In this document: piece after piece, positions 1 through 62,592 of the stretch
Layout of the letters: the number at the start of each line of letters is the position of its first letter
How positions within the stretch are numbered: the first letter of the stretch is position 1
Source: Gemmatimonadota bacterium
Lineage (GTDB): Bacteria; Gemmatimonadota; Gemmatimonadetes; Palauibacterales; Palauibacteraceae
Reading direction: 5' to 3'
Length of the DNA stretch: 62,592 bases
NCBI GenBank assembly: GCA_039587445.1
Contig: JBDHIM010000012.1
Coordinates: 1-62,592, forward strand
Position numbers and translations under genes: made by a program
Notes under the pieces: model-generated
What the model was told of the DNA's origin: nothing
Seen by the model: only the letters and a program-made list of their open reading frames with translations
Database searches by the model: none

Positions 1-8596: not shown

Positions 8597-11104
8597 TTGA
8601 CGATCGATAGAATCGGCAGTCGACCGGACACACCGAAGCCGCCCGCCGCGAAGGTCGGGGACGATCACTCGGGCAGCGACGCGCCGAGCCTCGAGGCGCT
8701 ACCTCTTCCGTTGGTCATTCTGGCATCCGATGGAACCATCGAGCATGCCAACGGGGCAGCGAAGGCAGCGCTCGGAACGCCCTTACGGGAGCTGGAGGGC
8801 CATCCCTTCCGTGAGCTGATCGGCCGCTGCTGGCGGCCGGTCTTCCAGGCGGCGCTCTCCAACGTCAACGGGTCCGAGCGGGACGATGCCTCGGCCTCCG
8901 TCACGGTTTTGGACCTTCCTCTGCAGACGGAGTCTGGCGAGGTAAGATTCGGGATCTCGATCGCCTCTCACTCCACCGGAGATGAGGGGCGTATCCACCT
9001 TCTGCTTCACCCTTCATCCCCGAACCCGGGAAACGGCGGGAGTACGCCTCACGAGGCTGCGCTCGACGCCTCGGAGGATGCGATCCTCTGCACCGACCTG
9101 GACGGGAGGATCCTCTACTGCAACGGGCGCTTCCTGGAGATGTGGAAGATCCCGCGATCCGCTCTGAGCGATGGCCTGGAATCGGTGTTGTCGATCGCCA
9201 ATGAGCAGCTCGAAGACCCCGAAGCCTTCATGGAGATGACGGACCGAGAGGCGGGCGAGCCGGACCGGGAATCGAGAGACCTCCTCCAATTCCGCGACCG
9301 AAAGATCGTCGAGAGGTGCTCGAGGCCGCTGCCGATCGGCGATCACCTCGTCGGGCACGTGATCTCGTTCCGAGATGTCACGCGCCAGCAGCGAGCCCGG
9401 GAGACGATTCGGAGCTCCGAGCGCCGGTATCGTCTGCTCTTCGAGCGTAACGTGGCCGGCGTGTTCCGCGCCTCGCAGGACGGGGCGATCCTGGAGGTGA
9501 ACGACGCCTTCGCGCGCCTCGTCGGATACGAGGCGCCTCTGGAGGTGCAGGGAAAATCCATCACCGACTTTTACGCCTCGCTGCCGGAGCGTCGACGCTT
9601 CGGCGAAGACCTCGAACGAAACCGGGCGATCGCCAATCGGGAGGTTCAGTTCACACGGAAGGACGGCTCCACCATCTGGGTTCTTGAGAACTCGATCCTC
9701 GTCGAAGACCCTGAGCTGATGGAGCCGGTCATCGAGGGAACGATCGTGGACATCACGGCCCGCAAGCGCCTCGAGACGGAACTCGAGCGCATGGCTTACC
9801 ACGATCCGTTGACCGATCTGGCCAACCGGCGGCTCTTGGAAGAGCGGGCCCGGATGTCGCTCGCTTTCGCCGACCGTCACGGCATCCAGGCTGGCCTCGT
9901 CTATCTGGATCTCTCTCGCTTCAAGCGAATCAACGACACCCTGGGACACGAAGCCGGCGATGACGTGCTCGTCGAGGTGGCGAACCGGATTCGTTCCTGC
10001 CTCCGAGGCAGCGACACAGCATCTCGACTCGGTGGAGACGAGTTCGCATGCCTGCTGGCGGAGGTGGGCGGAGAGAGAGGTGCGCTCGCGGTCGCTCAAC
10101 GTATCGCCAACAGCCTGAGCGAACCGTTCGAGTTGGCCGACAGAACGCTTCACGTCGACGCACAGATCGGCGTGGCCATGTACCCCGAGCATGCCGCGGA
10201 CTTCGAGAGCCTCCTCGCCGCGGCCGACCGCGCCATGTACCGCACCAAGATCGACGGCAACCCGGCCATCGAGGTCTACTCCGCGACGCTGGACGAGTCG
10301 GTTCCCGATGTGATCGCCGAGGAGGAAGAGCTTCGCGAAGCCCTCGAGAAGGCGCAGCTCAGGCTCCACTACCAGCCCATTTTCAAGCTCGCCGATGGAA
10401 AGCTCGTCGGAGCCGAGGCCCTGGTCCGTTGGGATCACCCGTCACGCGGTCTCCTGGAAGCGAGCGAGTTCATCCGCACCGCCGAGCGAGGCGGCGTCAT
10501 CCGCCAGCTGGACAGATGGGTGGTCGAGGAGGCGCACGCGCAAGCAGTCCGGTGGGAGAAGCGCGAGCTTCCAGAATGGATCTCGGTCAACCAGTCGATC
10601 CAGACTCTTCGAGACCCGGAGGCGACGAGGTTCGTGCAGCAGCTGCTGGATCAGGGCCCGGTGCCACCGGGCCGTCTCGTTCTCGTTCTCGAGGTCAATG
10701 AAGGATTTGCCGTCAACAGCCCCGAGGCCGTCACGGCGCGGCTGGACAAGTTGAGGGAGATGGGAATCCGGATCGCCCTCGACAATTTCGGCACGGGTCA
10801 GGCGACGCTCGCCAACATCAAGCACTTCCCGGCCGACATCATCAAGCTCGATGGCTTCTTCGTGCGCGATCTGGGGACCAACTACGACAGCCGCAATCTC
10901 GCGCAAGCGATCATCCAGATGGGCCAGGCGCTAGGTGTGGCGATCATCGCCGAAAAGGTCGAAACGGAGGCCCAGTGTGAGTGGTTGAAGTCAGCGGGGT
11001 GTGACTACGTCCAGGGATACTACACCGGGCGACCCGTGCCGGCCGATGAGTTCATGGAGAGCGTCCGGGAGCGAACCGCCATCCCGAGGAATGCCTCTCC
11101 CTGA
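8597..11104 (+). CDS. PAS-PAS-PAS-GGDEF-EAL diguanylate cyclase/phosphodiesterase
   Basis: Three PAS-like repeats; AYHDPLTDLANR, SRLGGDEF, GAEALVRW, ALDNFGTG, IKLD, AEKVET, QGYY. Start position uncertain. Confidence 0.93.
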   Translation: MTIDRIGSRPDTPKPPAAKVGDDHSGSDAPSLEALPLPLVILASDGTIEHANGAAKAALGTPLRELEGHPFRELIGRCWRPVFQAALSNVNGSERDDASASVTVLDLPLQTESGEVRFGISIASHSTGDEGRIHLLLHPSSPNPGNGGSTPHEAALDASEDAILCTDLDGRILYCNGRFLEMWKIPRSALSDGLESVLSIANEQLEDPEAFMEMTDREAGEPDRESRDLLQFRDRKIVERCSRPLPIGDHLVGHVISFRDVTRQQRARETIRSSERRYRLLFERNVAGVFRASQDGAILEVNDAFARLVGYEAPLEVQGKSITDFYASLPERRRFGEDLERNRAIANREVQFTRKDGSTIWVLENSILVEDPELMEPVIEGTIVDITARKRLETELERMAYHDPLTDLANRRLLEERARMSLAFADRHGIQAGLVYLDLSRFKRINDTLGHEAGDDVLVEVANRIRSCLRGSDTASRLGGDEFACLLAEVGGERGALAVAQRIANSLSEPFELADRTLHVDAQIGVAMYPEHAADFESLLAAADRAMYRTKIDGNPAIEVYSATLDESVPDVIAEEEELREALEKAQLRLHYQPIFKLADGKLVGAEALVRWDHPSRGLLEASEFIRTAERGGVIRQLDRWVVEEAHAQAVRWEKRELPEWISVNQSIQTLRDPEATRFVQQLLDQGPVPPGRLVLVLEVNEGFAVNSPEAVTARLDKLREMGIRIALDNFGTGQATLANIKHFPADIIKLDGFFVRDLGTNYDSRNLAQAIIQMGQALGVAIIAEKVETEAQCEWLKSAGCDYVQGYYTGRPVPADEFMESVRERTAIPRNASP

Positions 11105-11163
11105 GCTAGATTCGAATGCCGAGAGCTCTCTGCCGCGAACGCCTCAGGAGGTCCTGGGGGGGC

Positions 11164-11340
11164 TCAAACGTCCTCTATCGCTGCCTGCACCTTCGCCGCC
11201 ACTTCCGGAGTCACCTCCTCGATCCCGTGAGCCGTGCGGGCGTGCGCGACCACGAGCTCCATCAGCTCCTCTTCGGTCTCGGCCCACGCCGCGTAGTCAC
11301 AGCCGGGAACGACATCGGCACAGCGCATCTGCTTCGCCAT
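11164..11340 (-). CDS. DUF1059-like small metal-binding protein (58 aa)
   Basis: CADVVPGC...AETEEELMELVVAHARTAHG pattern; GGAGG RBS. Confidence 0.85.
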   Translation of the reverse strand: MAKQMRCADVVPGCDYAAWAETEEELMELVVAHARTAHGIEEVTPEVAAKVQAAIEDV

Positions 11341-11460
11341 CAATACCTCCTCCGCGGGTGAGCGCTCGGGCGACTCTCCGGACGTCTTCGCTTCGCGATT
11401 CGCAATATAGGCGGTTCTCCCAAGGCCTGCGCACCAAACCCCGTAAGCGTTACACGTCAA

Positions 11461-11494
11461 GAAAAAGCCCCGGCGCCAGTTGGCGCCGGGGCTT
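11461..11494 (-). terminator. intrinsic terminator of the TPR gene
   Basis: 12-bp GC stem AGCCCCGGCGCC/GGCGCCGGGGCT followed on the minus strand by TTTTCTT. Confidence 0.85.
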
Positions 11495-11565
11495 AAAGCC
11501 AAGAACGGGATCACGAGCATCTCGGAGCCGGAAAGTCTATCTCCGCTCCGGTGATCCCGCTTCGA

Positions 11566-13089
11566 TCAGCTCACGCTGGCCTTGGCCATGGCATCCTGCC
11601 GCACGAGAGCGAAGCCGACCGAGTTGAAGTTGAAGTTCGCGACCTCGGTGAACAGGCGCTTCGCCTCCTCGGCGTTGCCCGCGCCCTCCTGGGCCGACGC
11701 GAGCAGATACTTGACGTAGATGCTGCCCGGATTGGCCTGCTCGAGGTGGGTGACCGCCTCAGCGAAACTTCCCTGCTTGAGGGCGATCTCGCCGAGGATC
11801 TGGTGGTACCCCTGGAAGCGGGTCGGACTGCGCACGGGCTCCTGGAGCGCCTTGTGCTCTTCGAGCGTCGCCTTCGCCGCGTCGATCTCCCCCATCCAGG
11901 CGGCCGCCCGGGCCTTCCACCACAGCCGGTTGGCTTCCTGGCCGCGGGTGAAGTCGGCATCGTTGACCAGCTCGATGTTCTGCTGCCGAACGCTCTCCAA
12001 CCCTGCGAGAATCTCCGTCAGCCCCTCGAACATCTCGTGGTGCAGGGCGATGGACGCGGCCTGGCTAAGCGCGAACATCTGGATCGAGATCTTCTGGTCC
12101 TCACGAACGTCGAGCTCGCCGGCTCCCTCGGCGATTGAGACGAGCTCCGCGATCGCCTCGATGGGTGCGCCGGCGTGGAGAGGCACGAACGCGCGGTAGA
12201 CGGCGTAGGTGCCCTGGTTGAACGTGCTGGCGTTTTCGATCCCGATGTCGTAATCGGCGCGCGCTTCGTCGAAGTTTCCGAGGAAGGAGTTGATGTGGCC
12301 CTTCTTCAGAGCAGCCACGCCGAGCCCCGGATCCTTCTCCAGAGCGCTCGAATACGAGGCCCTGGCGGTCTCAAGCTCGCCCATCGCTCGATAGGTGTCC
12401 CCAAGGAACTCGTACCCCTTCGCCTCCTCGGGCATCAGCGCCACGCAGTGCTCGAAATGCTCCTTCGCCTTGGCGAAGTCCCGCGGCTCCTGGAACAGGT
12501 AATCGAAGCCGATGGCGGAGTGGGCAGCGTACATGTTGGGGTCAAGCTCGAGCGCCTTCATGAAGGCCTCGCGTGCCGCCGCGTTCTCCTGACGGCCGGC
12601 CAGCACGCCGCCCAGGTTCACCCACGCTCGCGGGCTGGCCGGATACGTCTCTGCGAGCGTCTTGGAGATCTCGAGGGCCTTGTCGTTATCCGCGTCCGTG
12701 AACGCGCCGCCGATCTCGATGAGCATCCGCTCGCCGTCGCTCGCATGGGCGACGTGTTCCATCGCCTTCTCGACGTTGCTGTTGAACTCATCGGCCGTCG
12801 CGCCCGTGAACGCGATGTTCAGCCAGGCGTACGCGAACGTCGGGTCCTTCTCGACGGCGGCACGGAAGAGCTCGTTGGCCTCCTGGGGACGTGCCACGTC
12901 CGACAGCTCCTGGCCGGCCAGAAAATCTACCCTGGCCGCCTCGTTGGCGGTCGTGATCGGAATCTCGGTAATCTCGGCGGACGCGAGAGCTTGCTGCTCC
13001 CCGCTGTCGGCCGCGTCGGGCTGCTGCGCGCAGGCGCCCGCAATCGCGAGAACGCCGGCGAGCAGGACAAACTTGCTAGGGGACTGCAT
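11566..13089 (-). CDS. TPR-repeat lipoprotein
   Basis: Lipobox LAIAGAC; multiple TPR helices (A..LF..A...DP.FA.A); AGGAGG RBS before ATG 13089. Confidence 0.85.
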   Translation of the reverse strand: MQSPSKFVLLAGVLAIAGACAQQPDAADSGEQQALASAEITEIPITTANEAARVDFLAGQELSDVARPQEANELFRAAVEKDPTFAYAWLNIAFTGATADEFNSNVEKAMEHVAHASDGERMLIEIGGAFTDADNDKALEISKTLAETYPASPRAWVNLGGVLAGRQENAAAREAFMKALELDPNMYAAHSAIGFDYLFQEPRDFAKAKEHFEHCVALMPEEAKGYEFLGDTYRAMGELETARASYSSALEKDPGLGVAALKKGHINSFLGNFDEARADYDIGIENASTFNQGTYAVYRAFVPLHAGAPIEAIAELVSIAEGAGELDVREDQKISIQMFALSQAASIALHHEMFEGLTEILAGLESVRQQNIELVNDADFTRGQEANRLWWKARAAAWMGEIDAAKATLEEHKALQEPVRSPTRFQGYHQILGEIALKQGSFAEAVTHLEQANPGSIYVKYLLASAQEGAGNAEEAKRLFTEVANFNFNSVGFALVRQDAMAKASVS

Positions 13090-13271
13090 GTGATTTCCTC
13101 CTGTTGGGGCTCGATCAACGAGGGGTGCTAAAATACCAACATCTCGGTCGGGGCGCACCACGACACGACTGGAAACCGCCGGTAGGCAGAGCGCGTCAAG
13201 GGCGATCTCTGAAGCGAAGTTAAGGCTTTCTTTGAAGTTACGACTCCATCTGAGGCGGCAGACCTCAGTGT

Positions 13272-13300
13272 GGAACGCTCCACGCTAACGGGAGCGTTCC
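13272..13300. terminator. 10-bp perfect hairpin downstream of the S46 peptidase
   Basis: GGAACGCTCC-N9-GGAGCGTTCC; no U tract. Confidence 0.4.
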
Positions 13301-13322
13301 GGACCGTCAATCCCCGAAGGCC

Positions 13323-15536
13323 TCAGTTGCCGGCCGCCGCGCCGGTCCGGGCCCCCGCCCGTAGCTCCTCCACGAGCCGGTCGGCCCCGTAGATCACGCG
13401 CAGCGCTTCGAGAATGCCGCGCGAATCGACGGCCACCGTCCGGGCGCTCTCGGTGAGGAAGATATACTCGCCGGAAAGGCTCTCGATGTTCCCATCGAAG
13501 GCCAGCCCCACGACCTCCAGGTTCTTGTTCAGCACCGGCGAACCGGAGTTCCCCCCGATGATGTCCGCGGTGCTCACGAAGTTCAGCGGCGTCGAGAGGT
13601 CGAAGGACTCCGGTGGATCGATCCAACGCTCGGGCAGGTCCCACTCGCCCTCACCCCCACCCTTGCCGTACGAGTAGTAGTGGTCATAGAGGCCGAAGAA
13701 GGTGGTGTACACCGGAGCGACCGTCCCGTTGTACTCGTAGGGCGCGACGACACCATCCGCGATCCGGAGCGAGAAGGTGGCGTCCGGAGGAACGTCGCTG
13801 CCGTAGACCGCGAACCGTGCCCGTCCCAGAGCTACCGTGATCTCCTCCTCCTCCGGCGACAGCTCGGAGAGGCGCTGCTGGAACGGCGCGAACTCGCCGA
13901 GCATGCCCGCGAACATCTGGATCGCGGGATCGCTCATGGTGAGCGTACCGGCCTCGACGGCCTCGGCCGTCCGTGCCGAGTCCGCCAGCACCGAGCCATT
14001 CACGATGACCGCGGCCGCGCCCTCCGGCGTCCGGCCACCCAGGAGGCGCTCGACCATCTCATTGGACTCGCCGTAGCTGGCGATGAGATCGTTCAGACGC
14101 GCCTCGATCAGAATCTCCTGAAGCGCGTCCGGCTGTTGGGGGACACCCAGCAGCTCGGACCTGAACTCCTCGACCTGATCCGGAGAGGCCTCTCTCTGCT
14201 GCGCGATCAGGTACTGGAACGCCCAGATGGCGCGCACGAGCGGGGCGGAGCCGTACTCGGGCGATTCAAGGCCCAGGAAGGCGCCGTAGCCGGACGCGAT
14301 CGCCCGCTTGTCAGCCTGGATCTCCGCCATCCGCGCGGCCATATCGCCGTATTCGACCGCCAGCGTCGGCTCGGCTTCCAGCGTCGTCTGGAAGTTGCTC
14401 TCGGCGTCACGTCTCTTCGCCAGGATCACGGGATCGTAGAGGCCGGAGATGATCCCCGTGTAGGCTTTCTGCGAGTTGAGCAGGCTGAAGATGTCGTTAC
14501 GGATGTCGAGGACTTCCGCCGTCTCGGGATCCATCTCGTAGTACTCCTGCAGCGCCTCGACGCGGCGATTGATGAACTCGAGCACCGCCCGATCGGAGAC
14601 GTCGCGCCGAAACTCGAGCTCGGCGACGGTCTGTATGCGGCTCGTAGAGCCGGGATTCCCCACGACGAAGATGAGGTCGCCCTCGCTCGCGCCATCCTCG
14701 CTCCACGGGAAGAAGGCGTCGCTCGTATCCAGCGGCTTCCCATCTTCGTAGACACGGAAAAAGCTGAAGTCGAGCGAATAGCGCGGGTAGGTGAAGTTGT
14801 CCGGATCTCCGCCGAAGTGGCCCATCTGGAGCTCGGGAGCCATGACGAGGCGGACGTCCGTGTAGCGTCGGAAGATGTAGGCCGAGTACCGGCCGCCATT
14901 GTAGAGGGAGATCATCTCGACGACGTGGCCGCCCTCCTCACCCCCGAACTCTTCCAGGATCCTGGCCTCGACTTCCTCGACCTTGGCCTCCCGCGCCGCC
15001 GCTCGCTCCGCGTCGGACTCGATGCCTCCCATCGCGCCATGGATCTCATCCGTGACGTCGCGGATCGCGACCAGCCGATCGGCCTCGAACCCCTCCACCG
15101 GCCGCTCATCCTCCGGCGTCTTCGCGAGGAAGCCGTCGTCGAGCAGCGTCTCCCCTTCCCGCTTGACCGCCGAGACGTGCTCTCGAGCGCAGTGGTGATT
15201 GGTCGCCACGAGTCCCTCGGGGGAGACAAAGGACGCGGAGCAACTCGGTATCCGCAGCGCACCCAGCCTCGCCCGCCGGAACCAGGCGGAGTCTGGCGCG
15301 AAGTCGTAGGCCTCGCTCAGATAGGACGCGGGCGGGTATTCGAAGGTCCACATCCGGCCGTTGTCGAAGCGGCCGGCACGGACGGTATCCATGTCGATCC
15401 CGAACGGGGAAACCTCCTGTCCCGCCGCCGTGTCGGCAGCCGACACTGCCAGCGCGAGGCAGACCATCACGGCCCGGGCGGCCGTCGCGGTGAATTCGCG
15501 TGTCCATCGCACGACCTGTCGCTGCGGCTTGCTCAC
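13323..15536 (-). CDS. S46 family dipeptidyl peptidase (DPP7-type)
   Basis: TNHHC, GNPGST, DATFSLR and DIIGGNSGSP catalytic motifs; FDGN gives the Gly S1 residue of DPP7. GTG 15536 has an AGGAG RBS and signal peptide. Confidence 0.92.
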   Translation of the reverse strand: MSKPQRQVVRWTREFTATAARAVMVCLALAVSAADTAAGQEVSPFGIDMDTVRAGRFDNGRMWTFEYPPASYLSEAYDFAPDSAWFRRARLGALRIPSCSASFVSPEGLVATNHHCAREHVSAVKREGETLLDDGFLAKTPEDERPVEGFEADRLVAIRDVTDEIHGAMGGIESDAERAAAREAKVEEVEARILEEFGGEEGGHVVEMISLYNGGRYSAYIFRRYTDVRLVMAPELQMGHFGGDPDNFTYPRYSLDFSFFRVYEDGKPLDTSDAFFPWSEDGASEGDLIFVVGNPGSTSRIQTVAELEFRRDVSDRAVLEFINRRVEALQEYYEMDPETAEVLDIRNDIFSLLNSQKAYTGIISGLYDPVILAKRRDAESNFQTTLEAEPTLAVEYGDMAARMAEIQADKRAIASGYGAFLGLESPEYGSAPLVRAIWAFQYLIAQQREASPDQVEEFRSELLGVPQQPDALQEILIEARLNDLIASYGESNEMVERLLGGRTPEGAAAVIVNGSVLADSARTAEAVEAGTLTMSDPAIQMFAGMLGEFAPFQQRLSELSPEEEEITVALGRARFAVYGSDVPPDATFSLRIADGVVAPYEYNGTVAPVYTTFFGLYDHYYSYGKGGGEGEWDLPERWIDPPESFDLSTPLNFVSTADIIGGNSGSPVLNKNLEVVGLAFDGNIESLSGEYIFLTESARTVAVDSRGILEALRVIYGADRLVEELRAGARTGAAAGN

Positions 15537-15752
15537 GTCCTCTTCTCCTTCTGCCGCCGGCGCATCGTCGCCAGGCGGGCACCTGATCTCTTCGGAAGTC
15601 TGGAGCCGCCGGGACGGCTCCGCGCCACGCGCGCACAAACTGCTGCTCGAGGGCTCCTCGGAAAAGGCCAGATCCCGGCGCCGCGAGAATTGCGCAACCC
15701 GTTCGGTCGCCCCAATCTGAGGGGTCGGAAGGCCTTTCTCCGGAGAGACGAT

Positions 15753-16079
15753 ATGGCGTTCACGTACGAAGAACTGCACGGAAAGACGGTCGTTCAGCTC
15801 AGGGACATCGCCGAGAACCTCGGAGATCACCCGGCGCTTCATGGCTTCAGCACGATGCACAAGGAGGAGCTTCTCCCGGCTCTTTGCGGCGTTCTGGAGA
15901 TCGAGGCGCACGTCCACCACGAGATCGTCGGGATCGACAAGAAGAAGATCAAGGCCGAGATCACGCAGCTGAAGGCGGAGAGAGACTCGGCCCTGTCGTC
16001 CGGCGACCGCGTCGCCTACAAGAAAGCGCTGCGGGGCATCCACCACCGAAAAGGCGAGCTGCGGCGCCACACGATCTGA
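15753..16079 (+). CDS. small protein with Rho-N-like helix-extended-helix domain (108 aa)
   Basis: YEELHGKTVVQLRDIA...GFSTMHKEELLPAL resembles a Rho N-terminal domain; basic C-terminal helices; GGAGA RBS. Confidence 0.75.
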   Translation: MAFTYEELHGKTVVQLRDIAENLGDHPALHGFSTMHKEELLPALCGVLEIEAHVHHEIVGIDKKKIKAEITQLKAERDSALSSGDRVAYKKALRGIHHRKGELRRHTI

Positions 16080-16120
16080 GCGTCCGGGCCGTTCTGCGAG
16101 CCCCCTCCAGGTACGCGGGC

Positions 16121-17197
16121 TCACGACAGCTCATGCTCCACCTGCTCGAGACCGGCGGTGATGAACGACCACTGGAGCCTCATCTGATCCGGGACCGGCA
16201 TCGGTCGCAGGCCCGCTTTGGCGGCCTCGGCTTCCACCGCCAACGCCTCGGCGTCGTGCGCGCGCTCCTCGTCCCCCACCGCTTCAGACCTCAATCGCTC
16301 GCGCCATATCTCGAGCCGCTCGCGCCACACTACCGCCGCCGGGTCCGGGGGGCCGAGGTCCTCGCCGACACCGGGGGTGATGAACAGCGGCATCTCGCTC
16401 ACCAGCGTCAGAGGGTCGCCGCCCAGTGCTCGTACGGCCTCCATGGAGCTGGGCCGGAAGCGGCCCGCCGTCGCCTCGTCGCCCAGACCCAGGAAGTGCT
16501 TCCTCATGTACCGGGAATCCGGCCGGGTGCAAAAGCCGCGGGCGATCCGAACGAAGCCCTTCTCTCCGCCACGCTCCACATCGTGCAACGCGTAGCCCCG
16601 ACGCTCCGTAGCCTCGGCGCACTTGGCCATCAGGTCCCCGCATCGCTCGCTCCATGCCGGCTCGATCAGGAACCAGGGGCCCGCCCCGAAACCCATGCCG
16701 TGCAACGAGGTGTGCATCGCGAAAGGTCCGTGCGCACTCTTCCACCAGCGTAGTGCGGCCCGGTTCTCGGGCCGAGCCTCGGGATCTCCCCCCTCCCTCG
16801 GAAAGCCGAACTCGATGTCGTCGCCCGGCAGCTCGCGAACCACGCCGGCCAGGTAGGCGGGGAGGTCGTAGAGGTCGGCGCCGTCGCGCTGCCAGGAGAG
16901 GTTGCGCCGAGCCCCGTCCGGATTGATGTGCGGCATCACCCACCACTCGTACTCGGTCAGGAGCGGATCGTCGGCCGGAAGCCGGCCCAGAAAGCCGACC
17001 AGGCGGCGCAGGAGCCGAGGGCCGACGGGCTCGTCCGCGTGACAGCCGGCGAGGAGGCTCAGCCGCAGCACACCGCTCCCGAACTTGAACGCGCGAATCG
17101 GCCGACCCTCGCGGGACCGGCCGATCTCTTCGCCTTCCGAACTTCGCGCGGGCGGCGCAGCGAGGATGGCTTCCGCCGGCGGCAGCCGCGGGATCAG
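16121..17197 (-). CDS. M14 family zinc carboxypeptidase-like protein
   Basis: IGRSREGRPI, AGCHADEP (HxxE), PHINPDG and HTSLHG motifs. Homology extends upstream of the first GTG (17071); CTG 17197 is proposed as the start. Confidence 0.85.
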   Translation of the reverse strand: MIPRLPPAEAILAAPPARSSEGEEIGRSREGRPIRAFKFGSGVLRLSLLAGCHADEPVGPRLLRRLVGFLGRLPADDPLLTEYEWWVMPHINPDGARRNLSWQRDGADLYDLPAYLAGVVRELPGDDIEFGFPREGGDPEARPENRAALRWWKSAHGPFAMHTSLHGMGFGAGPWFLIEPAWSERCGDLMAKCAEATERRGYALHDVERGGEKGFVRIARGFCTRPDSRYMRKHFLGLGDEATAGRFRPSSMEAVRALGGDPLTLVSEMPLFITPGVGEDLGPPDPAAVVWRERLEIWRERLRSEAVGDEERAHDAEALAVEAEAAKAGLRPMPVPDQMRLQWSFITAGLEQVEHELS

Positions 17198-17529
17198 GAG
17201 CAGGTGGTGACGAAGGTGGTGATGTTGACCTCTCCCTCCCTGACGTTCACCGTGCGGGGATTGTCCGCGGTCGTGCAGTTCGTTCCGGGAACGTCGAGGC
17301 TTACCTCCCGATCGCCTACGGGCAGCGGCTGCGTGGTCTCCAGTCCGTCCTCCGTGTTGATCTGGACCGGAGCCAGCCCCTCGATTGTGAGCGTCGAGAA
17401 CTCCGGGATGTTCGCCCCGGTAGCCTCGCTCTCGACGACCAGCGTGCCCAGTTGAACGCCGTTGGGATCGGAGCTACAACCCGCCGGAATGGCCAGACCC
17501 AGCGCAAACACGACAAATTTCGCTTTCAT
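17194..17529 (-). CDS. small beta-rich (Ig/PEGA-like) lipoprotein
   Basis: Lipobox IPAGC; alternating beta pattern; Cys pair (NCT...TCS). Confidence 0.75.
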   Translation of the reverse strand: MKAKFVVFALGLAIPAGCSSDPNGVQLGTLVVESEATGANIPEFSTLTIEGLAPVQINTEDGLETTQPLPVGDREVSLDVPGTNCTTADNPRTVNVREGEVNITTFVTTCS

Positions 17530-17703
17530 GCTCTTTAGACTCTCAGGCTGCGGTTTCGATACTCGACAGGAACGGTTGGCCCGCGCGGATCCATGCACTC
17601 GCGGAGCTTCGACACTATACCCTCGGTCTGCCACAGGGTTCGCGAAATCATGGCTGATCCACATCGGGCTAGCCACCCGAAATCGGGCCAGCCAACAGCG
17701 TCT

Positions 17704-19425
17704 TCAATACGTCGTCATCGGCTCGCTCGGCAGCAGGACACCGACCTCTTCAACGTAGCGATCCCACAACCCGATCAGCTCGCGGCGGCGGCCGGCGTGC
17801 TCAGCCGACAGGTCTCGGCTTTCCGCCGGATCCTCGGCGAGGTCGAAGAGCTCCCAATCATCGGGACCGAACGGGTCGGTGGTCCAGACGAGCTTCCAGT
17901 CACCCTGGCGGACCGCTCGGCGCCCGAAGAGCTCCCAGCCCATCACGTGGTCGGGCTCGTGGACGCGATCGCTGTTCCCCCTGAGCATGGAGAGCATGGA
18001 GGTCCCTCGCATCGGTTCCACCTCGCGTTCGCGGTAGCGTGAGCCGGGATGGGAGACGCCAGCAAGATCGAGAACGGTCGGGGTCAGATCCATGACCGAG
18101 GCGAAAGCCTCGTACCGCCTTCTCCCGGCCAGATTCTCCGGGTAGCTGGCGAACGCAGGCACGAGAATCCCCCCCTCTGTCGCAAATCCCTTGAAGAGGC
18201 GGGACGGGCCCACGCCAGCGCGCGCCCAGTTCGGCCCGTAGGTGATGTAGGAGTCCGCCCGGCCCATGTTCTGGAGGCTGTTGTCGCAGCACTCCTCGAT
18301 TGCCGGACCGAGCTCCGGCCAATACGCCGCTATGTCGTGCCCTTCGGCACCGTTGTCCGACATGAAGAAGATGAAGGTGTTCTCGTACTCGCCGATCCGC
18401 TTCAGGTAGTCGACGACCCGACCCACGTACAGATCGAGATCGTGGACCATCGCGGCGAAGATCTCCATCCTCCGCGCCTCGATTCGCCGCTCCGCAACCG
18501 CGAGCTCCTCCCACGCCCGCTCACCGGGCAGTCGCGCCGGAGGCTGGACCTCGGCTGCCAAGAGCCCGAGCGATTTCAGCCTCTCGAGCCTTTCCGTCAG
18601 GAGCTCATCGTATCCGCCGTCGTAGGCCCCGGCATGGCGAGCGATCGAAGAATCGGGAGCCTGGAGCGGCCAGTGCGGAGCCGTGAACGCCAGATAGGCG
18701 AAGAACGGCCGCCCATCCCCCCGACCGTGATCGATATAGTCGATCATACGCTCGGCGTAGAAACGCGTGGAGTAGAAATCGTCTGGTAGGGGGGTGACGA
18801 TACCGTCCTCACGGTAGATGGCGCCGGCATGACGCGCCCTGAGGTCCAGGTCGTCAAAATGTCCACCGCCGCCGGGGAGCAACGCGAAGGATCGCTCGAA
18901 ACCGCGGTTGGCGGGGCCGGTCTCCTCCTCGAGCCCGAGATGCCACTTGCCGGTCATGTAGGTGTGATACCCCGCGTCCCGCAGCAGCTCGGCGACCGTC
19001 ACCACCCGGAAGTTGAGATACCCCTCGTATCCGGGCTGGCCCTGCTGGTTGGGGGTTTGCTCTCCGGCCATCGTCCCGAGCCCGGCCAGATGGTGATCCG
19101 TACCGGTCAGAAGCATGGCGCGAGTGGGCGAGCAGGTGGGCGACGCGTAGAAGCGCGTGAAGAGTACGCCCGTTCTCGACAGCGCATCCAGGTTGGGCGT
19201 CCCGATCTCGCCGCCGTAGGCCCCGAGGTCCGTGTAACCCAGATCGTCGGCCACGATAATCAAGATGTTGGGTCGCCCCTCCGGCGAGGGCTCCGAGGAC
19301 CCGCCAGAGCCTCCGGAGGTGTCCGGCACGCAGGCCCCCGGCCAGCAGGCCACGAGGAGCAGCAGCAGGAGCCGCAGCCACGGCCGGTAGCTGTTCCGCC
19401 AGTTGTCCCGCCGGAATCGGGGCAC
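17704..19425 (-). CDS. arylsulfatase (Cys-type, formylglycine-dependent)
   Basis: PNILIIVADDLGY, TCSPTRAMLLTG (CxPxR), GKWHLG, FTAPHWPLQ, SDNG; lipoprotein-like N-terminus. Confidence 0.93.
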   Translation of the reverse strand: MPRFRRDNWRNSYRPWLRLLLLLLVACWPGACVPDTSGGSGGSSEPSPEGRPNILIIVADDLGYTDLGAYGGEIGTPNLDALSRTGVLFTRFYASPTCSPTRAMLLTGTDHHLAGLGTMAGEQTPNQQGQPGYEGYLNFRVVTVAELLRDAGYHTYMTGKWHLGLEEETGPANRGFERSFALLPGGGGHFDDLDLRARHAGAIYREDGIVTPLPDDFYSTRFYAERMIDYIDHGRGDGRPFFAYLAFTAPHWPLQAPDSSIARHAGAYDGGYDELLTERLERLKSLGLLAAEVQPPARLPGERAWEELAVAERRIEARRMEIFAAMVHDLDLYVGRVVDYLKRIGEYENTFIFFMSDNGAEGHDIAAYWPELGPAIEECCDNSLQNMGRADSYITYGPNWARAGVGPSRLFKGFATEGGILVPAFASYPENLAGRRRYEAFASVMDLTPTVLDLAGVSHPGSRYREREVEPMRGTSMLSMLRGNSDRVHEPDHVMGWELFGRRAVRQGDWKLVWTTDPFGPDDWELFDLAEDPAESRDLSAEHAGRRRELIGLWDRYVEEVGVLLPSEPMTTY

Positions 19426-19436
19426 CCCGTCGAGTC

Positions 19437-20675
19437 CTACAGAACCGCCACGATCGTGCGCGCCGCCTCTTCGTTGTCCTTCTCGACCGCGGCGGCGAGA
19501 CGCTCAGAGAAGTCGGGAATGGCCGCCCTGACGCGAGCCCACGAGGACTGCTGCGGGACACCCAGAGGGTCATCCCGATACTGCTGCTTAGCGATCCGGA
19601 GAGTGTCGAGATAGGCCTCGACCGCCTCGATCTCGGCGTGCCGGTCGTAGGGGATGCCGTTGAGCAGCGCGAGCGCGTTGTACTGCTCGATCGCGAGGCG
19701 AGAGTAGCGGTTGTACGTGGCCAACAGCGTGTCGAACGTCGCGTCCGAGAGCACCACGCCGCCCCGAGCGAGGATCGCGAACAGCGTCTTCGCGATGTCC
19801 AGCGCCATGCGGGCGAGGCCCGTCTCGGTCTCGCCCTTGACGAGCGGCTGGTGCTTGTGCTCGTAGGTGTCCGCGATCTCGACCTGGCAGACGCGCTCCA
19901 CCGTCGTCTTGTCGAAGACCTCGCCCAACAGCGAGATCTCGAGGCCCCAGGTGGGCGACACCCGGATGCCGGTGGCGAGGCTGCGGATCAGAGCGAACTC
20001 GCCGGCCAGGGGATAGCGGAAGCTATCGAGGTACTCGAAGAAGGGGTGGGCACCGACCACGCGCTTGAACGCCCGAACCAGCGGCGTGACGAAGAGCCGT
20101 GTCACCCGCCCATGAAGCTTTTCGTTGACGCGCGCGTAGAAGCCCTTGCTGTACTCGAAATCGGTTCCCGGGTGCGCGATCGGATAGACCAGCCGGGCCA
20201 GCATCGCCCGGTCGTAGTTCACGATGTCGCAGTCGTGAAGGGCGAAGTTGCGCACCCGCTTGTCGGCCAACGCGTACCCTAGCGCCAGCCACACGCCCCG
20301 GCCCTTCCCCCGCTCGGCCACGAAGAAACCGGCCTCCTCGAGCTCGCCAAACAGGCTGCGGATGCGAGGTCCGTCGTTCCAGAGGATCCTGACGTCGGTG
20401 GGCAGCTGCGACATGTCATCCACCGCCCGGCGGAAATCCTCTTCGCTCGCCCTGTCCAGCGAGAGCACGATCTTGTTCAGGTAGTCGGTTTTCTTCAGCT
20501 CCGCGACGATCCGCGGCATCGCCGGGCCCTCGAACTCCGAGTAGAGCGCCGGCAAGAGGAGGACCAACGGCTGGGGCTCGCAGTACCTCTTCAGGTCCGC
20601 TTCGAGCTCGTCGACCGGGCGGTGAGTGATGTCCTGGAGGGTGGTGATGACGCCGTTCTGGAAGAAATCCGCCAT
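19437..20675 (-). CDS. gpgS: glucosyl-3-phosphoglycerate synthase (GpgS-type, GT-A fold)
   Basis: MADFFQNGVITTL start, GKGRGVW, LHDCDI, KGFYARV, GRVTRLFVTPL, RYPLAGEF, WGLEI, YEHKHQ. Confidence 0.75.
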   Translation of the reverse strand: MADFFQNGVITTLQDITHRPVDELEADLKRYCEPQPLVLLLPALYSEFEGPAMPRIVAELKKTDYLNKIVLSLDRASEEDFRRAVDDMSQLPTDVRILWNDGPRIRSLFGELEEAGFFVAERGKGRGVWLALGYALADKRVRNFALHDCDIVNYDRAMLARLVYPIAHPGTDFEYSKGFYARVNEKLHGRVTRLFVTPLVRAFKRVVGAHPFFEYLDSFRYPLAGEFALIRSLATGIRVSPTWGLEISLLGEVFDKTTVERVCQVEIADTYEHKHQPLVKGETETGLARMALDIAKTLFAILARGGVVLSDATFDTLLATYNRYSRLAIEQYNALALLNGIPYDRHAEIEAVEAYLDTLRIAKQQYRDDPLGVPQQSSWARVRAAIPDFSERLAAAVEKDNEEAARTIVAVL

Positions 20676-20691
20676 GATCCTCCTTTGCAGG

Positions 20692-21927
20692 CTAGGCCTT
20701 TTCGGCCAGGTATTTCCGCTCCCTGCGAAAGACTCTGGCCTGCTTTTCGATCTTGGACTCCGACTCCGCGTGATCCATGTCCAGCGTGCCACGGTAGAAG
20801 GAGGCGGCGCGCAGGAAGAAAACCGACTTGAGAGCTTCGACGACCGATGCCCGCGCCCTACCCCGTCCATTCTCGAACGAATGCAACAGATCGTACACGA
20901 TATGCGACCAGAGGGTCGGCCCGAGCCGCATCCGGCCCGTCGCCACCAGATTCTCGAGCCTTCCATTCGATTCCGGCGTCAGATACCGGGCCAATCGGTC
21001 CCTGGCCGAGTCGTACTGGTGGAGAGCCGTGCGCTTAATGGCCTTGTAGTCCAGGGCAAGACCTTGGGGTTCCGCCACTTCGATGCCGTCAAGCCGCGGC
21101 AGCCGGTACGTCTGACCCGTGAGCGACCACCGGTCCTGGTGGCGTACGAGATACGTGAACAGGGTGTTCACGACCTGGCTGAACATCGGGCCGAGCTTGG
21201 GAGCGCTGGGCTTGTGCACCTTTGCGCCGAGCGTGGTCTGGGAAACGGAGAAGTCGCCGAGCAGGGCGTTCACCGTCATGAAGATGTCGATGCCGTATTC
21301 GAAGGTGCTCTCCTGCCATTTCCTCTCGAGAAGGTGCCTGGCGAACCTCACGGAGAATCCGAAATCCCCTCCGATCGGCTGCCTGATATCCTTGCCCAAC
21401 AGGCCATACAGAAGCGGATAGCAGATGTGGTTGGTGATGCTCCCATCATACTCGTTCCTGGCATAGACGGGCGTGATGTAGTCGCAGCCCAACTCCAGCA
21501 TCGGGCTGGCCAGGTTCCGAATCCATTGAGGGGTGATGCTGATGAGGTCGGCATCGACGGCAACCACGGCCTTGGCGTCCAGCAGCCGAGCGGCTTGCAG
21601 CAGATTGTAGAAGTTCCGGCCCTTACCTCGCAGACCCTCGGGCGTGGAGATGTAAACTTGAGGCGTGCGGCTGCCGGCCGTGAGGAAGGCCTCCCGCGTG
21701 CCATCGGGTGAGCCGTTGTCGACGTTGACGATGACGCCGCGCGATCCGCTGAAGTACTCCCGAACACCGATATCAGCCTGCCGAACGACATGCGCGATGC
21801 TGTCGGCCTCGTTGTACGAGGGAATGCCGACGACGATATCCGCCGGGGCCAGCGCTTTCAGCTGGTGCTCGATATCGGAGGAGTCGGGGGCCAGGAAGAC
21901 GTCCCGATCCGGCTTTTTCGCTACCAT
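20692..21927 (-). CDS. glucosylglycerate/mannosylglycerate synthase-like glycosyltransferase (single-step Ggs-type)
   Basis: DIVVGIPSYNEA, VNVDNGSPDGT, GKGRN, VDADL, YARNEYDGSIT, RQPIGGDFG, YGIDIFMT, GAKVHKPS. Confidence 0.75.
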   Translation of the reverse strand: MVAKKPDRDVFLAPDSSDIEHQLKALAPADIVVGIPSYNEADSIAHVVRQADIGVREYFSGSRGVIVNVDNGSPDGTREAFLTAGSRTPQVYISTPEGLRGKGRNFYNLLQAARLLDAKAVVAVDADLISITPQWIRNLASPMLELGCDYITPVYARNEYDGSITNHICYPLLYGLLGKDIRQPIGGDFGFSVRFARHLLERKWQESTFEYGIDIFMTVNALLGDFSVSQTTLGAKVHKPSAPKLGPMFSQVVNTLFTYLVRHQDRWSLTGQTYRLPRLDGIEVAEPQGLALDYKAIKRTALHQYDSARDRLARYLTPESNGRLENLVATGRMRLGPTLWSHIVYDLLHSFENGRGRARASVVEALKSVFFLRAASFYRGTLDMDHAESESKIEKQARVFRRERKYLAEKA

Positions 21928-21987
21928 CTCTTCGCGCGTCCCCTTCGCCTCATCGCTCCGGCCGCATCCTCGCTTCTTCGCGTTTCG

Positions 21988-22797
21988 CTAGGAGGAGAGC
22001 CCCGATACGACGTCGAGGAGCGCAGAGCTCCAGCCTCGACTGCCGGGCTCCGGGGCGATGACCGCGTCGTCCCTCCCCACGTCCATCACCGTGCCGTCCG
22101 GTCGCGGTATCACGATCGGGTGATCCACGAGCTGCAGCATCTCAGCGTCGTTCGGGCTGTCCCCCAGCCCCAGGCTCACGACCGGCGTCAGCCGCGGGCC
22201 TGCGAGGATCTCCTGCACTTTCCGCACCGCCCTTCCCTTACTCTGGCCCGCCCCCATCAGATGGCGGAGTCGCCCTCCAGTCGTGATCGCGAACCCGCGC
22301 GCCGCCGCGTCGTCCTTCAGCTCCGGCAGCCGCTCCGGGTTCGCCATGAGAAAAGGTTCGGTAAACTCGCGTCGCCTCGCCCTCTCCGCATCCTCCAGCG
22401 GAAGGTCGGTCCGCTCGGCGATCTCCCGAGCCTCCATGTCACCGAACCCCCGCAGGCCGTATTCAGCTCGCACGTCCTCAACGAAACGCCTGACCTCGGT
22501 GTATGGACGGCCGAACAACAGAGCTCGGAAGCTTCCGTGCATCCTCGCCCCAGGGATGTCGAGCCCGACCAGGCTGGACGGAAAGAAGGCGGCGGCACCA
22601 TTCTCCACCACGAACGGACCTTCAATCCCCATCCGCCGCTGAAGGCGCTCGACCTCGGACCGGGTCTTACTCGTGACGAATACGAGCGGCCAGCCTTCGC
22701 GGGCGATCCGGTCGAGGGCCGGGCGGGCTCCCTCGTAGGAGTAGTCCGCGTGGTCCAGCAGGCTGGCGTCGAGGTCTGTGAATATCAGAATCAGCAT
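21988..22797 (-). CDS. HAD-IIB glucosyl/mannosyl-3-phosphoglycerate phosphatase
   Basis: FTDLD, TSKTRSE, VENGA, RREFTEPF, KGRAV, GLGDSPNDAEML. Confidence 0.88.
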   Translation of the reverse strand: MLILIFTDLDASLLDHADYSYEGARPALDRIAREGWPLVFVTSKTRSEVERLQRRMGIEGPFVVENGAAAFFPSSLVGLDIPGARMHGSFRALLFGRPYTEVRRFVEDVRAEYGLRGFGDMEAREIAERTDLPLEDAERARRREFTEPFLMANPERLPELKDDAAARGFAITTGGRLRHLMGAGQSKGRAVRKVQEILAGPRLTPVVSLGLGDSPNDAEMLQLVDHPIVIPRPDGTVMDVGRDDAVIAPEPGSRGWSSALLDVVSGLSS

Positions 22798-22837
22798 AAG
22801 CGAAGAAGATGGGCGATAGAAGAACGGAGCGAGCGAC

Positions 22838-24016
22838 ATGAAAGTGGTCGTGGCCATGGACTCCTTCAAGGGGAGCCTTCGCGCGAGCACGGCTTGCGCG
22901 GCGGTGCGCGCCGGAATCCTGGACGCGCTTCCGGAGACCGAAGTCCTCATGTCGCCGATGGCGGACGGCGGGGAGGGCACGGCCGAAGCCGTGATCGCGG
23001 CGACCGGAGGTTCGTGGGTACCGGCGCAAGTCATGGGACCGCTGCCCGAGATGCGCGTGGAGGCTCGGTACGCCTGGCTGCCGGCGGGACATCCCGCGGG
23101 AGACGAGGCGAACGACCAACCGTTCGCCGGCGACGGGACCGGGGCCCTCGTGGAGATGGCGGTGGCGAGCGGACTCGAGCTTCTGGAGGACAGCGCGAGG
23201 AATCCGCTCCAGACGACCACGTTCGGCACCGGCGAGCTCCTGGCCGCCGCCGCGGCCCGCGGAGCCGACCGGCTTTGGCTCGCCATCGGAGGGAGCGCCA
23301 CCGTGGACGGAGGCACCGGCGCGGCCATGGCGCTTGGCTGGCGGTTTCTGGACCAGCGGCGCCGACCCGTCGGCTTCGGCGGTGGAGAGCTGGAGCGCAT
23401 CGCACACATCCAGGCGCCCGAGCCGGCCGGCCGAGCCCTCCCGCACATCACTGTCTTGTGTGACGTGGACAACCCGTTGGTCGGCGAGGAGGGCGCGGCC
23501 CGAGTGTTCGGGCCGCAGAAGGGGGCCGATCCCGAGATGATCGCAGCCCTGGAGCACGGGCTCGTCGGTCTGGCAGACGTCATCGAGCGCGATCTGGGCA
23601 AGGACGTCAGATACGTGCCGGGTGCGGGCGCGGCCGGCGGCCTCGGCGCAGGCGCGCTGGCGTTCTTCGATGCGGACCTCATGCCGGGTGTGGACGCGGT
23701 GATGGAGGCCACGGGCCTGGAGCAGGCGTTGTCGGGGGCGGACTGGGTCGTCACGGGTGAGGGCCGGTTCGACGAACAGTCGCTGCGCGGGAAGGTCGTG
23801 GCCGGCGTGGCTGAAGTCGCTCGCCGCTCGCGAGTTCCCGTGGCGGTGATCGCCGGATCCAGCACGATCTCCCCCGAGCGCGTCGCCGGCCTCGGGCTCG
23901 GCGCCCTGGAGGTCTCGGCGCCGCCGGACCTGAGCTTTGACGAGATCGTGAGCCGGGCCGAGGGTCTCCTGACCGAAGCGGCTCGCCGCTTCGCCGTCGA
24001 GAAGCTCGGGGAGTAG
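22838..24016 (+). CDS. glxK: glycerate kinase (GlxK/GarK family)
   Basis: MKVVVAMDSFKGSL, PMADGGEGT, GGSATVDGG, GAGAAGGLG, TGEGRFDEQS, GKV. Confidence 0.95.
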   Translation: MKVVVAMDSFKGSLRASTACAAVRAGILDALPETEVLMSPMADGGEGTAEAVIAATGGSWVPAQVMGPLPEMRVEARYAWLPAGHPAGDEANDQPFAGDGTGALVEMAVASGLELLEDSARNPLQTTTFGTGELLAAAAARGADRLWLAIGGSATVDGGTGAAMALGWRFLDQRRRPVGFGGGELERIAHIQAPEPAGRALPHITVLCDVDNPLVGEEGAARVFGPQKGADPEMIAALEHGLVGLADVIERDLGKDVRYVPGAGAAGGLGAGALAFFDADLMPGVDAVMEATGLEQALSGADWVVTGEGRFDEQSLRGKVVAGVAEVARRSRVPVAVIAGSSTISPERVAGLGLGALEVSAPPDLSFDEIVSRAEGLLTEAARRFAVEKLGE

Positions 24017-24062
24017 GCCTTGCTCCCGTTGCCCTGAGCGTCCGGACACGCATATTCGGTAC

Positions 24063-24116
24063 GTTAGGCCCACTCGGTATGGTAGGCCGCCTCAGAACGG
24101 TAGGCCGCATGGTAAG
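24063..24116 (+). repeat. three degenerate 18-bp direct repeats (core TAGGCC)
   Basis: TAGGCC at 24065, 24083 and 24101; GGTAGGCCGC is exact at 24081 and 24099. Confidence 0.6.
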
Positions 24117-24154
24117 GAGACTCATCGATACAGGACGACCGGAGATCTCTCAAG

Positions 24155-24868
24155 GTGAATAGGCTCCTCAAGACGACGGCTGTCTTGGCCCTCGCGGCAC
24201 TGACGTTTCAGCCCTCCTCCGGCCCCGCTCAGGAACCGACCAACCAGCGCATGTGGTCCCACTTCCTGGCCGCGGCCGACGTCCAGGCTGCCGTGATCCG
24301 CGGAGACCTCGAGGCCACCATGGAGGCCGCCACCTGGTTGGCGGAGTACGACGAGCCGGGCTTGCCCGACGGAGCCGAGGCGTTCTTGCGGGAGCTGCAG
24401 CGAGCCGCCGCTCGCGTCATCGAGGCCACGACCAGCGAAGCGGCCGGGGCGGCCACGGGACGCATCGCCGCGGCTTGCGGCTCCTGTCACCGCGAATTCT
24501 ACCCCGGGATGGAAACTACCAAGCTCGTCGAACCGCCTCCTGGAGAGGGCGACATCGCGGCGCATATGGCGCGGCACGGCTGGGCGGCCGACCGTCTGTG
24601 GGACGGCCTGGCCCTCCCCTCGAACGCGGCCTGGGAGGCCGGGGCCGACGCCTTCGCGGGCGTACCTCTGGCTACCGATGACCTCGCCTTCGACAATCCG
24701 GAGGGCGTACGGGCTCTGGCAAACCGCACCCACGAGCTGGGACGGCGCGCCGGCCTCGAGACGGAGCCGAGCCTGAGGGCGCGGACCTACGGCGAGCTGC
24801 TCTCCACCTGCGCAGCCTGCCACCAGATGACGGGCCAGCAGCCGGCGATCGAGAAGCTCGACTGGTAA
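24155..24868 (+). CDS. periplasmic di-heme c-type cytochrome (tandem class II/c'-like helical domains)
   Basis: Signal peptide; CGSCH and CAACH each lie at the C-terminal end of an all-helical repeat. Confidence 0.8.
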   Translation: MNRLLKTTAVLALAALTFQPSSGPAQEPTNQRMWSHFLAAADVQAAVIRGDLEATMEAATWLAEYDEPGLPDGAEAFLRELQRAAARVIEATTSEAAGAATGRIAAACGSCHREFYPGMETTKLVEPPPGEGDIAAHMARHGWAADRLWDGLALPSNAAWEAGADAFAGVPLATDDLAFDNPEGVRALANRTHELGRRAGLETEPSLRARTYGELLSTCAACHQMTGQQPAIEKLDW

Positions 24869-24875
24869 CGGCGTT

Positions 24876-25258
24876 CTAAAAGAACTGGTCGATCAGCACC
24901 GGATTGCCGTCCGGGTCGACCAGCATGATGCTGCCTGCGCCGGAAGTGCTCTCGTCCACCTCGGTCATCACCTCGATCCCCTGTTCCATCAGCGTTCGCT
25001 GGATCTCCCGGACGTCGGTGAACTCATCGAGCTGCTGCGTCCGGTTGTTGAGGCCCGGATTGAAAGTGAGGATGTTCCTGTCGAACATGCCATGGAAAAG
25101 GCCGATTATCGCCTCACCATTGATCAGGATCAGGTAGTTCTCTTCCTCCGAGCCGCCGGTGACTTCGAAGCCGAGTTTCTCATAGAACGCGCGTGAAACG
25201 CCCAGGTCCTTCACCGTAAGGCTAATTGAGAATGCGCCGAGATCTATCGTTTGCTCAC
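24876..25258 (-). CDS. VOC/glyoxalase family protein (5' end apparently frameshifted or non-canonical start)
   Basis: [47 protein letters not shown]. No in-frame canonical start precedes the conserved N-terminus. Confidence 0.85.
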
Positions 25259-25305
25259 TTTTTTGAAGCTGTCAGGATGATGGAGCCGTTGGTCCAGACT
25301 CGCCG

Positions 25306-25737
25306 TCAGCTCCGTTCCTCGCAATGGACGGTGCCGGGGGCCGTCAGGGTCGTTTGGACGTGAACCGGCAGGTTGGAGTTCACATCCCATCCCGCTGTGA
25401 GGCACTCGACGGCGCCCGACGTCGCGATCGCGTAGTAGGACCGCTCGCTGATCCAGCGGAGCGTGACGGTCACCCCGTCGCTCTCCCTGAAGTCCAGCTC
25501 TCTGAGGGTGAAGGCGTAGACGCCGTACCGGACGAGGTGGGCGACCTGGTCCCGGTGGAGCCGTTCCAGGTCGGTGCGCAGCGTCCGCTCCGGGGCGATC
25601 TCCTTGCTCGCGGGCTCGCCGGGAGAGAAGTCCGCCCCGCGCGAGCAGCCGGCCCCCAGCAGAGCAAACCAAAGGCAGCCGGCGCGCCACCGGCTCAACC
25701 CCACCGGTTCGACGCGCAGCAGTCGGACACCACTCAT
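25306..25737 (-). CDS. hypothetical lipoprotein with pilin-head-like domain
   Basis: Lipobox LLGAGC; ATGA-coupled to the upstream peptidase; RTDLERL...Y...L.F..SDGVTVT...YYAIAT...C pattern. Confidence 0.6.
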   Translation of the reverse strand: MSGVRLLRVEPVGLSRWRAGCLWFALLGAGCSRGADFSPGEPASKEIAPERTLRTDLERLHRDQVAHLVRYGVYAFTLRELDFRESDGVTVTLRWISERSYYAIATSGAVECLTAGWDVNSNLPVHVQTTLTAPGTVHCEERS

Positions 25738-27209
25738 TCGGCTTTGCGTAATCGCTCAGGGTAATCCGTGGACTCGAGCCATATCCGAAGATCGGCGTCC
25801 GCTCCCGGCAGATGCTCGAGGACGACCTCACGGAAGGAAGCCGCGTCCAACGACGGACGGTTGAACAGGTCCCGGGTGAAATCGAAGAAGGCGGCCTTCC
25901 CCATCCGACTGCGCAGATAATCGAAGAAGAGAAGAGCGCGGTCGGCAAGCACGAAGCGATCCTTGTAGCGAGAAAGGTCCCCTGGTGTGAGCTCCAGAAG
26001 TGGCTTCTCGGCGGGAAGCCTGCGGTCGCGACGGTCCGTCCCGCTCTCTCGCTTGTCCAGATAACTCTCCTGCACCTCAATCATGTACCCCTCATACCAC
26101 GCCGCTCCGGCGATCTCCGCGAGCAGGGGTAGGTGGAAGTACGCCGGAAAGCCCTCTATGACCAGCGCCCACAGAGGATCGGCGAGCGCTGTGGGCACCT
26201 GGACAAAGGGATGGATCAACTCGTGGGCCAGCGTGCGTGTCGCCCAGCTGCTCTGCCATCCGCGGGGATCCACGAGCGCCGTGGCCGGATCGAGCTCGGA
26301 CCACACCGAGCCGGAGATGCCTACGACGTTGTAGCTCGAGATGTCTCCGTAGCGCGGCATCTGCATCACGTGTACCTGTCCTGGAGCTGCCGCGGCCCGG
26401 TATCGAGCCCGCGCGAGCGACGTGATGCGTCGAGTGAAACCGAGGATGGTTCCCGCCCTCTCTCGAGAGGCCGAATCCGGAAGCGAGTAAACGAAGTAGC
26501 CGTCCTCTTCGTGGAGTTTGAACGGGCGAGCGGTCATCTGAGCCGCGAAGATGGGCACATCCTTCGCTACCCATGTCGAGACCCGCTCGTCGCCCTCGAT
26601 CTCTTCCTTCACGCGCTCGCCGACGAACACGGGCACGAGATCGATGGGCGTTCGGAGGGTGACGCGAGAGAAAGACACGTTGTATTCATCGGCCCTGGCT
26701 TCGAGAAAAACGGGGAACCAGAGCGAGTAACCGTAGGAGCGTAGGTAGACGCCGTCATCGGCGATCCTCATGTAGTCGGACGGTGATCGGGCTCGGGATG
26801 GATTGAAGGGTCCGGCGTACTCGATGAGAAGGCGTGTGAGAGGTTGTCCTAGCGGATCCACGACGACGCGCGTCGCGACCAACGAGTAGTCCGAGCGGTA
26901 GTAGACCTTCTCCTGCTCGAAGGGCAACGGCGTCCCATCTCCCTCGCCCCGATGGACGGCGAGCACCTGCAGCTCGCCGTGCAGATAGAAGCTGATCTCG
27001 TCATCCGGCGAGCTGCCAGAGTCGAGGTCCACGGTTGCGAGACCTCGCAGCGCGGCGCTGTCCGGCCTGAATGACACGTCCAGCTCGTAACTCTCCACTC
27101 GAGCTGGTTGACCCAACGCGGAGATCGGCTCGAGGGAGGAAAGGAGCACGAGCATCGGCAGAAGCACCCGCGCGAAACGAGCGGCAGCAGCATAGGGGCG
27201 ATGGAGCAT
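25734..27209 (-). CDS. secreted M1/gluzincin-like metallopeptidase
   Basis: Signal peptide; LAHELIH (HExxH) with a downstream IEGFPAY glutamate; N-terminal beta domain (YELDVSFRP). Confidence 0.85.
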   Translation of the reverse strand: MLHRPYAAAARFARVLLPMLVLLSSLEPISALGQPARVESYELDVSFRPDSAALRGLATVDLDSGSSPDDEISFYLHGELQVLAVHRGEGDGTPLPFEQEKVYYRSDYSLVATRVVVDPLGQPLTRLLIEYAGPFNPSRARSPSDYMRIADDGVYLRSYGYSLWFPVFLEARADEYNVSFSRVTLRTPIDLVPVFVGERVKEEIEGDERVSTWVAKDVPIFAAQMTARPFKLHEEDGYFVYSLPDSASRERAGTILGFTRRITSLARARYRAAAAPGQVHVMQMPRYGDISSYNVVGISGSVWSELDPATALVDPRGWQSSWATRTLAHELIHPFVQVPTALADPLWALVIEGFPAYFHLPLLAEIAGAAWYEGYMIEVQESYLDKRESGTDRRDRRLPAEKPLLELTPGDLSRYKDRFVLADRALLFFDYLRSRMGKAAFFDFTRDLFNRPSLDAASFREVVLEHLPGADADLRIWLESTDYPERLRKAE

Positions 27210-27290
27210 TGCTGGAGACCTCCGGTGTTGGCTGCGGTCATGCTTCTGGGAATTGGATGGGCCCGGTCGGTCAATCGTTGGCTCCGAGAG

Positions 27291-27308
27291 ATGCCGGAGG
27301 AGGAACTC
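27291..27308 (-). repeat. att-like copy of the tRNA-Leu 3' end (attR)
   Basis: ATGCCGGAGGAGGAACTC matches 31554-31571 ATGCCGGAGGAGGGACTC at 17/18 positions. Confidence 0.75.
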
Positions 27309-27434
27309 CTGATCTCGTCGTAGGACGCCTGCCTCACCGCGACTCCCGAACCCAGACGTACCTGCACCTAGGGGATTCGAACGAGATCAGGAGCGTCGAG
27401 TGACAGAGGCGAGAGGGGCAGTCTCGATTGACGC

Positions 27435-27815
27435 TCAGGCTTCTGCTCGCCTCACAAAGTGAAAATACCCGAATCCCAGTGCGAGAAGCAGATAAACTGC
27501 GACTGTTGACCAGCCAAGTTCGTTCTCGACCCCACCGAGTTGTGCGAGCAACGCAACGATGAAAGCGATGGCATTGCCAACAAACATCGAAAGCAGGATC
27601 GCACGGCGAGCCACCGAGTCGGCCGCATTCCTGGCAGACCATGTTAGGACCGCGAAGGCGATGAGTGCAGCGCCGACGAGCTGGAACAAATACTTCAACG
27701 CGGCATCGGCTGAATGACCATACTGCGCCAACACCTGGCCAGGCCAGAGGACGAAACTGACGCCGAACACTGCTGCCGCAATTGCGTTGATAACCATCAG
27801 AGTACGGAGCTTCAT
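27435..27815 (-). CDS. hypothetical 4-TM membrane protein (126 aa)
   Basis: Four hydrophobic helices; GGAGG RBS; lower GC than the backbone. Confidence 0.8.
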   Translation of the reverse strand: MKLRTLMVINAIAAAVFGVSFVLWPGQVLAQYGHSADAALKYLFQLVGAALIAFAVLTWSARNAADSVARRAILLSMFVGNAIAFIVALLAQLGGVENELGWSTVAVYLLLALGFGYFHFVRRAEA

Positions 27816-27884
27816 TGGGACGAACCTCCCTTCCTGGGGGGTGGCGCCAAGGCGAGGCTAGTGATGGCTTTCGCTAGAAAGCAG

Positions 27885-27918
27885 AGGCCGGCCCCGAAGG
27901 AACCGCCCCGCTCAGCAC
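27885..27918. repeat. REP/terminator-like palindrome, copy 1
   Basis: Core GGCCCCGAAGGAACCGCCCC (27890-27909) is 19/20 identical to 30719-30738. Confidence 0.55.
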
Positions 27919-28019
27919 TTCCCGAAGCCCAGGCAGGAACCACGAGAACTCGCTTCGCCACGATCTCCTCCAGCCGCCGCTTCGCCACCAGGTGGCCTGC
28001 TAAACCTCTTTCGTAACCC

Positions 28020-30515
28020 TCACTGGATGTAGCCGAGAGCGCGCAGCGTCTCGAGCTGCTCGGCCGTCAGCGTCACCTCGCCCGAGGGAGTGAAGTGTTG
28101 AGCCAAGGCCTGATGCGCCTCCCACTGCCCCTCGAGGAAGGTGGTGTACTTCTCCACCAGGTCGGGCCGTTCCTCGTGGAGGCTGCGCAAGGCGGAGGGA
28201 TCACTCCAGAGGTCGAACAGCAACAACGGCACCGGACGCTGTCGATCCTCCGGCAGGTCGGGATCGGGATTGAGCTCCAGCGACGCGCCCCACCAGCCGT
28301 CGATCACCTCGATCATGCCGCTGAACTCCCCCGTCTCGTGGTCCAAAGTGAACTGGTCCAGGATGATCGGTCGCGGCTCCCAGCCGGCCTCACCCAGCAG
28401 GAGCGGGGCCAGGGACTGCCCCTGCAGGACCTCGGGAAGCGGCAGGTCGGCCAGGTCGAGCACAGTGGGTAGCACATCGATCATCGAGACTGGCTCACTG
28501 AACCGCTGGCCCGGGGCGATGTGCCCCGGCCACACGAAGATGAGCGGGATCCTGCTGATCGAGGGCCGCAGCATCGGTTGGCACCACCGGGGCGGCAGCG
28601 AGTCGAGGATAGCGATGCCCATGTCGTCCATCGCGGCCCGGATGGCATGGTCCGCACCGATGATAAGCAACGTGTTCTCCCATTCGCCCTCGGTCTTGAG
28701 ACGCTCGACGAACCGCCCGATCTGCCAGTCGTTGTGGGCCATGGTCTCGTCGTACATGCCCTGATGGAGAGCGAAGAACTCGACCCTGCTGAGACCGGTC
28801 TTCTCGTAGGCTTCCGAGTAGACGCCGTGGCCACCCGCCTCTCGGAGGCGGTCGTTCCATTCCTTCCATGTCTTCTTCTGCTCGGGACCGACGAAGAGAC
28901 CGGAAAAGGGTGCTACCGCAGGGAAATCCTCGTGCACATCAACGGTCTGGAAGTGCGCCCAGTAAGGCGCGGCGGGATAGCTGTCGCGCCATCGCCAGAA
29001 CCCGTCGTGCAGGTATCTTGACGATTCCGAGTAGTTCTCTTCTCCGAAGTACGTGAACTCCGCCCAATCCTCTTGGAGCAAGTCGACGCCGCGCTCGAGC
29101 CCGCTCAGCGTGCCAGCGTTGGGGTTGGCGATGAACACCGCCGTCTGGTAGCCGGCTCGGTGGAAATGCTGCGCCATCGTCGTCGCTTGCTCCGGCACCT
29201 TTTCCGTCCAGTTCAAACCACCCAGCACGCTATGCTGCAGCGAGGTCATGAAGGAAGCGGTAGATGGTTTCGTCCAGGAGGAGTTGCTGTAGGCGCGCTC
29301 GAACATCGCGCCTTCGGCCGCCAGTCGCTCCAGATTGGGCGTAGTGCGACGGTTGTAGCCATACAGGCTCAGATAGTCTGCGGCGCCGCCATCGATAACG
29401 TAGAAGATGACGTTCGGTCGCCGGGCGGCACCTGCCCCAGTCAGGGTCGGCGCCGACCAGAGCGCAACGGTGCCGGCCGTCTCGGAATCGGCCTCGAGCG
29501 ACAGGGTCACGGTACGCCCGGCCAGGTGCGACAGGTCCACCGAGCGCTGCCCCCAGTGCTCTCTGTCGCCGTACGTCTCCTCGAGCAGAATCTCGGTCTC
29601 GCCGCCGGGCGGCGCGGCGGTGATTCGGAAGGTGACGGGGGAATCGTCAGCCAGCACGCCGAGTCCCAGGTCGAGACGGCCGGCCTCCGGCACCCGGATC
29701 CTATACTCCAGCCGTCCCGGCGCGTGCGTGTAGAGCGTGCCGTGATAAGCGCGGTCGCGGATCTCGGGTCGCACGCCCGCAGGCGCCGCGCTGTAATTGG
29801 CCGCCTTGGGGATCACCTGAACGGAAAGGATGTCGATGCTCGCCTGCTCATCAGCGCTGAACCAGAGGCCTAGCTGCTGCCATGAGCCCTCCCACTCTCC
29901 CCCCGACCAGTCGGCCCGCAGCAGGTACGTCTGCACCGAGCCGTCGTTGAACACATCGAGCCCCTCGCCGAAGAAGCGGTACGGGAAAGGACCGTCCGTG
30001 GCCGTTGCCGAACCCTCCTTCAGGTTGAATCCGAGCCCGAGTTCCTCGACACCCTCCGACGCTCGCGCTCGCACGAGGACATACGACCAGTCCTCGAGAC
30101 TCCAGTCCGGGACGTCGACGTAGATTCCGCCTACGAGCACGCGGCGGTCGTCCCACCATCTGACGAAGGTGTTGGCCTCGGTCAGCGTAAGCTGCAGGGC
30201 GTCGTCGACGTACGTCACGCGGGCCGGCTCGATCTCCTGCCGCCAGGGGCGCACCGGCCTCCACTCCGGCTGCGGCTCATCGAAGCGCCACTGCACCGAG
30301 GTCGGCACCTCCGCCGGCACCTCGGAACCGACGAGAGTCGCCGCTTCGAAATGCTCCTCGAGGTGAAGAGGACGCTCGGCCGTGAGGACCGGCGAGTCGG
30401 ACGGCGAGCCGGAGCCGGAGCAGCCGACGGGCAGAAGCGTGAGAAGAGCAAGCGGAAGGATCCGAGAGACAACGCGACCGAAAATGAGCGCGGGAAGCGC
30501 GAGAAGTCGCTTCAT
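28020..30515 (-). CDS. sulfatase-like hydrolase/transferase (alkaline phosphatase superfamily) with large N-terminal beta domain
   Basis: RPNVIFYVIDGG, TTPNLERLA, SWTKPSTAS, GADHA, RIPLIF, VSMIDVLPT, C-terminal LRALGYIQ; lipobox LPVGC. Confidence 0.85.
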   Translation of the reverse strand: MKRLLALPALIFGRVVSRILPLALLTLLPVGCSGSGSPSDSPVLTAERPLHLEEHFEAATLVGSEVPAEVPTSVQWRFDEPQPEWRPVRPWRQEIEPARVTYVDDALQLTLTEANTFVRWWDDRRVLVGGIYVDVPDWSLEDWSYVLVRARASEGVEELGLGFNLKEGSATATDGPFPYRFFGEGLDVFNDGSVQTYLLRADWSGGEWEGSWQQLGLWFSADEQASIDILSVQVIPKAANYSAAPAGVRPEIRDRAYHGTLYTHAPGRLEYRIRVPEAGRLDLGLGVLADDSPVTFRITAAPPGGETEILLEETYGDREHWGQRSVDLSHLAGRTVTLSLEADSETAGTVALWSAPTLTGAGAARRPNVIFYVIDGGAADYLSLYGYNRRTTPNLERLAAEGAMFERAYSNSSWTKPSTASFMTSLQHSVLGGLNWTEKVPEQATTMAQHFHRAGYQTAVFIANPNAGTLSGLERGVDLLQEDWAEFTYFGEENYSESSRYLHDGFWRWRDSYPAAPYWAHFQTVDVHEDFPAVAPFSGLFVGPEQKKTWKEWNDRLREAGGHGVYSEAYEKTGLSRVEFFALHQGMYDETMAHNDWQIGRFVERLKTEGEWENTLLIIGADHAIRAAMDDMGIAILDSLPPRWCQPMLRPSISRIPLIFVWPGHIAPGQRFSEPVSMIDVLPTVLDLADLPLPEVLQGQSLAPLLLGEAGWEPRPIILDQFTLDHETGEFSGMIEVIDGWWGASLELNPDPDLPEDRQRPVPLLLFDLWSDPSALRSLHEERPDLVEKYTTFLEGQWEAHQALAQHFTPSGEVTLTAEQLETLRALGYIQ

Positions 30516-30523
30516 TGGGATCC

Positions 30524-30663
30524 TCCAAGTGCATATCTACTACTTCCGGTCGCAAGACCGTGGGGGGACTTCTATCGCTCAGAGGCGTCGTGGCCTCGTT
30601 TCATGCACTTGGATATGAAGCGTACAGTATGGCGGAGGGGACCCTGCCATACGCAACTGTACG
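30524..30663 (-). promoter_or_regulatory. candidate structured leader RNA sequestering the RBS
   Basis: An 11-bp perfect stem (30524-30534/30603-30613) encloses two 5-bp hairpins; a second hairpin lies at 30621-30663. Confidence 0.45.
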
Positions 30664-30705
30664 GGTTCTAGGAGGGCGGGATCAGGAGCGTGGAGGGGCC
30701 GCGTT

Positions 30706-30747
30706 GTGCTGAGGGGGCGGCCCCAAAGGAACCGCCCCCTCTTAGCC
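30706..30747. repeat. REP/terminator-like palindrome, copy 2
   Basis: GCTGAGGGGGCGG...CCGCCCCCTCTTAGC hairpin immediately after the stop of 30767-31333. Confidence 0.6.
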
Positions 30748-30766
30748 TACTGCCGCGTTGTTGTGG

Positions 30767-31333
30767 TCAGCGCTCTCTGCTTTCCAGCGGAATCATGATG
30801 TGAGCATACGGCGTGTTCGGCCACATGATCCACGGCCCGCCATTCAGATGATCCGTAGAGATGTTCGCCAACAGCTTCTTGTCCGGCACGACGATCATGA
30901 GGTGTGGGCCCACGTCGGTGACCCAATCCTCTGGCCCAGTCGGCTCTGTCGCGTATGGATCGCTGTTGCTGACTGGCGTATCGCCCTGGAGCATGTAGGC
31001 GAAGCCGATCTCAGTGTACGTGGGCTCCGTTTTGTCCACGTAGGCGTGCAAGAAGTCCATCCACGCCTCGGTAAGGCACCATGGATCGGTGCCCGGAGTT
31101 TCTGCACGGTCGGGGAGGCAAGTCCATTCATTCGTGCCCTCCCGAAGCACGTCCATGTTCCAGTCCAGGACGGTTGCGTCAGCCGAGATGGACGCAGGCG
31201 CTGCGCTCATGGCACTCTTGATCTGCGCCTTGAGTTCCGGCGACGCGTATTCCGCCTCTTGTGCCTGGAGCACGGGCGGTGCAGCGGCGGCAAGTAGCAG
31301 GGCAGCTAGAGTGGGGAGATACTTGGGGTACAT
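30767..31333 (-). CDS. secreted hypothetical protein (188 aa)
   Basis: Signal peptide (AAPPVLQA); WTC...PWC, YMLQGD, GPHLMI, PWIMW..TPYAHIMIP; GGAGG RBS. Confidence 0.85.
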   Translation of the reverse strand: MYPKYLPTLAALLLAAAAPPVLQAQEAEYASPELKAQIKSAMSAAPASISADATVLDWNMDVLREGTNEWTCLPDRAETPGTDPWCLTEAWMDFLHAYVDKTEPTYTEIGFAYMLQGDTPVSNSDPYATEPTGPEDWVTDVGPHLMIVVPDKKLLANISTDHLNGGPWIMWPNTPYAHIMIPLESRER

Positions 31334-31554
31334 CGTGACCTCCTTGAGGCATGCATCTCTGTGATGAAGGAGTCGAGCGATCTATATGGGGGAGGCTCGC
31401 GGCCTCCTGTAAACCGAGGAAGAACCCCTTGCAGCCTAATGGTCGAACCAATCCATGCGAAAGGGCACGGCGGGCCTCTCTTGCGAGGACGAGATCGGGA
31501 GCGGGGTGGAGGGGATCGGTTTTGCTACCTCGGCACCATGCCGGTAAGTCCTTA

Positions 31555-31638
31555 TGCCGGAGGAGGGACTCGAACCCTCAAGGGATTGCTCCCACCGGAT
31601 TTTGAGTCCGGCGCGTCTGCCAGTTCCGCCACTCCGGC
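31555..31638 (-). tRNA. tRNA-Leu(CAA)
   Basis: GCCGGAGTGGCGGAACTGGCAGACGCGCCGGACTCAAAATCCGGTGGGAGCAATCCCTTGAGGGTTCGAGTCCCTCCTCCGGCA; long variable arm; CCA not encoded. Confidence 0.97.
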
Positions 31639-31751
31639 CCGTGGGTCTAACCTATAAACTAGCAGCTAGGTAGAAGGTCCGCCTCCTGTCGCTGCTCACC
31701 TAGGTGGGTGGGTTTCCGGGTTGGGTTCTTCAGATTCCTCGACTCCTCACC

Positions 31752-33072
31752 TCACCGCCGCCCTGCCGTACTCGCGGCCACCTGCTTGATCACCGCACCG
31801 CCTTTCATCACGAAGCGCACGTCGCCGAGCACAGCCACGTCGTCGAGGGGGTTGGTGGGCACGGCGATGAGATCGGCGAAAGCACCGGGCGTCAGCGTGC
31901 CGACGTGGCCGTCCATCTGCATTAATTCGGCGGCGGTCAGCGTAGCGGATTGGACGGCTTGCAGCGGCGTCATCCCATAGGCGACCATCCGCTCGAAATC
32001 GATGGCGTTGTCGCCGTGCGGGAGCGCCCCGGCGTCGGTGCCGTAGGCGATCTTGACGCCTTTCTCGGTCGCGCGGCGGATGGTCCGGGCATGGCCTGCG
32101 TAACTCGCCCCATTCCTCGCGCGGGCCATCGGGGATGTAGACGGAGATCGTGGGAACCCAAAAGGTGCTGTTAGCAACCATCATGTCGAGCGCTTCGTCA
32201 TCGAGGAAGAACCCGTGCTCGATGGATCGGACACCGGCGCGGATGGCGTTTTTGGCTCCCGGTCCGCCGTAGGCATGCGCCGCCACCGGCGTGCGGAACC
32301 GCGCCGCCTCGTCCACCACCAGCTTGAGATCCTCGTAGGAGAACTGGGGCAACGGCTGCATGGTGCGTGGATCGATGTTACGCGTGGTGCCGGTGGCGTA
32401 GATCTTGATCCAGTCCGTTCCATACTTCACCTGGCGGCGCACCTCGGCCACGAGCGCGGCGGGGCTGTCAGCGAGCGCGCCGAACTGCGGTACGTCGATC
32501 TGCGGAGCCAGGCCGTTCTGGTTCATGTAGCCGCCGGTGATGCTGATCGCGAGCGTCGCCACCTGCATGCGCGGCCCCGGCACGAGGCCGTCGTTGATCC
32601 CGTCGCGGACGGCCACATCGGCCCAATCAGCCCCCTCCGAGTCGATATCCCGGATCGTGGTGAAGCCGGCTTCGAGCGTCGCCCGCACCGCGTTGACGGC
32701 CTCGACGGTGCGATACGGAATCGATTTATACAGAATGGGGTTGTTTTCCGCGTAATCCGGTTGCATGCACACGTGCGTGTGTGCGTCGATGAGGCCGGGC
32801 AGCACCACGTAATCGCTCAGATCGATGACCTCGGCCTCCGGCGGGATCCGCACCTGCGGCCCGACGGCCTCAATCCGCTCGCCCCGGATCAAGACGACGG
32901 CGTCGGCGATCAGATTGCCGGTTTCGACTTCTAACAGCGCCCCCGCTCGCAAGGCCACCACGCGCTCTACCGACGCCTCTGTTTGCGCCCGTGCCTCCTC
33001 AGCCAGCAACACACTCAGCATCAGCAGAATCAGCAATCCACGGATCACGACGATAGAGATAAGGCGGTTCAC
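31752..33072 (-). pseudogene. secreted metal-dependent amidohydrolase (Xaa-Pro dipeptidase-like), frameshifted near 32097
   Basis: DAHTH, WIKIY, AHAYG and SIEHG in one frame; KGVKIAYGTDAG...ADLIAV...FVMKGG in another. Confidence 0.85.
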
Positions 33073-33208
33073 AACGGGCCTCCGAGGATGAGATGTTTGA
33101 GTGTTATAGTGTTTTGGTGTTTCAGCTCTTCTTCAGCTCGAACACTATACCACTCAGAGACTGTTTAAATCTTGGGTCTGCAGATGAGCGTGATGAGACT
33201 TCGAAAAC

Positions 33209-33258
33209 GCCGAAAGATCGCGCGCGTCCGGCGCGTCTGCCAGTTCCGCCACTCCGGC
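33209..33258 (-). pseudogene. tRNA-Leu 5' fragment (33 nt exact) plus degenerate acceptor 3' strand
   Basis: 33226-33265 is identical to 31606-31645; gap-free similarity continues to about 33340/31720. Confidence 0.8.
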
Positions 33259-33422
33259 CCGTGGGCCTAACTAATAGACTATCAGTGGAGTAGAAGGTCC
33301 GCCTCCGCGGTTCACTTCATCAGGTGGGCGGGTTTCTGGGCGGGCTATAGCAACGCCTATACGCTGGTAGGCTCTATAAGCTGCCGTACAATTCCTTTCG
33401 AAAAACGATCCGGATCGTGTGG

Positions 33423-34436
33423 CTAGTCGGGCTGCAGCGGCTCGGCTGGACCTTCCGCCCCGTATCGGAACGCGCGCAGGCGATCCGCCTCTCTCGACAG
33501 GAGTAGCAGTTGGGTCGCCGGAGCGTTCAGATCGACCGCCAAAAGCGCCCCCTCGTAGCGACGCGCGATCTCATCGGTCGGCGTGTGGGCGACGACGTGA
33601 AGCTCGCTCTCGAATCGGTCGAGCACCCGGCGCAGCTCCTCGTGGAGCGTATCGGCCTGGACGTAGCTCCGATGCCAAAAGACGCTGTTCTCGCCGAAGA
33701 AGAAGTGGATACGGCGCTCGAGCGCCGTCGAGTCCATAACGATGCGAGGAAGGAGGGTATCGGGTGGAAGACTCCACCGGTAAAAGAGCTCCTCGGACAT
33801 GAATGCGGCCAACGTGTCGTCGAACGCCTGCAGAGAATAGGTGGCGAAGTCGCGTCCGACGCCGCCGTGAGCCAACAGCACGTCACCGATCCGGATTAGA
33901 CCCGGCTTCGTGGCCAACCAGGTTCCGAGCACGGAGCTGCGAATGTCGAACAGTCGCCCGTAGGGCGTTCCGTGCAATTCGGCGATGAGCTGCTCCTTCT
34001 CCGACACGTAGCGGAGGTCGTTGGTGAGGACCATGATCTCGTGATTGCCGAGCACGACGTGGACCCGCCCGCCGGCGGCCTCCGCCTGTCTCTCGAGGCC
34101 GTAGATGAACCAGAGAGTGCGGGTAACGTCCGATCCGCGATCGAAAAGGTCGCCCAGGAAGACGAGATGGCTTCTCCCACCGCTCCAGCGTGCGTCCGAA
34201 TCGATCAGACCCGCGTTCTTGAGAACGGCGGTCAGCGTGTCGAACTCGCCGTGAACGTCCCCGAGCACGAAGAGAGAGTCGACCGGCCCGAAACCTGTGG
34301 GCGCACGCTCAAGTACCGGCCAGATAGTCGTCTGGTGCCGATCCTCATCGCTGCCGACCGCGCCGTAGCGAAGCGTAAGCGGACCGTCCGCCGGCCTCCG
34401 AAACGACGCGGAGTGGGCCCGGCTGGTTGTGGAACG
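33423..34436 (-). pseudogene. metallophosphoesterase (Shewanella-like PPP phosphatase), 5'-truncated
   Basis: GDVHG, GDLFDRG, GNHE, HGG and AHT motifs. The frame stays open and protein-like for about 55 codons above the first GTG but has no start before TAA 34437-34439. Confidence 0.8.
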
Positions 34437-34942
34437 TTACTTCCGACGACGTGTGGGACAAAGACCGGTTCGAGGGGGATACGGTGTACGCGCGCCACTT
34501 TGCGAACCTGAACCTCTTCACCTTCCTCATCCGTCACAGCGACGCGAATCAGGGCAACCTGCTCATCTCGAGCATCAGTTCGAATCCCCGGGTCTTCGCC
34601 GTGGACAACGGTGTCGCCTTCAGCCGCAGGGAGGAGAGCGACCGAGGCACGAAGTGGCGGAGGCTCACCGTGAAGCGGCTGCCGCGGAAAACGGTCGATC
34701 GTCTTCGAGCGCTGACCCGCGAGGACCTGGACCGGCGCCTATCGGTCGTCGCGCAGTTCCAGCTCGTCGGCGACCAGCTCGTGCCGGTGACACCCACCGG
34801 GCCGATCGAGGCCAGCGGGGGCATGCGCAGGAGAGAAGACGTCGTGCAGCTCGGCCTCACCGACTACGAGATCGGCCAGATTTGGGGCCGGATCCAGAAA
34901 GTGCTCGACGAGGTGGACGAGGGGAAGATCGCGCTCTTTTAA
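34424..34942 (+). pseudogene. C-terminal fragment of an atypical kinase-like protein
   Basis: HSDANQGNLLI (D-x4-N catalytic-loop-like) and FAVDNGVAF (DxG-like); no N-lobe or credible start. Confidence 0.55.
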
Positions 34943-35104
34943 TCACAACCCACTGGCGGCGAAGCATGGTACTGGCGCATGCCTCGCACATGAGAAAGAC
35001 CCGATGGCTCTCCGCTGGTTCCTGCGTACTATCGGCAGAGTAGATGGTCCACTCTAGCGGTGCCGCCACTTGCGCCCGCGCTGAACTTCTCCGGCGACCA
35101 CGGG

Positions 35105-35584
35105 TTACGGAAACCGCTTTACCTGCCGATTGTGGCGCCGGATGAGCCACAGCCCCGCGATAATCAGAAACGGTGCCAACGGGACCATGAGCCCTATCAG
35201 GGTGCGGTCGTCGCTGGCTTGCTCTTCGTAGTCGACGATGCGCCGCCCGGCTTGCTCTGCCTGCCAGACTCGTTCACTGCCCAGACCCTTGATGGCCGGC
35301 GCGACCCAAAGCACGATCCCCGCACCTATTGCGATCTCGTCCGGATCGGTCTGACCGAAATTGTAGTCGCGTGAGTCCCCGTCGCGGTGGGCCTGAACGA
35401 CGGTGTGTCGGCAATCGCCGGCCGAGCGTCGGCAAAACTTGATGGGGTCACGCCGGACATCTTCGACGACGCTGACGCGCCGCTTCAGCTCTTCGAAGTC
35501 GGGCACTGGCACCAGCCAGTAGGCGAGCAGAAGAGTGACGCCGATGATGAGTAGCCCGACACCGACGCCTCGTTTCTTGAGCAT
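35105..35584 (-). CDS. hypothetical 2-TM membrane protein with periplasmic Cys pair (159 aa)
   Basis: N- and C-terminal TM helices; FCRRSAGDC; 45 bp downstream of the DUF5916 stop. Confidence 0.7.
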   Translation of the reverse strand: MLKKRGVGVGLLIIGVTLLLAYWLVPVPDFEELKRRVSVVEDVRRDPIKFCRRSAGDCRHTVVQAHRDGDSRDYNFGQTDPDEIAIGAGIVLWVAPAIKGLGSERVWQAEQAGRRIVDYEEQASDDRTLIGLMVPLAPFLIIAGLWLIRRHNRQVKRFP

Positions 35585-35628
35585 TGAAAACGAGGAACGG
35601 GCCACGGTGGATCTTCGCGAACGTACGG

Positions 35629-38481
35629 TCAGAGCGCCAGCCAGTACGTGATCTTGAGGGCGAAGAAGTTCTGGCCCGGTGCCGAGACCGAGTCGAGCAG
35701 GTTGCCGAAGTTCGCCGGATCCGGATCCTGGACCGAGAGGTCGTCGCCTCGGTTCAGCTGCCAGATGAAGAAGAGCGTGCTGCCGGGCAGGTACTCCCAG
35801 CGAACGACGAAGTTGGTGCGGAAGGATAGGGCCACGAAATCGCCGTCGTCGAAGCTGAAGACATCCTCGCCGTCCCGGACCACGATCGTCGCGGGGTCTC
35901 CGGGCTCTTCCGGCGGGAGCTCCTCGATCTCGGTGCCCGCGGTCCCGTAGATCAGCAGGTAGCGGCTGCGGGCGGCGAGCAACTCTCCGTAATCGAAGAA
36001 GCTGCCGGTCTCCACGAACGGCTCCCCGTACCACTCCACGCTCAACTCCGGGGTGATCGCGTAGTTGAGCCGCGTCTGGAGCGAGATCGTCTTCCGGTCC
36101 GTCGTCGCGAACACGTACCGCTCGCCGAACGTCGCCGGGCGACCGTTGTCGAAGGTGTCGACGTACTGCCGGGTGTTGACGAAGCGGCGCCATCTCGGGT
36201 CGAAGGAGAGCTCGAAGGCTTCGGTCGGCTGCAGGGAAATGCCGCCGTTCAGGTGCAGCCTCCAGCCGCCGAGCTCGTCGTTGTAGTAGAAGGTCGACGC
36301 CCGAAACCGCGTTCGTTTGCGGCGGTCGCTGAAGAACCCCGCTCGGGTGTTCCAGCCGAAGCCCTTCCCCATCGAGGGACCGCCGCGGGTGAGGTTGTCG
36401 TCCTGGGCGCGGGTGAGGACCTCTCCACGAAGGAAGCCGCCCCAGAAGCTCTTGAAGGTGGCCTCGCCGAAGAGCTCGAAGAAGGTGAACTGACGGTCCC
36501 CGCCGAAGTTCCAGGCGGCCCCACCGATCGAGTTCAGAGAGTACTCGTGAAACAGCGGACCTGGAGTGTTCTCGCGGTATTGGAGCCTCCCGATCGTTTC
36601 GATCCGGTCGGCCTTGTTCAGCTGCCCGAGGTCGTTGATCTCGAAGCCCGGGGTTTTGAAGCTGCCGCGCACCTCCCACAGCCAGTGCTCACCGTTCTCT
36701 CGCTCGAAGTCGAGTGCGCCGGTAAAGCCCGTGAGCGACGTTCGGGTGGGATCCAGCGTCACGTAGGCCGCATCGGGCCGCTGGTAGTAGCGGGCACTGG
36801 ACTCCTGAACCTCGCGGATCGCCGCGGTGTCCCCTCCCACGTACCCGAATCCGGCGTAGCCCCCCAACTCGTACTCGCCTCCCCCGAGGCGGATATTCCA
36901 ATCGGCTCCCCCGCTGAACGCGTTGCGGGTCATGATCTCTCCAAGGGGATCCTCGGCCGACGCGCCCACATCTCGCGCGACGCCCTGCAGGCTCATCCCC
37001 ACCGTAGAGACGGAGGCGCCGATCTCCTGCTGCAGCCTCATGACCCCCCATCCGGTCAGCGGCTCGACGCGGAAATCCTCCGTGGAGACCGACGCCGAGT
37101 CGAAGACCGTCGCGTACTCGTTGGCGGTGAGCGCTCCCAGGGCGCCGATTGAGAGCCCGGAGTTCAGGCGGCCCGTGATCTTGGCGGCCCCGAGGATGGT
37201 CGTCAGGTCGGCCGCATCCACGAAGTCGCCCTCTGCCTCACCGCCCGGCGGGGCCCCGATCCGGCGCGAGAAATAGTAGCGCGGTCCCCTGCCCCGTAGC
37301 AGCTGGTCGCCTTCGATGAAGAAGGGCCGCCGCTCCGGAAAGAAGACTTCGAACTGCGTGAGGTTCACCACGGCGGGGTCGGCCTCCACCTGCCCGAAAT
37401 CCGGGTTGACGGTGGCGTCCAGGGTCAGGTTGGGACCGAGCCCGGCCTTGACATCGAGGCCGAATCGGGGCTCGACCTTGGTCGCGTCCTCGAACGGATT
37501 GGCCTCGTCCAGCAACTCCTCGCTGGTAAAGGTCGCGTCTGTCGACACGTAGGGTACGATCTCGACGGGCCGGCGCGCATTGACCGCCTGGATACCGGTG
37601 AGGTCTCCGAACCAGGAAGACCAGCCCGACTCGTCCCTCGGGATGGCCACCCAGAAGATGTCCTCGTTCTTCGTGGGTATGTAGCGGTTGACGTTGATCC
37701 CCCACGCCTGCCCCTCGCCAGAACGGAACCGGAGCTGTGAGAAGGGGATCTGCATCTCCGCCGTCCAACCTTCCTCGTCGATCTCGGTCTTGGCCGTCCA
37801 GACGGGGTCGAAGGATCGGTCGCGCGAGAAGGCGCGATCGCCGGGATGATACCAGTCCAGCCGCACGCCGGCCGCGGTCACGGCGAAGCTGTAGGCCGTC
37901 CGCCGGTCCTGGTAGCCGTCGAGCGAGACGATCAGGCGCTCCGAGTTCCCGTCGCTGTCGCGGCGTGTCATCACGGCCCGGATGGCCTCGGGGTCCTCGC
38001 TGTACATCCGGGCGCCCACGTAGAGGTTCTTGCCGTCGTAAGCGAACGCCACCTCCGTACGTTCCGTGGGGGGCGCGCCCTCGACCGGCTCCCGCTGCAC
38101 GAAGTCCGAGCTGAAGGTCGCCGAGCCCCACACCTCGTCGTCCAGCCGGCCGTCAACCTTGATCGACGCTTCGGGCGGGATCCGGTAGGCCTGCATCGCC
38201 TTGCTCACGCAAGCGGCGCCCTCGGTCCGCCGGCACGGCAGCAAGGCCGCCGACTCGCCGGTGAGCTCATCCGTGATCGTGTCGGAGCGGGCGATCGGAG
38301 GCCCATCGGGAATCGTGTCCGTCGCCGCCGCCTGGGCTCGGGCCTCGGAAGAGAGCGAGATGAGCACGAGGAGGAGGGCGCAGGCTGCCGACACGCCGGC
38401 CCACGGCAGGCCACTACCGTGACCCCCCTGGTTCGAAACGATTGGCGAGCCCTTAGCCGGTCGCCGTGCCACCCGTCCCAT
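35629..38481 (-). CDS. DUF5916-like outer-membrane protein (CBM9-like N-domain plus beta-barrel)
   Basis: IKVDGRLDDEVW, FVQREP, AYDGKNLY, NPDFGQVEADP, FPERRPFF, SRRIG; C-terminal LKITYWL strand. Start uncertain. Confidence 0.85.
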   Translation of the reverse strand: MGRVARRPAKGSPIVSNQGGHGSGLPWAGVSAACALLLVLISLSSEARAQAAATDTIPDGPPIARSDTITDELTGESAALLPCRRTEGAACVSKAMQAYRIPPEASIKVDGRLDDEVWGSATFSSDFVQREPVEGAPPTERTEVAFAYDGKNLYVGARMYSEDPEAIRAVMTRRDSDGNSERLIVSLDGYQDRRTAYSFAVTAAGVRLDWYHPGDRAFSRDRSFDPVWTAKTEIDEEGWTAEMQIPFSQLRFRSGEGQAWGINVNRYIPTKNEDIFWVAIPRDESGWSSWFGDLTGIQAVNARRPVEIVPYVSTDATFTSEELLDEANPFEDATKVEPRFGLDVKAGLGPNLTLDATVNPDFGQVEADPAVVNLTQFEVFFPERRPFFIEGDQLLRGRGPRYYFSRRIGAPPGGEAEGDFVDAADLTTILGAAKITGRLNSGLSIGALGALTANEYATVFDSASVSTEDFRVEPLTGWGVMRLQQEIGASVSTVGMSLQGVARDVGASAEDPLGEIMTRNAFSGGADWNIRLGGGEYELGGYAGFGYVGGDTAAIREVQESSARYYQRPDAAYVTLDPTRTSLTGFTGALDFERENGEHWLWEVRGSFKTPGFEINDLGQLNKADRIETIGRLQYRENTPGPLFHEYSLNSIGGAAWNFGGDRQFTFFELFGEATFKSFWGGFLRGEVLTRAQDDNLTRGGPSMGKGFGWNTRAGFFSDRRKRTRFRASTFYYNDELGGWRLHLNGGISLQPTEAFELSFDPRWRRFVNTRQYVDTFDNGRPATFGERYVFATTDRKTISLQTRLNYAITPELSVEWYGEPFVETGSFFDYGELLAARSRYLLIYGTAGTEIEELPPEEPGDPATIVVRDGEDVFSFDDGDFVALSFRTNFVVRWEYLPGSTLFFIWQLNRGDDLSVQDPDPANFGNLLDSVSAPGQNFFALKITYWLAL

Positions 38482-38574
38482 CCGTGTTTGTGGGTGCTAC
38501 GGTGTTCGTGAGTGCTATCGCTGTTATCAGCGAGGATCTTCTACCCGCAAAGTGAGCGTGGTGCCGCGATGCCA

Positions 38575-41500
38575 TCAGCCGCTCCTCGCGACCAGGTACC
38601 GATAGGCGACGGGTATCGCGACCAACACGAACAGCGTCGAGGAGAGAAGGCCGCCGATGGTCGCCAGGGCCAGGGCGTTCCAAATGTTGGCGTCCTGCGA
38701 GCCGGAGAACAGCACCAGCGGTAGGAGGCCGAATACCGTGGTGAACGTGGTCATCAGAATCGGCCGCACGCGCTCCAGCGTTCCCTGCAGGATCGCCGCT
38801 CTCGTTTCCATCCACTCCCTCAGCTCACCGATGTGGTAGACGACGAGAATCGCGTTGTTCACCACGATCCCCGACATCATGATCGTTCCGATGTAGGCGG
38901 TTCGCGTGAAGGTGGCGTTCGTGTAGAAGAAGATCAGGAAAACACCGATCAGGGCCAACGGCAACGTCAGCAAGACCACGAGAGGCGCCGCGAGCGACTC
39001 GAACAGCCCCGCGGTCAACATGTAGATCAGTAGAACAGCCAGAATGAGCGCGAGGTAGACCTGTTGGCGCTCCTCCTCGGGCCATCTCCACTCATCTTGA
39101 ATCTCGAACCGATATCCGGGCGGAAGCTCTGTCGATTCGACCACCCGGTCCTGGATCAGGTCACCGAGTTTCGACGGGCCCCGATACTCCCACGTCACCG
39201 TCCGCTCGTACTGCTGGTTCTTTCTTCGGATGTTCGCCATGACGTCCCGCGCCCCGACAGAGGCCACGTCCGCGAGCCGCACCTCTCCGTCACCCAGAGT
39301 CGGCACCCTGAGGTTCTCGAGGTCACGGATGTCGAGCTCCCGGTATCCCGCCAGCTTGATGGCATACCTCACCTCCTCTCCCTCGAGGCGGAGCCGATCC
39401 GCCGAGAGCACCCCGCGGGCGCTGGCCGCCACGTAGCCGAGAAGCTCCTCCACGGTCAGGTCGAACGAAGCCAGGGCGGCTCGGTCCGGCACGACGACCA
39501 GCTCCGTCTCTCGATCTCGTTCGAACCAACCTCCGCTCGCGTTCGGATTGGGGTTGCGGACCCTTGGAAAGCGGCCGATCCGTGCAGAGATATCTTCTGC
39601 TATCTCCTTCACGGTCAGATAGTTGAAGCCAAACACTTGAAGCGCATACGTAGGAGCGGAGCCACCGCCGCCGTAGAAACTCGGTCCGAAGCCAAGAACC
39701 TGCACTTCGGCGCCCGAGAATCCGAAGCTGTAGGCCGCCAGCTGATCCTTGACGGCGACCGGCACGCCCGTTCGCTCGAGCTCCAGGGGGAAGGTGACGC
39801 GTATTCTGGCATAGCCTGGTCGAACCAGTGCCTCGTACCGCTTCACCTCCGGCAGCGTGGCGAGGCGGCCCTCGAACGAACGCGCCAGCTCATCGGTTCG
39901 CTCCAGCTCGGCCCCACGCGGAAAGCGGATGTTGACGACGATGTAGGTGTCCTGACCGAAGGCGGAGGACCAGAGAAGGCCGCGGTCCACGTGCCGGTCG
40001 AAGAGCCAGAAGCTTCCGGCCAGACAGGCGACGCTGATGAGACCCACGAGCACGGGGTGATCGAGCGCCCGTGAGAGCAGAGCCCGGTACGCCCGCACGT
40101 AGGCCGGTTCGAGCCCGGGTCGGTCGGGGCCTGGTGGGTGCCGGACGCCCCTTGTCGCGGGCGTCGCCCGCCGCCGGCCGAAGGATCGCCCGGCGGTCAT
40201 GGCCGGCACGAATGTGAAGGCCACGAACAGGCTGGCGAGGATCGAGAAACCAACGGCATAGGCGAGCGGCAGATAGTAGATCCTGAGATCCCCCTGCAGG
40301 AGCAGAAAGGGCGCCAGCACAATCCCCGTGGTCCCCGTCGCCGCCAGAACGGGCAGGAGCACCTGCCGCGCTCCGTCGCGCGAGGCATCCACCCGACCCT
40401 TTCCCTGCCCCATGTGGCGCTCGACGTTCTCGAGCACGACGATGCCGTTGTCCACGACGAGGCCGAAGCCCCACGCCAGGCCGGCCAGGGTCAGCACGTT
40501 GAGAGAGAAGCCGCCCATGTAGAGGAGATTCACGGCGATCAACACGCTGAAGCCGATCGTCGCGAACACGATCGCCACCGCCCGCGTCGAGCGCAGGAAT
40601 GCCATCAGTACGAGGAAGATGACGAGTGCGGCCGCCATCGCCCGCAGCCGCAGGTCCGTCAGCTGCTCCCGGATCTCCTCGCTCTGATCCGAGTCGAGAT
40701 CGAGCGTGAGGCCGGGCGGCAGGGCCTCTTCGATCTTCCCGATCTCCGCCTTCACCGCCTCCGCCGTTTCGACGGCGTTCGAGCGCGACCCCCGGGTGAT
40801 GACGAGCCAGATCGCCGGCCGGCCGTCGATACGCGTGTACTCGTAGGGATCGGCATGCCCATCTCGCACCCGCCCGAGATCCGAGAGCCGTACAGGCCCC
40901 TCCGGACGCGTGGCCACGATGAGTCGGCCGAGCTCCCTCACGTCCGTGGGCCGGGACCGGATGGCCAGGGCGACACGCATGCCGTCCAGCTCGACAGAGC
41001 CCGGGGCCCGGAGCTCCGACGAACGGGCCACGAGCCTCTGGACCTCGCCCAGCGTTAGCCCCAACGCGCTCATGCGCTGCGCGTCCAGCTCGATCGACAC
41101 CTCTCGCTCCTCGCCGCCGTACAGCCAGACGGCGTCGACGCCCTCCATCCCGAGGAGGCGGGGCCGAACCTCTTCGTTCGCGACCCTAGTGAGGAATCCC
41201 TCGTCGTATGGGCCCGTCAGGCGGTAGGAGAGAAACGGACGGCCCCCGTCGGCGAACTCATCGGGCACGTACGGTTCGACGACGGTGGTGGCACCTTCCG
41301 GCAACTCATCGCGCAGCGCCGACACGCGCTCGCTCAGCTCCAGGCGGGCGAACTCCATACGGGTCTTTCGGCCGAATTCGACGTCCACCTCGGCCGTCGA
41401 GCCGGTGCCGAACAGGTCGATTCGCGAGACCGACTCCACGGATCTCACCCCGCGAACCTGCCGTGCCTCCGCCTCGATGCGGACCGTGACCAGCGACTCG

Positions 41501-41670
41501 AGCGCCTCGGGAGAGGCGCCGGGCCACTCGGCCCGCACCCTCAGCCGTGGATAGGAGACATCTGGAAGGAGCTCCAGCGGGATCAGGCGAAACGCATACA
41601 GACCCAGGAGCAGGAGAGCGAGGTAGATCGCCGCCGTCGCGACGGGGCGCCGGATCGCCATTCCGATCAT
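38575..41670 (-). CDS. RND efflux permease subunit 2 (AcrB/MdtC-like)
   Basis: AIRRPVA, LELLPDVSYP, GLVVDNGIVVLEN, GIVVNNAIL, RVRPILMTT. Confidence 0.95.
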   Translation of the reverse strand: MIGMAIRRPVATAAIYLALLLLGLYAFRLIPLELLPDVSYPRLRVRAEWPGASPEALESLVTVRIEAEARQVRGVRSVESVSRIDLFGTGSTAEVDVEFGRKTRMEFARLELSERVSALRDELPEGATTVVEPYVPDEFADGGRPFLSYRLTGPYDEGFLTRVANEEVRPRLLGMEGVDAVWLYGGEEREVSIELDAQRMSALGLTLGEVQRLVARSSELRAPGSVELDGMRVALAIRSRPTDVRELGRLIVATRPEGPVRLSDLGRVRDGHADPYEYTRIDGRPAIWLVITRGSRSNAVETAEAVKAEIGKIEEALPPGLTLDLDSDQSEEIREQLTDLRLRAMAAALVIFLVLMAFLRSTRAVAIVFATIGFSVLIAVNLLYMGGFSLNVLTLAGLAWGFGLVVDNGIVVLENVERHMGQGKGRVDASRDGARQVLLPVLAATGTTGIVLAPFLLLQGDLRIYYLPLAYAVGFSILASLFVAFTFVPAMTAGRSFGRRRATPATRGVRHPPGPDRPGLEPAYVRAYRALLSRALDHPVLVGLISVACLAGSFWLFDRHVDRGLLWSSAFGQDTYIVVNIRFPRGAELERTDELARSFEGRLATLPEVKRYEALVRPGYARIRVTFPLELERTGVPVAVKDQLAAYSFGFSGAEVQVLGFGPSFYGGGGSAPTYALQVFGFNYLTVKEIAEDISARIGRFPRVRNPNPNASGGWFERDRETELVVVPDRAALASFDLTVEELLGYVAASARGVLSADRLRLEGEEVRYAIKLAGYRELDIRDLENLRVPTLGDGEVRLADVASVGARDVMANIRRKNQQYERTVTWEYRGPSKLGDLIQDRVVESTELPPGYRFEIQDEWRWPEEERQQVYLALILAVLLIYMLTAGLFESLAAPLVVLLTLPLALIGVFLIFFYTNATFTRTAYIGTIMMSGIVVNNAILVVYHIGELREWMETRAAILQGTLERVRPILMTTFTTVFGLLPLVLFSGSQDANIWNALALATIGGLLSSTLFVLVAIPVAYRYLVARSG

Positions 41671-44600
41671 GGGATGTCGCCCAGCTGTTCACCACCGGCC
41701 GCGACGAGCGAATAGACCACCGGCACCACGATGAGCGTCAGGAAAGTCGCGGAGATGAGGCCGCCGATGACGACGACCGCGAGAGGAGAGCGGAGATCCG
41801 CGCCGGCGCCCCAACCGAGGGCGAGCGGGATGAGACCGAGCACCGTGGTCGCGGTCGTCATCAGGATGGGCCTCAGGCGCAGCCGTCCGGCCTCGGCGAT
41901 CGCTTCCTTCAACGCGAGTCCACCTCGTCGTCGCTGGTTGATGAAGTCGACTTTGACGATCGCGTCGTTCACCACGATCCCTATCAGAATGACCAGCCCG
42001 ATACCGCTCATCAGATTGATGCCACCTCCCGTGAGCCAGAGGGCTGGTACCGCGCCCACGGCCGCGAGCGGGACCGCCACCAGGACGACGACCGGCTGCA
42101 GAAGAGACTCGAACTGAGCGGCGAGGATGAGGTAGACCAGAAAGAGGGCAAGCCCGAAGGCGAAAAAGAGGGAGCGGAAGCTCGCGCGCATCTCCTCGTT
42201 CTCTCCGCCAACAGCCAGGGTGGTTCGCGGCGGTCGAGGCATCCCCTCGAGTCGCGCCTCGGCATGGCTGACCGCCTCGGTCAGTCCGGCACCCGCCACC
42301 TCCGCGAGCACCTGCACCGTTCGGCTCTGGTCCTCGCGGAGGATCTCGACGGGACCATAGCCCTGGCGAACCCGAACGACCTCGCTCAAGGGCACGTCGC
42401 TCAGCCGCAAGGCCAGAACGTCGGGAAGCCGCTGTCTCGCCTCTTTCGGCAGCTGAACCCTGATCTCGAGTTTTTCGGAGAACTCCGTGAACGGCTCGGA
42501 GGTGGGCAGCCCGCGCAAATAGGATTCGATGGTGCTCGCCACATCGTAGACGCTGAGGCCGTATCTGGCGGCGCGGTCCCGGTCGACCTCGATCTCCAGC
42601 TCCGGTTGACCCAGCTGCATGCCGACGCGGACGTCCCGGAGCTGTGGCAATCCCACCAGCCGAGCCTTGGCTGACTCGGCCACCGCGACCAGATCAGCCA
42701 GCTCATCCCCCTGGATTCGCACGGCCAGGTCGGCTTCGTCCAGGTCCAGCGTCCGGCCCAGCGCGGTCGAGCGTCCGGTCTCGATCGCCACCGCTCCCGG
42801 ATCGATGCCCGTTCGCGCAAGGCGAGACCGGAAGTCGGAAACGACCCGTGACGTGGGCTCACCCGTCGGACGCAAGCGGACCTCGAGAACCGCACTGTTC
42901 AGGCCCGCCAGCTCGTCCTCGGTGGGCTCGCCCCGCTGAGCGCGGCCGACCCGGGTGAAGACGCCGTCGACCGCCTCCAGCTCGAGAAGCACTGCCTCCA
43001 GCGCCGCCGCCGCCTCATCGGTCGCCTCGATCGGCGTACCCACGGGCAGGTCCAATGCGACGCGGAACTGGCGCTCGTCCACATCCGGCATCAGGTCGCG
43101 GGGAAGGACCGTGGCCAGGGAGATGGCCGCGGCGAACACGGATGCCGCCAGACCGATGACGGCGGACCGGTGGCCCAGCGCCCAGGCGAGAGCCCCCTCG
43201 TAGCGGCCGGCGAAACCGCGGAAGCCGCGGTCGAAGGCCTCGAGCGCCGGCCCCGTGAGGCGGGAGAACGCGTGGCCAATCCCTCCCGTCACCTCCCTCC
43301 AGGTGAGGCGGACGGACTCCCTCGTGAAGCGCAGGGCACGCCGCAGCGGGCGAGTCTTCTTTTCGTCGGCCGTCCGCGCGGCCACATCGTGGGCCGCATC
43401 GTGGGTCTCGTCGCTGGTGGCTGCCGCCACCCCCGCCCTTCCGAACCGGGCCGCCATCACGGGCAGTAGTGTCAACGCGACGAGCAGCGAGGCCAGGAGC
43501 GAGAAGGCGACGGCAAGCGACAGATCGCCGAACAGGGCGCCCGCGACCCCCCGCACGTAGAGCACCGGCCCGAAGACGGCGATGGTCGTGAGCGTAGAGG
43601 CCGTGATCGCGCCGGCCACCTCCCTGCTTCCTTCGGCCGCGGAGTGCGCGGCCGCATCGCGCGGTTCGACCGCCTCGCCGGGCCCTGGAGCCGGCGCGGT
43701 CACCTCACCCTCGTTCCGGTGCCGGAAGACGTTCTCCAGCACGACGATCGAGTTGTCGACGAGCATTCCCACACCCAGGGCGAGACCACCCAGGGACATC
43801 ACGTTCAGGCTGACGTCGAACAGATAACAGAGTGAGAACGCCGCCAGGATGGAGATCGGGATCGCCAGGCCCACGGCCACGGGATAACGGGGATCCCGAA
43901 GAAAAAGGAAGAGCACCAGGAAGGCGAGAATTCCTCCCACGATCAACGCCTGCACGACGTTGGCGATGGCCTCTCGGATGAACTCCGCCTGACTCGTCGC
44001 GATCTCGAAGCCCAGCGACGGGAACTCCGCCCTCAACTCGTCGAGCACCACCTCGACACGTTCAGCCACCCGGACGGTGTTGGAGCCCGATTCCTTGAAG
44101 ATCTGCAATCCCACCGCCGGCACGCCGCTGTACCGCGCCGCTGTCTGTCTCTCCGCGAATCCGTCCCGCACCTCGGCCACATCTGACAGCCGCACCGGTG
44201 TTCCCCCGGTCGGCCTCGCCACGACGACGTCCCGTAGCTGCTCCACCTCCGTGAACTGGCCGAGGGTGCGGAGACTGTAGCGGAATCTGCCGCGCCTCAC
44301 GCTCCCTCCCGGCGCCTGATAGTTGGCCCGGTCGAGTGCGTCGGTCACCTGGGCGACGGTCACCCTGTACAACGTCAGCCGGGCTGGATCCAGAAGCACC
44401 TGGATCTCCCGCTCCCGTCCGCCGCTGATCGCGGCGAGAGCGACTCCGTCCTGCTGCTCGAGACGCCTGGCGAAGACGTCCTTGCTCAGCTCCAACAGCT
44501 CCGCGGGGCTCGCGCCGGATACGGCAAGCGTGAGGATCGGGTCGCTGCCCGGGTCGGAGCGGAGGATGACGGGACGATCCACGCTGCGAGGAAGTATATC

Positions 44601-44948
44601 TCGAAGATCATCGAGCCGTTCCCGCACGTTCAGCGCGGCGAATTCCATGTCCGTGCCCCAATAGAACTGGAGCGTCACGAGGGACTGTCCTTCACGTGAG
44701 CGAGACGTCACTCGCCTGACACCGGGAACCTGGCTGACCTCCTGCTCGACCGGCTCCGTGATGAAGCGCTCCACCTCGGGAGGTGCCGCATCGCTGTAGG
44801 TGGTCCACACCGAGAGCGTGGGGAACGCCACGTCCGGAAGGAGGTCGATGGGGAGACGGGCAAACGAGAGGACGCCCAACACGGAGATGCCAAGATAGAC
44901 CATCGCCGTAGCGATCGGCCGTCGAATGCTTAGATCTGGAAGGCTCAC
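41667..44948 (-). CDS. RND efflux permease subunit 1 (AcrB/MdtB-like)
   Basis: SIRRPIA, PIDLLPDV, GMLVDNSIVVLEN, GIVVNDAIV, RLRPILMTT; GTG 44948 chosen from the typical N-terminus. Confidence 0.95.
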   Translation of the reverse strand: MSLPDLSIRRPIATAMVYLGISVLGVLSFARLPIDLLPDVAFPTLSVWTTYSDAAPPEVERFITEPVEQEVSQVPGVRRVTSRSREGQSLVTLQFYWGTDMEFAALNVRERLDDLRDILPRSVDRPVILRSDPGSDPILTLAVSGASPAELLELSKDVFARRLEQQDGVALAAISGGREREIQVLLDPARLTLYRVTVAQVTDALDRANYQAPGGSVRRGRFRYSLRTLGQFTEVEQLRDVVVARPTGGTPVRLSDVAEVRDGFAERQTAARYSGVPAVGLQIFKESGSNTVRVAERVEVVLDELRAEFPSLGFEIATSQAEFIREAIANVVQALIVGGILAFLVLFLFLRDPRYPVAVGLAIPISILAAFSLCYLFDVSLNVMSLGGLALGVGMLVDNSIVVLENVFRHRNEGEVTAPAPGPGEAVEPRDAAAHSAAEGSREVAGAITASTLTTIAVFGPVLYVRGVAGALFGDLSLAVAFSLLASLLVALTLLPVMAARFGRAGVAAATSDETHDAAHDVAARTADEKKTRPLRRALRFTRESVRLTWREVTGGIGHAFSRLTGPALEAFDRGFRGFAGRYEGALAWALGHRSAVIGLAASVFAAAISLATVLPRDLMPDVDERQFRVALDLPVGTPIEATDEAAAALEAVLLELEAVDGVFTRVGRAQRGEPTEDELAGLNSAVLEVRLRPTGEPTSRVVSDFRSRLARTGIDPGAVAIETGRSTALGRTLDLDEADLAVRIQGDELADLVAVAESAKARLVGLPQLRDVRVGMQLGQPELEIEVDRDRAARYGLSVYDVASTIESYLRGLPTSEPFTEFSEKLEIRVQLPKEARQRLPDVLALRLSDVPLSEVVRVRQGYGPVEILREDQSRTVQVLAEVAGAGLTEAVSHAEARLEGMPRPPRTTLAVGGENEEMRASFRSLFFAFGLALFLVYLILAAQFESLLQPVVVLVAVPLAAVGAVPALWLTGGGINLMSGIGLVILIGIVVNDAIVKVDFINQRRRGGLALKEAIAEAGRLRLRPILMTTATTVLGLIPLALGWGAGADLRSPLAVVVIGGLISATFLTLIVVPVVYSLVAAGGEQLGDIP

Positions 44949-44994
44949 GCGAGGATCGGTTGGGGCCGCGCGCCGGACGGCGCACTGGCCGGTC

Positions 44995-46185
44995 TCACCG
45001 GTCCAGGAGCGCTCTGTGGTTCTCCAGGTGGACCCTGGCGTCATGCGTCAGCGTCGTGTGGCCATCCACGAGCACGATCGAACCGGGCTCCAGGCTATCG
45101 CCATCCCGCTCCGGCGTAACCTCCACGAAGCCATCGTTCTCGAGGCCGGTGCGAACGTACACCCACTTGGCAAAGCCCGTGGCGCCGCCGGGCTCGTCAG
45201 GATGCAGGAGGAAGACCACGTCCCGCTTGTCTCGCTCCACGATCGCATCTCGCGCCACGAAAAGGCGGTCGGCGAATCGACGCCCGGCGATCTCGACCTC
45301 GGCGAACATGCCCGGGAGAACCTTGGCCTGAGGGTTTCGAAGACGCACCGCGACCCGGGCCGTTCCGGTCTCGTGGTTGACCATCGGATTGACGGTCTCC
45401 ACCTGTCCCTCGAACGGCTCCTCCGGCAGTGCGGCGAACCGGACCGTCGCGACTCGCCCCGGTTCGACGGCCGGCAGCGCGCGCTCCAGAACCTCGACCT
45501 CGACGTCGACAGTCGAGAGGTCGACGACTTCGACGACGGCATCGCCCACCTGAAGGCGCGCCCCCTCATCCACGACGAGATCGGCGACGCGCCCAGCGAA
45601 GGGAGCGCGGATCTCCGTTCGCTCCAGCTGGTACATGGCCTCCTCCAGCGCCGCCTCCGCTCCCGGTATCCCGCTTCTGAGCCTCGCCAGACGTTCCCGC
45701 TTCGCACGAAGCTGCGCGTCCTCCAATCGGTCGTCCCCGAGAATCAGCCCCTCGAACTCGGCCTGCGCGTACGCCAGGTCCGCCTCGGCGCGCCGCACCC
45801 GAAGCTCGTACTCCGCGGGGTCGATCCGGACCAGCATCTGTCCCTTTGAAACCCGCGCGCCCTCCTGGACGGGCACGGAGATCACGGGGCCCGATACCTC
45901 CGCCTGCAGTGGCGCCGAGCGCAGCGGTGCCGCCCGACCCTGCGCCTCTACCCAGAGAACGAAAGTATCGCGCCGGACCATCGCGCCTTCCACCGGCAGG
46001 GCGATCTCGGTAGGAAACGCCTCGACGGCGGATGCGCCGAGCGCCTCGTTCAGCGAATCGGCGGGCACGGCATCATCGCCGGCTCGGTCGCTGGCCCCCG
46101 CTTCGTTGAGACGCCACAACACGCCCGCCAGGAGCACCAGTGGTACTCCGACGACGAGTAGCGTTAGCAGATGTCGGGGTTTCAT
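44995..46185 (-). CDS. RND periplasmic adaptor (membrane fusion protein)
   Basis: N-terminal TM; AEVSGPV...V.EG..V.KGQ.L..ID, IRAPFAGRV, PGMFAEV, VRTGL. Confidence 0.95.
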   Translation of the reverse strand: MKPRHLLTLLVVGVPLVLLAGVLWRLNEAGASDRAGDDAVPADSLNEALGASAVEAFPTEIALPVEGAMVRRDTFVLWVEAQGRAAPLRSAPLQAEVSGPVISVPVQEGARVSKGQMLVRIDPAEYELRVRRAEADLAYAQAEFEGLILGDDRLEDAQLRAKRERLARLRSGIPGAEAALEEAMYQLERTEIRAPFAGRVADLVVDEGARLQVGDAVVEVVDLSTVDVEVEVLERALPAVEPGRVATVRFAALPEEPFEGQVETVNPMVNHETGTARVAVRLRNPQAKVLPGMFAEVEIAGRRFADRLFVARDAIVERDKRDVVFLLHPDEPGGATGFAKWVYVRTGLENDGFVEVTPERDGDSLEPGSIVLVDGHTTLTHDARVHLENHRALLDR

Positions 46186-46275
46186 CGCGTGTCGCTCTTA
46201 GCGTACCGCTTCAGATGTGGAGGATCGAGCTCGCCTGGCACCCGCGCGCGACTCGCTCTCGGATCACCTTTCGGA

Positions 46276-46752
46276 TCACCCTGTAGACAGCCGCCCTCCG
46301 GTTCGCGTTGCCCTCGAGAAACCGTCCCGCGATCGCATCCGCGCTCTCCGAAAGAACAGGTAGGCCAGACAGCCCAGGAGGAAGGTCCAAGGCAGCTGCA
46401 GGCTGGCGTCCCGGGCTTCGACCTGCCAGGCGCCTCTCGCGGATCGTTCTTCTTTTCGCACTGCAAGATAGAACGGTGTCCGAAGCGTAGACCAGCGGGT
46501 GTCGACGGGTCGTTGATAGGAGGACGCCTCGGACTCTCCCGGGATCTCCGGGCTCCCGCCGATCGGCACGCCGAGCAGGCCGCCAAGAAAGGACGACACG
46601 AGGATGGCCGGCCAGACCCAGCGCGCGGAAACTGCCGGTCCGGCCTTCTGGCTTCCCGCGCCCGGAAGTCGTCGCGCGTCCGCGATCATCCAGACGAGGA
46701 TCAAGATGGCTAGTACGGAGAGGGAGATCCCTGCGGCATCGATCCAGTTCAT
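46276..46752 (-). CDS. hypothetical 3-TM membrane protein (158 aa)
   Basis: Three hydrophobic segments; ATGA overlap with the upstream propeller gene. Confidence 0.7.
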   Translation of the reverse strand: MNWIDAAGISLSVLAILILVWMIADARRLPGAGSQKAGPAVSARWVWPAILVSSFLGGLLGVPIGGSPEIPGESEASSYQRPVDTRWSTLRTPFYLAVRKEERSARGAWQVEARDASLQLPWTFLLGCLAYLFFRRARMRSRDGFSRATRTGGRLSTG

Positions 46753-47807
46753 GGTGTTCGCTCCTTTCGGGGTCGCCAGGCGACCAGGGTCGGGTATGGG
46801 CGCTCATGCAGGGCGTAGACGAGCCCGTCAGCGTATACGGCGTGACGGGGCCGGATCGGCAGACGCAGGCTCTCCACGTAGGAGCCATCGTCCAGGGAGT
46901 AGACATCCATGACCCGATGGCGGTCGGACGAGTTGCCGCCGAAAAAGACATAGACACGGCCGCGAGAGAGCGAGACGGTCTCGGCGGCGAAGACCACGCC
47001 GGTGAGCCAGGAGGCTCGCTCCCTGCGACCGAGACTGAATCGACCCCTCTGTGCGACTCGGGGAAACTCCACCCGTTCGATGTACCGGCCTCGATATCCG
47101 AGCCAGCTGGTGGAGAGAAAGGCGAAGAAGCCGTCGCCGAGCCCGTAGGCCCCCACCCATCCTCCCTCCGTCGGATCGTGGCCGACGACGAGCTGGGAGG
47201 CCAGCGGATGCAGTCGCTCGTGTTCCGGCGATGGGAACGAAACGCGTTCGAGGACCTGGCCGCTGGGCGACAGCCGGACGATCGGCCGATCGGCCTCGAA
47301 CGTCAGGAGGATCACGCCGCCACCCTCCTCCGGAACGATTCCATCCGCGGTCCGTCCCACCGCCGAGAGCGGGATCCGGCCGTCGGAGGCTCCGTGCTCG
47401 TCGATTAGGGTGACGCGGCCGTTCGCGACATCCAGCACCCAGGTTCTCCCCTGGCGATCCATATGGATGTCGCGGGGATGAGTGAACTCCTCCGGTCCTT
47501 TGCCCTTACGGCCGAAGCTCCAGAGAAGACGTCCGTGGCTATCAAACCGAAGGACGCGACCGGCTTCACGGTCGAGGACCGATACGCCGGCCCCGTCCGC
47601 GGCGAGTCGGGTCGGTAGCTGGAGCAGCGTGTCCTGAGGGCCACCTACGACGAACGCCGTGTCCCACGCGATGACCGCCCATCGACGGCCCCGGGGCTCG
47701 GCCCGTCGGCCCCGATCGGCATCCTCCCGGTCGGGGACGCAACCGTTCGACAGGCACAGCGCTGCCAAGGCGACACCGCACCTCATCGGCATGCTGGCTG
47801 CCGTCAT
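46749..47807 (-). CDS. 6-bladed beta-propeller (NHL-like) lipoprotein
   Basis: Lipobox LSNGC; blades LLQLPTRLAAD...RVLRFDSHGRLLWSFGRKGKGPEEFTHPRDI; ATGA overlaps at both ends. Confidence 0.85.
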   Translation of the reverse strand: MTAASMPMRCGVALAALCLSNGCVPDREDADRGRRAEPRGRRWAVIAWDTAFVVGGPQDTLLQLPTRLAADGAGVSVLDREAGRVLRFDSHGRLLWSFGRKGKGPEEFTHPRDIHMDRQGRTWVLDVANGRVTLIDEHGASDGRIPLSAVGRTADGIVPEEGGGVILLTFEADRPIVRLSPSGQVLERVSFPSPEHERLHPLASQLVVGHDPTEGGWVGAYGLGDGFFAFLSTSWLGYRGRYIERVEFPRVAQRGRFSLGRRERASWLTGVVFAAETVSLSRGRVYVFFGGNSSDRHRVMDVYSLDDGSYVESLRLPIRPRHAVYADGLVYALHERPYPTLVAWRPRKERTP

Positions 47808-48313
47808 CCCACCGCCCCGGCGACTCGTCGCGCGTACTGTTCGATGAGCCGGCCGGCCTCCCGCTGCAGGCTCGCGTCCGACACCGGCGGAAGGATCAGA
47901 AGAGGACGGCCAGCCGCGTCCAGTAGGACGCTCGTCGGCGTCCGGCTCTGCCCTGCCCTGGCGAGCAGCCGTTCCGCGACCCGACCGAGGTCGTATCGCA
48001 CGGGGAACGTCGGCCCGTGCTCACCAAGAATCGAGTCCCGGGCGGAGGGCGTCGGCGGGAAACCGATCCCAACCCCGAGCACATCCACATGGCCTCGCTC
48101 GGCCAGGGCGTTCCAACGCTCCACCAATCCCCCGTACCGGCGACAATCCTCCGGCTGGAACAGCAACACCAGCGTCGGGCGTTCGACGCCCTCGATGGCG
48201 GCATGCGGAGCCGAAAGGGCGCGATACTCGCCGAAGCGCACCGCCGACAGGGCCGTCAGGAGCGCGGCCGCCGAGAACAGCAGACGCGCTCCCGTGAAGC
48301 GGGGGCCGCTCAG
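47804..48313 (-). CDS. membrane-anchored thioredoxin-fold (TlpA-like) protein with a single active-site Cys
   Basis: LVLLFQPEDCRRY, VDVLGVG and cis-Pro loop TPTSVLLD..G. The N-terminal TM anchor lies upstream of the first GTG (48241), so CTG 48313 is proposed as the start. Confidence 0.7.
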   Translation of the reverse strand: MSGPRFTGARLLFSAAALLTALSAVRFGEYRALSAPHAAIEGVERPTLVLLFQPEDCRRYGGLVERWNALAERGHVDVLGVGIGFPPTPSARDSILGEHGPTFPVRYDLGRVAERLLARAGQSRTPTSVLLDAAGRPLLILPPVSDASLQREAGRLIEQYARRVAGAVG

Positions 48314-48627
48314 CTGCAGCGCCTGGGCTCCCAGCCGATGTAGTCCTCACCCCATCGGCAGCCACCGTCGCCCGGCTCTTCCAGCCACGGGTCGTCAGCT
48401 CCTCCGCCCGAACCGGCCGCCGGGAAGTACTTGTACGTGGTCGTGCACTGTTTGTAGAACAGCATCTCCACGCAGGACTCGTTCTCCCAGCACACCTTGC
48501 CGGTGTTCGAGCCGTTACAGGTCGCGGCCGCCGCCTGCGGCTGGCCGGGGACGGCGAGATAGAGACCCGCCGCCGCCAGGAGGGACAGGGCGCTCGCGTA
48601 GAGCCGCGAGCGATTCGGATTGCGCAT
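48310..48627 (-). CDS. small secreted 6-Cys peptide precursor (105 aa)
   Basis: AGGAG RBS; Sec signal ending QAAA; mature ATCNGSNTGKVCWENESCVEMLFYKQCTTTYKYFP...GCRWGEDYIGWEPRRCS. Confidence 0.8.
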   Translation of the reverse strand: MRNPNRSRLYASALSLLAAAGLYLAVPGQPQAAAATCNGSNTGKVCWENESCVEMLFYKQCTTTYKYFPAAGSGGGADDPWLEEPGDGGCRWGEDYIGWEPRRCS

Positions 48628-48728
48628 GATTCTCACTCCTTGTCGAGGGAACGAAGGTTCGGACAAGAGTGCACCGACCCTTCAACCCGACGTCAAAGAG
48701 GAGATGGCCGCCGGACGGCGACCTCGGC

Positions 48729-49841
48729 TCAGGCGGGGATGTGGTAGAAGGCGAGCGCCAGGATGACGTAGACGGCGATGAGCTGCACGCCCTCCATCCA
48801 GTGGGTCTGGCCGTCATCGGAAACCTGGCCGATGATCAGCACCGAGAGCGCTACGGCCATCACCTCCATGGCGGTAAAGTGGAGATCCATCGGGGCGGGA
48901 CCGATCGCGTAGCTCAGGAAGACGATCAGCGGCGCCACGAAAAGCGCGATCTGGATGGAGGAGCCGATCGCGATGTGGACGGCCAGGTCCATCTTGTTCT
49001 TGAGCGCCATCAGCACGGCCGTCGAGTGCTCGGCCGCGTTGCCGACCAGGGCGATTACGATGACGCCGAGGAAGACCTCGGTCATGCCGAGCGCTTCCCC
49101 GGCCTCGTGCACACCACCCACGAGCAGCTCGCTCATCCACGCCACCAGCGCCGCCGTTCCGACCAGCACCAGGAGGGCCTTCCCCTTCGACCACTGCGGT
49201 CCCACGACCTCCTCGACCGCCTCGGCGGTCTCGGGATCTACCTCCGAAGGCACGACCCCCGTGTACAGCCGGCTATGCGTCTTGAGCGTGAAGACGAGGC
49301 TGAGGATGTAGGTCGCCATGAGGACGACCGAGATCTCCAGGCTCAGCGTGCGCTCTACCCCGGCCGAGCTGCCTGACGAGAGGCCGTGGAAGATGGCTGG
49401 GACGACCAGCCCCACGGCGCTCAACAGCAGAAGCGTGGCTCCCATGCTGGCGGCAATCCGGTTGAACGTCTGGGTGTGATACTTGAGGCCGCCGAGGAAG
49501 GCGCTGAGGCCAAAAACGATGAGCGTGTTGCCAATGATCGAGCCGGTGATCGACGCCTTGACGAGATCGTGGAGCCCGGCGTTCAACGCGATGAGCGCGA
49601 TGATGAGCTCGGCCGCATTCCCGAACGTCGCGTTCAGCAGGCCGCTGACCCCGGCTCCGTAGTGTCCCGCCAGCTTCTCGGTGGCCAGCCCGAGGATCCC
49701 CGCCAGTGGGATGATGGTCAACGCGGAAGTGATGAAGATCGCGGTCCCGCCGGCATGGACGGCGTACTCCAGAACGAGCGAGACAGGGAGGAAGATCAGC
49801 AGTAGATAGAGGATGTTCTGACCGCTCAGGCGCGCCGTCAC
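48729..49841 (-). CDS. calcium/proton exchanger (CAX/ChaA family)
   Basis: [41 protein letters not shown]. Confidence 0.95.
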
Positions 49842-49894
49842 GTCCGAGTTCCCGAGGGCTGGGAGGAGGGAGCGTGGGCGCTTGGATGCATAAG

Positions 49895-49965
49895 AGGCGC
49901 CGTCCGGATTCGAACCGGAGTACGGGGCTTTGCAGGCCCCTGCCTAACCACTCGGCCACGGCGCC
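49895..49965 (-). tRNA. tRNA-Cys(GCA)
   Basis: GGCGCCGTGGCCGAGTGGTTAGGCAGGGGCCTGCAAAGCCCCGTACTCCGGTTCGAATCCGGACGGCGCCT; U73; CCA not encoded. Confidence 0.97.
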
Positions 49966-50135
49966 ACACGCCGTCAAGACTAATGCGTCGAAGCAGCGAG
50001 AAAAAGTGTGGTGGACAGCTTGTCTGCTTCCCGTCGCTCCGCCTATACTGCCGCCGTCCCTCCCCCGTTCCCTGCCAAGAGGAGCCAGGGTTGCCCATCA
50101 GCCTCCGAAACAGATCCAGAGCCGGCTCCGGACCG

Positions 50136-51860
50136 ATGCGGCCATCGTTCGGGCTCGCGAGCCTGGCGCTCTTCGCTGCGCTCTTCGCCCTGCCGGGAGC
50201 AGCCGAGTCCCAGGTGCCCACCGTCCAGGACGCGCGGCTCCCTCGCAGTGGAGAGTTCTGGTTCGAGCTCACTCCTTCGCTCAGCTTCTGGAGCAGCCAG
50301 TTCGCGCTCGACTCGGAGCTCGCGGCTGACGGGGAGAAGGAGCCGCTGACCGCCGATTTCGACGGCTCGTTGACCCACCGGCTCTACCCCAACGCGCTTC
50401 CTTTTCTCGCCGACATCAACTCGGACTCGGACGCCCTTGGCTACGATCCGCTGACGCCTGACGAACTCTCCTTCGGAAGCCTCGACTACCGTGAGATAGC
50501 CAACCGGAGAATCGTCCTCCCGTTGGGACTCGAGATCGGCATTCTGGATCGACTCTCGCTGGACGTCATGGTTCCCTTCGTCCAGACCCGCTCGGAGTCC
50601 TTCTTCGGCTACGACACGACCTCGGCGACCGTGACCGCCGGGATGAGCGCCATCGAGGATCCGGCCGGCTTCTTCGGAGAGATCGAGACCGCGGAGACCC
50701 AGTTGGCCGAGCTGATCGACGGGGGGACGCTCACGCCCGAAGAGACGGCCCAGGCGCTTGCCCTGCTCGCCAACTCGACGACCTACTCCGAGGCTCTCGA
50801 GCGGAGGGTGATGGAGAACCTCTTCCTTCCCGTCGGGATCACGACGGCCGGAGGGCAGATGACCGCTGCCTACGATGCGATCGCCGCGGGGTACACCGCG
50901 TTCGGCCTCGCCCTGCCGGCCCTGGAGCTGCCGGCCAGCGCGACGGCGTCCGACCTGGCCGCCCTGTTCGCGAACACCCAGCTGAACGGCGACGCCCCGG
51001 GCACGGTAAACCGAGGCTATTCGGTCGGTGAGCTGGAGGTGGGCCTGAGGATCGGCCTCATCGACACATTCACGCCGATCACCGCGTTCGAGGAGCCCGC
51101 GCCGACACCGCTCGAGCCAGATGACGACGCGCCCGTGGCGCCACCCGAGGGAGAAGAAGGCCAGGACGCCGAGGAGCGACGCCCCGTGGAACACAGCGAG
51201 GCCTTGCAGCGACTGGCACGACGGCCGCCGAAGGTCCAGTTCCGGACGACAATCGGAGGAAAGTACCGCTTTCCGCTCGGCAAGGTGAACGGTGTTCCCT
51301 ACCTGGACCCGTCCAACTTCCTGGACATCCCGATCGGGGACGGGACGACCGACATCGAGATCTCGCTCTATCAGGACATCCGCGTGGGACCGCGGTTCCT
51401 CTTCCTCGCGAGCGGATACTTCGGCCTCCAGATGAAGGACGAGGTGGACCTGCGAGTGAACCCGCCCGATCAACCGTTTGGCCTGGCGTCCACCCTCGGC
51501 ACGCTGCAGCGCAAGCTGGGCAATTACATCGCGGCCCGCGTGGCCCCCCAGTTTTCGATCAACAACGCGCTGGCGATCGGCGCCGAGTACAGCTACTGGA
51601 ACAAGGGAAGCGACGAGTACGAGCTTCTCGCCGGCTCGGTGCCTACCGCGGAGCCGCTGCAGGTGGAGACGTCCCAGACCCGACACATGCTCGGCGTGGG
51701 AGTATTCTACCGCACGCAGGATCTGTGGGAGGTCGGTCGGACGAGCCTGCCGGTGGAGATCTCACTCATCTACCAGACCTCGATCGCCGGCTCGGGGGGG
51801 CAGACGCCTGCGGGCGACAGGGTGACGGTCTATCTCCGACTGCCCTTCAAGGTCTTCTAG
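50136..51860 (+). CDS. hypothetical outer-membrane (beta-barrel-like) protein
   Basis: Signal peptide (LPGAAESQ); amphipathic beta strands; C-terminal YLRLPFKVF; acidic Pro-rich insertion. Confidence 0.75.
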   Translation: MRPSFGLASLALFAALFALPGAAESQVPTVQDARLPRSGEFWFELTPSLSFWSSQFALDSELAADGEKEPLTADFDGSLTHRLYPNALPFLADINSDSDALGYDPLTPDELSFGSLDYREIANRRIVLPLGLEIGILDRLSLDVMVPFVQTRSESFFGYDTTSATVTAGMSAIEDPAGFFGEIETAETQLAELIDGGTLTPEETAQALALLANSTTYSEALERRVMENLFLPVGITTAGGQMTAAYDAIAAGYTAFGLALPALELPASATASDLAALFANTQLNGDAPGTVNRGYSVGELEVGLRIGLIDTFTPITAFEEPAPTPLEPDDDAPVAPPEGEEGQDAEERRPVEHSEALQRLARRPPKVQFRTTIGGKYRFPLGKVNGVPYLDPSNFLDIPIGDGTTDIEISLYQDIRVGPRFLFLASGYFGLQMKDEVDLRVNPPDQPFGLASTLGTLQRKLGNYIAARVAPQFSINNALAIGAEYSYWNKGSDEYELLAGSVPTAEPLQVETSQTRHMLGVGVFYRTQDLWEVGRTSLPVEISLIYQTSIAGSGGQTPAGDRVTVYLRLPFKVF

Positions 51861-52768
51861 CCCGCGCTCTTCCCGCCGACTTCCGACGGCCGCACATCAC
51901 CCCATCTGAGCTTCCGGCGAAGAACCGAGAAGAACGTCTGTCCCGGAAAGCGGATCAAACGAACCGGATGAGCGGCCCGCTGGGCGATGACCCGGTCGCC
52001 GTCGTGCAGCCGGCTGCCGACCTGTCCGTCCACAGTAAGAACGACGTCCTGGGCGCCCGTATCGATCTCGACCGTGATTCGCGCCGTGGCGGGGAGCACG
52101 ACCGGGCGAACCGCCATGGTGTGCGGACAGATCGGTGTGGCGATGATCGCGTCCAGGCTGGGCACCAGAATCGGCCCGCCCGCCGAGAGACTGTACGCCG
52201 TCGAGCCCGTGGCCGTGGAGATGATGATCCCGTCGGCGCTGTATTGACCCAACTCGTCGTCATCCGCCCAGACTCGGAGCTGAACGAGCCGGGCGAACCC
52301 GCTCTTGTGGACGACGGCGTCGTTCAGGGCGAAGAAGGCAACTCCCTCTCCCTCGTCATCGGCGCGCGGCGATTGGGAGCTCCGCTGCAGCCGGACGTCG
52401 AGAGCCAACCGCTCATCCTGCTCGTACTCTCCCGAAGCGACTCGCTCAACGGCCGTCTCGAGCTCCGCGAGCGGGATCGAGGTGAGGAAGCCCAGGCGGC
52501 CCACGTTGCAGCCCAGGATCGGCACACCGCTCGGGCCAGCCAATCGGGCGCCTCGCAGCAGGGTGCCGTCGCCTCCCAGGGTGAGCAGGCACCCGACGTC
52601 AGGCCAGGCCGCGTCCAGGTCCCCGGCGTACGGCACGCCGTCGGCCGCATCGATCAGATCGCCGTGGAGGTACAGGCTGATCTCGTTGCCCTCTGCTACC
52701 CGCCCGAGACGGGCCAGGAGATCGGCCAAGTCCGGGTACCCGGGGTTGCCAAGCACGCCGAGCTTCAT
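51857..52768 (-). CDS. nadK: NAD(+) kinase
   Basis: LGGDGTLL, GCNVGRLGFL, ALNDAVV, DGIIISTATGSTAYSLSAGGP. Confidence 0.96.
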   Translation of the reverse strand: MKLGVLGNPGYPDLADLLARLGRVAEGNEISLYLHGDLIDAADGVPYAGDLDAAWPDVGCLLTLGGDGTLLRGARLAGPSGVPILGCNVGRLGFLTSIPLAELETAVERVASGEYEQDERLALDVRLQRSSQSPRADDEGEGVAFFALNDAVVHKSGFARLVQLRVWADDDELGQYSADGIIISTATGSTAYSLSAGGPILVPSLDAIIATPICPHTMAVRPVVLPATARITVEIDTGAQDVVLTVDGQVGSRLHDGDRVIAQRAAHPVRLIRFPGQTFFSVLRRKLRWGDVRPSEVGGKSAG

Positions 52769-52801
52769 GGTCCGACGCCCCTCGACACGATCACGAGCCG
52801 C

Positions 52802-53059
52802 TCAGTCGGCATTCGCGTTCTCCTCGTCCGATACCTCACCAGCCAACTCTACGGTGCGAACCTCTTCGGAGGATGCCCCGATCAGCTCTTCGATGCGACC
52901 CCGGACGTCCTCCAGCAGCCGATTTGCCCTCCGTACGTGGCCGACGCCGTCCTCGAAGAGGCGGAGCGCTTCGTCAAGATCCAACTCCTCTCGATCCAGG
53001 GCGACCACGATGCGCTCCAGCTCGGCCATCGTGGCCTCGAAATCCAGATCTTCGCTCAT
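52802..53059 (-). CDS. xseB: exodeoxyribonuclease VII small subunit
   Basis: FEATMAELERIV...LDEALRLFEDG; ATGA-coupled to xseA. Confidence 0.93.
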   Translation of the reverse strand: MSEDLDFEATMAELERIVVALDREELDLDEALRLFEDGVGHVRRANRLLEDVRGRIEELIGASSEEVRTVELAGEVSDEENANAD

Positions 53060-54414
53060 GACGACGTCTCCCGTCTCTCCTCGGCTCCCGCCGCTGTGAC
53101 ATCCGTGGCCTCCACCTTCGCCGCGACCTCGCCGTCCACCACGCGAAGGCGGAACGGGTCTCCAGGCTCGAACATCTCCACTCGGCGGAGAACGCGCCCC
53201 TCAGCGTCCAGTGGAACCGCGTAGCCGCGTTCCAGCGTGGAGAGCGGACTGAGCGCCTCGAGCCGTCCGCCGAGCCCATCAAGCCAAACGCCGCATCGCT
53301 CCGCAAAGCGGACGACGCCGTCGCTCAAGCGCTCGGAGGCACGGGACGCTCGCTCTTCGGCACTGCGGGCCCGCGAGCGAAGGGCGGCTGCCAGAGCAGA
53401 AGATCCACGCCGGACGGCGACTCTCAGGTCGGCGGCATCGGGTACGACGAGCTCTCCCGCCGCCGACGGGGTGGGCGCCCTCAGATCAGCCACGAGGTCC
53501 ACGATCGTCACATCGACCTCGTGACCGACGGCCGTCACGATCGGCACCGGACACTCCGCAACGGCGCGGGCGACGACCTCCTCGTTGAAGCACCAGAGAT
53601 CCTCAACCGAGCCACCACCCCGGGTCAGCACGACTACATCCACCTCCGGATGCCGGCAGACGGCGTCCAGCGCGGCGCAGATCTCCCGGGCGGCCCCCTC
53701 TCCCTGAACGTGACACGCGGAGAGGAGGATGTGGGTCCACGGAGCCCGGCGCCGAATCACCGACACCACGTCGTGGAGCGCCGCTCCCTCCCTGGAGGTC
53801 ACGACGCCGACGCGGCGCGGCAGCGCGGGCAGCGGCCGGCGGCGGGCCGGATCCGTGAGGCCCTCGGCTTCGAGGCGGCGGCGCGTGCGCTCGAAGGCCA
53901 GCCTCCACAGGCCCTCTCCCTTCGCCTCCAGCTTCTGGACGACCAGTTGGTACTGCCCACGCGTCTCGTAGAGACTCAGGCTACCGTACGCGCACACCTC
54001 CATCCCTTCTTCCGGATCGGTCGGGAGCCGAGCGGCGTCACTGCGCCAGATCACGCAGGAGATCTGGGCCGAGTCGTCTCTAAGGCTGAAGTAGCAGTGG
54101 CCGGAGCTCACGCGGCGCCAGTTGGCGACTTCCCCGACCACCCAGAGTGGAGCAAAGGAGGCTTCGAGCACGCCCCGAACGGCAGCGTTGACCTCGGAGA
54201 CGGGCAGGGCCGTTTCCACCGAGAGCCCTCGAGCCACGACCTCGCCGCTCCCGCCGTCCGGCTCGAGCCCTCCTTCCGCGAGCAGCTCGGCCGCGAGATC
54301 CCCGGCCGAGAGCTCCCCGGGATCCTGCGGAAGCCCCGCATCCCCCGGAAGCTCGGCATCCCCCGGAGCGAGCCCGCCGGCCCCGAAGAGCGAGAACTGC
54401 GAGATCTCGCTCAC
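53056..54414 (-). CDS. xseA: exodeoxyribonuclease VII large subunit with acidic N-terminal extension
   Basis: OB fold GEVAN...SGHCYFSL.D, VVTS..GAA..D, RGGGS.EDLWCFNEE, GHEVD, DLRAPTPSAA. Confidence 0.96.
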   Translation of the reverse strand: MSEISQFSLFGAGGLAPGDAELPGDAGLPQDPGELSAGDLAAELLAEGGLEPDGGSGEVVARGLSVETALPVSEVNAAVRGVLEASFAPLWVVGEVANWRRVSSGHCYFSLRDDSAQISCVIWRSDAARLPTDPEEGMEVCAYGSLSLYETRGQYQLVVQKLEAKGEGLWRLAFERTRRRLEAEGLTDPARRRPLPALPRRVGVVTSREGAALHDVVSVIRRRAPWTHILLSACHVQGEGAAREICAALDAVCRHPEVDVVVLTRGGGSVEDLWCFNEEVVARAVAECPVPIVTAVGHEVDVTIVDLVADLRAPTPSAAGELVVPDAADLRVAVRRGSSALAAALRSRARSAEERASRASERLSDGVVRFAERCGVWLDGLGGRLEALSPLSTLERGYAVPLDAEGRVLRRVEMFEPGDPFRLRVVDGEVAAKVEATDVTAAGAEERRETSS

Positions 54415-54442
54415 GGGTGTCCTGGCCGCGCCGGTTCCACTT

Positions 54443-55327
54443 CTATGCGGCGAATCGCCCGGCAGCCTTGATCGTGTTCTTGAGCAGCATCGCGATCGTC
54501 ATCGGACCGACCCCTCCCGGCACGGGCGTGATCCACGAGGCCACCTCCCGCACCGCGTCGAAGTCCACGTCGCCTACGAGGCGATATCCCTTCTCGCGTG
54601 TCGGGTCATCCACCCGATTGACGCCGACATCGATAACCACGGCGCCCGGCTTCACCATGTCCGACGTCACGAAGTCGGCGCGGCCGATCGCCACGATCAA
54701 AATGTCTCCCAGACGCCCGATCTCACCCATGTCGTGGGTCCGGCTGTGAGCGAGAGTGACGGTCGCGTTCGCCCACGGCTGCTTCTGGGAGAGGATCTCC
54801 GCCACCGGGCGCCCGACGATGTTGGATCGTCCCATGACGACGACGTGCTTGCCCTGCGGATCGCAGTCGATCCGCTTCAGCAGCTCCTGGATCCCAGCCG
54901 GCGTCGCCGGACGAAACGCGTCCGGGTCGCCACTCACCATCCGTCCGACGTTAACGGGATGAAACCCATCCACGTCCTTCTCGGGCCTGACTCGCAGCAT
55001 CACCTCGGCCTCGTCCAGGGGGTCGGGCAGTGGAAGTTGAACGAGGATTCCGTGAATCTTCGGGTCTTCGTTGAGCTGCTCCACCCTCTCCAGGAGCTCG
55101 CTCTGTGAAATGCCGGCGGGCAGATGCATATCGGGCGCGTAGATGCCCGCTTCCTCGCAGGCGCGCTTCTTCATGCGAACGTAGACCTGCGAGGCAGGGT
55201 CCTCGCCGACCAGAACGGCGGCCAAACCCGGGCGCGTGCCCCGCTCGGTCAGCTCGAGCGCGCTCTCCGCGACTTCAGCCCGGATCTCCGAGGCGATTTG
55301 CTTTCCATCTATCAGTTCGGCTGTCAT
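54443..55327 (-). CDS. folD: methylenetetrahydrofolate dehydrogenase/cyclohydrolase
   Basis: IDGK, VLVGEDPASQVYV, GILVQLPLP, KDVDG, GRSNIVGRP, TPVPGGVGPMTIAML. Confidence 0.98.
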   Translation of the reverse strand: MTAELIDGKQIASEIRAEVAESALELTERGTRPGLAAVLVGEDPASQVYVRMKKRACEEAGIYAPDMHLPAGISQSELLERVEQLNEDPKIHGILVQLPLPDPLDEAEVMLRVRPEKDVDGFHPVNVGRMVSGDPDAFRPATPAGIQELLKRIDCDPQGKHVVVMGRSNIVGRPVAEILSQKQPWANATVTLAHSRTHDMGEIGRLGDILIVAIGRADFVTSDMVKPGAVVIDVGVNRVDDPTREKGYRLVGDVDFDAVREVASWITPVPGGVGPMTIAMLLKNTIKAAGRFAA

Positions 55328-55372
55328 GCGCAGGCCTCGTTTTGTGGGCGGCGGGCCGGACCGCAGGCTGGG

Positions 55373-56935
55373 TCAGCGAGCGAAGTCCACGGCCCTGGTC
55401 TCCCGGACCACCACCACCTTGATCTGGCCCGGGTATTGAAGCTCCTCTTCGATTCGCCGAGCCGTCTCTTCGCTCAGCTCCGCCATCTCCTTGTCGCCGA
55501 CCCGGTCGGGCGTCACCATGACACGGATCTCACGGCCCGCCTGGATCGCGTAGACCTTCTCGACGCCTTCGAACGAGGACGCGATCTTCTCCAGCTTCTC
55601 CAGGCGCTTCACGTAGTGCTCAAACGACTCCCGTCGCGCCCCCGGTCTAGCCCCCGAAATCGCGTCCGCCGCCGTGACCAGGAAGGTTTCCGCGAACAGC
55701 GCCGGCTCCTCGTCGTGGTGGGCCCGGATCGCGTTGAGCACCGCCTCCTTCTCGCCGCAACGCTTGCAGAGCTCGTAGCCGAGCTCCACGTGGCTTCCTT
55801 CGTGCTCGTGCGTGAGCGCCTTGCCGATATCGTGCAGCAACCCCATCCGCTTGGTTATCTGGCCATCGAGGCCGAGTTCCGCGGCCATGCTGGACGCCAG
55901 CAGAGCTACCTCGCGCGCGTGCTGGAGCTGGTTCTGCCCGTAGCTGGTGCGGTAGCGTAGCACACCCAACCGTTCGACCAGCTCGGAGTGCAAATCGTGA
56001 ATCCCGAGCTCGTAGATAACCTCTTCCGCGGCTTCCGTCATCGACGTCTGGACGTCCTCGCGAGCCTTCTCGACGACCTCCTCGATCCGGCCGGGGTGGA
56101 TGCGCCCATCCGCCACCAGCCGTTCCATCGCCAGGCGCGCGATCTCGCGGCGTATCGGATCGAAGCTGGAGAGAATCACGGCCTCCGGCGTGTCGTCCAC
56201 GACGACGTCCACGCCGGTAATGGCCTCGAAAGAGCGGATGTTTCGGCCCTCTCGGCCGATGATCCGCCCCTTCATGTCATCGCTGGGAAGTGCGACGACC
56301 GAGACCGTAGTCTCCGAGGAGTGATCGACGGCCAACTTCTCGATCGCCATCGAGATGATCTTCTTGGCCTCCCGCTCCGCCTCACGACGGGCGCGCTCCT
56401 TGAGGTCACGCACTCGGCGCGCCGTCTCGGCGCGCGCCTGATCCTCGAGGCGCCTGATCAGCTGCTTTCGCGCCTCGTCCCGGGTGATGCCGGACAGCTT
56501 CTCGAGCTCCCTGTCCAGCTCGCCCGCACGAAGATCGAGACGCTTGGAGGCCTCCTCCTGCTCGTGCGCCTGCGCCTTCATCTCGGCGCTGCGCGTCTCC
56601 TGACGCTCTTCCCGCTCGTCCAGCAGGGCCAGTTTTCGGTCCAGAAGCTCTTCGCGCTCCGCCAGACGTGTCTCTATCCGCTCGAGATCCGAGCGCCGCC
56701 CATCCGCCTCCTTCTCCCAATCTGCCTTGAGGCGGTAGGCTTCATCCTTCCCTGCAAGCTCGGCCGACTTGCGAATATTCGAGGCCTCGCGCTCCGCCTC
56801 CCTGACGACGCGCTCGCGCTCGCTGGCGAGATCCTCTCTCCCGCGCACCGCCCGGCGGCGCTCCAGCAGATGGCCCGCTCCGACTCCCAGCACGAGAGCG
56901 AGCGCAACGACGATGACGGTGATCTCGAGTCCCAT
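55373..56935 (-). CDS. rny: ribonuclease Y
   Basis: N-terminal TM and coiled coil; KH motif KGRIIGREGRNIR; HD motif LLHDIGK; YAIQAGREIRV. Confidence 0.98.
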   Translation of the reverse strand: MGLEITVIVVALALVLGVGAGHLLERRRAVRGREDLASERERVVREAEREASNIRKSAELAGKDEAYRLKADWEKEADGRRSDLERIETRLAEREELLDRKLALLDEREERQETRSAEMKAQAHEQEEASKRLDLRAGELDRELEKLSGITRDEARKQLIRRLEDQARAETARRVRDLKERARREAEREAKKIISMAIEKLAVDHSSETTVSVVALPSDDMKGRIIGREGRNIRSFEAITGVDVVVDDTPEAVILSSFDPIRREIARLAMERLVADGRIHPGRIEEVVEKAREDVQTSMTEAAEEVIYELGIHDLHSELVERLGVLRYRTSYGQNQLQHAREVALLASSMAAELGLDGQITKRMGLLHDIGKALTHEHEGSHVELGYELCKRCGEKEAVLNAIRAHHDEEPALFAETFLVTAADAISGARPGARRESFEHYVKRLEKLEKIASSFEGVEKVYAIQAGREIRVMVTPDRVGDKEMAELSEETARRIEEELQYPGQIKVVVVRETRAVDFAR

Positions 56936-56987
56936 CGGGCTCCGAATATCTATGTCGGCGGGGTTTCCTGGGACGCCCCGCAGAAGC

Positions 56988-57160
56988 AAAAAAAAAGGCC
57001 GAGCGCTGGTGCGCGCCGACCGTCAGCCGAGATGAGCAACCGGCGACGCATCGCGAAGCGACGCGCCGCATCTATGTACAAGATCGGGTGATCTCCAACG
57101 CCCGGCAGCACACACTGGCAAAATCAAGTTGGGCCGCCACCGATGGCGTCGCAAGCGGCC
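56988..57160 (-). ncRNA. ssrS: 6S RNA (candidate)
   Basis: Lies between zapA and rny, a common ssrS location. The ends pair (GGCCG...CGCC ATCG with CGGT CGGCG...CGGCC) as a long irregular hairpin ending in U9. Confidence 0.65.
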
Positions 57161-57165
57161 AGGGA

Positions 57166-57483
57166 TCAGTCGCCCGCGTCCAGCACCGCCTCGATTCGCC
57201 CCCGCATCTCGGTAACCCGATCCCCCAGCTCACGCTGCAGGTCCTCCGCGTTCGCATACGCCCGGAAGAGTCGATCAGTGATCTGCATGGCCGCGAGTAT
57301 CGCTGCCTTGTGTGGCTCGGCCACGTGGCCCCGCACGTGCGCTTCCTGGATCGCCGAGTCCACGTAGCGAGCGCAGCGCTCGGTGTACGCTTGACCCATC
57401 TCCGACCGGATGAGGTAGTCTTCGCCGAAAATGGTCACCCGAACGGCCTTGTGATCGCCACCGTTGCCGTCGTTCTCAGTCAT
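57166..57483 (-). CDS. zapA: cell division protein ZapA
   Basis: VRVTIFGEDY...ARYVD...AILAAMQI pattern. Confidence 0.9.
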   Translation of the reverse strand: MTENDGNGGDHKAVRVTIFGEDYLIRSEMGQAYTERCARYVDSAIQEAHVRGHVAEPHKAAILAAMQITDRLFRAYANAEDLQRELGDRVTEMRGRIEAVLDAGD

Positions 57484-57838
57484 CGGCCTGCTCATCCTCC
57501 ATCAACATCAGGCGGCTCCGAATGCGGTCCGCTCGACCTCGTGCCTCGTTCACGGCTGCCCGGAGGCGCCCGTTCTCCTCGGCCAGCTCCTCGAGCCGGG
57601 TCTGCAGTTCTGTCGGAGCCATCTCCTCCAAATCGGTGTCTCTCAACGCCTCGGCCAGTTTCCGGTGGTTCTCCTCGGCGACGCTCGCCCGTTCCCTCAT
57701 GGCCCCGAAGTTCCCGACGAGGGACTCCACTGCCGCCTCGAGGCTCGTGATCTCTTCATCGATGTCGGGAGCCTCGGCCAGGACCTCTTCCTTTGCTTGA
57801 TCCCCTCCTTCGGAGTCAGGCCGTTCGGATGCGGGCAT
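57476..57838 (-). CDS. ZapB-like coiled-coil protein
   Basis: Continuous heptad helix between pheT and zapA (LEAAVESL...LEELAEENGRLR...IRSRL). Confidence 0.75.
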   Translation of the reverse strand: MPASERPDSEGGDQAKEEVLAEAPDIDEEITSLEAAVESLVGNFGAMRERASVAEENHRKLAEALRDTDLEEMAPTELQTRLEELAEENGRLRAAVNEARGRADRIRSRLMLMEDEQADD

Positions 57839-60281
57839 CGCTCTTATCCTCCAGGGCTAGAGTGACTGCTTTCATGGCGGCATCCACCTCCTCGTCGGTG
57901 AGTGTGCGATCGGCGGCCTGGAAGCGGAATCGCCAGGCGAGGCTCCGGCATCCCTCCGGAATCTCCTCGCCCTCGTAGACATCGAACAACCACACCGATT
58001 CGAGGAACGGCGGGCAAGCCCCCGTAATGACCTCCTCGAGCTCCGAGACCGTACGCTTCTCCGACACGATGATCGCGAGGTCCCTGCCGACGCGAGGGTA
58101 CGGCGAGAGCGACGCAAAGGCGGCTTCCTCGTCGAGTTGAACGGCGGCGAGCCGAAACTCTCCGGCCCATACGGGAGCCGCCCAACGAGGGGCGTCCACG
58201 GCGGAGTCTTTGATCCGGCCGGCCAAACCGACGACGCTCCCCTGCCTTTCGAGCTCGAATGCCTCTCCGTTGAGCCACCGGGCTACCGACCCGAGGCCCG
58301 CCGCGCCGACTCCTTCATCGGCGTCAGGGCGAACCGGCGTGACGCCAGCATCGAGTAGATCCTCGGCGAGCTCTTCGGCCAGACCCTTGAGATCCCATAG
58401 GTCTACGTCAGCGGACTCGACTCCCCAGTGCTCGGGCTCACGACCTCCCGTCACCACGAAGGCAGCCCGCAGCTCCTCGAGAGGCAGGGCCGGAGGTTCC
58501 TGGTCGTCTCCGCTCGCCGCGAAGGCCGTCCCGATCTCGAACAGCCTCACATCCCTGCGGCCCCGAGCCAGGTTGTACTCCAACCGGTCGAGCAGCGACG
58601 CGATCAGGTCGGTGCGTAGCCGGGCCTCCTCGGCCGACAGCGGGTTGCGCAGCTCCACAGCGTCCGGACCGGCCCGCCGTCCCGTGGCGAAGCTCACGCT
58701 CCGAGCCTCCAGGTAGCCTCGGGCCACGAAGAGCCGGCGGACGCGCTCGGCCCGTTCCCACGCGGGATCGTCGGGCACCGAGCTCGGCCGAACCGCGAAC
58801 GCGCCACCCTCGAAGCGGTTGTAGCCATGCCGGCGTGCCACCTCCTCCACGAGGTCGATCTCACGCGTCACATCGTTTCGCCAACCCGGCACGTAGAGGC
58901 GAAGCGGCGAATCATCCGCCTTCCCGGACCCGTCGGCGGGCTGAAAGCCGATCGGGGCGAGCATGTCGGTCAGCTCCTCCCGATCGAAGCTCCGGCCGAG
59001 CACTTGCCGCACTCGGGAGGGCCGAAGTTCCAGCACGGTCCGCTCTCCGGGTATAGATCCGACCCGAATCGCGTGCTCCTCGGCCCGACCGCCCGCCGTC
59101 GCGACGATCAGGCGTGCGCAGCGGGTGATCGCCCTCTCGACGTCCGTAAGATCCACTCCCCGCTCGAAGCGGTACGACGCATCGGTGGACAGGCCGGCCT
59201 GTCGTGCCGTTCGTCGCGTGCGCAGCGGGTCGAACACCGCGCACTCGAGGAAGAGGTCCGTGGTCCCCGAGCTCACCTCGGTCTCCTCTCCGCCCATGAC
59301 TCCGGCGAGGCCGATGGCTCCATCGGCATCCGCGATGACGGACGAGACCTCGGCGAGAGTGTGCTCCTCGCCATCCAGCGTGCGCAGCCGTTCCCCTTCC
59401 CTCCCGGCTCGCACCCTGACCTCGGGGCCTCGCAACGTCGCCAGGTCGTACGCATGAAGGGGATGGTTGAGCTCGTGCATCGCGTAGTTCGTGGCATCCA
59501 CTACGTTGTTGATCGGTCGACCGCCGAGCGCCCACAGCCGCGCCGCCAGCCATGCGGGAGAGGGACCGACGCGCACCCCTCGAATCACGATTCCGAGGAA
59601 GCGGCTGCACCGTTCCGGGTCCTCGATGATTACGCGCACCCCAGCCGCCGAGACCTCGCTTTCTCCGTCGATCCAGGTCGGCTTCCAGTCATCGGCGGCC
59701 GATCCGAACGACGGAAGCACGAGGCCGGCGTCGCCCTCCGGCGCCAGCTCCCGCGCCACCGCGAGATGCCCGGCCAGATCGGCCCGGTTCGGGGTGAGAT
59801 CCAGCTCGAGCACATGATCCGGGAAGCCCAGCGCCTTGGCGAGCGGCTCGCCCGGCTTCAGGTCGGGTGGAAGCTCGAGGATGCCCGAGTGGTCCCAACC
59901 CAGCCCCAGCTCGCGTTCCGAGCACAGCATCCCGTGGCTCGTCTGGCCGCGGATTTTGCGGGCGGCGATCTTCAGGCCGTCGGGCAGCGTCGTGCCGGGC
60001 GGAGCATGCGGGTAGAGCGCTCCTGCCCGCACGGGCGCCCCGACCACGACGCCAATGGGCTCATCCATCCCCACCGTGATGGAAGCCAGGTTTAATCGGT
60101 CGGCGTCAGGGTGTGCCGTCGTCTCCTCCACCCGCGCCACCACGACACTCTCGATTCCGGTGCCGATGCGATGCACTTCGTCCACGGCGACTGCGGTCAT
60201 GGAGAGATGATCGGCGAGATCCTCGGGCGATCCCACGATCCCGGGCGCCAGCTCTCGAAGCCAGTTGACTGAGACTTTCAC
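57816..60281 (-). CDS. pheT: phenylalanine--tRNA ligase beta subunit
   Basis: MKVSVNWL, HPDADRL, RGQTSHGMLCS, LDLTPNRAD, NNVVDATNY, SYRFERG, FDVYEG, RTLTD. Confidence 0.98.
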   Translation of the reverse strand: MKVSVNWLRELAPGIVGSPEDLADHLSMTAVAVDEVHRIGTGIESVVVARVEETTAHPDADRLNLASITVGMDEPIGVVVGAPVRAGALYPHAPPGTTLPDGLKIAARKIRGQTSHGMLCSERELGLGWDHSGILELPPDLKPGEPLAKALGFPDHVLELDLTPNRADLAGHLAVARELAPEGDAGLVLPSFGSAADDWKPTWIDGESEVSAAGVRVIIEDPERCSRFLGIVIRGVRVGPSPAWLAARLWALGGRPINNVVDATNYAMHELNHPLHAYDLATLRGPEVRVRAGREGERLRTLDGEEHTLAEVSSVIADADGAIGLAGVMGGEETEVSSGTTDLFLECAVFDPLRTRRTARQAGLSTDASYRFERGVDLTDVERAITRCARLIVATAGGRAEEHAIRVGSIPGERTVLELRPSRVRQVLGRSFDREELTDMLAPIGFQPADGSGKADDSPLRLYVPGWRNDVTREIDLVEEVARRHGYNRFEGGAFAVRPSSVPDDPAWERAERVRRLFVARGYLEARSVSFATGRRAGPDAVELRNPLSAEEARLRTDLIASLLDRLEYNLARGRRDVRLFEIGTAFAASGDDQEPPALPLEELRAAFVVTGGREPEHWGVESADVDLWDLKGLAEELAEDLLDAGVTPVRPDADEGVGAAGLGSVARWLNGEAFELERQGSVVGLAGRIKDSAVDAPRWAAPVWAGEFRLAAVQLDEEAAFASLSPYPRVGRDLAIIVSEKRTVSELEEVITGACPPFLESVWLFDVYEGEEIPEGCRSLAWRFRFQAADRTLTDEEVDAAMKAVTLALEDKSDARIRTA

Positions 60282-60441
60282 CGAATCATGTCCCGCGGGA
60301 CTCCATGGGGAGAATCCGCTCTCACTCGCAACACATATATTTTAGTTGACTTTAAAGCGTCGACCGCAGAAACGGCTTTAGGTAGTCAAACATACGCGGC
60401 GATTCGCGACGCCGCCACCGCGATCCGTCCGCGACGTCGGA

Positions 60442-61477
60442 CTAACGAAACTGCGCCAGAAAACGGGCATCGCCCTCGTAGAAGAGCCGGATGTCCGGAA
60501 TCCCGTACCTGAGCATGGCGATCCGGGCCGAGCCCATGCCAAACGCGTAGCCCGTGTACCGCTCCGGATCGTACCCTACCGCCTCGAACACCGCCGGGTG
60601 CACCATTCCGGAGCCCATGATCTCGATCCAGCCGGTTCCCTTGCAGGTAGAGCAGCCCGATCCCCCGCACATGTGACAGGAGACGTCGACCTCGGCGGAG
60701 GGCTCGGTGAAGGGGAAGTACGCCGGACGGAATCGAGCCGTCGTCTCCCGGCCGAAGAAGCGGTGGACGAAGTGCTCGATGGTGGAGCGGAACTCCACGA
60801 AGTCGATCCCCTCGTCCACGGCCAGTCCCTCGATTTGCTCGAAGGCCGGCGCGTGCGTCGGATCGAACGGATCACGCCGGTAGCACAGACCGGGAACCAC
60901 GACCCTCACGGGCGGCTCGTGCGTCTCCATGATGCGGGCCTGCACCGGGGACGTATGGCTGCGCAGGACGACCCCGTCAGCCAGGTAGAAGGTGTCCCAC
61001 ATGTCGGCCGCCGGATGCTCGAGCGGGATGTTGAGGGCCTGGAAGTTGTACCAACCACTCCGTCTCCGCTTCTGGACCTCGCACCTTCGAGAAGCCGAGC
61101 TCCCGGAAGATCTCCAAGATCTCGTCGATGACCCGAGTAACCGGATGTACGCCCCCCTCCCAGGCGCGGCGACCAGGCATCGTGAGGTCCGCCTGCGCGA
61201 CGCCCACCGACTCGGCTCTCTCCAGGGCCGTCTGTCGAGAGGCGTGCGCCTCTTGCAGCCGTCGCTTGGCGGTGTTTGCCGCCTGGCCGATCGCCCGGCG
61301 GTCCTCGGCAGGCGCCTGGCCGATGCGGCTCAGCATGCCGGCCAGATCGCCACTTCGACCCAGATATCGAACCCTGAGCGCTTCGAGCTCTTCGAGCGAG
61401 CCCGCTGCCTCGATCGAAGCGAGGCCTTCACCCTCGATCCGCTCCAGAGAGTCGACCAGTTGAACGGGCTCGGTCAT
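60442..61477 (-). CDS. pheS: phenylalanine--tRNA ligase alpha subunit (frameshift from a 4-bp duplication at 61050-61057)
   Basis: HPVT...GPEAETEW in one frame; [35 protein letters not shown] and GMVHP in another. Confidence 0.95.
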
Positions 61478-61484
61478 GCCAGCC

Positions 61485-61841
61485 TCAGCGCATCTGGTCC
61501 TTGGCTACCTGCACCAGCTCGGCGAACGCCGCCGGCTCCCGGACGGCCAGATCCGCCAGCACCTTCCGGTTGAGGTCGACACCGGCGCCTCGCAGCCCGC
61601 TGATGAAACGCGAGTATGAAAGGCCGTTCTCCCTAGCCGCGGCGTTGATCCGGCTGATCCACAGCGCCCGGAAATCCCGCTTGCGACGGCGACGATCGCG
61701 ATAGGCATACTCCCAACCACGCTCGACCGCGTCCTTGGCTGGCCGGTACAGCTTGGATCGCCCGCCGAAGTAGCCGCGGGCTTCCTTCATGAGCTTCTTC
61801 TTGCGCTTGTTTCGCGCGATGTTCGTCTTTACGCGAGGCAT
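61485..61841 (-). CDS. rplT: 50S ribosomal protein L20
   Basis: MPRVK...ARGYFG...[20 protein letters not shown]...[10 protein letters not shown]. Confidence 0.99.
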
Positions 61842-61903
61842 CGTCTCACCTCTTCATCTGTCGCTTCGAAAGTCTATGCTCGGCTTACTGTCCATTGTCC
61901 CGG

Positions 61904-62098
61904 TTACTGTCCCAGCATCCGCTTGACCCGTTTCGTGTCGGCCTTCGAGACGCTCGTCGGCTTGCGCAGACGGCGCTTCCTCTTGCGGCTCTTCTTGGTG
62001 AGGATGTGGCTGGAGAACGCCCTCCTCCTTCGCAAGCCTCCGGAGCCGCTCTTGCTGAACCGCTTCGCGACCGAGCGGCGCGTCTTCATCTTCGGCAT
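61904..62098 (-). CDS. rpmI: 50S ribosomal protein L35
   Basis: [14 protein letters not shown]...[16 protein letters not shown]. Confidence 0.99.
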
Positions 62099-62147
62099 CT
62101 GATCTAGCCTCCTTTCCGGCGCGTATGGCTCAGCCGGCGCGTATCAC

Positions 62148-62592
62148 TCATTCCACCTCGATCCGGTGCGGCGCCATGACCATGGTCATCGTGCGCCCTT
62201 CGCGCGCGATCGCGGTCTCCACGGCGGCGACATCCTGCAGCTCTCCCTTCACCTGCTCCAGCAGCCGGATGCCGAGCTCCGGGTGGGTAACCTCTCGACC
62301 GCGGAACATCAGTGTGAACTTGACCTTGTCACCCTCTTCGAAGAATCGCCGCGCATGGCGCATCTTGAACTCCAGGTCGTGGGTCTCGATCCGGGGCCGC
62401 AGCTTGACTTCCTTCACATGTATGTTGTGCTGCTTCTTCTTCGCCTCGCGGAGCTTCCTCGCCAGCTCGTACTTGTGTTTCCCGTAGTCCATCAGCTTGC
62501 AGACCGGCGGGCGCGCGTTGGGCGCCACCTCCACGAGGTCCAGGCCGCGCTCCCGCGCCATGCGCCTCGCTTCGTCGGTCGGAACGATACCC
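62148..62592 (-). CDS. infC: translation initiation factor IF-3 (5' end outside the window)
   Basis: LDLVEVAPNARPPVCKLMDYGK.KYE, KEVKLRP.I..HD, GDKVK...FRGRE. Confidence 0.98.
   Translation of the reverse strand, partial: GIVPTDEARRMARERGLDLVEVAPNARPPVCKLMDYGKHKYELARKLREAKKKQHNIHVKEVKLRPRIETHDLEFKMRHARRFFEEGDKVKFTLMFRGREVTHPELGIRLLEQVKGELQDVAAVETAIAREGRTMTMVMAPHRIEVE

Follow-up and report, generated by a model that had tools for sequence, protein, structure and literature searches.

A probable decayed islet of tRNA-integrated DNA beside tRNA-Leu(CAA) in an uncultured marine Gemmatimonadales genome

Genes and features beside tRNA-Leu(CAA)

The window, the whole 62,592-nucleotide stretch of DNA that was analysed, carries on its minus strand an intact tRNA-Leu(CAA) gene, identified by genome-wide search as the single copy in the assembly, together with a short displaced copy of the 3' end of that gene. 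The islet between them (27309-31553) spans about 4.2 kb and contains three genes for envelope or secreted proteins, all on the minus strand. The features of the locus are as follows.

25734-27209, minus strand: gene for a 491-aa secreted HExxH protein, in the chromosomal-side flank and outside the islet
27291-27308, minus strand: putative eroded attR, a remnant of the 3' end of the tRNA (its nt 67-84 and 1 further nt, 17/18)
27306-27349, plus strand: truncated, oppositely oriented copy of an upstream motif fused to the relic, then a 26-nt piece; exact 14-mer CTCCTGATCTCGTC
27435-27815, minus strand: gene for a 126-aa protein with four predicted TM segments and a DUF8292 match; GC 55.9%, the lowest of the region
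28020-30515, minus strand: gene for an 831-aa lipoprotein (lipobox) with a sulfatase-fold domain of the alkaline-phosphatase superfamily (Pfam PF00884, 5e-35)
30767-31333, minus strand: gene for a 188-aa secreted protein with a signal peptide and no family match, from a family that is multi-copy in the genus
31526-31553, minus strand: short flank immediately beyond the tRNA 3' end, in which a small hairpin holds an extra ATGCCGG; homologous to other loci
31555-31638, minus strand: intact tRNA-Leu(CAA) (ARAGORN; Rfam RF00005, 58 bits), the attL-side anchor of the islet
33226-33280, minus strand: copy of the 5' half of the tRNA with 22 nt of leader (55 bp, 93%), bounding a separate 5'-side insertion with an amidohydrolase gene

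Domain searches of all ORFs in 27309-31553 identified no recombinase domain, in agreement with an earlier sequence-only reading of this DNA, which had described the enclosed segment as accessory DNA lacking a recombinase. Alignment of the 831-aa protein to 6ust_A revealed T-K-P-S-T in place of the sulfatase C-x-P-S-R, which argues that it is probably not a formylglycine sulfatase. Orthologs of this protein are found elsewhere in the genomes G011 (89%), G008 (81%), G002 (77%) and G009 (73%), and homologs of the 188-aa gene lie at unlinked loci in G011 (contig C3, 85%) and G002 (contig C294, 81%). Among the genomes and loci compared, the sole DNA homolog of the 126-aa gene is in the Gemmatimonadota MAG M8-62_Bin_238, with 82.7% identity over exactly 27433-27837. 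The closest relatives of the three genes are found at separate, unlinked loci in other species and the homology stops at the module borders; on these comparisons, the islet is a mosaic of three genes of separate origin. Its GC content is 63.2% compared with 65.9% for the genome, at the 5th percentile of 4.2-kb windows. The lower-GC segments noticed in the sequence-only reading correspond to the 126-aa gene and the 188-aa gene (60.5%), but not to the sulfatase-like gene, which is native-like in composition (65.4%; GC3 83%).

On the chromosomal side, the stop of the 491-aa gene overlaps the start of a conserved 143-aa lipoprotein gene (25306-25737). At the inner side of the relic, 27306-27319 is identical to positions 6655-6668 of locus L071, and 27324-27349 matches L071 6828-6853 at 92%; the two pieces match parts of the plus-strand module that follows a tRNA relic in G010. 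We read 27306-27349 as a putative deletion junction with CTC microhomology. On the tRNA side, the short flank 31526-31553 is homologous to the flank after tRNA-Leu 3' halves in G010, G003, G006 and one IMG/VR contig, and 31541-31607 matches these loci at 90-97%. The presence of this flank after 3' halves elsewhere, as well as after the intact tRNA here, leaves both the polarity and the extent of the first insertion partly ambiguous. The extra ATGCCGG reported just past the tRNA end is present (31538-31544), as one arm of the hairpin directly after the tRNA, and reads CGGGATC in the homologous flanks of other genomes. It was rejected as an att feature since it belongs to the conserved flank and hairpin, with no evidence of an att-related repeat.

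The displaced tRNA end and the orthologous site in related genomes

On the plus strand, the two copies of the repeat read ATGCCGGAGGAGGGACTC (31554-31571) and ATGCCGGAGGAGGAACTC (27291-27308); they match at 17 of 18 positions in direct orientation, 4263 bp apart. Analysis of 100 dinucleotide shuffles gave a chance expectation of about 0.02 matches per window for the 18-mer at two or fewer mismatches. At one mismatch or fewer, the 18-mer occurs at three sites in the 3.19-Mb assembly (the tRNA, the copy at 27291-27308 and a relic on contig C18), all of which are tRNA-derived. A local-alignment scan of the window scored the 18-mer at 31 and the best chance matches at 27. These statistics alone are moderate, so the question was decided by comparative evidence.

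In the sister species G010 (contig C49) and in a second MAG of the G010 lineage (L152), the 491-aa gene (87% at the amino acid level) and its upstream region align to the window until 27308. Beyond the equivalent position, both carry tRNA-Leu nt 68-84, a 39-bp filler and nt 29-64, such that window homology ends exactly at 27308 and the orthologous site in this lineage holds a relic of tRNA-Leu nt 29-84. After the G010 relic come other modules, over 1.55 kb, and then a second tRNA 3' half. The sequence-only reading had taken the 18-bp repeat for a displaced piece of the tRNA and had proposed a comparison of presence and absence in relatives; the longer relic and the exact breakpoint at 27308 in the G010 lineage bear this out. 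Judged by this homology, the 18-mer is a true tRNA relic, and 27291-27308 marks a former junction of the tRNA with the chromosomal flank. At 18 nt, erosion of a longer 3' half and a T-loop crossover with a naturally short repeat are indistinguishable. The G010 relic is interrupted at the same T-loop position as the window relic, which a deletion model takes as coincidence or a fragile site.

Other congeners display a shorter interval. The tRNA lies 150-820 bp from the 143-aa gene in G009 (a complete genome), G002 (contig C46) and G006 (contig C119), with no homolog of 25652-31553 between them. DNA searches found no counterpart of the 491-aa gene in G009, G002, G006, G003 and G011, and the gene adjoining the tRNA relic in G011 is unrelated to it. 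A local-alignment scan found no older second tRNA relic at the 25651 boundary, which would have made the 491-aa gene an earlier insertion. A 14/18 relic candidate upstream of the 143-aa gene in G003, GACTTCCTCCTGTGGCAT, was within the noise of four-error matches and was not used as evidence. Contig C18, which carries an exact 23-nt tRNA-Leu 3' fragment, was examined as a missing island end and rejected; its genes (MsrP-like, sigma-54 regulator, MscS, CorA) are housekeeping only.

Halves of tRNA-Leu(CAA) beginning at the anticodon loop are present in G003, G006, G010 and G011. The IMG/VR contig holds a complete 10.44-kb element between an intact tRNA and a 55-nt 3' half, and this element encodes an integrase, an HTH protein and a prohead protease. 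The proposal that the tRNA captures cargo on both of its sides was supported by the 55-bp copy of the 5' half at 33226-33280 and by the congener G002, where a prophage with an integrase flanks this tRNA on its 5' side. Across the loci compared, tRNA-Leu(CAA) is a hot spot of integration among these marine Gemmatimonadales. All non-Xer tyrosine recombinases that were examined in the genus adjoin a tRNA gene, and two such islands carry cargo of the same kind as the islet in the window. One, on G002 contig C155, has the order tRNA-Pro, four motif modules, P4-type integrase and 51-nt 3' half; the other, on G010 contig C4, has the order tRNA-Arg, integrase, three motif modules and a 19-nt T-loop-to-3'-end repeat 7.5 kb away.

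An upstream motif and hairpin shared by accessory genes

The islet genes belong to a genus-wide pool of accessory modules recognisable by a GC-rich hairpin and by a conserved motif, about 37 nt long, upstream of the gene. The following copies were identified in the islet.

27381-27401, minus strand: weak third motif copy (nhmmer E=0.004), 170 nt upstream of the 491-aa gene
27885-27912, minus strand: second GC-rich hairpin copy, after the stop of the sulfatase-like gene; matches many loci in the genus
30666-30702, minus strand: motif copy GGCCCCTCCACGCTCCTGATC... (nhmmer E=7e-7), 150 nt upstream of the sulfatase-like gene
30714-30746, minus strand: GC-rich hairpin GGGGGCGGTTCCTTTGGGGCCGCCCCC, a repeated terminator-like element, after the stop of the 188-aa gene
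31478-31511, minus strand: diverged motif copy with a 3-nt insertion (nhmmer E=1.5e-4), 145 nt upstream of the 188-aa gene

The genome contains 31 motif copies, in same-orientation arrays with copies 0.5-2.5 kb apart, and 12 copies of the hairpin. The number of motif copies per congener genome ranges from 0 to 69 with near-perfect conservation of sequence, and the genes downstream are functionally unrelated (esterases, GNAT, beta-lactamase fold, kinase, binding proteins). Homology of the sulfatase-like module with G011 contig C227 ends at 30703, the 5' edge of the motif. In one conspecific MAG the copy at 31478-31511 is partly deleted (32 bp, 31492-31523). Alignments read by eye revealed a linear, pyrimidine-rich core lacking self-complementarity, located 5' of genes and also in divergent intergenic regions. 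One array displays the same gene order in eight contigs from different samples. The sequence-only reading had treated the GACGAGATCRGGAGC motif as a marker of the islet ends comparable to integrase arm sites; this was not sustained, as the motif occurs genome- and genus-wide upstream of unrelated genes.

Several identities of the motif were examined. A search of Rfam at E<=1 for a known RNA family covering the motif or leader matched only tRNA. A protein-coding origin (many copies read EDEIRSVEG on the reverse strand) was rejected, the surrounding ORFs being short and unrelated. Inspection by eye gave no convincing fit to attC, dif or a sigma-54/ECF promoter consensus. No integron integrase IntI was identified, with every recombinase scoring 56 bits or less against a TIGR02249 cut-off of 265, and no attC sites (R''/L'' and L'/R' boxes 3' of ORFs) were seen in the arrays when these were judged by eye, without an attC covariance model.

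These data bear on an alternative origin in which the genes were inserted singly by cassette-type recombination at the motif, with its hairpin, like integron attC or Xer-dependent dif modules, and the tRNA relic is incidental. The same-orientation arrays, the variable copy number and near-perfect conservation among congeners, the unrelated downstream genes and the end of module homology at the motif edge would all be consistent with such a system, as would frequent contig breaks at the motif and a 47-nt boundary sequence duplicated around an inserted piece in G003. We nevertheless regard it as improbable. There is no integron integrase, the recombinases near the arrays are of diverse tRNA-linked phage and island types, and the motif has neither an attC-like paired structure nor an Rfam match. 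Its position 60-250 nt upstream of co-oriented genes, and in divergent intergenic regions and sets, is expected of a promoter or leader, and the identical array order in the eight contigs argues against shuffling within the species. Like integron cassette arrays and CALINs, the modules are same-orientation single genes separated by a conserved site, with functions typical of cassettes (GNAT, esterase, beta-lactamase fold). In contrast to integron cassettes, they lack IntI and any attC-like hairpin bearing R/L boxes, their site lies 5' of genes and also in divergent regions, the genes reach 850 aa, and the arrays are stable within species.

Another parallel is with the reused or 'mobile' promoters described upstream of unrelated genes (PMC3575422), which the motif resembles in that near-identical stretches of some 37 nt, extending to about 80 nt at most, lie 60-250 nt upstream of non-homologous genes and are shared between species. 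As a candidate promoter, the motif differs in its concentration in island-type arrays, its pairing with a repeated hairpin and its range of 0-69 copies within one genus. It seems doubtful that the motif and hairpin are more than a reused promoter and serve an undescribed module system, specific to the genus, as the site of recombination or mobilisation by which single accessory genes are loaded into tRNA-linked islands; if they did, the islet would have been filled by that system and not by decay alone.

Origin and present state of the islet

With a probability of about 0.65, we interpret 27309-31553 as the decayed remainder, now without an integrase, of mobile DNA that entered the 3' part of tRNA-Leu(CAA) by site-specific integration. 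We infer an order of events, an integrase type and a mode of module exchange as follows. The insertion would have occurred in an ancestor common to at least one sister species, where integration by a tyrosine recombinase would have rebuilt the tRNA at one end and left the displaced original 3' end beside the old chromosomal flank with the 491-aa gene. Later losses would have removed the recombinase along with most of the original element, and the displaced tRNA piece would have been trimmed to 18 nt by a deletion ending in the T loop. The gap would then have been refilled and rearranged with single-gene modules (upstream motif, leader, ORF and GC-rich hairpin) drawn from a pool that integrase-bearing tRNA islands of congeners also carry as cargo. 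The decayed island that the sequence-only reading had offered as one of two alternatives fits this interpretation.

Sublocation classes of tRNA integration were reportedly set out by Williams in 2002. Genomic islands and islets integrated in tRNA genes have been mapped by Islander (PMC4383910), and the islet resembles these in having an intact tRNA at one end and, across the accessory cargo, a directly repeated, displaced tRNA 3' end, in a content that varies between related species and in a repeat that begins at the classical T-loop crossover position. It differs in its lack of an integrase, in the short repeat (18 nt with one mismatch) and in being a mosaic of independently derived single-gene modules that is fixed in the species.

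Fixation was evident from the conspecific MAGs: the islet is carried by all five that cover the locus (99.8-99.98% identity), with no empty site, and a sixth conspecific contig ends at 27234. A whole-genome search with PF00589 for an integrase with a matching att, as had been proposed, identified three tyrosine recombinases only (XerC-like, XerD-like and a tRNA-Ser-linked integrase), none of them cognate, and this genome has none of the genes of the sole complete tRNA-Leu element identified. With the MAG at 89% completeness and divided over 251 contigs, unassembled or unbinned DNA could still harbour a cognate integrase. We read the islet today as a fixed chromosomal region encoding three envelope or secreted proteins, and not as an active mobile element. 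Rare excision may nonetheless occur.

CIMEs and their accretion at a single att site are known from Streptococcus thermophilus ICESt1/CIME; CIMEs retain att sites that still function and depend on a resident ICE for mobilisation. The islet could correspondingly be a functional non-autonomous element, CIME-like or mobilisable, with an integrase elsewhere recombining the 18-bp repeat with the T loop and 3' end of the tRNA, the other alternative of the sequence-only reading. The direct repeat begins in the T loop, where crossovers are known to occur (integration of the Ms6 type at the T loop has been described; PMC1762012), which would fit such an element, as would the similarly short repeat of the integrase-bearing G010 C4 island and the incompleteness of the assembly. 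We consider it unlikely: the far repeat has one mismatch and appears eroded to 18 nt, its inner side joins a truncated module leader also found in G010 in a manner resembling a deletion scar, the genome has no cognate integrase or tRNA-Leu element gene, the content is a mosaic of separately derived modules, and all five conspecific MAGs covering the locus carry the islet, none with an empty site. The islet is like a CIME in being an integrase-less segment with att-derived repeats adjoining a hot-spot target, and the tandem tRNA 3' halves of G010 are like CIME accretion; the islet differs in its eroded far site and in that neither a cognate integrase nor population polymorphism was found. A chance or convergent 18-mer match in ordinary variable intergenic and accessory DNA unrelated to tRNA integration is very improbable. 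In its favour, the match is short, its scan margin small (31 vs 27) and degenerate look-alikes with four errors common; the low expected number of matches, the tRNA origin of all three near-exact genome sites and the nt 29-84 relic at the orthologous G010/L152 position speak against it, and the G010 and L152 alignment contradicts it.

As a remnant of tRNA-integrated DNA, the islet is an ordinary kind of feature, an old and now immobile scar of inserted mobile DNA. Its value lies in documenting well, for an uncultured genus of marine Gemmatimonadales, the role of tRNA genes as long-lived collecting points for accessory genes, illustrating serial integrations, recombinase loss, erosion of att scars and turnover of cargo. 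The near-invariant upstream motif, with its 0 to 69 copies per congener genome and its association with accessory genes, may outrank the islet in interest and makes the expression and exchange of island cargo testable in this phylum. For annotation, the three cargo genes can be labelled as lineage-specific envelope proteins, and the 18-mer, the C18 fragment and the 5' half copy as tRNA fragments rather than genes. tRNA gene fragments left behind by mobile elements have been described (PMC9897764), and the 18-mer, the 23-nt fragment on C18 and the 55-nt 5' fragment at 33226-33280 are likewise partial, non-functional tRNA pieces; they differ in nothing essential and add a further case from an uncultured Gemmatimonadales lineage.

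The tRNA-Leu(CAA) repeat and the breakpoint at 27308

The assembly holding the window is a MAG of 3.19 Mb in 251 contigs (89% complete), and the window is one whole 62.6-kb contig. The islet lies between an intact tRNA-Leu(CAA) gene and a displaced copy of its 3' end, with three genes, all on the minus strand, between the two repeat copies. The features of the locus are as follows.

31555-31638, minus strand: intact tRNA-Leu(CAA)
31554-31571: tRNA 3' end, plus-strand reading ATGCCGGAGGAGGGACTC
27291-27308: displaced copy of the tRNA 3' end, plus-strand reading ATGCCGGAGGAGGAACTC
Inside the islet, minus strand: 188-aa secreted protein
Inside the islet, minus strand: 831-aa lipoprotein with a sulfatase-fold domain
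Inside the islet, minus strand: 126-aa protein with four predicted TM segments
25306-25737: conserved 143-aa lipoprotein gene

The repeat at 27291, proposed in the sequence-only reading, was confirmed. With up to two mismatches allowed, 0.02 matches to the 18-mer are expected by chance in the window, and the whole assembly contains only three sites with at most one mismatch: the tRNA, the 27291-27308 copy and, on contig C18, a 23-nt fragment that matches exactly. The last belongs to a tRNA-Leu(CAA) 3' relic (L065, 5310-5364) that also takes in part of the variable arm, is preceded by AT-rich DNA and sits between corA and a TrkA-C-like gene; no mobile genes were found on this 5.7-kb contig.

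Window 23000-35500 was compared by blastn with 12 genomes of the genus. Collinearity with contig C49 of the congener G010 (85% identity) extends from 23000 to exactly 27308, where the common flank continues into TGCCGGAGGAGGGACTC, corresponding to tRNA nt 68-84. This is followed in G010 by a 39-bp filler in place of two T-loop bases, tRNA nt 29-64, 1.55 kb with two small plus-strand genes, a second tRNA 3' half (nt 32-84) and, as far as the contig reaches, other DNA. The same relic arrangement recurred in another MAG of the G010 lineage. Only 150-820 bp separate the intact tRNA from the 143-aa lipoprotein gene in G009 (a genome of one contig), G002:C46 and G006:C119, and no homolog of 25652-31553 was found in that interval. 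Because G010 collinearity ends at 27308 and the segment is missing from G009, G002 and G006, the presence/absence comparison suggested by the sequence-only reading was positive, with the breakpoint at the repeat. On these alignments the 18-mer is evidently a tRNA relic.

Left of the relic, the window species and G010 share a 491-aa HExxH protein with 87% sequence identity. The stop of its gene overlaps the start of the 143-aa gene (ATGA, 25734-25737); despite this overlap, most congeners gave no hit to the 491-aa gene in DNA searches, and the 150-820 bp from the tRNA to the 143-aa gene in G009, G002 and G006 leave too little room for it.

Right of the relic there is an exact 14-mer of the core of a repeated upstream motif, in opposite orientation (27306-27319), and then a 26-nt piece (27324-27349). 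Their G010 counterparts belong to the first plus-strand module after the relic: the 14-mer corresponds to its motif, 215 nt from the relic, and the 26-nt piece to its leader, about 390 nt away. The simplest reading is that the short relic arose by deletion: in the ancestor, a longer tRNA 3' half would have preceded a plus-strand module, and deletions in the window's lineage, one with CTC microhomology, would have taken out tRNA nt 29-66 together with the DNA in between. Alternatively, a T-loop crossover may have left a naturally short repeat. T-loop integrases are known (PMC1762012), an island on G010:C4 also has a short repeat (19 nt), and this alternative stays alive because the G010 relic is broken at the same T-loop position. 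Under deletion or T-loop crossover alike, the 18-mer is an att-derived scar.

tRNA-Leu(CAA) as a hot spot, and integrated elements at tRNA genes

Fragments of tRNA-Leu(CAA) starting at the anticodon loop were present in G003, G006, G010 and G011, and the sequence directly after the last base of the tRNA differed in every species. A scan of viral contigs for the repeated motif brought up IMGVR_UViG_3300027997_000005 (L099), in which an element stands between an intact tRNA-Leu(CAA) and, 10.44 kb on, a 55-nt copy of tRNA nt 30-84 (1207-11730). On the 5' side of the same tRNA, G002:C46 (L063) carries a prophage (6431-14780) with an integrase, an S78/prohead protease and a terminase.

L099 1389-2618, minus strand: 409-aa tyrosine integrase
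L063 8298-9557: 419-aa divergent tyrosine integrase of the prophage
Window 33226-33280, on the 5' side of the tRNA: 55-bp copy of its 5' half with leader

The L099 element also encodes a DUF3102 protein, an HTH_36 protein, a prohead protease and a Tad-like protein; given its integrase and the flanking tRNA and 55-nt 3' half, it is a complete integrated phage-like element for the tRNA-Leu(CAA) target. No homologs of its element-specific genes were found in the window's genome, where only the Tad-like protein finds paralogs. In G003:C93 (L073, 158-415), both sides of a ~160-nt piece that comprises an element end, a tRNA-Leu 3' half and 18 nt of flank carry the same 47-nt boundary sequence, CCCTGCTCGCATCTGACCTTGC...GCCGTACTGAGCGGG; this duplication looks like insertion or recombination at a module border.

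Every non-Xer tyrosine recombinase located in the genus adjoined a tRNA gene: Arg-TCG (twice), Gly, Ala, Pro, Arg-CCT and Leu-CAA, and Ser-TGA in the window's genome. Five of them (G002:C46, G002:C108, G002:C69, G002:C303 and G010:C4), all next to tRNA genes, form their own divergent family (34-51% identity), with no NCBIfam name for any member. The third tyrosine recombinase of the window's genome (278 aa; contig C196, 5907-6866, L090) ends 43 nt after tRNA-Ser(TGA), which looks like a further tRNA-linked island; the 8-kb contig showed no repeat of the tRNA end.

Two islands were complete enough to read. The G002:C155 island starts at tRNA-Pro and continues with four modules bearing the motif, then an HTH_36 protein and a P4-type integrase, before ending in a 51-nt 3' half. 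On G010:C4, tRNA-Arg is followed 18 nt beyond by an integrase and then by three motif-bearing modules, with the 19-nt copy of the T-loop-to-3' end at the far end, 7.5 kb away. Since both islands carry motif modules, the islet looks, by analogy, like an island of this type minus its integrase.

Gene content and conservation of the islet

The sequence-only reading had noted lower-GC segments and no recombinase. The second point was borne out, with no recombinase domain found in any of the three islet proteins. The first held for the 126-aa gene, which is clearly low at 55.9% GC, but not for the sulfatase-like gene, which is native-like; the islet as a whole has 63.2% GC compared with 65.9% genome-wide (5th percentile). 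The sulfatase-like protein has T-K-P-S-T at the position where true sulfatases carry C-x-P-S-R.

Judged from their homologs, the three genes do not travel together. Orthologs of the sulfatase-like gene occur at other loci in G011:C227 (89%, leader included), G008 (81%), G002 (77%) and G009 (73%), in the last between tRNA-Arg and another tRNA-Leu. The 188-aa gene matched G011:C3 (85%) and G002:C294 (81%), and the only match to the 126-aa gene was a contig of another Gemmatimonadota MAG, covering exactly 27433-27837. Both the leader of the sulfatase-like gene and its first ten codons (30485-30622) have ~84% copies at G002:C224, G002:C104 and M8-62_Bin_238, and they recur before the ortholog in G011:C227; with copies at several loci, the leader itself is a repeated unit.

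Six contigs from other MAGs of the species were found via an identical 491-aa protein. The islet was present in the same order, at 99.8-99.98% identity, in all five that cover the locus; the sixth ends at 27234. The only differences noted were small intergenic indels, at 31492-31523 (32 bp, part of one motif copy lost) and 27955-28016 (62 bp). For a motif array elsewhere in the genome, the order of genes was identical across eight contigs, which came from different samples. Given the fixed order of islet and array, no within-species turnover of islet or modules was seen in these five and eight contigs. The sequence-only reading had offered mobilisation in trans or a decayed island; of these, the decayed island is supported and mobilisation in trans is not. 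As a genomic islet linked to a tRNA gene and bearing an eroded att scar, it belongs to an already known kind (PMC4383910, PMC9897764).

The repeated upstream motif and GC-rich hairpin

The 188-aa and sulfatase-like genes are both preceded by a conserved motif, GGCCCCTCCACGCTCCTGATCTCGTCCTC, which often extends as CGACCATACGCCGCAGAATAGAGGTTCTCCCGACTTGCGG, and have a GC-rich hairpin, GGGGCGGTTCCTTCGGGGCCGCCCC, after their stop codons; a weak copy of the motif also precedes the 491-aa gene.

Motif, window: 30666-30702; 31478-31511; 27381-27401; 27306-27319
Motif, 27 further copies: contigs C9, C21, C41, C54, C55, C99, C110, C116, C123, C154, C172, C176, C216, C227, C237, C239
Hairpin, window: 27885-27912 and 30714-30746 (12 in the genome)

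The motif is pyrimidine-rich, with anti-Shine-Dalgarno-like CCTCC/CTCCT, and matched no Rfam family; it is not coding. Its 31 copies in the window's genome (nhmmer) form arrays spaced 0.5-2.5 kb apart, with one orientation per contig, 60-250 nt upstream of co-oriented genes with unrelated functions (erythromycin esterase, GNAT, two beta-lactamase-fold proteins, Tad protein, amidohydrolase, RTX protein, PD40 peptidase, Ser/Thr kinase, esterase, solute-binding protein and PQQ propeller). Copies with up to three mismatches in congeners ranged from 0 (G009) to 69 (G002), with zero control hits, and its exact 22-mer was found mainly in Gemmatimonadota MAGs, with some occurrences in short contigs binned to other phyla. 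The motif is thus genome-wide and genus-wide, not special to the islet, and these motif-tagged accessory modules are a more unusual by-product than the islet. A reused promoter or leader is the most economical reading (cf. PMC3575422). We consider a cassette-type recombination site improbable; the tyrosine recombinases located in the genus included no integron integrase. The hairpin, which has a UUCG-type loop without a T tract and follows the stop codons of accessory genes, is terminator- or REP-like.

Follow-up and report, generated by a model that had tools for sequence, protein, structure and literature searches.

DNA that integrates into a tRNA gene nearly always substitutes the 3′ part of the gene, and the host promoter is kept. 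In the window (i.e., the whole stretch of 62,592 nt analyzed here, from a Gemmatimonadales MAG), it is the 5′ part of a tRNA-Leu(CAA) gene that occurs twice, together with its upstream leader, and a single protein-coding gene lies between the copies. The question raised by this locus is how the second copy arose and which process placed it on the far side of that gene. The features concerned are as follows.

31555..31638, minus strand: intact tRNA-Leu(CAA) gene, 84 nt (ARAGORN; Rfam RF00005, 58.4 bits)
31606-31638, minus strand: tRNA portion of the left repeat copy, equal to tRNA nt 1-33
31639..31726, minus strand: tRNA-proximal leader, variant type I (repeat family D1; alignment with the leaders of relatives; motif scan), in which the conserved 17-mer lies at 31670-31686 and the direct-repeat module ACCCAACCCGGAAACCCACCCACC at 31703-31726, along with a -10-like box, TAGTTTAT
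31747..33072, minus strand: cargo gene for a secreted Xaa-Pro-dipeptidase-like amidohydrolase, a pseudogene here (Pfam PF01979)
33073..33225, minus strand: arm or 5′ UTR of 153 bp, richer in AT, that separates the orphan from the start of the cargo gene (GC profile)
33226..33258, minus strand: orphan tRNA-Leu(CAA) 5′ part, nt 1-33 (repeat analysis; same junction in contig Ga0255055_10072726)
33259..33346, minus strand: orphan leader, variant type II (repeat; leader alignment; motif scan), in which the 17-mer lies at 33290-33306 and the module AGCCCGCCCAGAAACCCGCCCACC at 33323-33346, along with the box TAGTCTAT

Repeat analysis paired 31606-31686 with 33226-33306, and in a search within the genome the similarity extends to about 115 bp (E=3e-26). 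The two copies lie 1620 bp apart, and each consists of tRNA-Leu(CAA) nt 1-33 and about 82 nt of upstream leader. A base-by-base count found 91/115 identical positions overall. The first 40 bases, comprising tRNA nt 1-33 and seven leader bases, are all identical (40/40), and the next 75 agree at 51 positions (68%), with an exact 17-mer, GTAGAAGGTCCGCCTCC, present in both copies. The 40-bp identity, the similarity over about 115 bp, and the 17-bp block described in the initial annotation were thus confirmed. Direct repeats with a tRNA segment flank the insert, the intact tRNA gene lies downstream of the insert, and the duplicated tRNA portion is the 5′ part.

Local duplication of the leader and 5′ half, whether tandem or dispersed and followed by decay, would account for the 40 identical bases and for a C at position -2 that both copies in the window have in common and that no relative has in the leader alignment. 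This shared C calls for gene conversion or a local origin of at least the first 40 bp. However, the 1.5 kb beyond each copy (31721-33225 and 33341-34845) are unrelated and only the 115 bp are shared, such that there is no tandem unit and the plain tandem duplication offered earlier as the alternative was rejected. Furthermore, the repeat cannot be of one age throughout, given that the leaders diverge by 32% next to a stretch with 0/40 differences, and the cargo is foreign. Local duplication is thus very unlikely. Comparisons with other genomes point in the same direction. The tRNA-Leu(CAA) sequence is 100% identical across all relatives in the genus. With respect to the closest relative (G002:C46), the orphan leader shows 88% identity, similar to the 88–92% of the flanking genes, whereas the proximal leader has only 78% identity to the same G002 leader. 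Perfect identity of the tRNA part combined with a leader divergence at the inter-species level suggests that the two leaders have different origins and that no recent local copying occurred.

The orphan extends as far as nt 33 of the tRNA, where the anticodon loop begins, which bears out the breakpoint given in the initial annotation. The sequence then runs GCGCGCGATCTTTCGGCG, and the junction joins GGAC to GCGCGCG. Anticodon-loop and T-loop classes of tRNA integrases were reportedly distinguished by Williams in 2002. Classical integrases of these kinds are present in the relatives and act on the same tRNA; the 3′-half orphans of tRNA-Leu(CAA) in these genomes begin at nt 32, which is 1–2 nt from the breakpoint in the window. 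However, the polarity in the window is opposite, and its orphan lacks the loop segment that such sites have in common. The classical att repeats (nt 32-84) and a reversed att repeat (nt 1-44; see the viral contig below) overlap in nt 32-44, and nt 34-44 are missing from the orphan. The crossover segment used at tRNA-Leu(CAA) is thus missing, and the orphan is not a pristine att site. As judged from these repeats, normal anticodon-loop strand exchange cannot have given the observed junction unless a deletion followed or the crossover site differed. The orphan and the bases that follow it had also been proposed to form a 50-nt mini-tRNA-like RNA. This candidate was rejected, as the orphan region folds no better than shuffled sequences (z = +0.68 and +0.99) and the Rfam search of the orphan gave no RF00005 match at E<=1. 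When other tRNA-Leu 5′ parts broken at nt 33 were sought in the GTDB species genomes, the sole match was an unrelated intact tRNA-Leu(TAA).

A junction of this kind may also arise through homology-facilitated illegitimate recombination that involves no site-specific recombinase. Homologous recombination anchored in the invariant tRNA or its 3′ flank would have brought in the amidohydrolase, a leader, and tRNA-Leu from a related strain, and an illegitimate join at nt 33 would have truncated the resident tRNA copy. The genus-wide identity of the tRNA would supply the anchor, and the junction has a GAC/GCGC microhomology (GACGCGCCGGAC joined to GCGCGCG). In addition, the 3′ side of tRNA-Leu has also been replaced relative to G002 and G009, and an integrase is absent. 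Yet the proximity of the breakpoint to the integrase breakpoints at the same gene would have a chance of about 6% by our own estimate, the same junction stands between different leaders in a second assembly, and the same architecture with fixed breakpoints and conserved arms is found at three other tRNA genes (see below). Illegitimate recombination is therefore considered rather unlikely.

The second assembly, the JGI metagenome contig Ga0255055_10072726 (L201), has the same orphan junction and order, an intact cargo gene, and an insert that is 98.6% identical to that in the window. In comparison, the flanking leaders are only 71–86% identical (about 71–84% for the tRNA-proximal leader), and a 77-nt indel follows the cargo stop codon. 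The conserved block extends from the orphan through exactly the stop codon, and both leaders differ. These values indicate that the history of the insert differs from that of its flanks. An assembly artifact, in which contigs were joined as a chimera at the conserved tRNA, might be suspected because the window is a MAG contig and the contigs of relatives often break at tRNA-Leu. However, the identical junction and order in an independent contig exclude such an artifact for practical purposes and remove the mis-assembly that the initial annotation had allowed for. Moreover, a chimera would switch flanks, not yield a truncated copy followed by unique sequence, which makes this explanation extremely improbable.

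The amidohydrolase is the only ORF that the Pfam search found between the repeat copies (31747-33072). Its match to NCBIfam NF051886 (375 bits) is under the 500-bit cut-off of that family. The single gene noted earlier thus stands, but in this genome it is a frameshifted pseudogene. Frame A turns into Arg-rich nonsense past about residue 320 and the true C-terminus lies in another frame. The frame is shifted by the loss of 14 nt (AAGCCATCATCGAC) between 32097 and 32096, as seen by comparison with the intact copy in Ga0255055_10072726. The best cargo homologs are from Rhodothermales, with amino acid sequence identities of <=74%, whereas the host flanks are of Gemmatimonadales type. An ortholog is absent from 11 genomes of the genus, and these comparisons support the cargo as foreign to the genus. 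An exact-protein look-up of the frameshifted ORF returned no record, no amidohydrolase homolog in other genomes adjoins tRNA-Leu pieces, and none was found in viral contigs. The arm between the orphan and the cargo has a GC content of 0.48–0.52 compared to about 0.64 around it, and contains a 16-bp inverted repeat (I7; 33098-33113 and 33141-33156). It is 97% conserved in Ga0255055_10072726 and has no further copy in the relatives.

For the machinery of integration, no tyrosine recombinase was found in the insert or on the 62.6-kb contig (C215; no PF00589 match). The MAG has only three such genes, none of them near the tRNA-Leu locus. An integrase next to the 5′ side of tRNA-Leu, while absent in the window, is present in G002:C46 and in a viral contig (L223). 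The empty site envisaged in the initial annotation, with the phosphoesterase gene joined directly to an intact tRNA-Leu, was sought among species representatives through phosphoesterase orthologs, and none of the 80 species has a phosphoesterase locus with an adjacent tRNA-Leu. The flanks upstream of tRNA-Leu differ in every relative. Compared to six relatives, both the phosphoesterase block and the adjacent gene block 34423-34945 (“X”) on the right of the orphan are rearranged, and the breakpoint, at 34423, is sharp. On the other side of the tRNA gene, one further remnant was identified.

27291..27308, minus strand: 18-bp remnant that covers the 3′ end of the tRNA from the T-loop to the CCA-proximal end

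This remnant bounds an integrase-less islet of 4.26 kb (27309-31554) on the 3′ side of tRNA-Leu(CAA) and is orthologous to an older 3′-half remnant in G010:C49. It is a repeat of the T-loop type on the 3′ side of the tRNA.

At tRNA-Leu(CAA), reversed polarity is represented three times, by a free attP of viral origin, by a prophage-like element, and by the recombinase-less single-gene unit in the window. The viral contig IMGVR_UViG_3300037515_000929 (L223) has an integrase, arm-like GGGACGGTTCT direct repeats, and exactly nt 1-44 of tRNA-Leu(CAA) without the 3′ part, and thus carries a reversed attP for this gene. In the sister species (G002:C46), genes for an integrase, a prohead protease, Rep, and a terminase lie directly upstream of tRNA-Leu(CAA) in the same orientation. 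This upstream element is prophage-like, and the 3′ flank of the tRNA gene is the conserved chromosomal one. The integrases of G002 and the viral contig are not related, so that these elements do not point to any one recombinase family. Similar arrangements are found at other tRNA genes. At the tRNA-Val(TAC) locus of the same genome as the window, the order is orphan, arm, gene, orphan, arm, gene, leader, and tRNA, corresponding to two tandem units. Starting at the orphan and continuing through the proximal leader up to the tRNA 3′ end, the inner unit is 98–100% identical to that of G011, and the flanks in the two genomes are unalignable. The proximal leader of the tRNA-Val unit thus travels with the unit (about 99% identity in another species). 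Orphan 5′ fragments also lie upstream of tRNA-Ala in the same genome, and units of the same architecture are found at tRNA-Val, tRNA-Ala, and tRNA-Ile, where the breakpoints are fixed and the arms conserved. Taken together, insertion at the 5′ side of tRNA genes is established in this lineage.

The best explanation, to which a rough probability of 0.62 is assigned, is that site-specific integration into the 5′ side of tRNA-Leu(CAA), with a polarity opposite to the usual one, gave rise to the 1620-bp unit. The incoming DNA would have brought a tRNA 5′ part and its upstream leader, the order within the unit being arm, amidohydrolase, about 25 nt, leader, and tRNA nt 1-33. Recombination inside the tRNA would then have rebuilt an intact gene from the 5′ part of the element and the 3′ part of the chromosome, and the displaced former 5′ part and leader would have stayed as the orphan at the far side of the insert. 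As it encodes no recombinase, the unit would be either a non-autonomous cassette, mobilized in trans by integrases that resident or related elements supply, or what is left of a larger element after an internal deletion that also took nt 34-44 of the orphan. The unit is accordingly regarded as a non-autonomous or decayed reverse-polarity integration unit, of a kind that is known but rare, and we infer that it entered by means of an integrase. The initial annotation had likewise proposed reverse-polarity integration. That proposal gains from the viral attP, the G002 prophage, the tRNA-Val unit, and the foreign cargo, but is weakened by the missing integrase, the lack of nt 34-44 in the orphan, the C at position -2 that both copies share, the absence of an empty site from the species representatives, and the unrelated nature of the two 5′-side integrases. 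Its further suggestion that the cassette brought a new leader agrees with the tRNA-Val unit, which carries its leader along. The proximal leader in the window is 68% identical to the orphan leader and also differs from its counterpart in the closest relative. In L201, however, it is not conserved along with the cargo, contrary to what would be predicted if the unit had its own leader. Under site-specific integration, the orphan leader would be the native one, and its promoter may read into the cargo.

The leader module (AACCCGCCCA, twice) is best read as putative arm-type integrase binding sites beside a promoter-like box, because a direct repeat resembling this module adjoins the viral attP. 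A role as a generic promoter was rejected, as the motif scan placed the module only at the tRNA-Leu and tRNA-Val cassette loci of the window's genome. A scan of the locus for sigma-70 promoters and terminators, which is uninformative for the phylum of the host, returned nothing. One more leader fragment may exist farther to the right.

35023..35050, minus strand: possible third leader fragment, strongly decayed, 22/28 identical to the type II leader core

This fragment is co-oriented with the other leaders, and its position matches that of the second leader copy in G005. The evidence is weak, and the BLAST E-value of the fragment is not significant by itself. The Rfam search of the extra leader copies of G005 and G011 gave no match.

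These leader copies bear on another explanation, in which the locus would be an integron-like capture platform. The repeat of leader and tRNA fragment would act as a recombination site with an outward promoter, only the arm and the ORF would be mobile, and ORF-sized blocks would be inserted and exchanged at the repeat by trans-acting recombinases. Such a platform would explain why the block conserved between the window and L201 ends exactly at the stop codon with both leaders differing, and would fit the rearranged blocks and sharp breakpoint to the right of the orphan. Moreover, G011:C132 has three leader copies between ORF-sized blocks, one of which is a genus core gene that is missing beside its usual neighbor gene (G011:C3), and every cassette gene adjoining leader copies is co-oriented with the tRNA. 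However, these observations come from only four small MAG or metagenome loci, and MAG contigs may be chimeric. Neither a recombinase nor a conserved site at the 3′ ends of the blocks was found, and the tRNA-Val unit moves whole, proximal leader included, as ordinary reverse-polarity elements do. A capture platform is thus an improbable account of the window. Its genus-wide extension is similarly doubtful: the 5′ side of some tRNA genes would serve as a gene-capture array, i.e., an integron-like system built on tRNA genes. The repeat, with its arm-type sites, tRNA promoter, and tRNA 5′ fragment, would double as recombination site and outward promoter, and blocks consisting of foreign genes or relocated core genes would be inserted, stacked, and swapped between species in trans. 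Integron cassette arrays and CALINs likewise have ORF-sized co-oriented units, variable repeats, and an upstream promoter. In contrast, the contig of the window has no IntI, and the repeat consists of a tRNA leader and a tRNA fragment; by repeat analysis, the repeats are direct leader copies instead of attC-like palindromes.

Site-specific integration at the 5′ side has several counterparts among known systems. Reverse-orientation integrative elements in tDNA were reportedly treated by Zhao and Williams in 2002 (J Bacteriol 184:859, cited in PMC6563490). In Klebsiella pneumoniae, genomic islands are found at the 5′ end of arg2 (bioRxiv 10.1101/2020.11.02.365908). The unit in the window resembles both in having the tRNA 5′ part duplicated and the insert upstream of an intact gene. 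However, those elements have their own integrase and span many kb, whereas the unit has 1.6 kb, one gene, and no recombinase; its repeat also reaches about 82 nt into the leader, and its orphan stops before the anticodon loop. The CalSub-E1 elements in tRNA-Ser show rare 5′-distal recombination, form tandem arrays by site re-use, and encode an integrase (PMC6563490). The first two traits are in common with the unit, but CalSub-E1 elements belong to a different domain of life, and the unit is without an integrase. CIME-type or satellite islands likewise have att-like direct repeats around small cargo without a recombinase. Such islands are mobilized in trans, whereas in the window mobilization in trans is putative, and the repeat is located at the 5′ side, with a promoter-like leader as part of it.

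The locus in the window is an exception to the rule that the 3′ part is replaced. It provides a natural setting to ask how an element hands a tRNA gene a new promoter, and also poses the question of whether the displaced tRNA promoter is used for the expression of the cargo. Furthermore, it shows the spread of tiny non-autonomous units between species of an uncultured phylum. Finally, orphan tRNA 5′ fragments in these genomes mark island borders on the upstream side, which are missed by island finders tuned to 3′ repeats.

The tRNA-Leu(CAA) locus contains the following features.

31555-31638, minus strand: intact tRNA-Leu(CAA) (ARAGORN and Rfam)
31747-33072: amidohydrolase ORF (PF01979), frameshifted, the sole ORF between the repeat copies
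27291-27308: 18-bp remnant of the tRNA 3' end, which bounds a 4.26-kb islet lacking an integrase

The duplicated tRNA-Leu 5' part and leader described in the initial annotation are present. Positions 31606-31686 pair with 33226-33306 as a direct repeat that reaches approximately 115 bp (within-genome match, E=3e-26). By our own count, the first 40 bases (seven from the leader and the rest from tRNA nt 1-33) are identical between the copies, and the subsequent 75 bases have 68% identity, including an exact 17-mer (31670-31686/33290-33306). Tandem duplication of the leader and tRNA 5' half followed by decay, the alternative proposed initially, is essentially excluded by this repeat analysis and is very improbable. 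The upstream copy, or orphan, runs only as far as nt 33, where the anticodon loop begins, and is followed by GCGCGCGATC; the junction between GACGCGCCGGAC and GCGCGCG shows GAC/GCGC microhomology. Because nt 34-44 are absent, this orphan is not a pristine product of an anticodon-loop exchange; either a different crossover site was used or the orphan was shortened by a subsequent deletion. In the leader alignment, a C at position -2 is common to both window copies and found in no relative, which points to gene conversion over the first 40 bp. The 50-nt mini-tRNA-like RNA suggested at the orphan was rejected, as its fold is no better than those of shuffled sequences (z +0.7 and +1.0) and a tRNA-model search of this region gave no match.

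The window is one entire contig of a MAG that is 89% complete. A junction-spanning pattern search found one JGI metagenome contig, Ga0255055_10072726, with the order seen in the window: orphan leader, tRNA nt 1-33, GCGCGCGATC, amidohydrolase, leader, and tRNA. This identical order and junction in a separate contig essentially exclude an assembly error as the source of the second copy, the probability of which is negligible. The two contigs have 98.6% identity over the stretch that starts at the orphan and ends with the stop codon. Beyond this conserved block comes a 77-nt indel, and the proximal leaders (those adjoining the intact tRNA) are just 71-84% identical. Therefore, the simple expectation of a cargo that moves together with the leader downstream of it fails for the tRNA-Leu unit, unlike for the tRNA-Val unit. 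This comparison fits a capture platform, in which only the ORF and the arm (the AT-rich stretch between orphan and cargo gene) are mobile.

As initially annotated, a single amidohydrolase gene lies between the copies; it is frameshifted. The homolog in Ga0255055_10072726 carries 14 additional bases (AAGCCATCATCGAC) that restore the frame; the window gene therefore has a 14-nt deletion at 32097/32096, between GCCAT microhomologies. The gene is a pseudogene in this genome and intact in the sister strain, and the cargo is inactive in the window's genome at present. By homology, the product is predicted to be a secreted Xaa-Pro-dipeptidase-like enzyme, with an NF051886 score (375 bits) that is under the cut-off. 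No orthologue was found among the 11 other genomes of the genus. The closest relatives are from Rhodothermales and Bacteroidota (<=74% amino acid identity), and no tRNA-Leu pieces were found near homologs in other genomes. Orthologues of the flanking phosphoesterase in Gemmatimonadales MAGs are 90-92% identical. The cargo is foreign to the genus.

Reverse polarity at tRNA genes is real in this lineage. In the viral contig IMGVR_UViG_3300037515_000929, a gene for a 382-aa tyrosine integrase is followed by direct repeats (GGGACGGTTCT twice, plus GGTGGGCGGTCCTGGGCGGTCCC), exactly nt 1-44 of tRNA-Leu(CAA), and unrelated sequence. No tRNA was called at this site, which is an attP carrying the tRNA 5' part. 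In contig C46 of the sister species G002, the tRNA-Leu(CAA) has the conserved chromosomal 3' flank, and the region directly upstream of the leader (6626-15911, locus L027) contains, co-oriented, two ORFs and genes for a tyrosine integrase, a prohead protease (S78), a Rep protein, and a terminase. This element is prophage-like and its far end lies off the contig. A second viral contig, IMGVR_UViG_3300041809_003455 (locus L222), ends with a complete tRNA-Leu(CAA) (41-129; 85% overall identity to that of the window), whose 5' half is identical and 3' half different.

Related arrangements occur at other tRNA genes of the window's genome (G000), with contigs C112 and C186 joined through a 114-nt overlap.

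C112:4019-4284 and C186:3610-8882 (loci L204 and L203): tRNA-Val(TAC) locus, two tandem single-gene units
C8:4860-6600, C8:8035-8092, and C39:3997-4170 (locus L202): 5' parts of Val-like, Ala(TGC), and Ile(GAT) tRNAs

At the tRNA-Val locus, an orphan of tRNA-Val nt 1-43 and a conserved AT-rich arm precede each of the two genes, first the TPR gene and then, in the inner unit, the S9 peptidase gene, after which come the leader and the intact tRNA-Val. The two arms are 88% identical to each other. From orphan to tRNA 3' end, the inner unit, which contains no recombinase, is 98-100% identical to contig C189 of relative G011, whereas the flanks are unalignable and ordinary flank common to the two species is about 68% identical. 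The inner unit, proximal leader included, has therefore moved recently between species. The orphan Val-like, Ala, and Ile 5' parts are all broken after ...AAGC, and each is followed by a second conserved arm of about 130 nt (GAGCCCGAGATCCGCC...CAACAGCCCCAGCAACAGCCCCA), present in 9 of 12 genus genomes and without a match in Rfam.

The window's unit shares the layout of the tRNA-Val-type units: a 153-bp arm precedes a single co-oriented gene, and a short spacer separates this gene from the leader and tRNA 5' part. Its leaders hold a direct-repeat module (AACCCGCCCA twice) that, within this genome, is confined to the tRNA-Leu and tRNA-Val cassette loci and resembles the repeats alongside the viral attP. 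These modules may be arm-type sites adjoining a promoter-like box (TAGTTTAG-type). The leader of G002, the closest relative, has 88% identity to the orphan leader versus 78% to the proximal leader, which fits a later arrival of the latter. Taken together, the 1620-bp piece is best read as a non-autonomous or decayed reverse-polarity integration unit, with a probability of roughly 0.6. The reverse-polarity integration proposed initially gains from the viral attP, the G002 element, and the tRNA-Val units, whereas the truncated orphan, the poor conservation of the leader downstream of the cargo in Ga0255055_10072726, and the lack of an integrase (within the unit, elsewhere on the contig, or close to the locus) count against it. 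The phosphoesterase orthologues of relatives, checked for an adjoining tRNA-Leu, revealed no empty site. Homology-facilitated illegitimate recombination could account for the missing integrase and the junction microhomology, but leaves the recurrent fixed breakpoints and conserved arms unexplained and is an unlikely origin of the unit.

The tRNA-Leu(CAA) locus is a hot spot. A conserved gene ending near 25650 adjoins the tRNA 3' end in G002 and the closed genome G009, whereas the window holds additional DNA between them. The islet (27291-31554) contains a sulfatase-like gene and a 188-aa ORF, and orthologous tRNA 3'-end remnants in G010 and G012 bear insertions at the same T-loop position. Orphan 3' halves are numerous in relatives; each begins at nt 32 (ACTCAAAA...), a conserved element arm is common to three, and some have integrase genes alongside. 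Classical elements therefore cross over in the anticodon loop, and this breakpoint lies no more than 1-2 nt from the end of the window's orphan. A genome-wide intergenic repeat (box GATCAGGAGCGTGGAGGGGCC, found 23 times across 14 contigs, commonly at spacings of about 1 kb), sometimes preceding a hairpin (GAGGGGGCGG-CCCCAAAGGAA-CCGCCCCCTC), has copies at 30680-30741, 31484-31514, 27379-27400, and 27889-27909, near both islet ends and upstream of the sulfatase-like gene. In G007:C23 (14862-15324, locus L026), the segment made up of the leader and tRNA-Leu has the opposite orientation with respect to the conserved left flank. The 286 bp preceding it are found in G002:C264 on the downstream side of another tRNA-Leu(CAA) copy, the second there. 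The cause would be either an inversion involving two tRNA copies or a join made during assembly.

Further observations fit the capture platform. In G011:C132, three leader copies separate ORF-sized blocks. One block, at 4236-5320 (locus L030) between two tRNA-Leu leader copies, is a single-copy core gene of the genus that encodes a 306-aa Tat-signal protein; it is absent from its normal position, as its usual neighbor sits on G011:C3 without it. Right of the window's orphan, the phosphoesterase block and the 34423-34945 block differ in arrangement from six relatives, and the breakpoint falls at 34423. There, 33403-34423 is joined to 34423-34945 in an order circularly permuted compared with G001, G002, and four others, in which the counterpart of the latter block is downstream of the phosphoesterase (1.3 kb apart in G001 and G002). 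However, the data are few and come exclusively from MAGs, and mobility of arm and ORF alone is doubtful. A capture array at the 5' side of tRNA genes in the genus is an improbable reading.

Elements that recombine with the 5'-distal portion of a tRNA gene are rare but documented: PMC6563490 summarises the work of Zhao and Williams (2002) and several archaeal cases, and in Klebsiella the 5' end of arg2 hosts genomic islands (bioRxiv 10.1101/2020.11.02.365908). Those elements encode their own integrase, whereas the window's unit is 1.6 kb with a single gene and no recombinase. It also differs in that the repeat reaches far into the leader, the orphan is truncated, and the unit belongs to a pattern in which stacked units recur at several tRNAs across the genus. 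The unit is a variant of an already known integration mode and not a new system; its main value lies in the recurrence across the lineage and in the possible capture array.

Follow-up and report, generated by a model that had tools for sequence, protein, structure and literature searches.

The cassette described here, which encodes a secreted 6-Cys mini-protein (hereafter, the peptide), a thioredoxin-like (Trx-like) protein, an NHL beta-propeller and a 3-TM protein, is a dedicated, conserved and uncatalogued unit, whose first three components recur together across two families. Based on the observed gene content, folds, gene coupling, distribution, losses and selection, we consider it somewhat better than an even bet that the locus harbouring it consists of three units (the cassette, an RND pump and a DUF5916 protein) that lie side by side in a single genus, and is not one peptide-export machine. 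The original prediction had proposed a single dedicated pathway, in which a disulfide-rich peptide is folded and delivered across the outer membrane. Of this pathway, the peptide, the Trx-like protein and the propeller do form a conserved unit; the pump and the DUF5916 protein are not supported as integral parts of such a pathway, given the existence of stand-alone cassettes, of cassette-free MFP-OMF-RND1-RND2 operons and of a clade without the pump. Export of the peptide through the pump and the DUF5916 protein is not supported by these sequence comparisons.

Organisation of the nine-gene locus

The window analysed is a 62,592-nt stretch of DNA, and ORF calling on the contig recovered, across positions 35105-48627, the nine co-oriented minus-strand genes that had been predicted, with a synteny that is conserved across the genus:

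48310..48627, minus strand: secreted 6-Cys mini-protein (peptide), 105 aa, with ribosome-binding site and ATG
47804..48313, minus strand: Trx-like protein with one Cys (AF2 and Foldseek), start probably CTG 48313
46749..47807, minus strand: six-bladed NHL beta-propeller (Pfam DUF5128; NHL phmmer matches in the PDB)
46276..46752, minus strand: 3-TM inner-membrane protein, conserved in the genus, without match in Pfam or NCBIfam
44995..46185, minus strand: MFP, the RND membrane-fusion (periplasmic adaptor) protein (TIGR01730, E 2e-55; HlyD_D23)
41667..45044, minus strand: RND1 permease, MdtB/MdtC-like (ACR_tran, E 3.6e-247), given as the longest ORF
38575..41670, minus strand: RND2 permease (ACR_tran, E 1.3e-162)
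35629..38481, minus strand: DUF5916 protein (PF19313, E 5.8e-56)
35105..35584, minus strand: 2-TM protein (ORF; orthologue in G011)

The folds guessed beforehand were borne out by Pfam and NCBIfam (the MFP, the two ACR_tran permeases and DUF5916), by Pfam and the PDB (NHL) and by AF2 with Foldseek (Trx). The true start of RND1 probably lies downstream of 45044. The strong ribosome-binding site attributed to the 105-aa precursor is present (AAGGAG, 8 nt ahead of the ATG), and the gaps, expected to be shorter than 100 bp, measure 90 nt (3-TM/MFP), 93 nt (RND2/DUF5916) and 44 nt (DUF5916/2-TM). The nine-gene order is retained in at least four divergent lineages of the genus (G000, G011, G005 and the metagenome contig L058). 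Given the tight packing, the shared orientation and the order kept within the genus, co-transcription and some functional link between the units are plausible. The seven genes tested (all except RND1 and RND2) are under purifying selection, with dN/dS values of 0.12-0.58. The host genus belongs to the uncultured marine Gemmatimonadales.

Three of the four predicted 4-bp overlaps (47804-47807, 46749-46752 and, between RND1 and RND2, 41667-41670) were confirmed, and the fourth, at 48310-48313, requires CTG 48313 as the start codon of the Trx-like gene. In its reading frame, the first ATG, GTG or TTG is the GTG at 48241, located within the conserved membrane helix, and an upstream ATG is followed two codons on by TGA. 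In relatives, the Trx-like start at the peptide stop reads TTGA (G001 and G008), GTGA (G013), TGATG (G009) or CTGA (six genomes); a start-stop overlap of the NTGA or TGATG type is present in 10 of the 11 lineages examined. These junctions agree with a start at CTG 48313, overlapping the peptide TGA, which is probably the one used. The peptide and Trx-like genes adjoin each other without exception and are coupled in translation.

The cassette and its probable role

In the peptide, a Sec-type signal peptide precedes a 4-Cys domain, which a Gly/acidic linker connects to a C-terminal C-x13-C loop. Its six Cys are invariant among 16 homologues, the aromatic residues beside the Cys are also invariant, and dN/dS is 0.22-0.33. 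The 4-Cys domain (C-x8-C-x5-C-x8-C-TT-x-Y-x-Y-[FYW]) characterises a larger family (about 50 clusters, with proteins of 64-95 aa), and the C-terminal loop is confined to this genus. Searches of Pfam, NCBIfam and the PDB gave no match for the peptide, and its structure prediction reached a pLDDT of 47, too low for a usable model. Within the phylum, the family was found in 16 of 401 genomes (9 of 147 genera), and within the host's family in 6 of 20 genera; the gene is duplicated in tandem in G323 and G244, and additional copies are found elsewhere in the genomes of G013 and G361. The absence of RiPP enzymes, already remarked upon in the original prediction, was confirmed.

The Trx-like protein has a distribution as narrow as that of the peptide and no sequence-level match in Pfam, NCBIfam or the PDB. 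Its AF2 model places a TM helix ahead of a Trx fold (pLDDT >80 over most of the domain), with Foldseek matches to ResA, CcmG, TlpA, DsbF and DipZ (E 5e-6, prob 1.0), and suggests a membrane-anchored, periplasm-facing, TlpA-like protein. The sole Cys, in FQPEDCRRY, is invariant and lies at the N-terminus of helix 1 (from the AF2 model and the alignment), and the cis-Pro loop is retained (RTPTS), its TP being invariant along with other residues. An N-terminal anchor, a Trx fold with extra elements, a cis-Pro loop and a Cys at the N-terminus of helix 1 are shared with TlpA/ResA/CcmG/DsbE, but the second Cys of their CxxC is replaced by Tyr in the protein of the locus and by Arg in family f6.

The propeller exceeds the Pfam cutoff for DUF5128 (28.3 bits), matches NHL domains in the PDB (phmmer, best E 4.6e-18) and carries a signal peptide and a lipobox-like Cys (…LSNGC); orthologues with 31-46% identity adjoin 4-Cys peptide genes in two families. 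Between TM2 and TM3, the 3-TM protein (no match in Pfam or NCBIfam; dN/dS 0.34-0.58) has a conserved loop, about 50 aa long (…R.PFY…LQLPW), that we infer to face the periplasm; the protein is conserved in the genus as well as in G013 and G305/G463. In another family (f6), the propeller and the 3-TM protein are a single polypeptide, in which the entire 3-TM protein is fused at the propeller N-terminus via a lipobox-like fourth TM segment.

Outside the genus, a stand-alone cassette is found in five or more genera, from two Gemmatimonadota families. The arrangement is peptide-Trx-propeller-3TM in G305 and G463 (stand-alone), peptide-Trx-propeller in G450 (no pump or DUF5916 gene nearby; 3-TM not detected), peptide-Trx-[3TM::propeller fusion] in G398, G359, G361, G275 and G323, and a propeller followed by two peptide genes in G244, while in G013 all four genes are present and the contig, a short one, breaks off behind the 3-TM gene. 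No RND or DUF5916 gene was found in the fetched flanks of the eight loci with several kb past the cassette (all loci but G013, G359 and G445).

Most likely, the cassette would function as NHLRC2 and SOQ1 do, with a Trx-like/NHL pair that is split, tethered to the membrane and directed at a small secreted client of its own. The peptide would be exported by the Sec pathway and then folded into a small protein with two or three disulfides. The Trx-like protein, probably translated by re-initiation at the peptide stop codon, would be tethered to the inner membrane by one helix and would expose, next to an intact cis-Pro groove, a lone nucleophilic Cys (C-R-R-Y). With a single Cys at this groove, only mixed disulfides should be possible, a chemistry more in keeping with isomerase- or holdase-like activity than with a full oxidoreductase. 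The propeller lipoprotein and the 3-TM protein may form a membrane-tethered binding platform.

[quoted passage not shown] The cassette, unlike these homologues, encodes a Cys-rich small protein and a 3-TM protein in cis. The likeness to NHLRC2 (animals and some bacteria) and SOQ1 (plant thylakoid lumen), both with a TlpA-like Trx domain and a six-bladed NHL propeller, is architectural only: their domains are fused, whereas the locus has separate genes; their defining motif, CC(I/V)NC, is absent, the Trx-like protein having C-R-R-Y; no specific sequence similarity was found, and NHLRC2 is not among the PDB matches of the propeller.

The mau cluster encodes a small subunit (MauA), a propeller (MauB), a Trx-like protein (MauD) and a membrane protein (MauE), all periplasmic or membrane-bound. 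The cassette has the same four kinds of component, and its small protein has invariant aromatics adjoining Cys, as would suit a two-subunit periplasmic enzyme like methylamine dehydrogenase, with the propeller as large subunit, the peptide as cofactor-bearing small subunit and the Trx-like (MauD-like) and membrane (MauE-like) proteins as maturation factors. We regard such an enzyme as very improbable, however, given that the MauA, MauB, MauD and MauE families are unmatched in Pfam and NCBIfam (no homology at the family level), that the propeller is a six-bladed NHL and not a seven-bladed one, that no MauG-type haem enzyme is encoded nearby, that the peptide gene is found in the tandem and extra copies mentioned above, and that the propeller is dispensable in the pump-less clade described below.

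The RND pump and its loss

As in MdtABC-TolC (E. coli) and MuxABC-OpmB (Pseudomonas), the pump combines one adaptor with two different RND permeases, which in NCBIfam match RND_permease_2, MdtB and MdtC best; it differs from them in the deletion of the OMF gene between MFP and RND1, and its RND1 and RND2 are about 30% identical. MFP orthologues are found order-wide, those of RND1 in other genera share 54-65% identity, and those of RND2, essentially single-copy, are present in 32 of 41 related genomes, being absent from G002, G003 and G009 and undetected in the 74%-complete G010. Outside the genus, the orthologous pump is an MFP-OMF-RND1-RND2 operon with no adjoining cassette, in which a TolC-type OMF gene sits between MFP and RND1. 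This cognate OMF gene is present in all 13 other sampled genera of the family and absent in all 12 genomes of the genus; G000 has two other OMF genes.

The pump as a whole is found order-wide and resembles MdtABC/MuxABC. The RND pair co-occurs with the Cys-rich ORF, the Trx-like gene and the propeller inside the genus only; since cassette and pair are apart elsewhere, the lack of co-occurrence that the original prediction had named as evidence against itself is found outside the genus, not inside. We favour an ordinary heteromeric efflux pump of the MdtABC/MuxABC type, whose operon lost its TolC-type factor in the genus and which probably relies on either of the two OMFs that remain.

Within the genus, a pump-less clade (G002, G003, G009 and one metagenome contig; support 100/99) has lost the pump and the propeller together, the RND trio being nowhere in the genomes, and the peptide, Trx-like, 3-TM and DUF5916 genes are still adjacent and persist under selection. 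This persistence argues against all nine genes forming one pathway in this genus, with the Trx-like protein and the propeller folding the peptide and the TolC-less pump and the DUF5916 barrel carrying it over the outer membrane. Such a pathway would account for the tight nine-gene order conserved in several lineages, for the genus-wide disappearance of the cognate TolC-type gene, with a genus-specific DUF5916 paralogue 93 nt behind RND2, and for the likewise genus-specific C-terminal loop of the peptide. Nevertheless, we consider it quite unlikely, as the MFP alpha-hairpin is equal in length to that of relatives with the OMF gene, two other OMFs are at hand and cassettes of other families have neither an RND pump nor a DUF5916 gene next to them; to our knowledge, moreover, RND pumps do not usually take a folded, Sec-exported 7-kDa protein as substrate.

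The DUF5916 and 2-TM proteins

The DUF5916 protein, a clear member of its Pfam family (PF19313, often accompanied by CBM9_1), has a weak CBM9-like N-domain and presumably forms a barrel in the outer membrane; it is no RND outer-membrane factor. The family has multiple paralogues across the order, and a literature search found no publication on it. Orthologues (74-90% identical) exist within the genus only, and the nearest paralogue (G000:C151) is 52% identical and devoid of the Cys loop, i.e. the invariant P-C-RRT[EQ]G-xx-C loop of an added N-terminal extension that is confined to this genus and outside which the mature barrel has no Cys.

With both this loop and the C-terminal loop of the peptide limited to the genus, and with the former carrying the only Cys of the mature barrel, the peptide might be a lid, plug or tether of the barrel, its C-terminal loop docking on, or exchanging disulfides with, the Cys loop with the help of the Trx-like protein, and the pump being a mere neighbour. 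The four genes that are still neighbours in the clade without pump and propeller are consistent with this, but such adjacency is expected after a deletion anyway, the co-occurrence is a single evolutionary one and the 4-Cys core family is found elsewhere without DUF5916, which leaves this alternative doubtful. Under the preferred juxtaposition of three units, the DUF5916 paralogue (with the 2-TM protein in some species) would be a lineage-specific outer-membrane protein that the cassette may have acquired as partner or client. The three genus-specific traits (loss of the TolC-type gene, the peptide C-terminal Cys loop and a DUF5916 paralogue with a Cys loop) might be signs of a new function that the units share.

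The 2-TM protein was not found in the pump-less clade. It has a periplasmic domain of about 115 aa with an F-C-RRSAGD-C loop, and its orthologue in G011 (79% identical; dN/dS 0.38) is encoded after DUF5916.

The nine-gene locus and its arrangement within the genus

What is novel in this locus is a four-gene cassette and a family of secreted 4-Cys proteins, rather than a new export machine. The original prediction had described nine genes as a single pathway that folds a Cys-rich peptide and delivers it across the outer membrane; the observations on which it was built stand, while the interpretation holds only in part. The ORF listing and the sequence agree on nine co-oriented genes between 35105 and 48627 (in contig C215 of G000, a metagenome-assembled genome (MAG) that is 89% complete and 3.19 Mb long):

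48310-48627, minus: secreted Cys-rich peptide
47804-48313, minus: thioredoxin-like (Trx-like) protein
46749-47807, minus: NHL propeller
46276-46752, minus: 3-TM protein
44995-46185, minus: adaptor (MFP) of the RND pump
41667-45044, minus: first RND permease (RND1)
38575-41670, minus: second RND permease (RND2)
35629-38481, minus: DUF5916 protein
35105-35584, minus: 2-TM protein

ATGA-type overlaps are confirmed at 47804-47807, 46749-46752 and 41667-41670, the other gaps measure 44-93 nt, and the peptide gene is preceded by a strong ribosome-binding site (RBS; AAGGAG, 8 nt 5' of the ATG). It was also correctly predicted that cytoplasmic RiPP enzymes are absent: the precursor carries a signal peptide of the Sec type, and neither the nine genes nor those directly adjoining them contain a maturase domain (Pfam, NCBIfam). 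The peptide, Trx-like, 3-TM and 2-TM proteins have no match in Pfam or NCBIfam; for the first two, profile searches against PDB sequences gave chance-level matches only, and Pfam scans of both families, member by member and with E up to 1, returned nothing recurrent. Predicted promoter and terminator sites between 34.5 and 50.2 kb were no commoner than in shuffled sequence, and no regulatory RNA turned up in the Rfam scan, the single hit being a tRNA-Cys. This tRNA gene (GCA anticodon; 49894-49965, minus) is the only tRNA-Cys found in the 89%-complete genome, and it lies just upstream of the Cys-rich peptide cluster, co-oriented with the cluster and with a Na/Ca-exchanger gene (48729-49841). 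The genomes G009 and G003 and the metagenome contig L056 keep this succession of tRNA-Cys, exchanger and peptide genes, which is not found in other genera.

All 12 genomes of the genus have the peptide and Trx-like genes. Eight genes (all except the 2-TM gene) occur in order in G000, G011, G005 (on two contigs) and the metagenome contig L058, the 2-TM gene being confirmed in G000 and G011 only; in G006, G007, G010 and G008 the first three genes are visible before the contigs end. A shorter set was found in G002, G003, G009 and L056, namely tRNA-Cys (where sequenced), exchanger, peptide, Trx-like, 3-TM and DUF5916, with the propeller missing at the locus in all four and no orthologues of the RND trio anywhere in the genomes G002, G003 and G009. 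Given that these four form one clade (support 100/99) in a tree of the peptide, Trx-like and 3-TM proteins, the sequences indicate that a single lineage lost the pump together with the propeller and retained the other genes. The dN/dS values are 0.22-0.33 for the peptide, 0.12-0.37 for the Trx-like protein, 0.11-0.29 for the propeller, 0.34-0.58 for the 3-TM protein, 0.38 for the 2-TM protein, 0.16-0.26 for DUF5916 and 0.12 for the MFP.

The four-gene cassette and its 4-Cys mini-proteins outside the genus

Outside the genus, the cassette is found in several arrangements. Within the same family, G305 and G463 carry peptide, Trx-like, propeller and 3-TM genes in this order, and G450 carries the first three, with no 3-TM gene detected. 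G013 has the four genes on a short contig, which breaks off past the 3-TM gene. In the second cassette-bearing family (f6), represented by G398, G359, G361, G275 and G323, the peptide and a one-Cys Trx-like protein (…QEGDCPDRR…) are followed by a 3-TM::propeller fusion. In G244, a propeller gene is followed by two peptide genes. None of the eight cassette loci whose sequence extends several kb past the cassette (a count that leaves out G013, G359 and G445) has an RND or DUF5916 match in its flanks. The cassette stands alone outside the genus, and the proposal that the pump and DUF5916 are integral to its pathway is not supported. In a single genome, the tight, overlapping and co-oriented genes overstated the functional unity of the locus.

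The peptide itself belongs to a previously uncatalogued family of secreted 4-Cys mini-proteins, which this work defines. Its 33 homologues among 5.8 billion proteins are all ~105 aa long with six invariant Cys, and searching 1.84 billion cluster representatives with a profile widened the family to ~50 clusters, most of them proteins of 64-95 aa with a signal peptide and the first four Cys (C-x7/8-C-x5-C-x8-C-TT-x-Y-x-Y-[YW]). Of the reference genomes searched, only those of the window's genus have the C-terminal C-x13-C loop; it is also present in a few near-relatives within the metagenome protein set. Across the phylum, members were found in 16 of the 401 genomes sampled, belonging to 9 of 147 genera; within the window's own bacterial family, 6 of 20 genera have one. 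An AlphaFold2 (AF2) model of the peptide, built from 16 sequences, reached a pLDDT of 47 and a pTM of 0.19, values too low to support a fold search.

Several loci show further features. In L051 (G323:C2), two tandem 4-Cys peptide genes (3825-4085 and about 4290-4470, ~50% identical) precede the Trx-like gene, and unlinked extra copies were found in G013 (C23) and G361 (C12). In L055 (G244:C172), a redoxin/peroxiredoxin-like ORF (~18500-19130, minus; …VVLVFYRGHW*PYC…) lies ~1 kb upstream of the gene for the NHL propeller lipoprotein, which is followed by two 4-Cys peptide genes; this ORF has an in-frame TGA at the place of the first Cys of a WCxxC motif, which may encode selenocysteine.

The RND pump and the DUF5916 protein

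The adaptor matches TIGR01730, and the two ACR_tran permeases are of the MdtB/MdtC type and ~30% identical to each other (Pfam, NCBIfam). The adaptor and two distinct permeases of the MdtABC/MuxABC-type tripartite pumps are therefore present, but the cognate TolC-type outer-membrane factor (OMF) is missing from the operon of the window. RND2 orthologues (52-66% identical, essentially single-copy) occur throughout the family and the order, and the eight relatives that were fetched have the order MFP, a ~1.4-kb gene, RND1 and RND2, the inserted gene coding for a TolC-type OEP protein (PF02321, E 1e-52). All 13 further genera sampled from the family have this cognate OMF gene, as do most genomes of the sister family, and it lies there on the contigs that carry the pump. 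It is found in none of the 12 genomes of the window's genus, where the OMF that is left is ~30% identical to the cognate one and belongs to another pump. A genus-wide loss of the pump's own TolC-type gene is hereby documented. Beside the pumps of the relatives fetched outside the genus, no cassette genes were found.

Many RND pumps borrow an OMF encoded elsewhere. We think that this pump does the same, because its MFP alpha-hairpin is of the same length and similar in sequence to those of relatives carrying the OMF gene, because G000 encodes two other, unrelated OMFs, and because DUF5916 persists in genomes without the pump. The unchanged hairpin and the survival of DUF5916 in the absence of the pump also argue against the alternative, in which DUF5916 would have replaced TolC.

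The assignment of the DUF5916 protein is clear (PF19313; 190.9 bits against a cutoff of 22.6, E 5.8e-56). This large, unstudied family has many paralogues in the order, no match in the PDB and no paper mentioning it that our literature search could find; the cassette locus is one of its few specific genomic associations. Orthologues of the window protein (74-90% identity) are confined to its own genus, its nearest paralogue (G000:C151, 52% identical) being the copy common to other genera. The genus-specific protein is extended at its N-terminus, and the extension carries an invariant P-C-RRT[EQ]G-xx-C motif, the Cys of which are the only ones of the mature protein and are lacking in the C151 paralogue; the 2-TM protein has a periplasmic F-C-RRSAGD-C loop. 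These Cys-loop motifs are alike in two otherwise unrelated proteins (both minus strand): …FCRRSAGDCRHTVVQAHR… in the 2-TM protein (window 35400-35440) and …PCRRTEGAACVSKAMQAYR… in the DUF5916 extension (38210-38240). In the single-contig genome G009, DUF5916 appears split into parts 1.6 Mb apart, which is likely an assembly or masking artefact, since the break falls at a run of N; the parts are joined to unrelated ORFs (L009 ~7000 and L024; a metalloenzyme and a pyridine-nucleotide oxidoreductase). The family-wide paralogue (C151:42881-45568) is preceded by a gene for a 468-aa membrane protein (G000:C151:45624-47030).

The Trx-like protein, the propeller and a proposed parallel in NHLRC2 and SOQ1

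The Trx-like gene of the window has no ATG, GTG or TTG ahead of its conserved membrane helix (an upstream ATG meets TGA after two codons). The peptide stop codon reads CTGA in the window and five relatives, TTGA in G001 and G008, GTGA in G013 and TGATG in G009, and in G005 the Trx-like gene has its own RBS and a start 12 nt downstream of the peptide stop. Because a usual start is absent 5' of the helix and start/stop overlaps occur in relatives, the best reading of these sequences is that translation would start at CTG, coupled to termination of the peptide gene.

The AF2 model (14 homologues) consists of a membrane helix (model residues 20-41) followed by a beta-alpha-beta-alpha-beta-alpha-beta-beta-alpha domain, with pLDDT of about 80-87 (>80 over most of its length), which Foldseek matches to ResA, CcmG/DsbE, TlpA, DsbF and DipZ (E 5e-6, prob 1.0). 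The single invariant Cys (FQPEDCRRY) lies at the N-terminal end of helix 1, where CxxC proteins carry their nucleophilic Cys, and an invariant T136-P137 belongs to the cis-Pro loop before strand 3. The protein shares with TlpA-like (Trx8) oxidoreductases the TlpA/ResA-type fold, the cis-Pro loop and the N-terminal membrane anchor, but lacks their CxxC pair, having C-R-R-Y (C-P-D-R in family f6) and no second Cys.

The propeller scores above the Pfam threshold for DUF5128 (six-bladed) and matches solved NHL domains of the PDB down to E 4.6e-18 (phmmer); a literature search on DUF5128 or NVEALA gave nothing useful. In family f6, one protein of 480-490 aa comprises a complete 3-TM homologue, a lipobox-like fourth helix and the propeller, and this fusion, by the Rosetta-stone argument, is evidence for joint action of the 3-TM protein and the propeller. 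From the fusion and the positive-inside rule, the conserved TM2-TM3 loop of the 3-TM protein is predicted to be periplasmic.

The unit that recurs would comprise a small disulfide-rich protein that is secreted, a monothiol TlpA-like protein anchored in the membrane (presumably made in step with the peptide) and a membrane-tethered NHL propeller. The CxxY site could attack a disulfide or capture a thiol and would be unable to resolve the adduct by itself, which points to an action on the client of the isomerase, holdase or retention type.

The closest described parallel is found in NHLRC2 and SOQ1, each a Trx-like/NHL pair with an atypical Trx active site that is turned towards the propeller over a conserved cleft; neither has classical reductase activity, and the target of plant SOQ1, which acts in the lumen, is a small soluble protein (PMC6107167; bioRxiv 10.1101/2021.03.16.435614). 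The six-bladed NHL propeller is common to both. The likeness may be one of working, not of membership: the Trx-like and NHL parts are separate genes in all cassette loci examined and lie on one polypeptide in NHLRC2/SOQ1, the CC(I/V)NC motif (PMC6107167) is missing (DCRRY instead), and no specific sequence similarity was found. The f6 fusion, moreover, joins the 3-TM protein to the propeller, unlike the Trx-NHL joining of NHLRC2/SOQ1. An analogy with methylamine dehydrogenase (mau) carries little weight, since the four cassette proteins have no match to MauA, MauB, MauD or MauE (Pfam, NCBIfam).

It seems improbable, on present evidence, that the cassette is a split bacterial counterpart of NHLRC2/SOQ1 with its client encoded adjacently, and that in the genus this client is handed on to a dedicated, presumed DUF5916 barrel (the TolC-less pump taking part or not) and is then displayed or released. 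If true, this would be the first system with a genetically defined substrate of a Trx-NHL pair, and DUF5916 would have its first assigned cargo. NHLRC2 is essential in mammals (FINCA disease) and SOQ1 controls plant photoprotection; what reaction the Trx-like/NHL pair carries out has yet to be established, and gene neighbourhoods in bacteria had offered no hint (PMC6107167). A compact bacterial operon in which a one-Cys TlpA-like protein and an NHL propeller go with an evident small disulfide-rich client would ease the trapping of a mixed-disulfide intermediate, and hence defining the role of the pair.

Two further observations concern the propeller and the 3-TM protein. In another genus, a weakly DUF5128-like propeller gene (E 9e-4) lies directly 3' of RND2 (L017, G019:C1, 14256-15260), with no detectable similarity to the propeller of the window. 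In G011, the 3-TM orthologue (L012, G011:C74, ~11659-12063) has an internal deletion removing most of TM3 and the propeller has no lipobox Cys, which may reflect local decay or an assembly error in that MAG.

Follow-up and report, generated by a model that had tools for sequence, protein, structure and literature searches.

A predicted secreted, cysteine-rich peptide family of Gemmatimonadota and its linkage to a single-cysteine thioredoxin-like protein, a 3-TM membrane protein and an NHL propeller

Introduction

The closest described systems to the locus considered here are NHLRC2 of animals and SOQ1 of the plant thylakoid lumen, in which a thioredoxin-like domain is fused to a six-bladed NHL propeller (PMC6107167; 10.1101/2021.03.16.435614; 10.1101/2024.11.01.621559). 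As is proposed for our locus, a thioredoxin-fold (Trx-fold) unit and an NHL propeller act there in concert, on the membrane face away from the cytoplasm. SOQ1, moreover, has a membrane anchor, and its target is a small client protein of the lumen, an arrangement that resembles the peptide-client one proposed below. The differences are equally clear. At our locus the Trx-like protein and the propeller are encoded by separate genes, the Trx-like protein carries a single Cys in place of the CxxC motif, and the set is completed by a 3-TM membrane protein and a co-encoded mini-protein. For the Trx part, the correspondence is one of architecture.

A second point of comparison is the mau cluster (mauB, mauE, mauD, and mauA), in which MauA is the light chain, MauB the propeller heavy chain, MauD a thioredoxin-like protein, and MauE a membrane protein. 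The likeness consists in an exported disulfide-rich small protein, a propeller, an anchored thioredoxin-like maturation factor, and a small membrane protein. Disulfide-bonded bacteriocins form a third group. The disulfides of sublancin are matured by BdbA/B and those of pediocin by PedC, and in these systems, as in the glycocins, the locus combines a small exported peptide, bridged by two or three disulfides, with a dedicated protein of the Trx fold and a small membrane protein. Finally, the six-bladed propeller lipoproteins of Bacteroidota grouped as DUF5128 (PF17170) are related to our propeller, which passes the gathering score of that Pfam family (28.3 bits against a cut-off of 22.9), whereas the peptide family (C-G-x6-C-x5-C-x8-C-T-T-x-Y-x-Y-Y) is a distinct sequence family. 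No literature was found on the cassette described here or on DUF5128, and searches for NVEALA and BF3164 also gave nothing relevant.

The locus belongs to a stretch of 62,592 nucleotides from a Gemmatimonadota bacterium (GCA_039587445.1 JBDHIM010000012.1:1-62592), the whole of which is called the window in what follows. In it, a sequence-only reading had pointed to a secreted, disulfide-rich peptide of two modules. The features discussed here are collected in Table 1.

Table 1. Position of the peptide gene, its parts and its neighbours in the window
Feature	Coordinates	Strand	Basis
Precursor CDS of 105 aa (P0001), stop included	48310..48627	-	Homologs, dN/dS, GC3
Shine-Dalgarno sequence AAGGAG, 8 nt 5' of the peptide ATG	48636..48641	-	Direct sequence reading
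Predicted Sec signal peptide, aa 1-35 (MRNPNRSRLYASALSLLAAAGLYLAVPGQPQAAAA)	48523..48627	-	n/h/c layout, hydropathy, AF2 helix 4-24; probable cleavage site
Module 1, aa 36-68, four-Cys hairpin core	48424..48522	-	Cys invariant in 38 diverse sequences, AF2 hairpin, dN/dS 0.20
Acidic, Gly-rich linker of variable length and sequence, aa 69-89	48361..48423	-	Alignments; net charge -5
Module 2, aa 90-105, C90-RWGEDYIGWEPRR-C104-S, putative lineage-specific addition	48313..48360	-	C90, W92, P101, C104 invariant in 31 homologs
Membrane-anchored thioredoxin-fold protein (predicted), single Cys (F-Q-P-E-D-C64-R-R-Y; cis-Pro T132-P133)	47804..48334	-	Profile against PDB, linkage
NHL-type six-bladed beta-propeller, N-terminal signal or lipoprotein-like sequence	46749..47807	-	Pfam DUF5128, PDB profile
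3-TM membrane protein, conserved R-x-P-F loop	46276..46752	-	Alignment; fusion in f6
Downstream co-oriented genes: membrane-fusion protein (44995-46185), RND pumps (41667-45044, 38575-41670), DUF5916 (35629-38481)	35629..46185	-	Pfam

The Peptide Gene and Its Product

Read from the window sequence, the peptide ORF of 105 amino acids begins with an ATG at 48627-48625 and ends with a TGA stop at 48312-48310. The sequence-only reading had placed both ends correctly; it gave no strand, and the gene lies on the minus strand. In a word-indexed search of 5.8 billion proteins, 33 homologs were retrieved at 58-91% identity. All are of metagenome or MAG origin, and where a name is given, as it is for a few, it is "hypothetical protein"; one of these few belongs to a Gemmatimonadota MAG. 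The expectation that such ORFs escape gene callers is not borne out here, as the homologs already stand in public protein sets under that label. Across 12 codon-aligned genes, the median pairwise dN/dS is lowest in module 1 (0.20), intermediate in module 2 (0.30), and highest in the signal peptide (0.34); within module 1, most of the variation falls on third codon positions. The peptide gene is real and under purifying selection.

Around the gene no Rfam family and no consensus promoter were found, and the single terminator-like site is on the plus strand, within the CDS. The GC content of the locus (0.65-0.71) may be set against 0.655 for the host, and the plasmid and phage collections yielded no copy of the gene. 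An origin from a mobile element is unsupported, given the host-like GC, the lack of plasmid or phage matches, and a conserved housekeeping synteny which includes XseAB, NAD kinase, and a CaCA exchanger.

The N-terminus of the precursor comprises an Arg-rich n-region (R2, R6, and R8), a hydrophobic core of 18 residues, P27, and a run of alanines (A32-A35). This region is conserved in the homologs, and at least 90% of the 38 sequences aligned for the wider family retain P27. Signal-peptide cleavage is predicted near A35/T36. Module 1 has the spacing C37-x8-C46-x5-C52-x8-C61, followed by TTTYKYF, and the sequence features described at the outset are all present, including the aromatic strand CVEMLFYKQCTTTYKYF, the linker AAGSGGGADDPWLEEPGDGG, and the second module C90-RWGEDYIGWEPRR-C104. 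Of the six Cys, five (C46, C52, C61, C90, and C104) never vary among 31 full-length homologs; the sixth, C37, is retained in at least 90% of them, with W in its place in one sequence. Invariant or near-invariant in the same set are W47, N49-E50-S51, L56-F57-Y58, T62, Y65, Y67, W92, Y96, W99, and P101. The description of a secreted, disulfide-rich, two-module peptide is borne out by the conserved Cys spacing and by the Sec-like N-terminus, from which a signal peptide is predicted. A lack of homologs sharing the Cys spacing had been named as grounds for abandoning that description; it was looked for, and the spacing proved to be conserved across the full-length homologs. N-glycosylation at the sequon N49-E-S51 was considered and rejected, as the wider family does not retain the sequon and the gene has no glycosyltransferase linked to it.

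The mature peptide of about 70 amino acids is acidic, with a pI of 4.41 and a net charge of -5.6 at pH 7, to which module 1 alone contributes only -0.6.

The Wider Family and the Origin of Module 2

Searched with a profile of the peptide family, 1.84 billion cluster representatives yielded 47 matches, about 45 of which remain after removal of spurious ones. Two of the matches, P0063 (2100 aa) and P0073 (1072 aa), are long repetitive proteins that share only short Cys/Trp-containing strings and are not relatives; an apparent fusion, P0096 (268 aa), falls in the same cluster as P0054 and is only an over-extended ORF call. Most members of the family are 64-95 aa long and consist of a single module, that is, a signal peptide, a conserved Pro, about 10 residues, and the Cys motif. 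The family consensus is C-G-x6-C-x5-C-x8-C-T-T-x-Y-x-Y-[YW], and its four Cys are invariant across 38 diverse sequences. Many members stop directly after the aromatic strand, while others bear acidic tails, many of them long; the acidic segment is absent from members that end after the YYP motif, such as P0050 and P0053. Pfam returned no family for the peptide at E <= 0.1, and NCBIfam only a spurious 13.6-bit match to GspL against a cut-off of 150. The peptide family is undescribed by any database family or paper found.

Module 2 is far more restricted. Its motif, C-x-WGxDYxGW-x4-C, is confined to the clade of the window and to three metagenome proteins (P0036, P0037, and P0039). Once back-translated, it was met in 4 of 401 sampled genomes of the phylum, all from the window's genus (g1) and each time at the peptide gene, with no control matches. 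When one genome per species was scanned with an alignment reaching only the two-module clade, 12 peptide loci were obtained, all in MAGs of Gemmatimonadota/Gemmatimonadales, the former being one of the phyla that the sequence-only reading had named. These sequence comparisons make module 1 the ancestral unit, to which module 2 was added recently at the C-terminus, in one lineage and within a single genus. The two Cys of module 2 arrive as a pair, which fits an internal C90-C104 disulfide; such a bond would close a loop containing Trp and Tyr.

Predicted Structure of the Peptide

An AF2 model built on the diverse 38-sequence alignment reached a pLDDT of 73, whereas that built on 31 close homologs (pLDDT 50) was unusable. 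The former model, of moderate confidence overall, contains a signal-peptide helix (residues 4-24) and one long beta-hairpin (45-55/58-67, block pLDDT 71-85) in which C52 is placed opposite C61; module 2 appears as a small turn, and residues 29-44 and 68-95 are poorly defined. The hairpin closed by a disulfide between the third and fourth Cys, as originally put forward, is thus reproduced in the prediction. A C37-C46 disulfide would then close the loop that precedes the hairpin. A Foldseek comparison of the moderate-confidence model with the PDB gave 22 matches, all with E > 5.

The predicted hairpin, short, two-stranded, rich in aromatic residues, and bridged across its strands, recalls the disulfide-stapled beta-hairpin peptides of host defence. 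Those peptides, however, are strongly cationic, whereas the peptide of the window is anionic. A defensin-like or antimicrobial character, suggested on sequence grounds, finds no support in a mature peptide that is acidic (pI 4.4, charge about -5.6), has no fold relative, and matches no family. The idea of an amyloid or self-assembling peptide is likewise unsupported. The proposal of the linker as a processing or metal-binding site also fares poorly, since this is the least conserved part of the peptide and is absent from most family members.

The Thioredoxin-Like Partner

The sequence-only reading picked out the peptide gene and missed the conserved cassette to which it belongs, and of which it is the first gene, followed by those of the Trx-like protein, the propeller, and the 3-TM protein. 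The Trx-like gene is the next one downstream, on the same strand, in 11/11 genomes with a strong peptide match. In 10 queried genomes without such a match there was no strong Trx-like match either, and weak ones occurred in 4.

In the window, no stop codon interrupts the Trx-like frame from 48346 onward, and the first ATG, GTG, or TTG in it is the GTG at 48241. Since the homologs nevertheless carry a TM anchor, translation probably begins at a CTG, in overlap with the 3' end of the peptide gene. Overlaps of 4 bp join the Trx-like gene to the propeller gene and the propeller gene to the 3-TM gene. Both the ATGA junctions and the probable start within the peptide gene hint at translational coupling.

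The Trx-like proteins are about 160-200 aa long and share an N-terminal TM anchor and three invariant features, F-Q-x-x-D-C, a T-P cis-Pro loop, and D..G. The F-Q-x-x-D-C motif stands where TlpA-like proteins have W-C-x-x-C. It is followed by R-R-Y, P-S-R, P-D-R, or I-R-H, so that a CxxC active site is not formed, and the second Cys is absent from 18/18 sequences. Pfam does not recognise the protein. The best matches of its profile in the PDB are all TlpA/DsbE-like (3lor, E 0.0014; 3eyt, 0.0026; 3gl3, 0.021), and these weak E-values point to a putative TlpA/DsbE-like thioredoxin fold for the downstream partner. The genome of the window encodes VKOR, DsbA-like, and DsbD/CcdA proteins elsewhere. 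The presence of these general oxidative and reductive Dsb components argues that the Trx-like protein of the cassette is an additional, dedicated one. By its motif, a single Cys at the nucleophilic position of CxxC suits disulfide checking, shuffling, or transient capture and would not suit net oxidation.

The Propeller, the 3-TM Protein, and Their Linkage

Compared with the PDB, the profile of the propeller finds the NHL domains of Thin, TRIM71, and TRIM2/3 (E 6e-42 to 5e-29, with 3-6 matched stretches). It also matches PAL and SOQ1 chains, the latter with E 0.007-0.03. A propeller gene is present in the cassette in 9/11 genomes with a strong peptide match; it is missing from some two-module lineages (G258, G389, and L002).

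The 3-TM gene is co-located in 8 of the 11 genomes with a strong peptide match. An alignment of 8 sequences shows R44, W47, G58, G61, P82, P93, and F94 to be invariant and contains no conserved Cys. A role as a membrane oxidase of the DsbB/DsbI type was rejected, the membrane domain having no conserved Cys in these 8 sequences. In Helicobacter DsbI, a membrane domain is fused to a propeller (PMC4597128). In two genomes of family f6 (G288 and G239), the 3-TM protein is fused to the N-terminus of the propeller, which argues that both act together at the membrane.

The same cassette parts are carried, in other orders and sometimes with two peptide genes, by three unrelated metagenome contigs. Diverged peptide copies stand in tandem beside the propeller or Trx gene in several genomes, namely two each in L047, L050, and L051 and three in L024, where four-Cys peptide genes follow the propeller gene. 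The more distant surroundings vary. In the window's lineage a cax-type Ca2+/H+ exchanger lies directly upstream of the cassette, and in G288 an MFS transporter takes that place; the RND and DUF5916 genes found downstream in the window are unlinked to the cassette in family f6.

A Possible Envelope Module

The gene is real and under purifying selection, its Cys are invariant, its linkage to the partner genes is observed, and the partner folds are assigned by profile. From this we infer a cleavage site, a disulfide pairing, a set of physical interactions, and a physiological role. We propose, as a reading with an even chance of being correct, a dedicated envelope module in which the membrane-anchored, periplasm-facing Trx-like protein, the 3-TM protein, and the NHL propeller have the peptide as their client or ligand. 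The precursor would be exported by Sec and cut by signal peptidase I near A35/T36. Its disulfides would be formed by the general VKOR/DsbA machinery, the likely pairs being C37-C46, C52-C61, and C90-C104, and the co-translated monothiol Trx-like protein would check, shuffle, or hold them through its single nucleophilic Cys. The propeller would bind the folded hairpin, and the 3-TM protein would tether the propeller at the membrane. In the window's lineage the module would come first in an operon that continues with an RND pump and an outer-membrane protein of the DUF5916 type, and the peptide or its complex may pass outward.

Several observations weigh against the peptide as a client or ligand. 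The propeller is absent from some two-module lineages, so propeller binding would not be obligatory. The Trx-fold assignment depends on weak profile E-values, and a monothiol Trx-fold protein might have no redox role. The even number of Cys in the peptide leaves no free thiol for a stable mixed disulfide, and the confidence of the AF2 model is moderate.

A further proposal, drawn by analogy and advanced tentatively, since we regard it as rather more doubtful than probable, is that the four parts form an undescribed class of envelope system. Such a system would be a split, membrane-tethered counterpart of NHLRC2/SOQ1 with its own mini-protein client or ligand.

Alternative Explanations

Among the alternatives, the one that survives best, although we consider it unlikely, is a Sec-dependent bacteriocin-like toxin, for which the Trx-like protein would provide disulfide maturation, the 3-TM protein immunity, and the RND pump with the DUF5916 barrel a passage across the outer membrane. 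A precedent for the last step exists, in that the tripartite pump MacAB-TolC exports a small disulfide-bonded peptide of E. coli. The tandem, diverged peptide copies in several genomes are in keeping with such a toxin, and so are the patchy distribution of the peptide (about 12/401 genomes), the linkage of a small multi-TM protein (co-located in 8 genomes), and the efflux genes downstream in the window's lineage. These features have to be set against a mature peptide that is anionic (pI 4.4), with many relatives bearing long acidic tails, and against strong purifying selection on module 1 (dN/dS 0.20). The peptide also differs from the disulfide-bonded bacteriocins in having a Sec signal and not a double-glycine leader, in being acidic, and in its monothiol Trx-like partner. 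Among the neighbouring genes there is no double-glycine leader/C39-ABC exporter or glycosyltransferase, as class II bacteriocins and glycocins would have, and no peptidase or other leader-cleaving protease. Host-like GC, housekeeping synteny, the lack of plasmid or phage copies, and the RND and DUF5916 genes being unlinked in other lineages all argue in the same direction.

Still less probable is a role for the peptide as the small disulfide-rich subunit of a periplasmic propeller enzyme resembling methylamine dehydrogenase, in which conserved Tyr/Trp residues might be a cross-linked cofactor. The cassette does contain the same four kinds of part as the mau cluster, that is, a Cys-rich exported protein, a propeller, an anchored Trx-like protein, and a small membrane protein, and a series of aromatic residues (W47, F57, Y58, Y65, Y67, W92, Y96, and W99) is invariant or near-invariant in the vicinity of Cys. 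However, the peptide shows no detected similarity and has no Pfam match, so it is no light chain of the MauA type, and the propeller is of the six-bladed NHL type and not a seven-bladed heavy chain. Moreover, the cassette contains no MauG-like haem enzyme and no electron-acceptor gene (no amicyanin or cytochrome), and its propeller is dispensable, being lost in some lineages that keep the peptide, Trx-like, and 3-TM genes.

A periplasmic metal- or Ca2+-binding peptide, working with the neighbouring CaCA Ca2+/H+ exchanger and RND pump, is more improbable again. It would account for the acidic linker (net -5), for the acidic tails of many relatives, for the cax-type exchanger directly upstream in the window's lineage, and for the RND pumps downstream. 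These neighbours, however, are not conserved, since G288 has an MFS transporter upstream and family f6 lacks the RND genes, and the acidic segment is the least conserved part of the peptide and is missing in P0050 and P0053.

Lastly, it is hardly credible that the ORF arose by chance in GC-rich DNA or is the shadow of an opposite-strand gene: spurious long ORFs are frequent at 65% GC and a 261-aa plus-strand ORF overlaps the peptide gene, but the GC at codon positions 1/2/3 (0.60/0.58/0.867, in a window of 65.5% GC) fits the minus-strand frame and not the plus-strand ORF, which is without this coding signature, the homologs are under purifying selection with variation mainly at third codon positions, and a strong RBS precedes the peptide ATG.

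Conclusions

Small exported proteins are under-annotated, and the peptide of the window founds a family of about 45 clusters with invariant cysteines that is undescribed in the databases. In a single genus the conserved core peptide has been extended by a second module, putatively closed by a disulfide. With the single-Cys Trx-like protein, the 3-TM protein, and the NHL propeller, to which its gene is strictly linked, the peptide makes up a four-gene unit that could be expressed in E. coli and used to ask what Trx-plus-NHL modules do, a question that is largely unanswered for NHLRC2 of humans (FINCA disease) and has only a partial answer for SOQ1 of plants. The secreted products characterised in Gemmatimonadota are very few, and a finding that the peptide acts as a toxin, as a signal, or as an enzyme subunit would in each case be new to the phylum. 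If the comparison with NHLRC2 and SOQ1 is true, the cassette would represent a split counterpart of these proteins and a tractable bacterial model, linked in the window's lineage to surface delivery mediated by RND and DUF5916 proteins.

Start of the Trx-like Gene and Fusion of Its Neighbors

The membrane-anchored thioredoxin (Trx)-like gene of the cassette has a reading frame which is open from window position 48346, and the open stretch 48241-48346 (minus strand) codes for the TM anchor present in its homologs. Upstream of the GTG at 48241, ATG, GTG, and TTG are all absent from this stretch of the frame, and the only start-like codons are CTG, at 48334, 48319, and 48313; the last of these overlaps the stop codon of the six-Cys peptide gene as CTGA. 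The CTG-only candidates, together with this overlap, point to a noncanonical start or to translational coupling with the peptide gene.

The 3-TM protein and the NHL/DUF5128 propeller are encoded by separate genes in the window, whereas in another family of the class (G288 and G239) they are joined in a single 482-484-aa polypeptide, in which a lipobox-like fourth TM segment separates the two parts. This fusion is a Rosetta-stone link between the two genes. The NHL/DUF5128-like propeller family is strongly expanded in many Gemmatimonadota (5-38 matches per genome in genomes G058-G400), and the window's own genome has just one copy.

Flanking Genes and Possible Sister Cassettes

Downstream of the cassette, the two RND pump genes are consecutive with a 4-bp overlap, and no TolC-family gene lies among the downstream genes. 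In the related locus L002, the DUF5916 gene immediately follows the 3-TM gene and the RND genes are absent. Neither Pfam nor NCBIfam gives a match for the 625-aa ORF divergent from the CaCA (cax-type Ca2+/H+ exchanger) gene. In L002 and L004, syntenic ORFs (566-599 aa) are found at the corresponding position.

Coordinates of features in the window and in the compared loci
Feature	Location	Strand
625-aa ORF	window 49983-51860	plus
Membrane-fusion protein, two RND pumps, DUF5916 protein	window 35629-46185	minus
3-TM + NHL propeller fusion	L047 4137-5588 (G288)	
3-TM + NHL propeller fusion	L048 3076-4521 (G239)	
Propeller and three tandem mini-protein genes	L024 1185-3012 (G208)	
Trx-like match and propeller paralog	G241:C1:698140-699620	
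Trx-like match and propeller paralog	G199:C2:3980477-3981897	

In genome G208, three tandem genes for strongly diverged four-Cys signal-peptide mini-proteins (75, 79, and 78 aa) come after a propeller gene, and no Trx-like gene adjoins these three. Weaker Trx-like matches are located immediately upstream of propeller paralogs in G241 and G199, two genomes without the peptide family of the window, which suggests that these pairs may be sister cassettes with other, unrecognised peptides.
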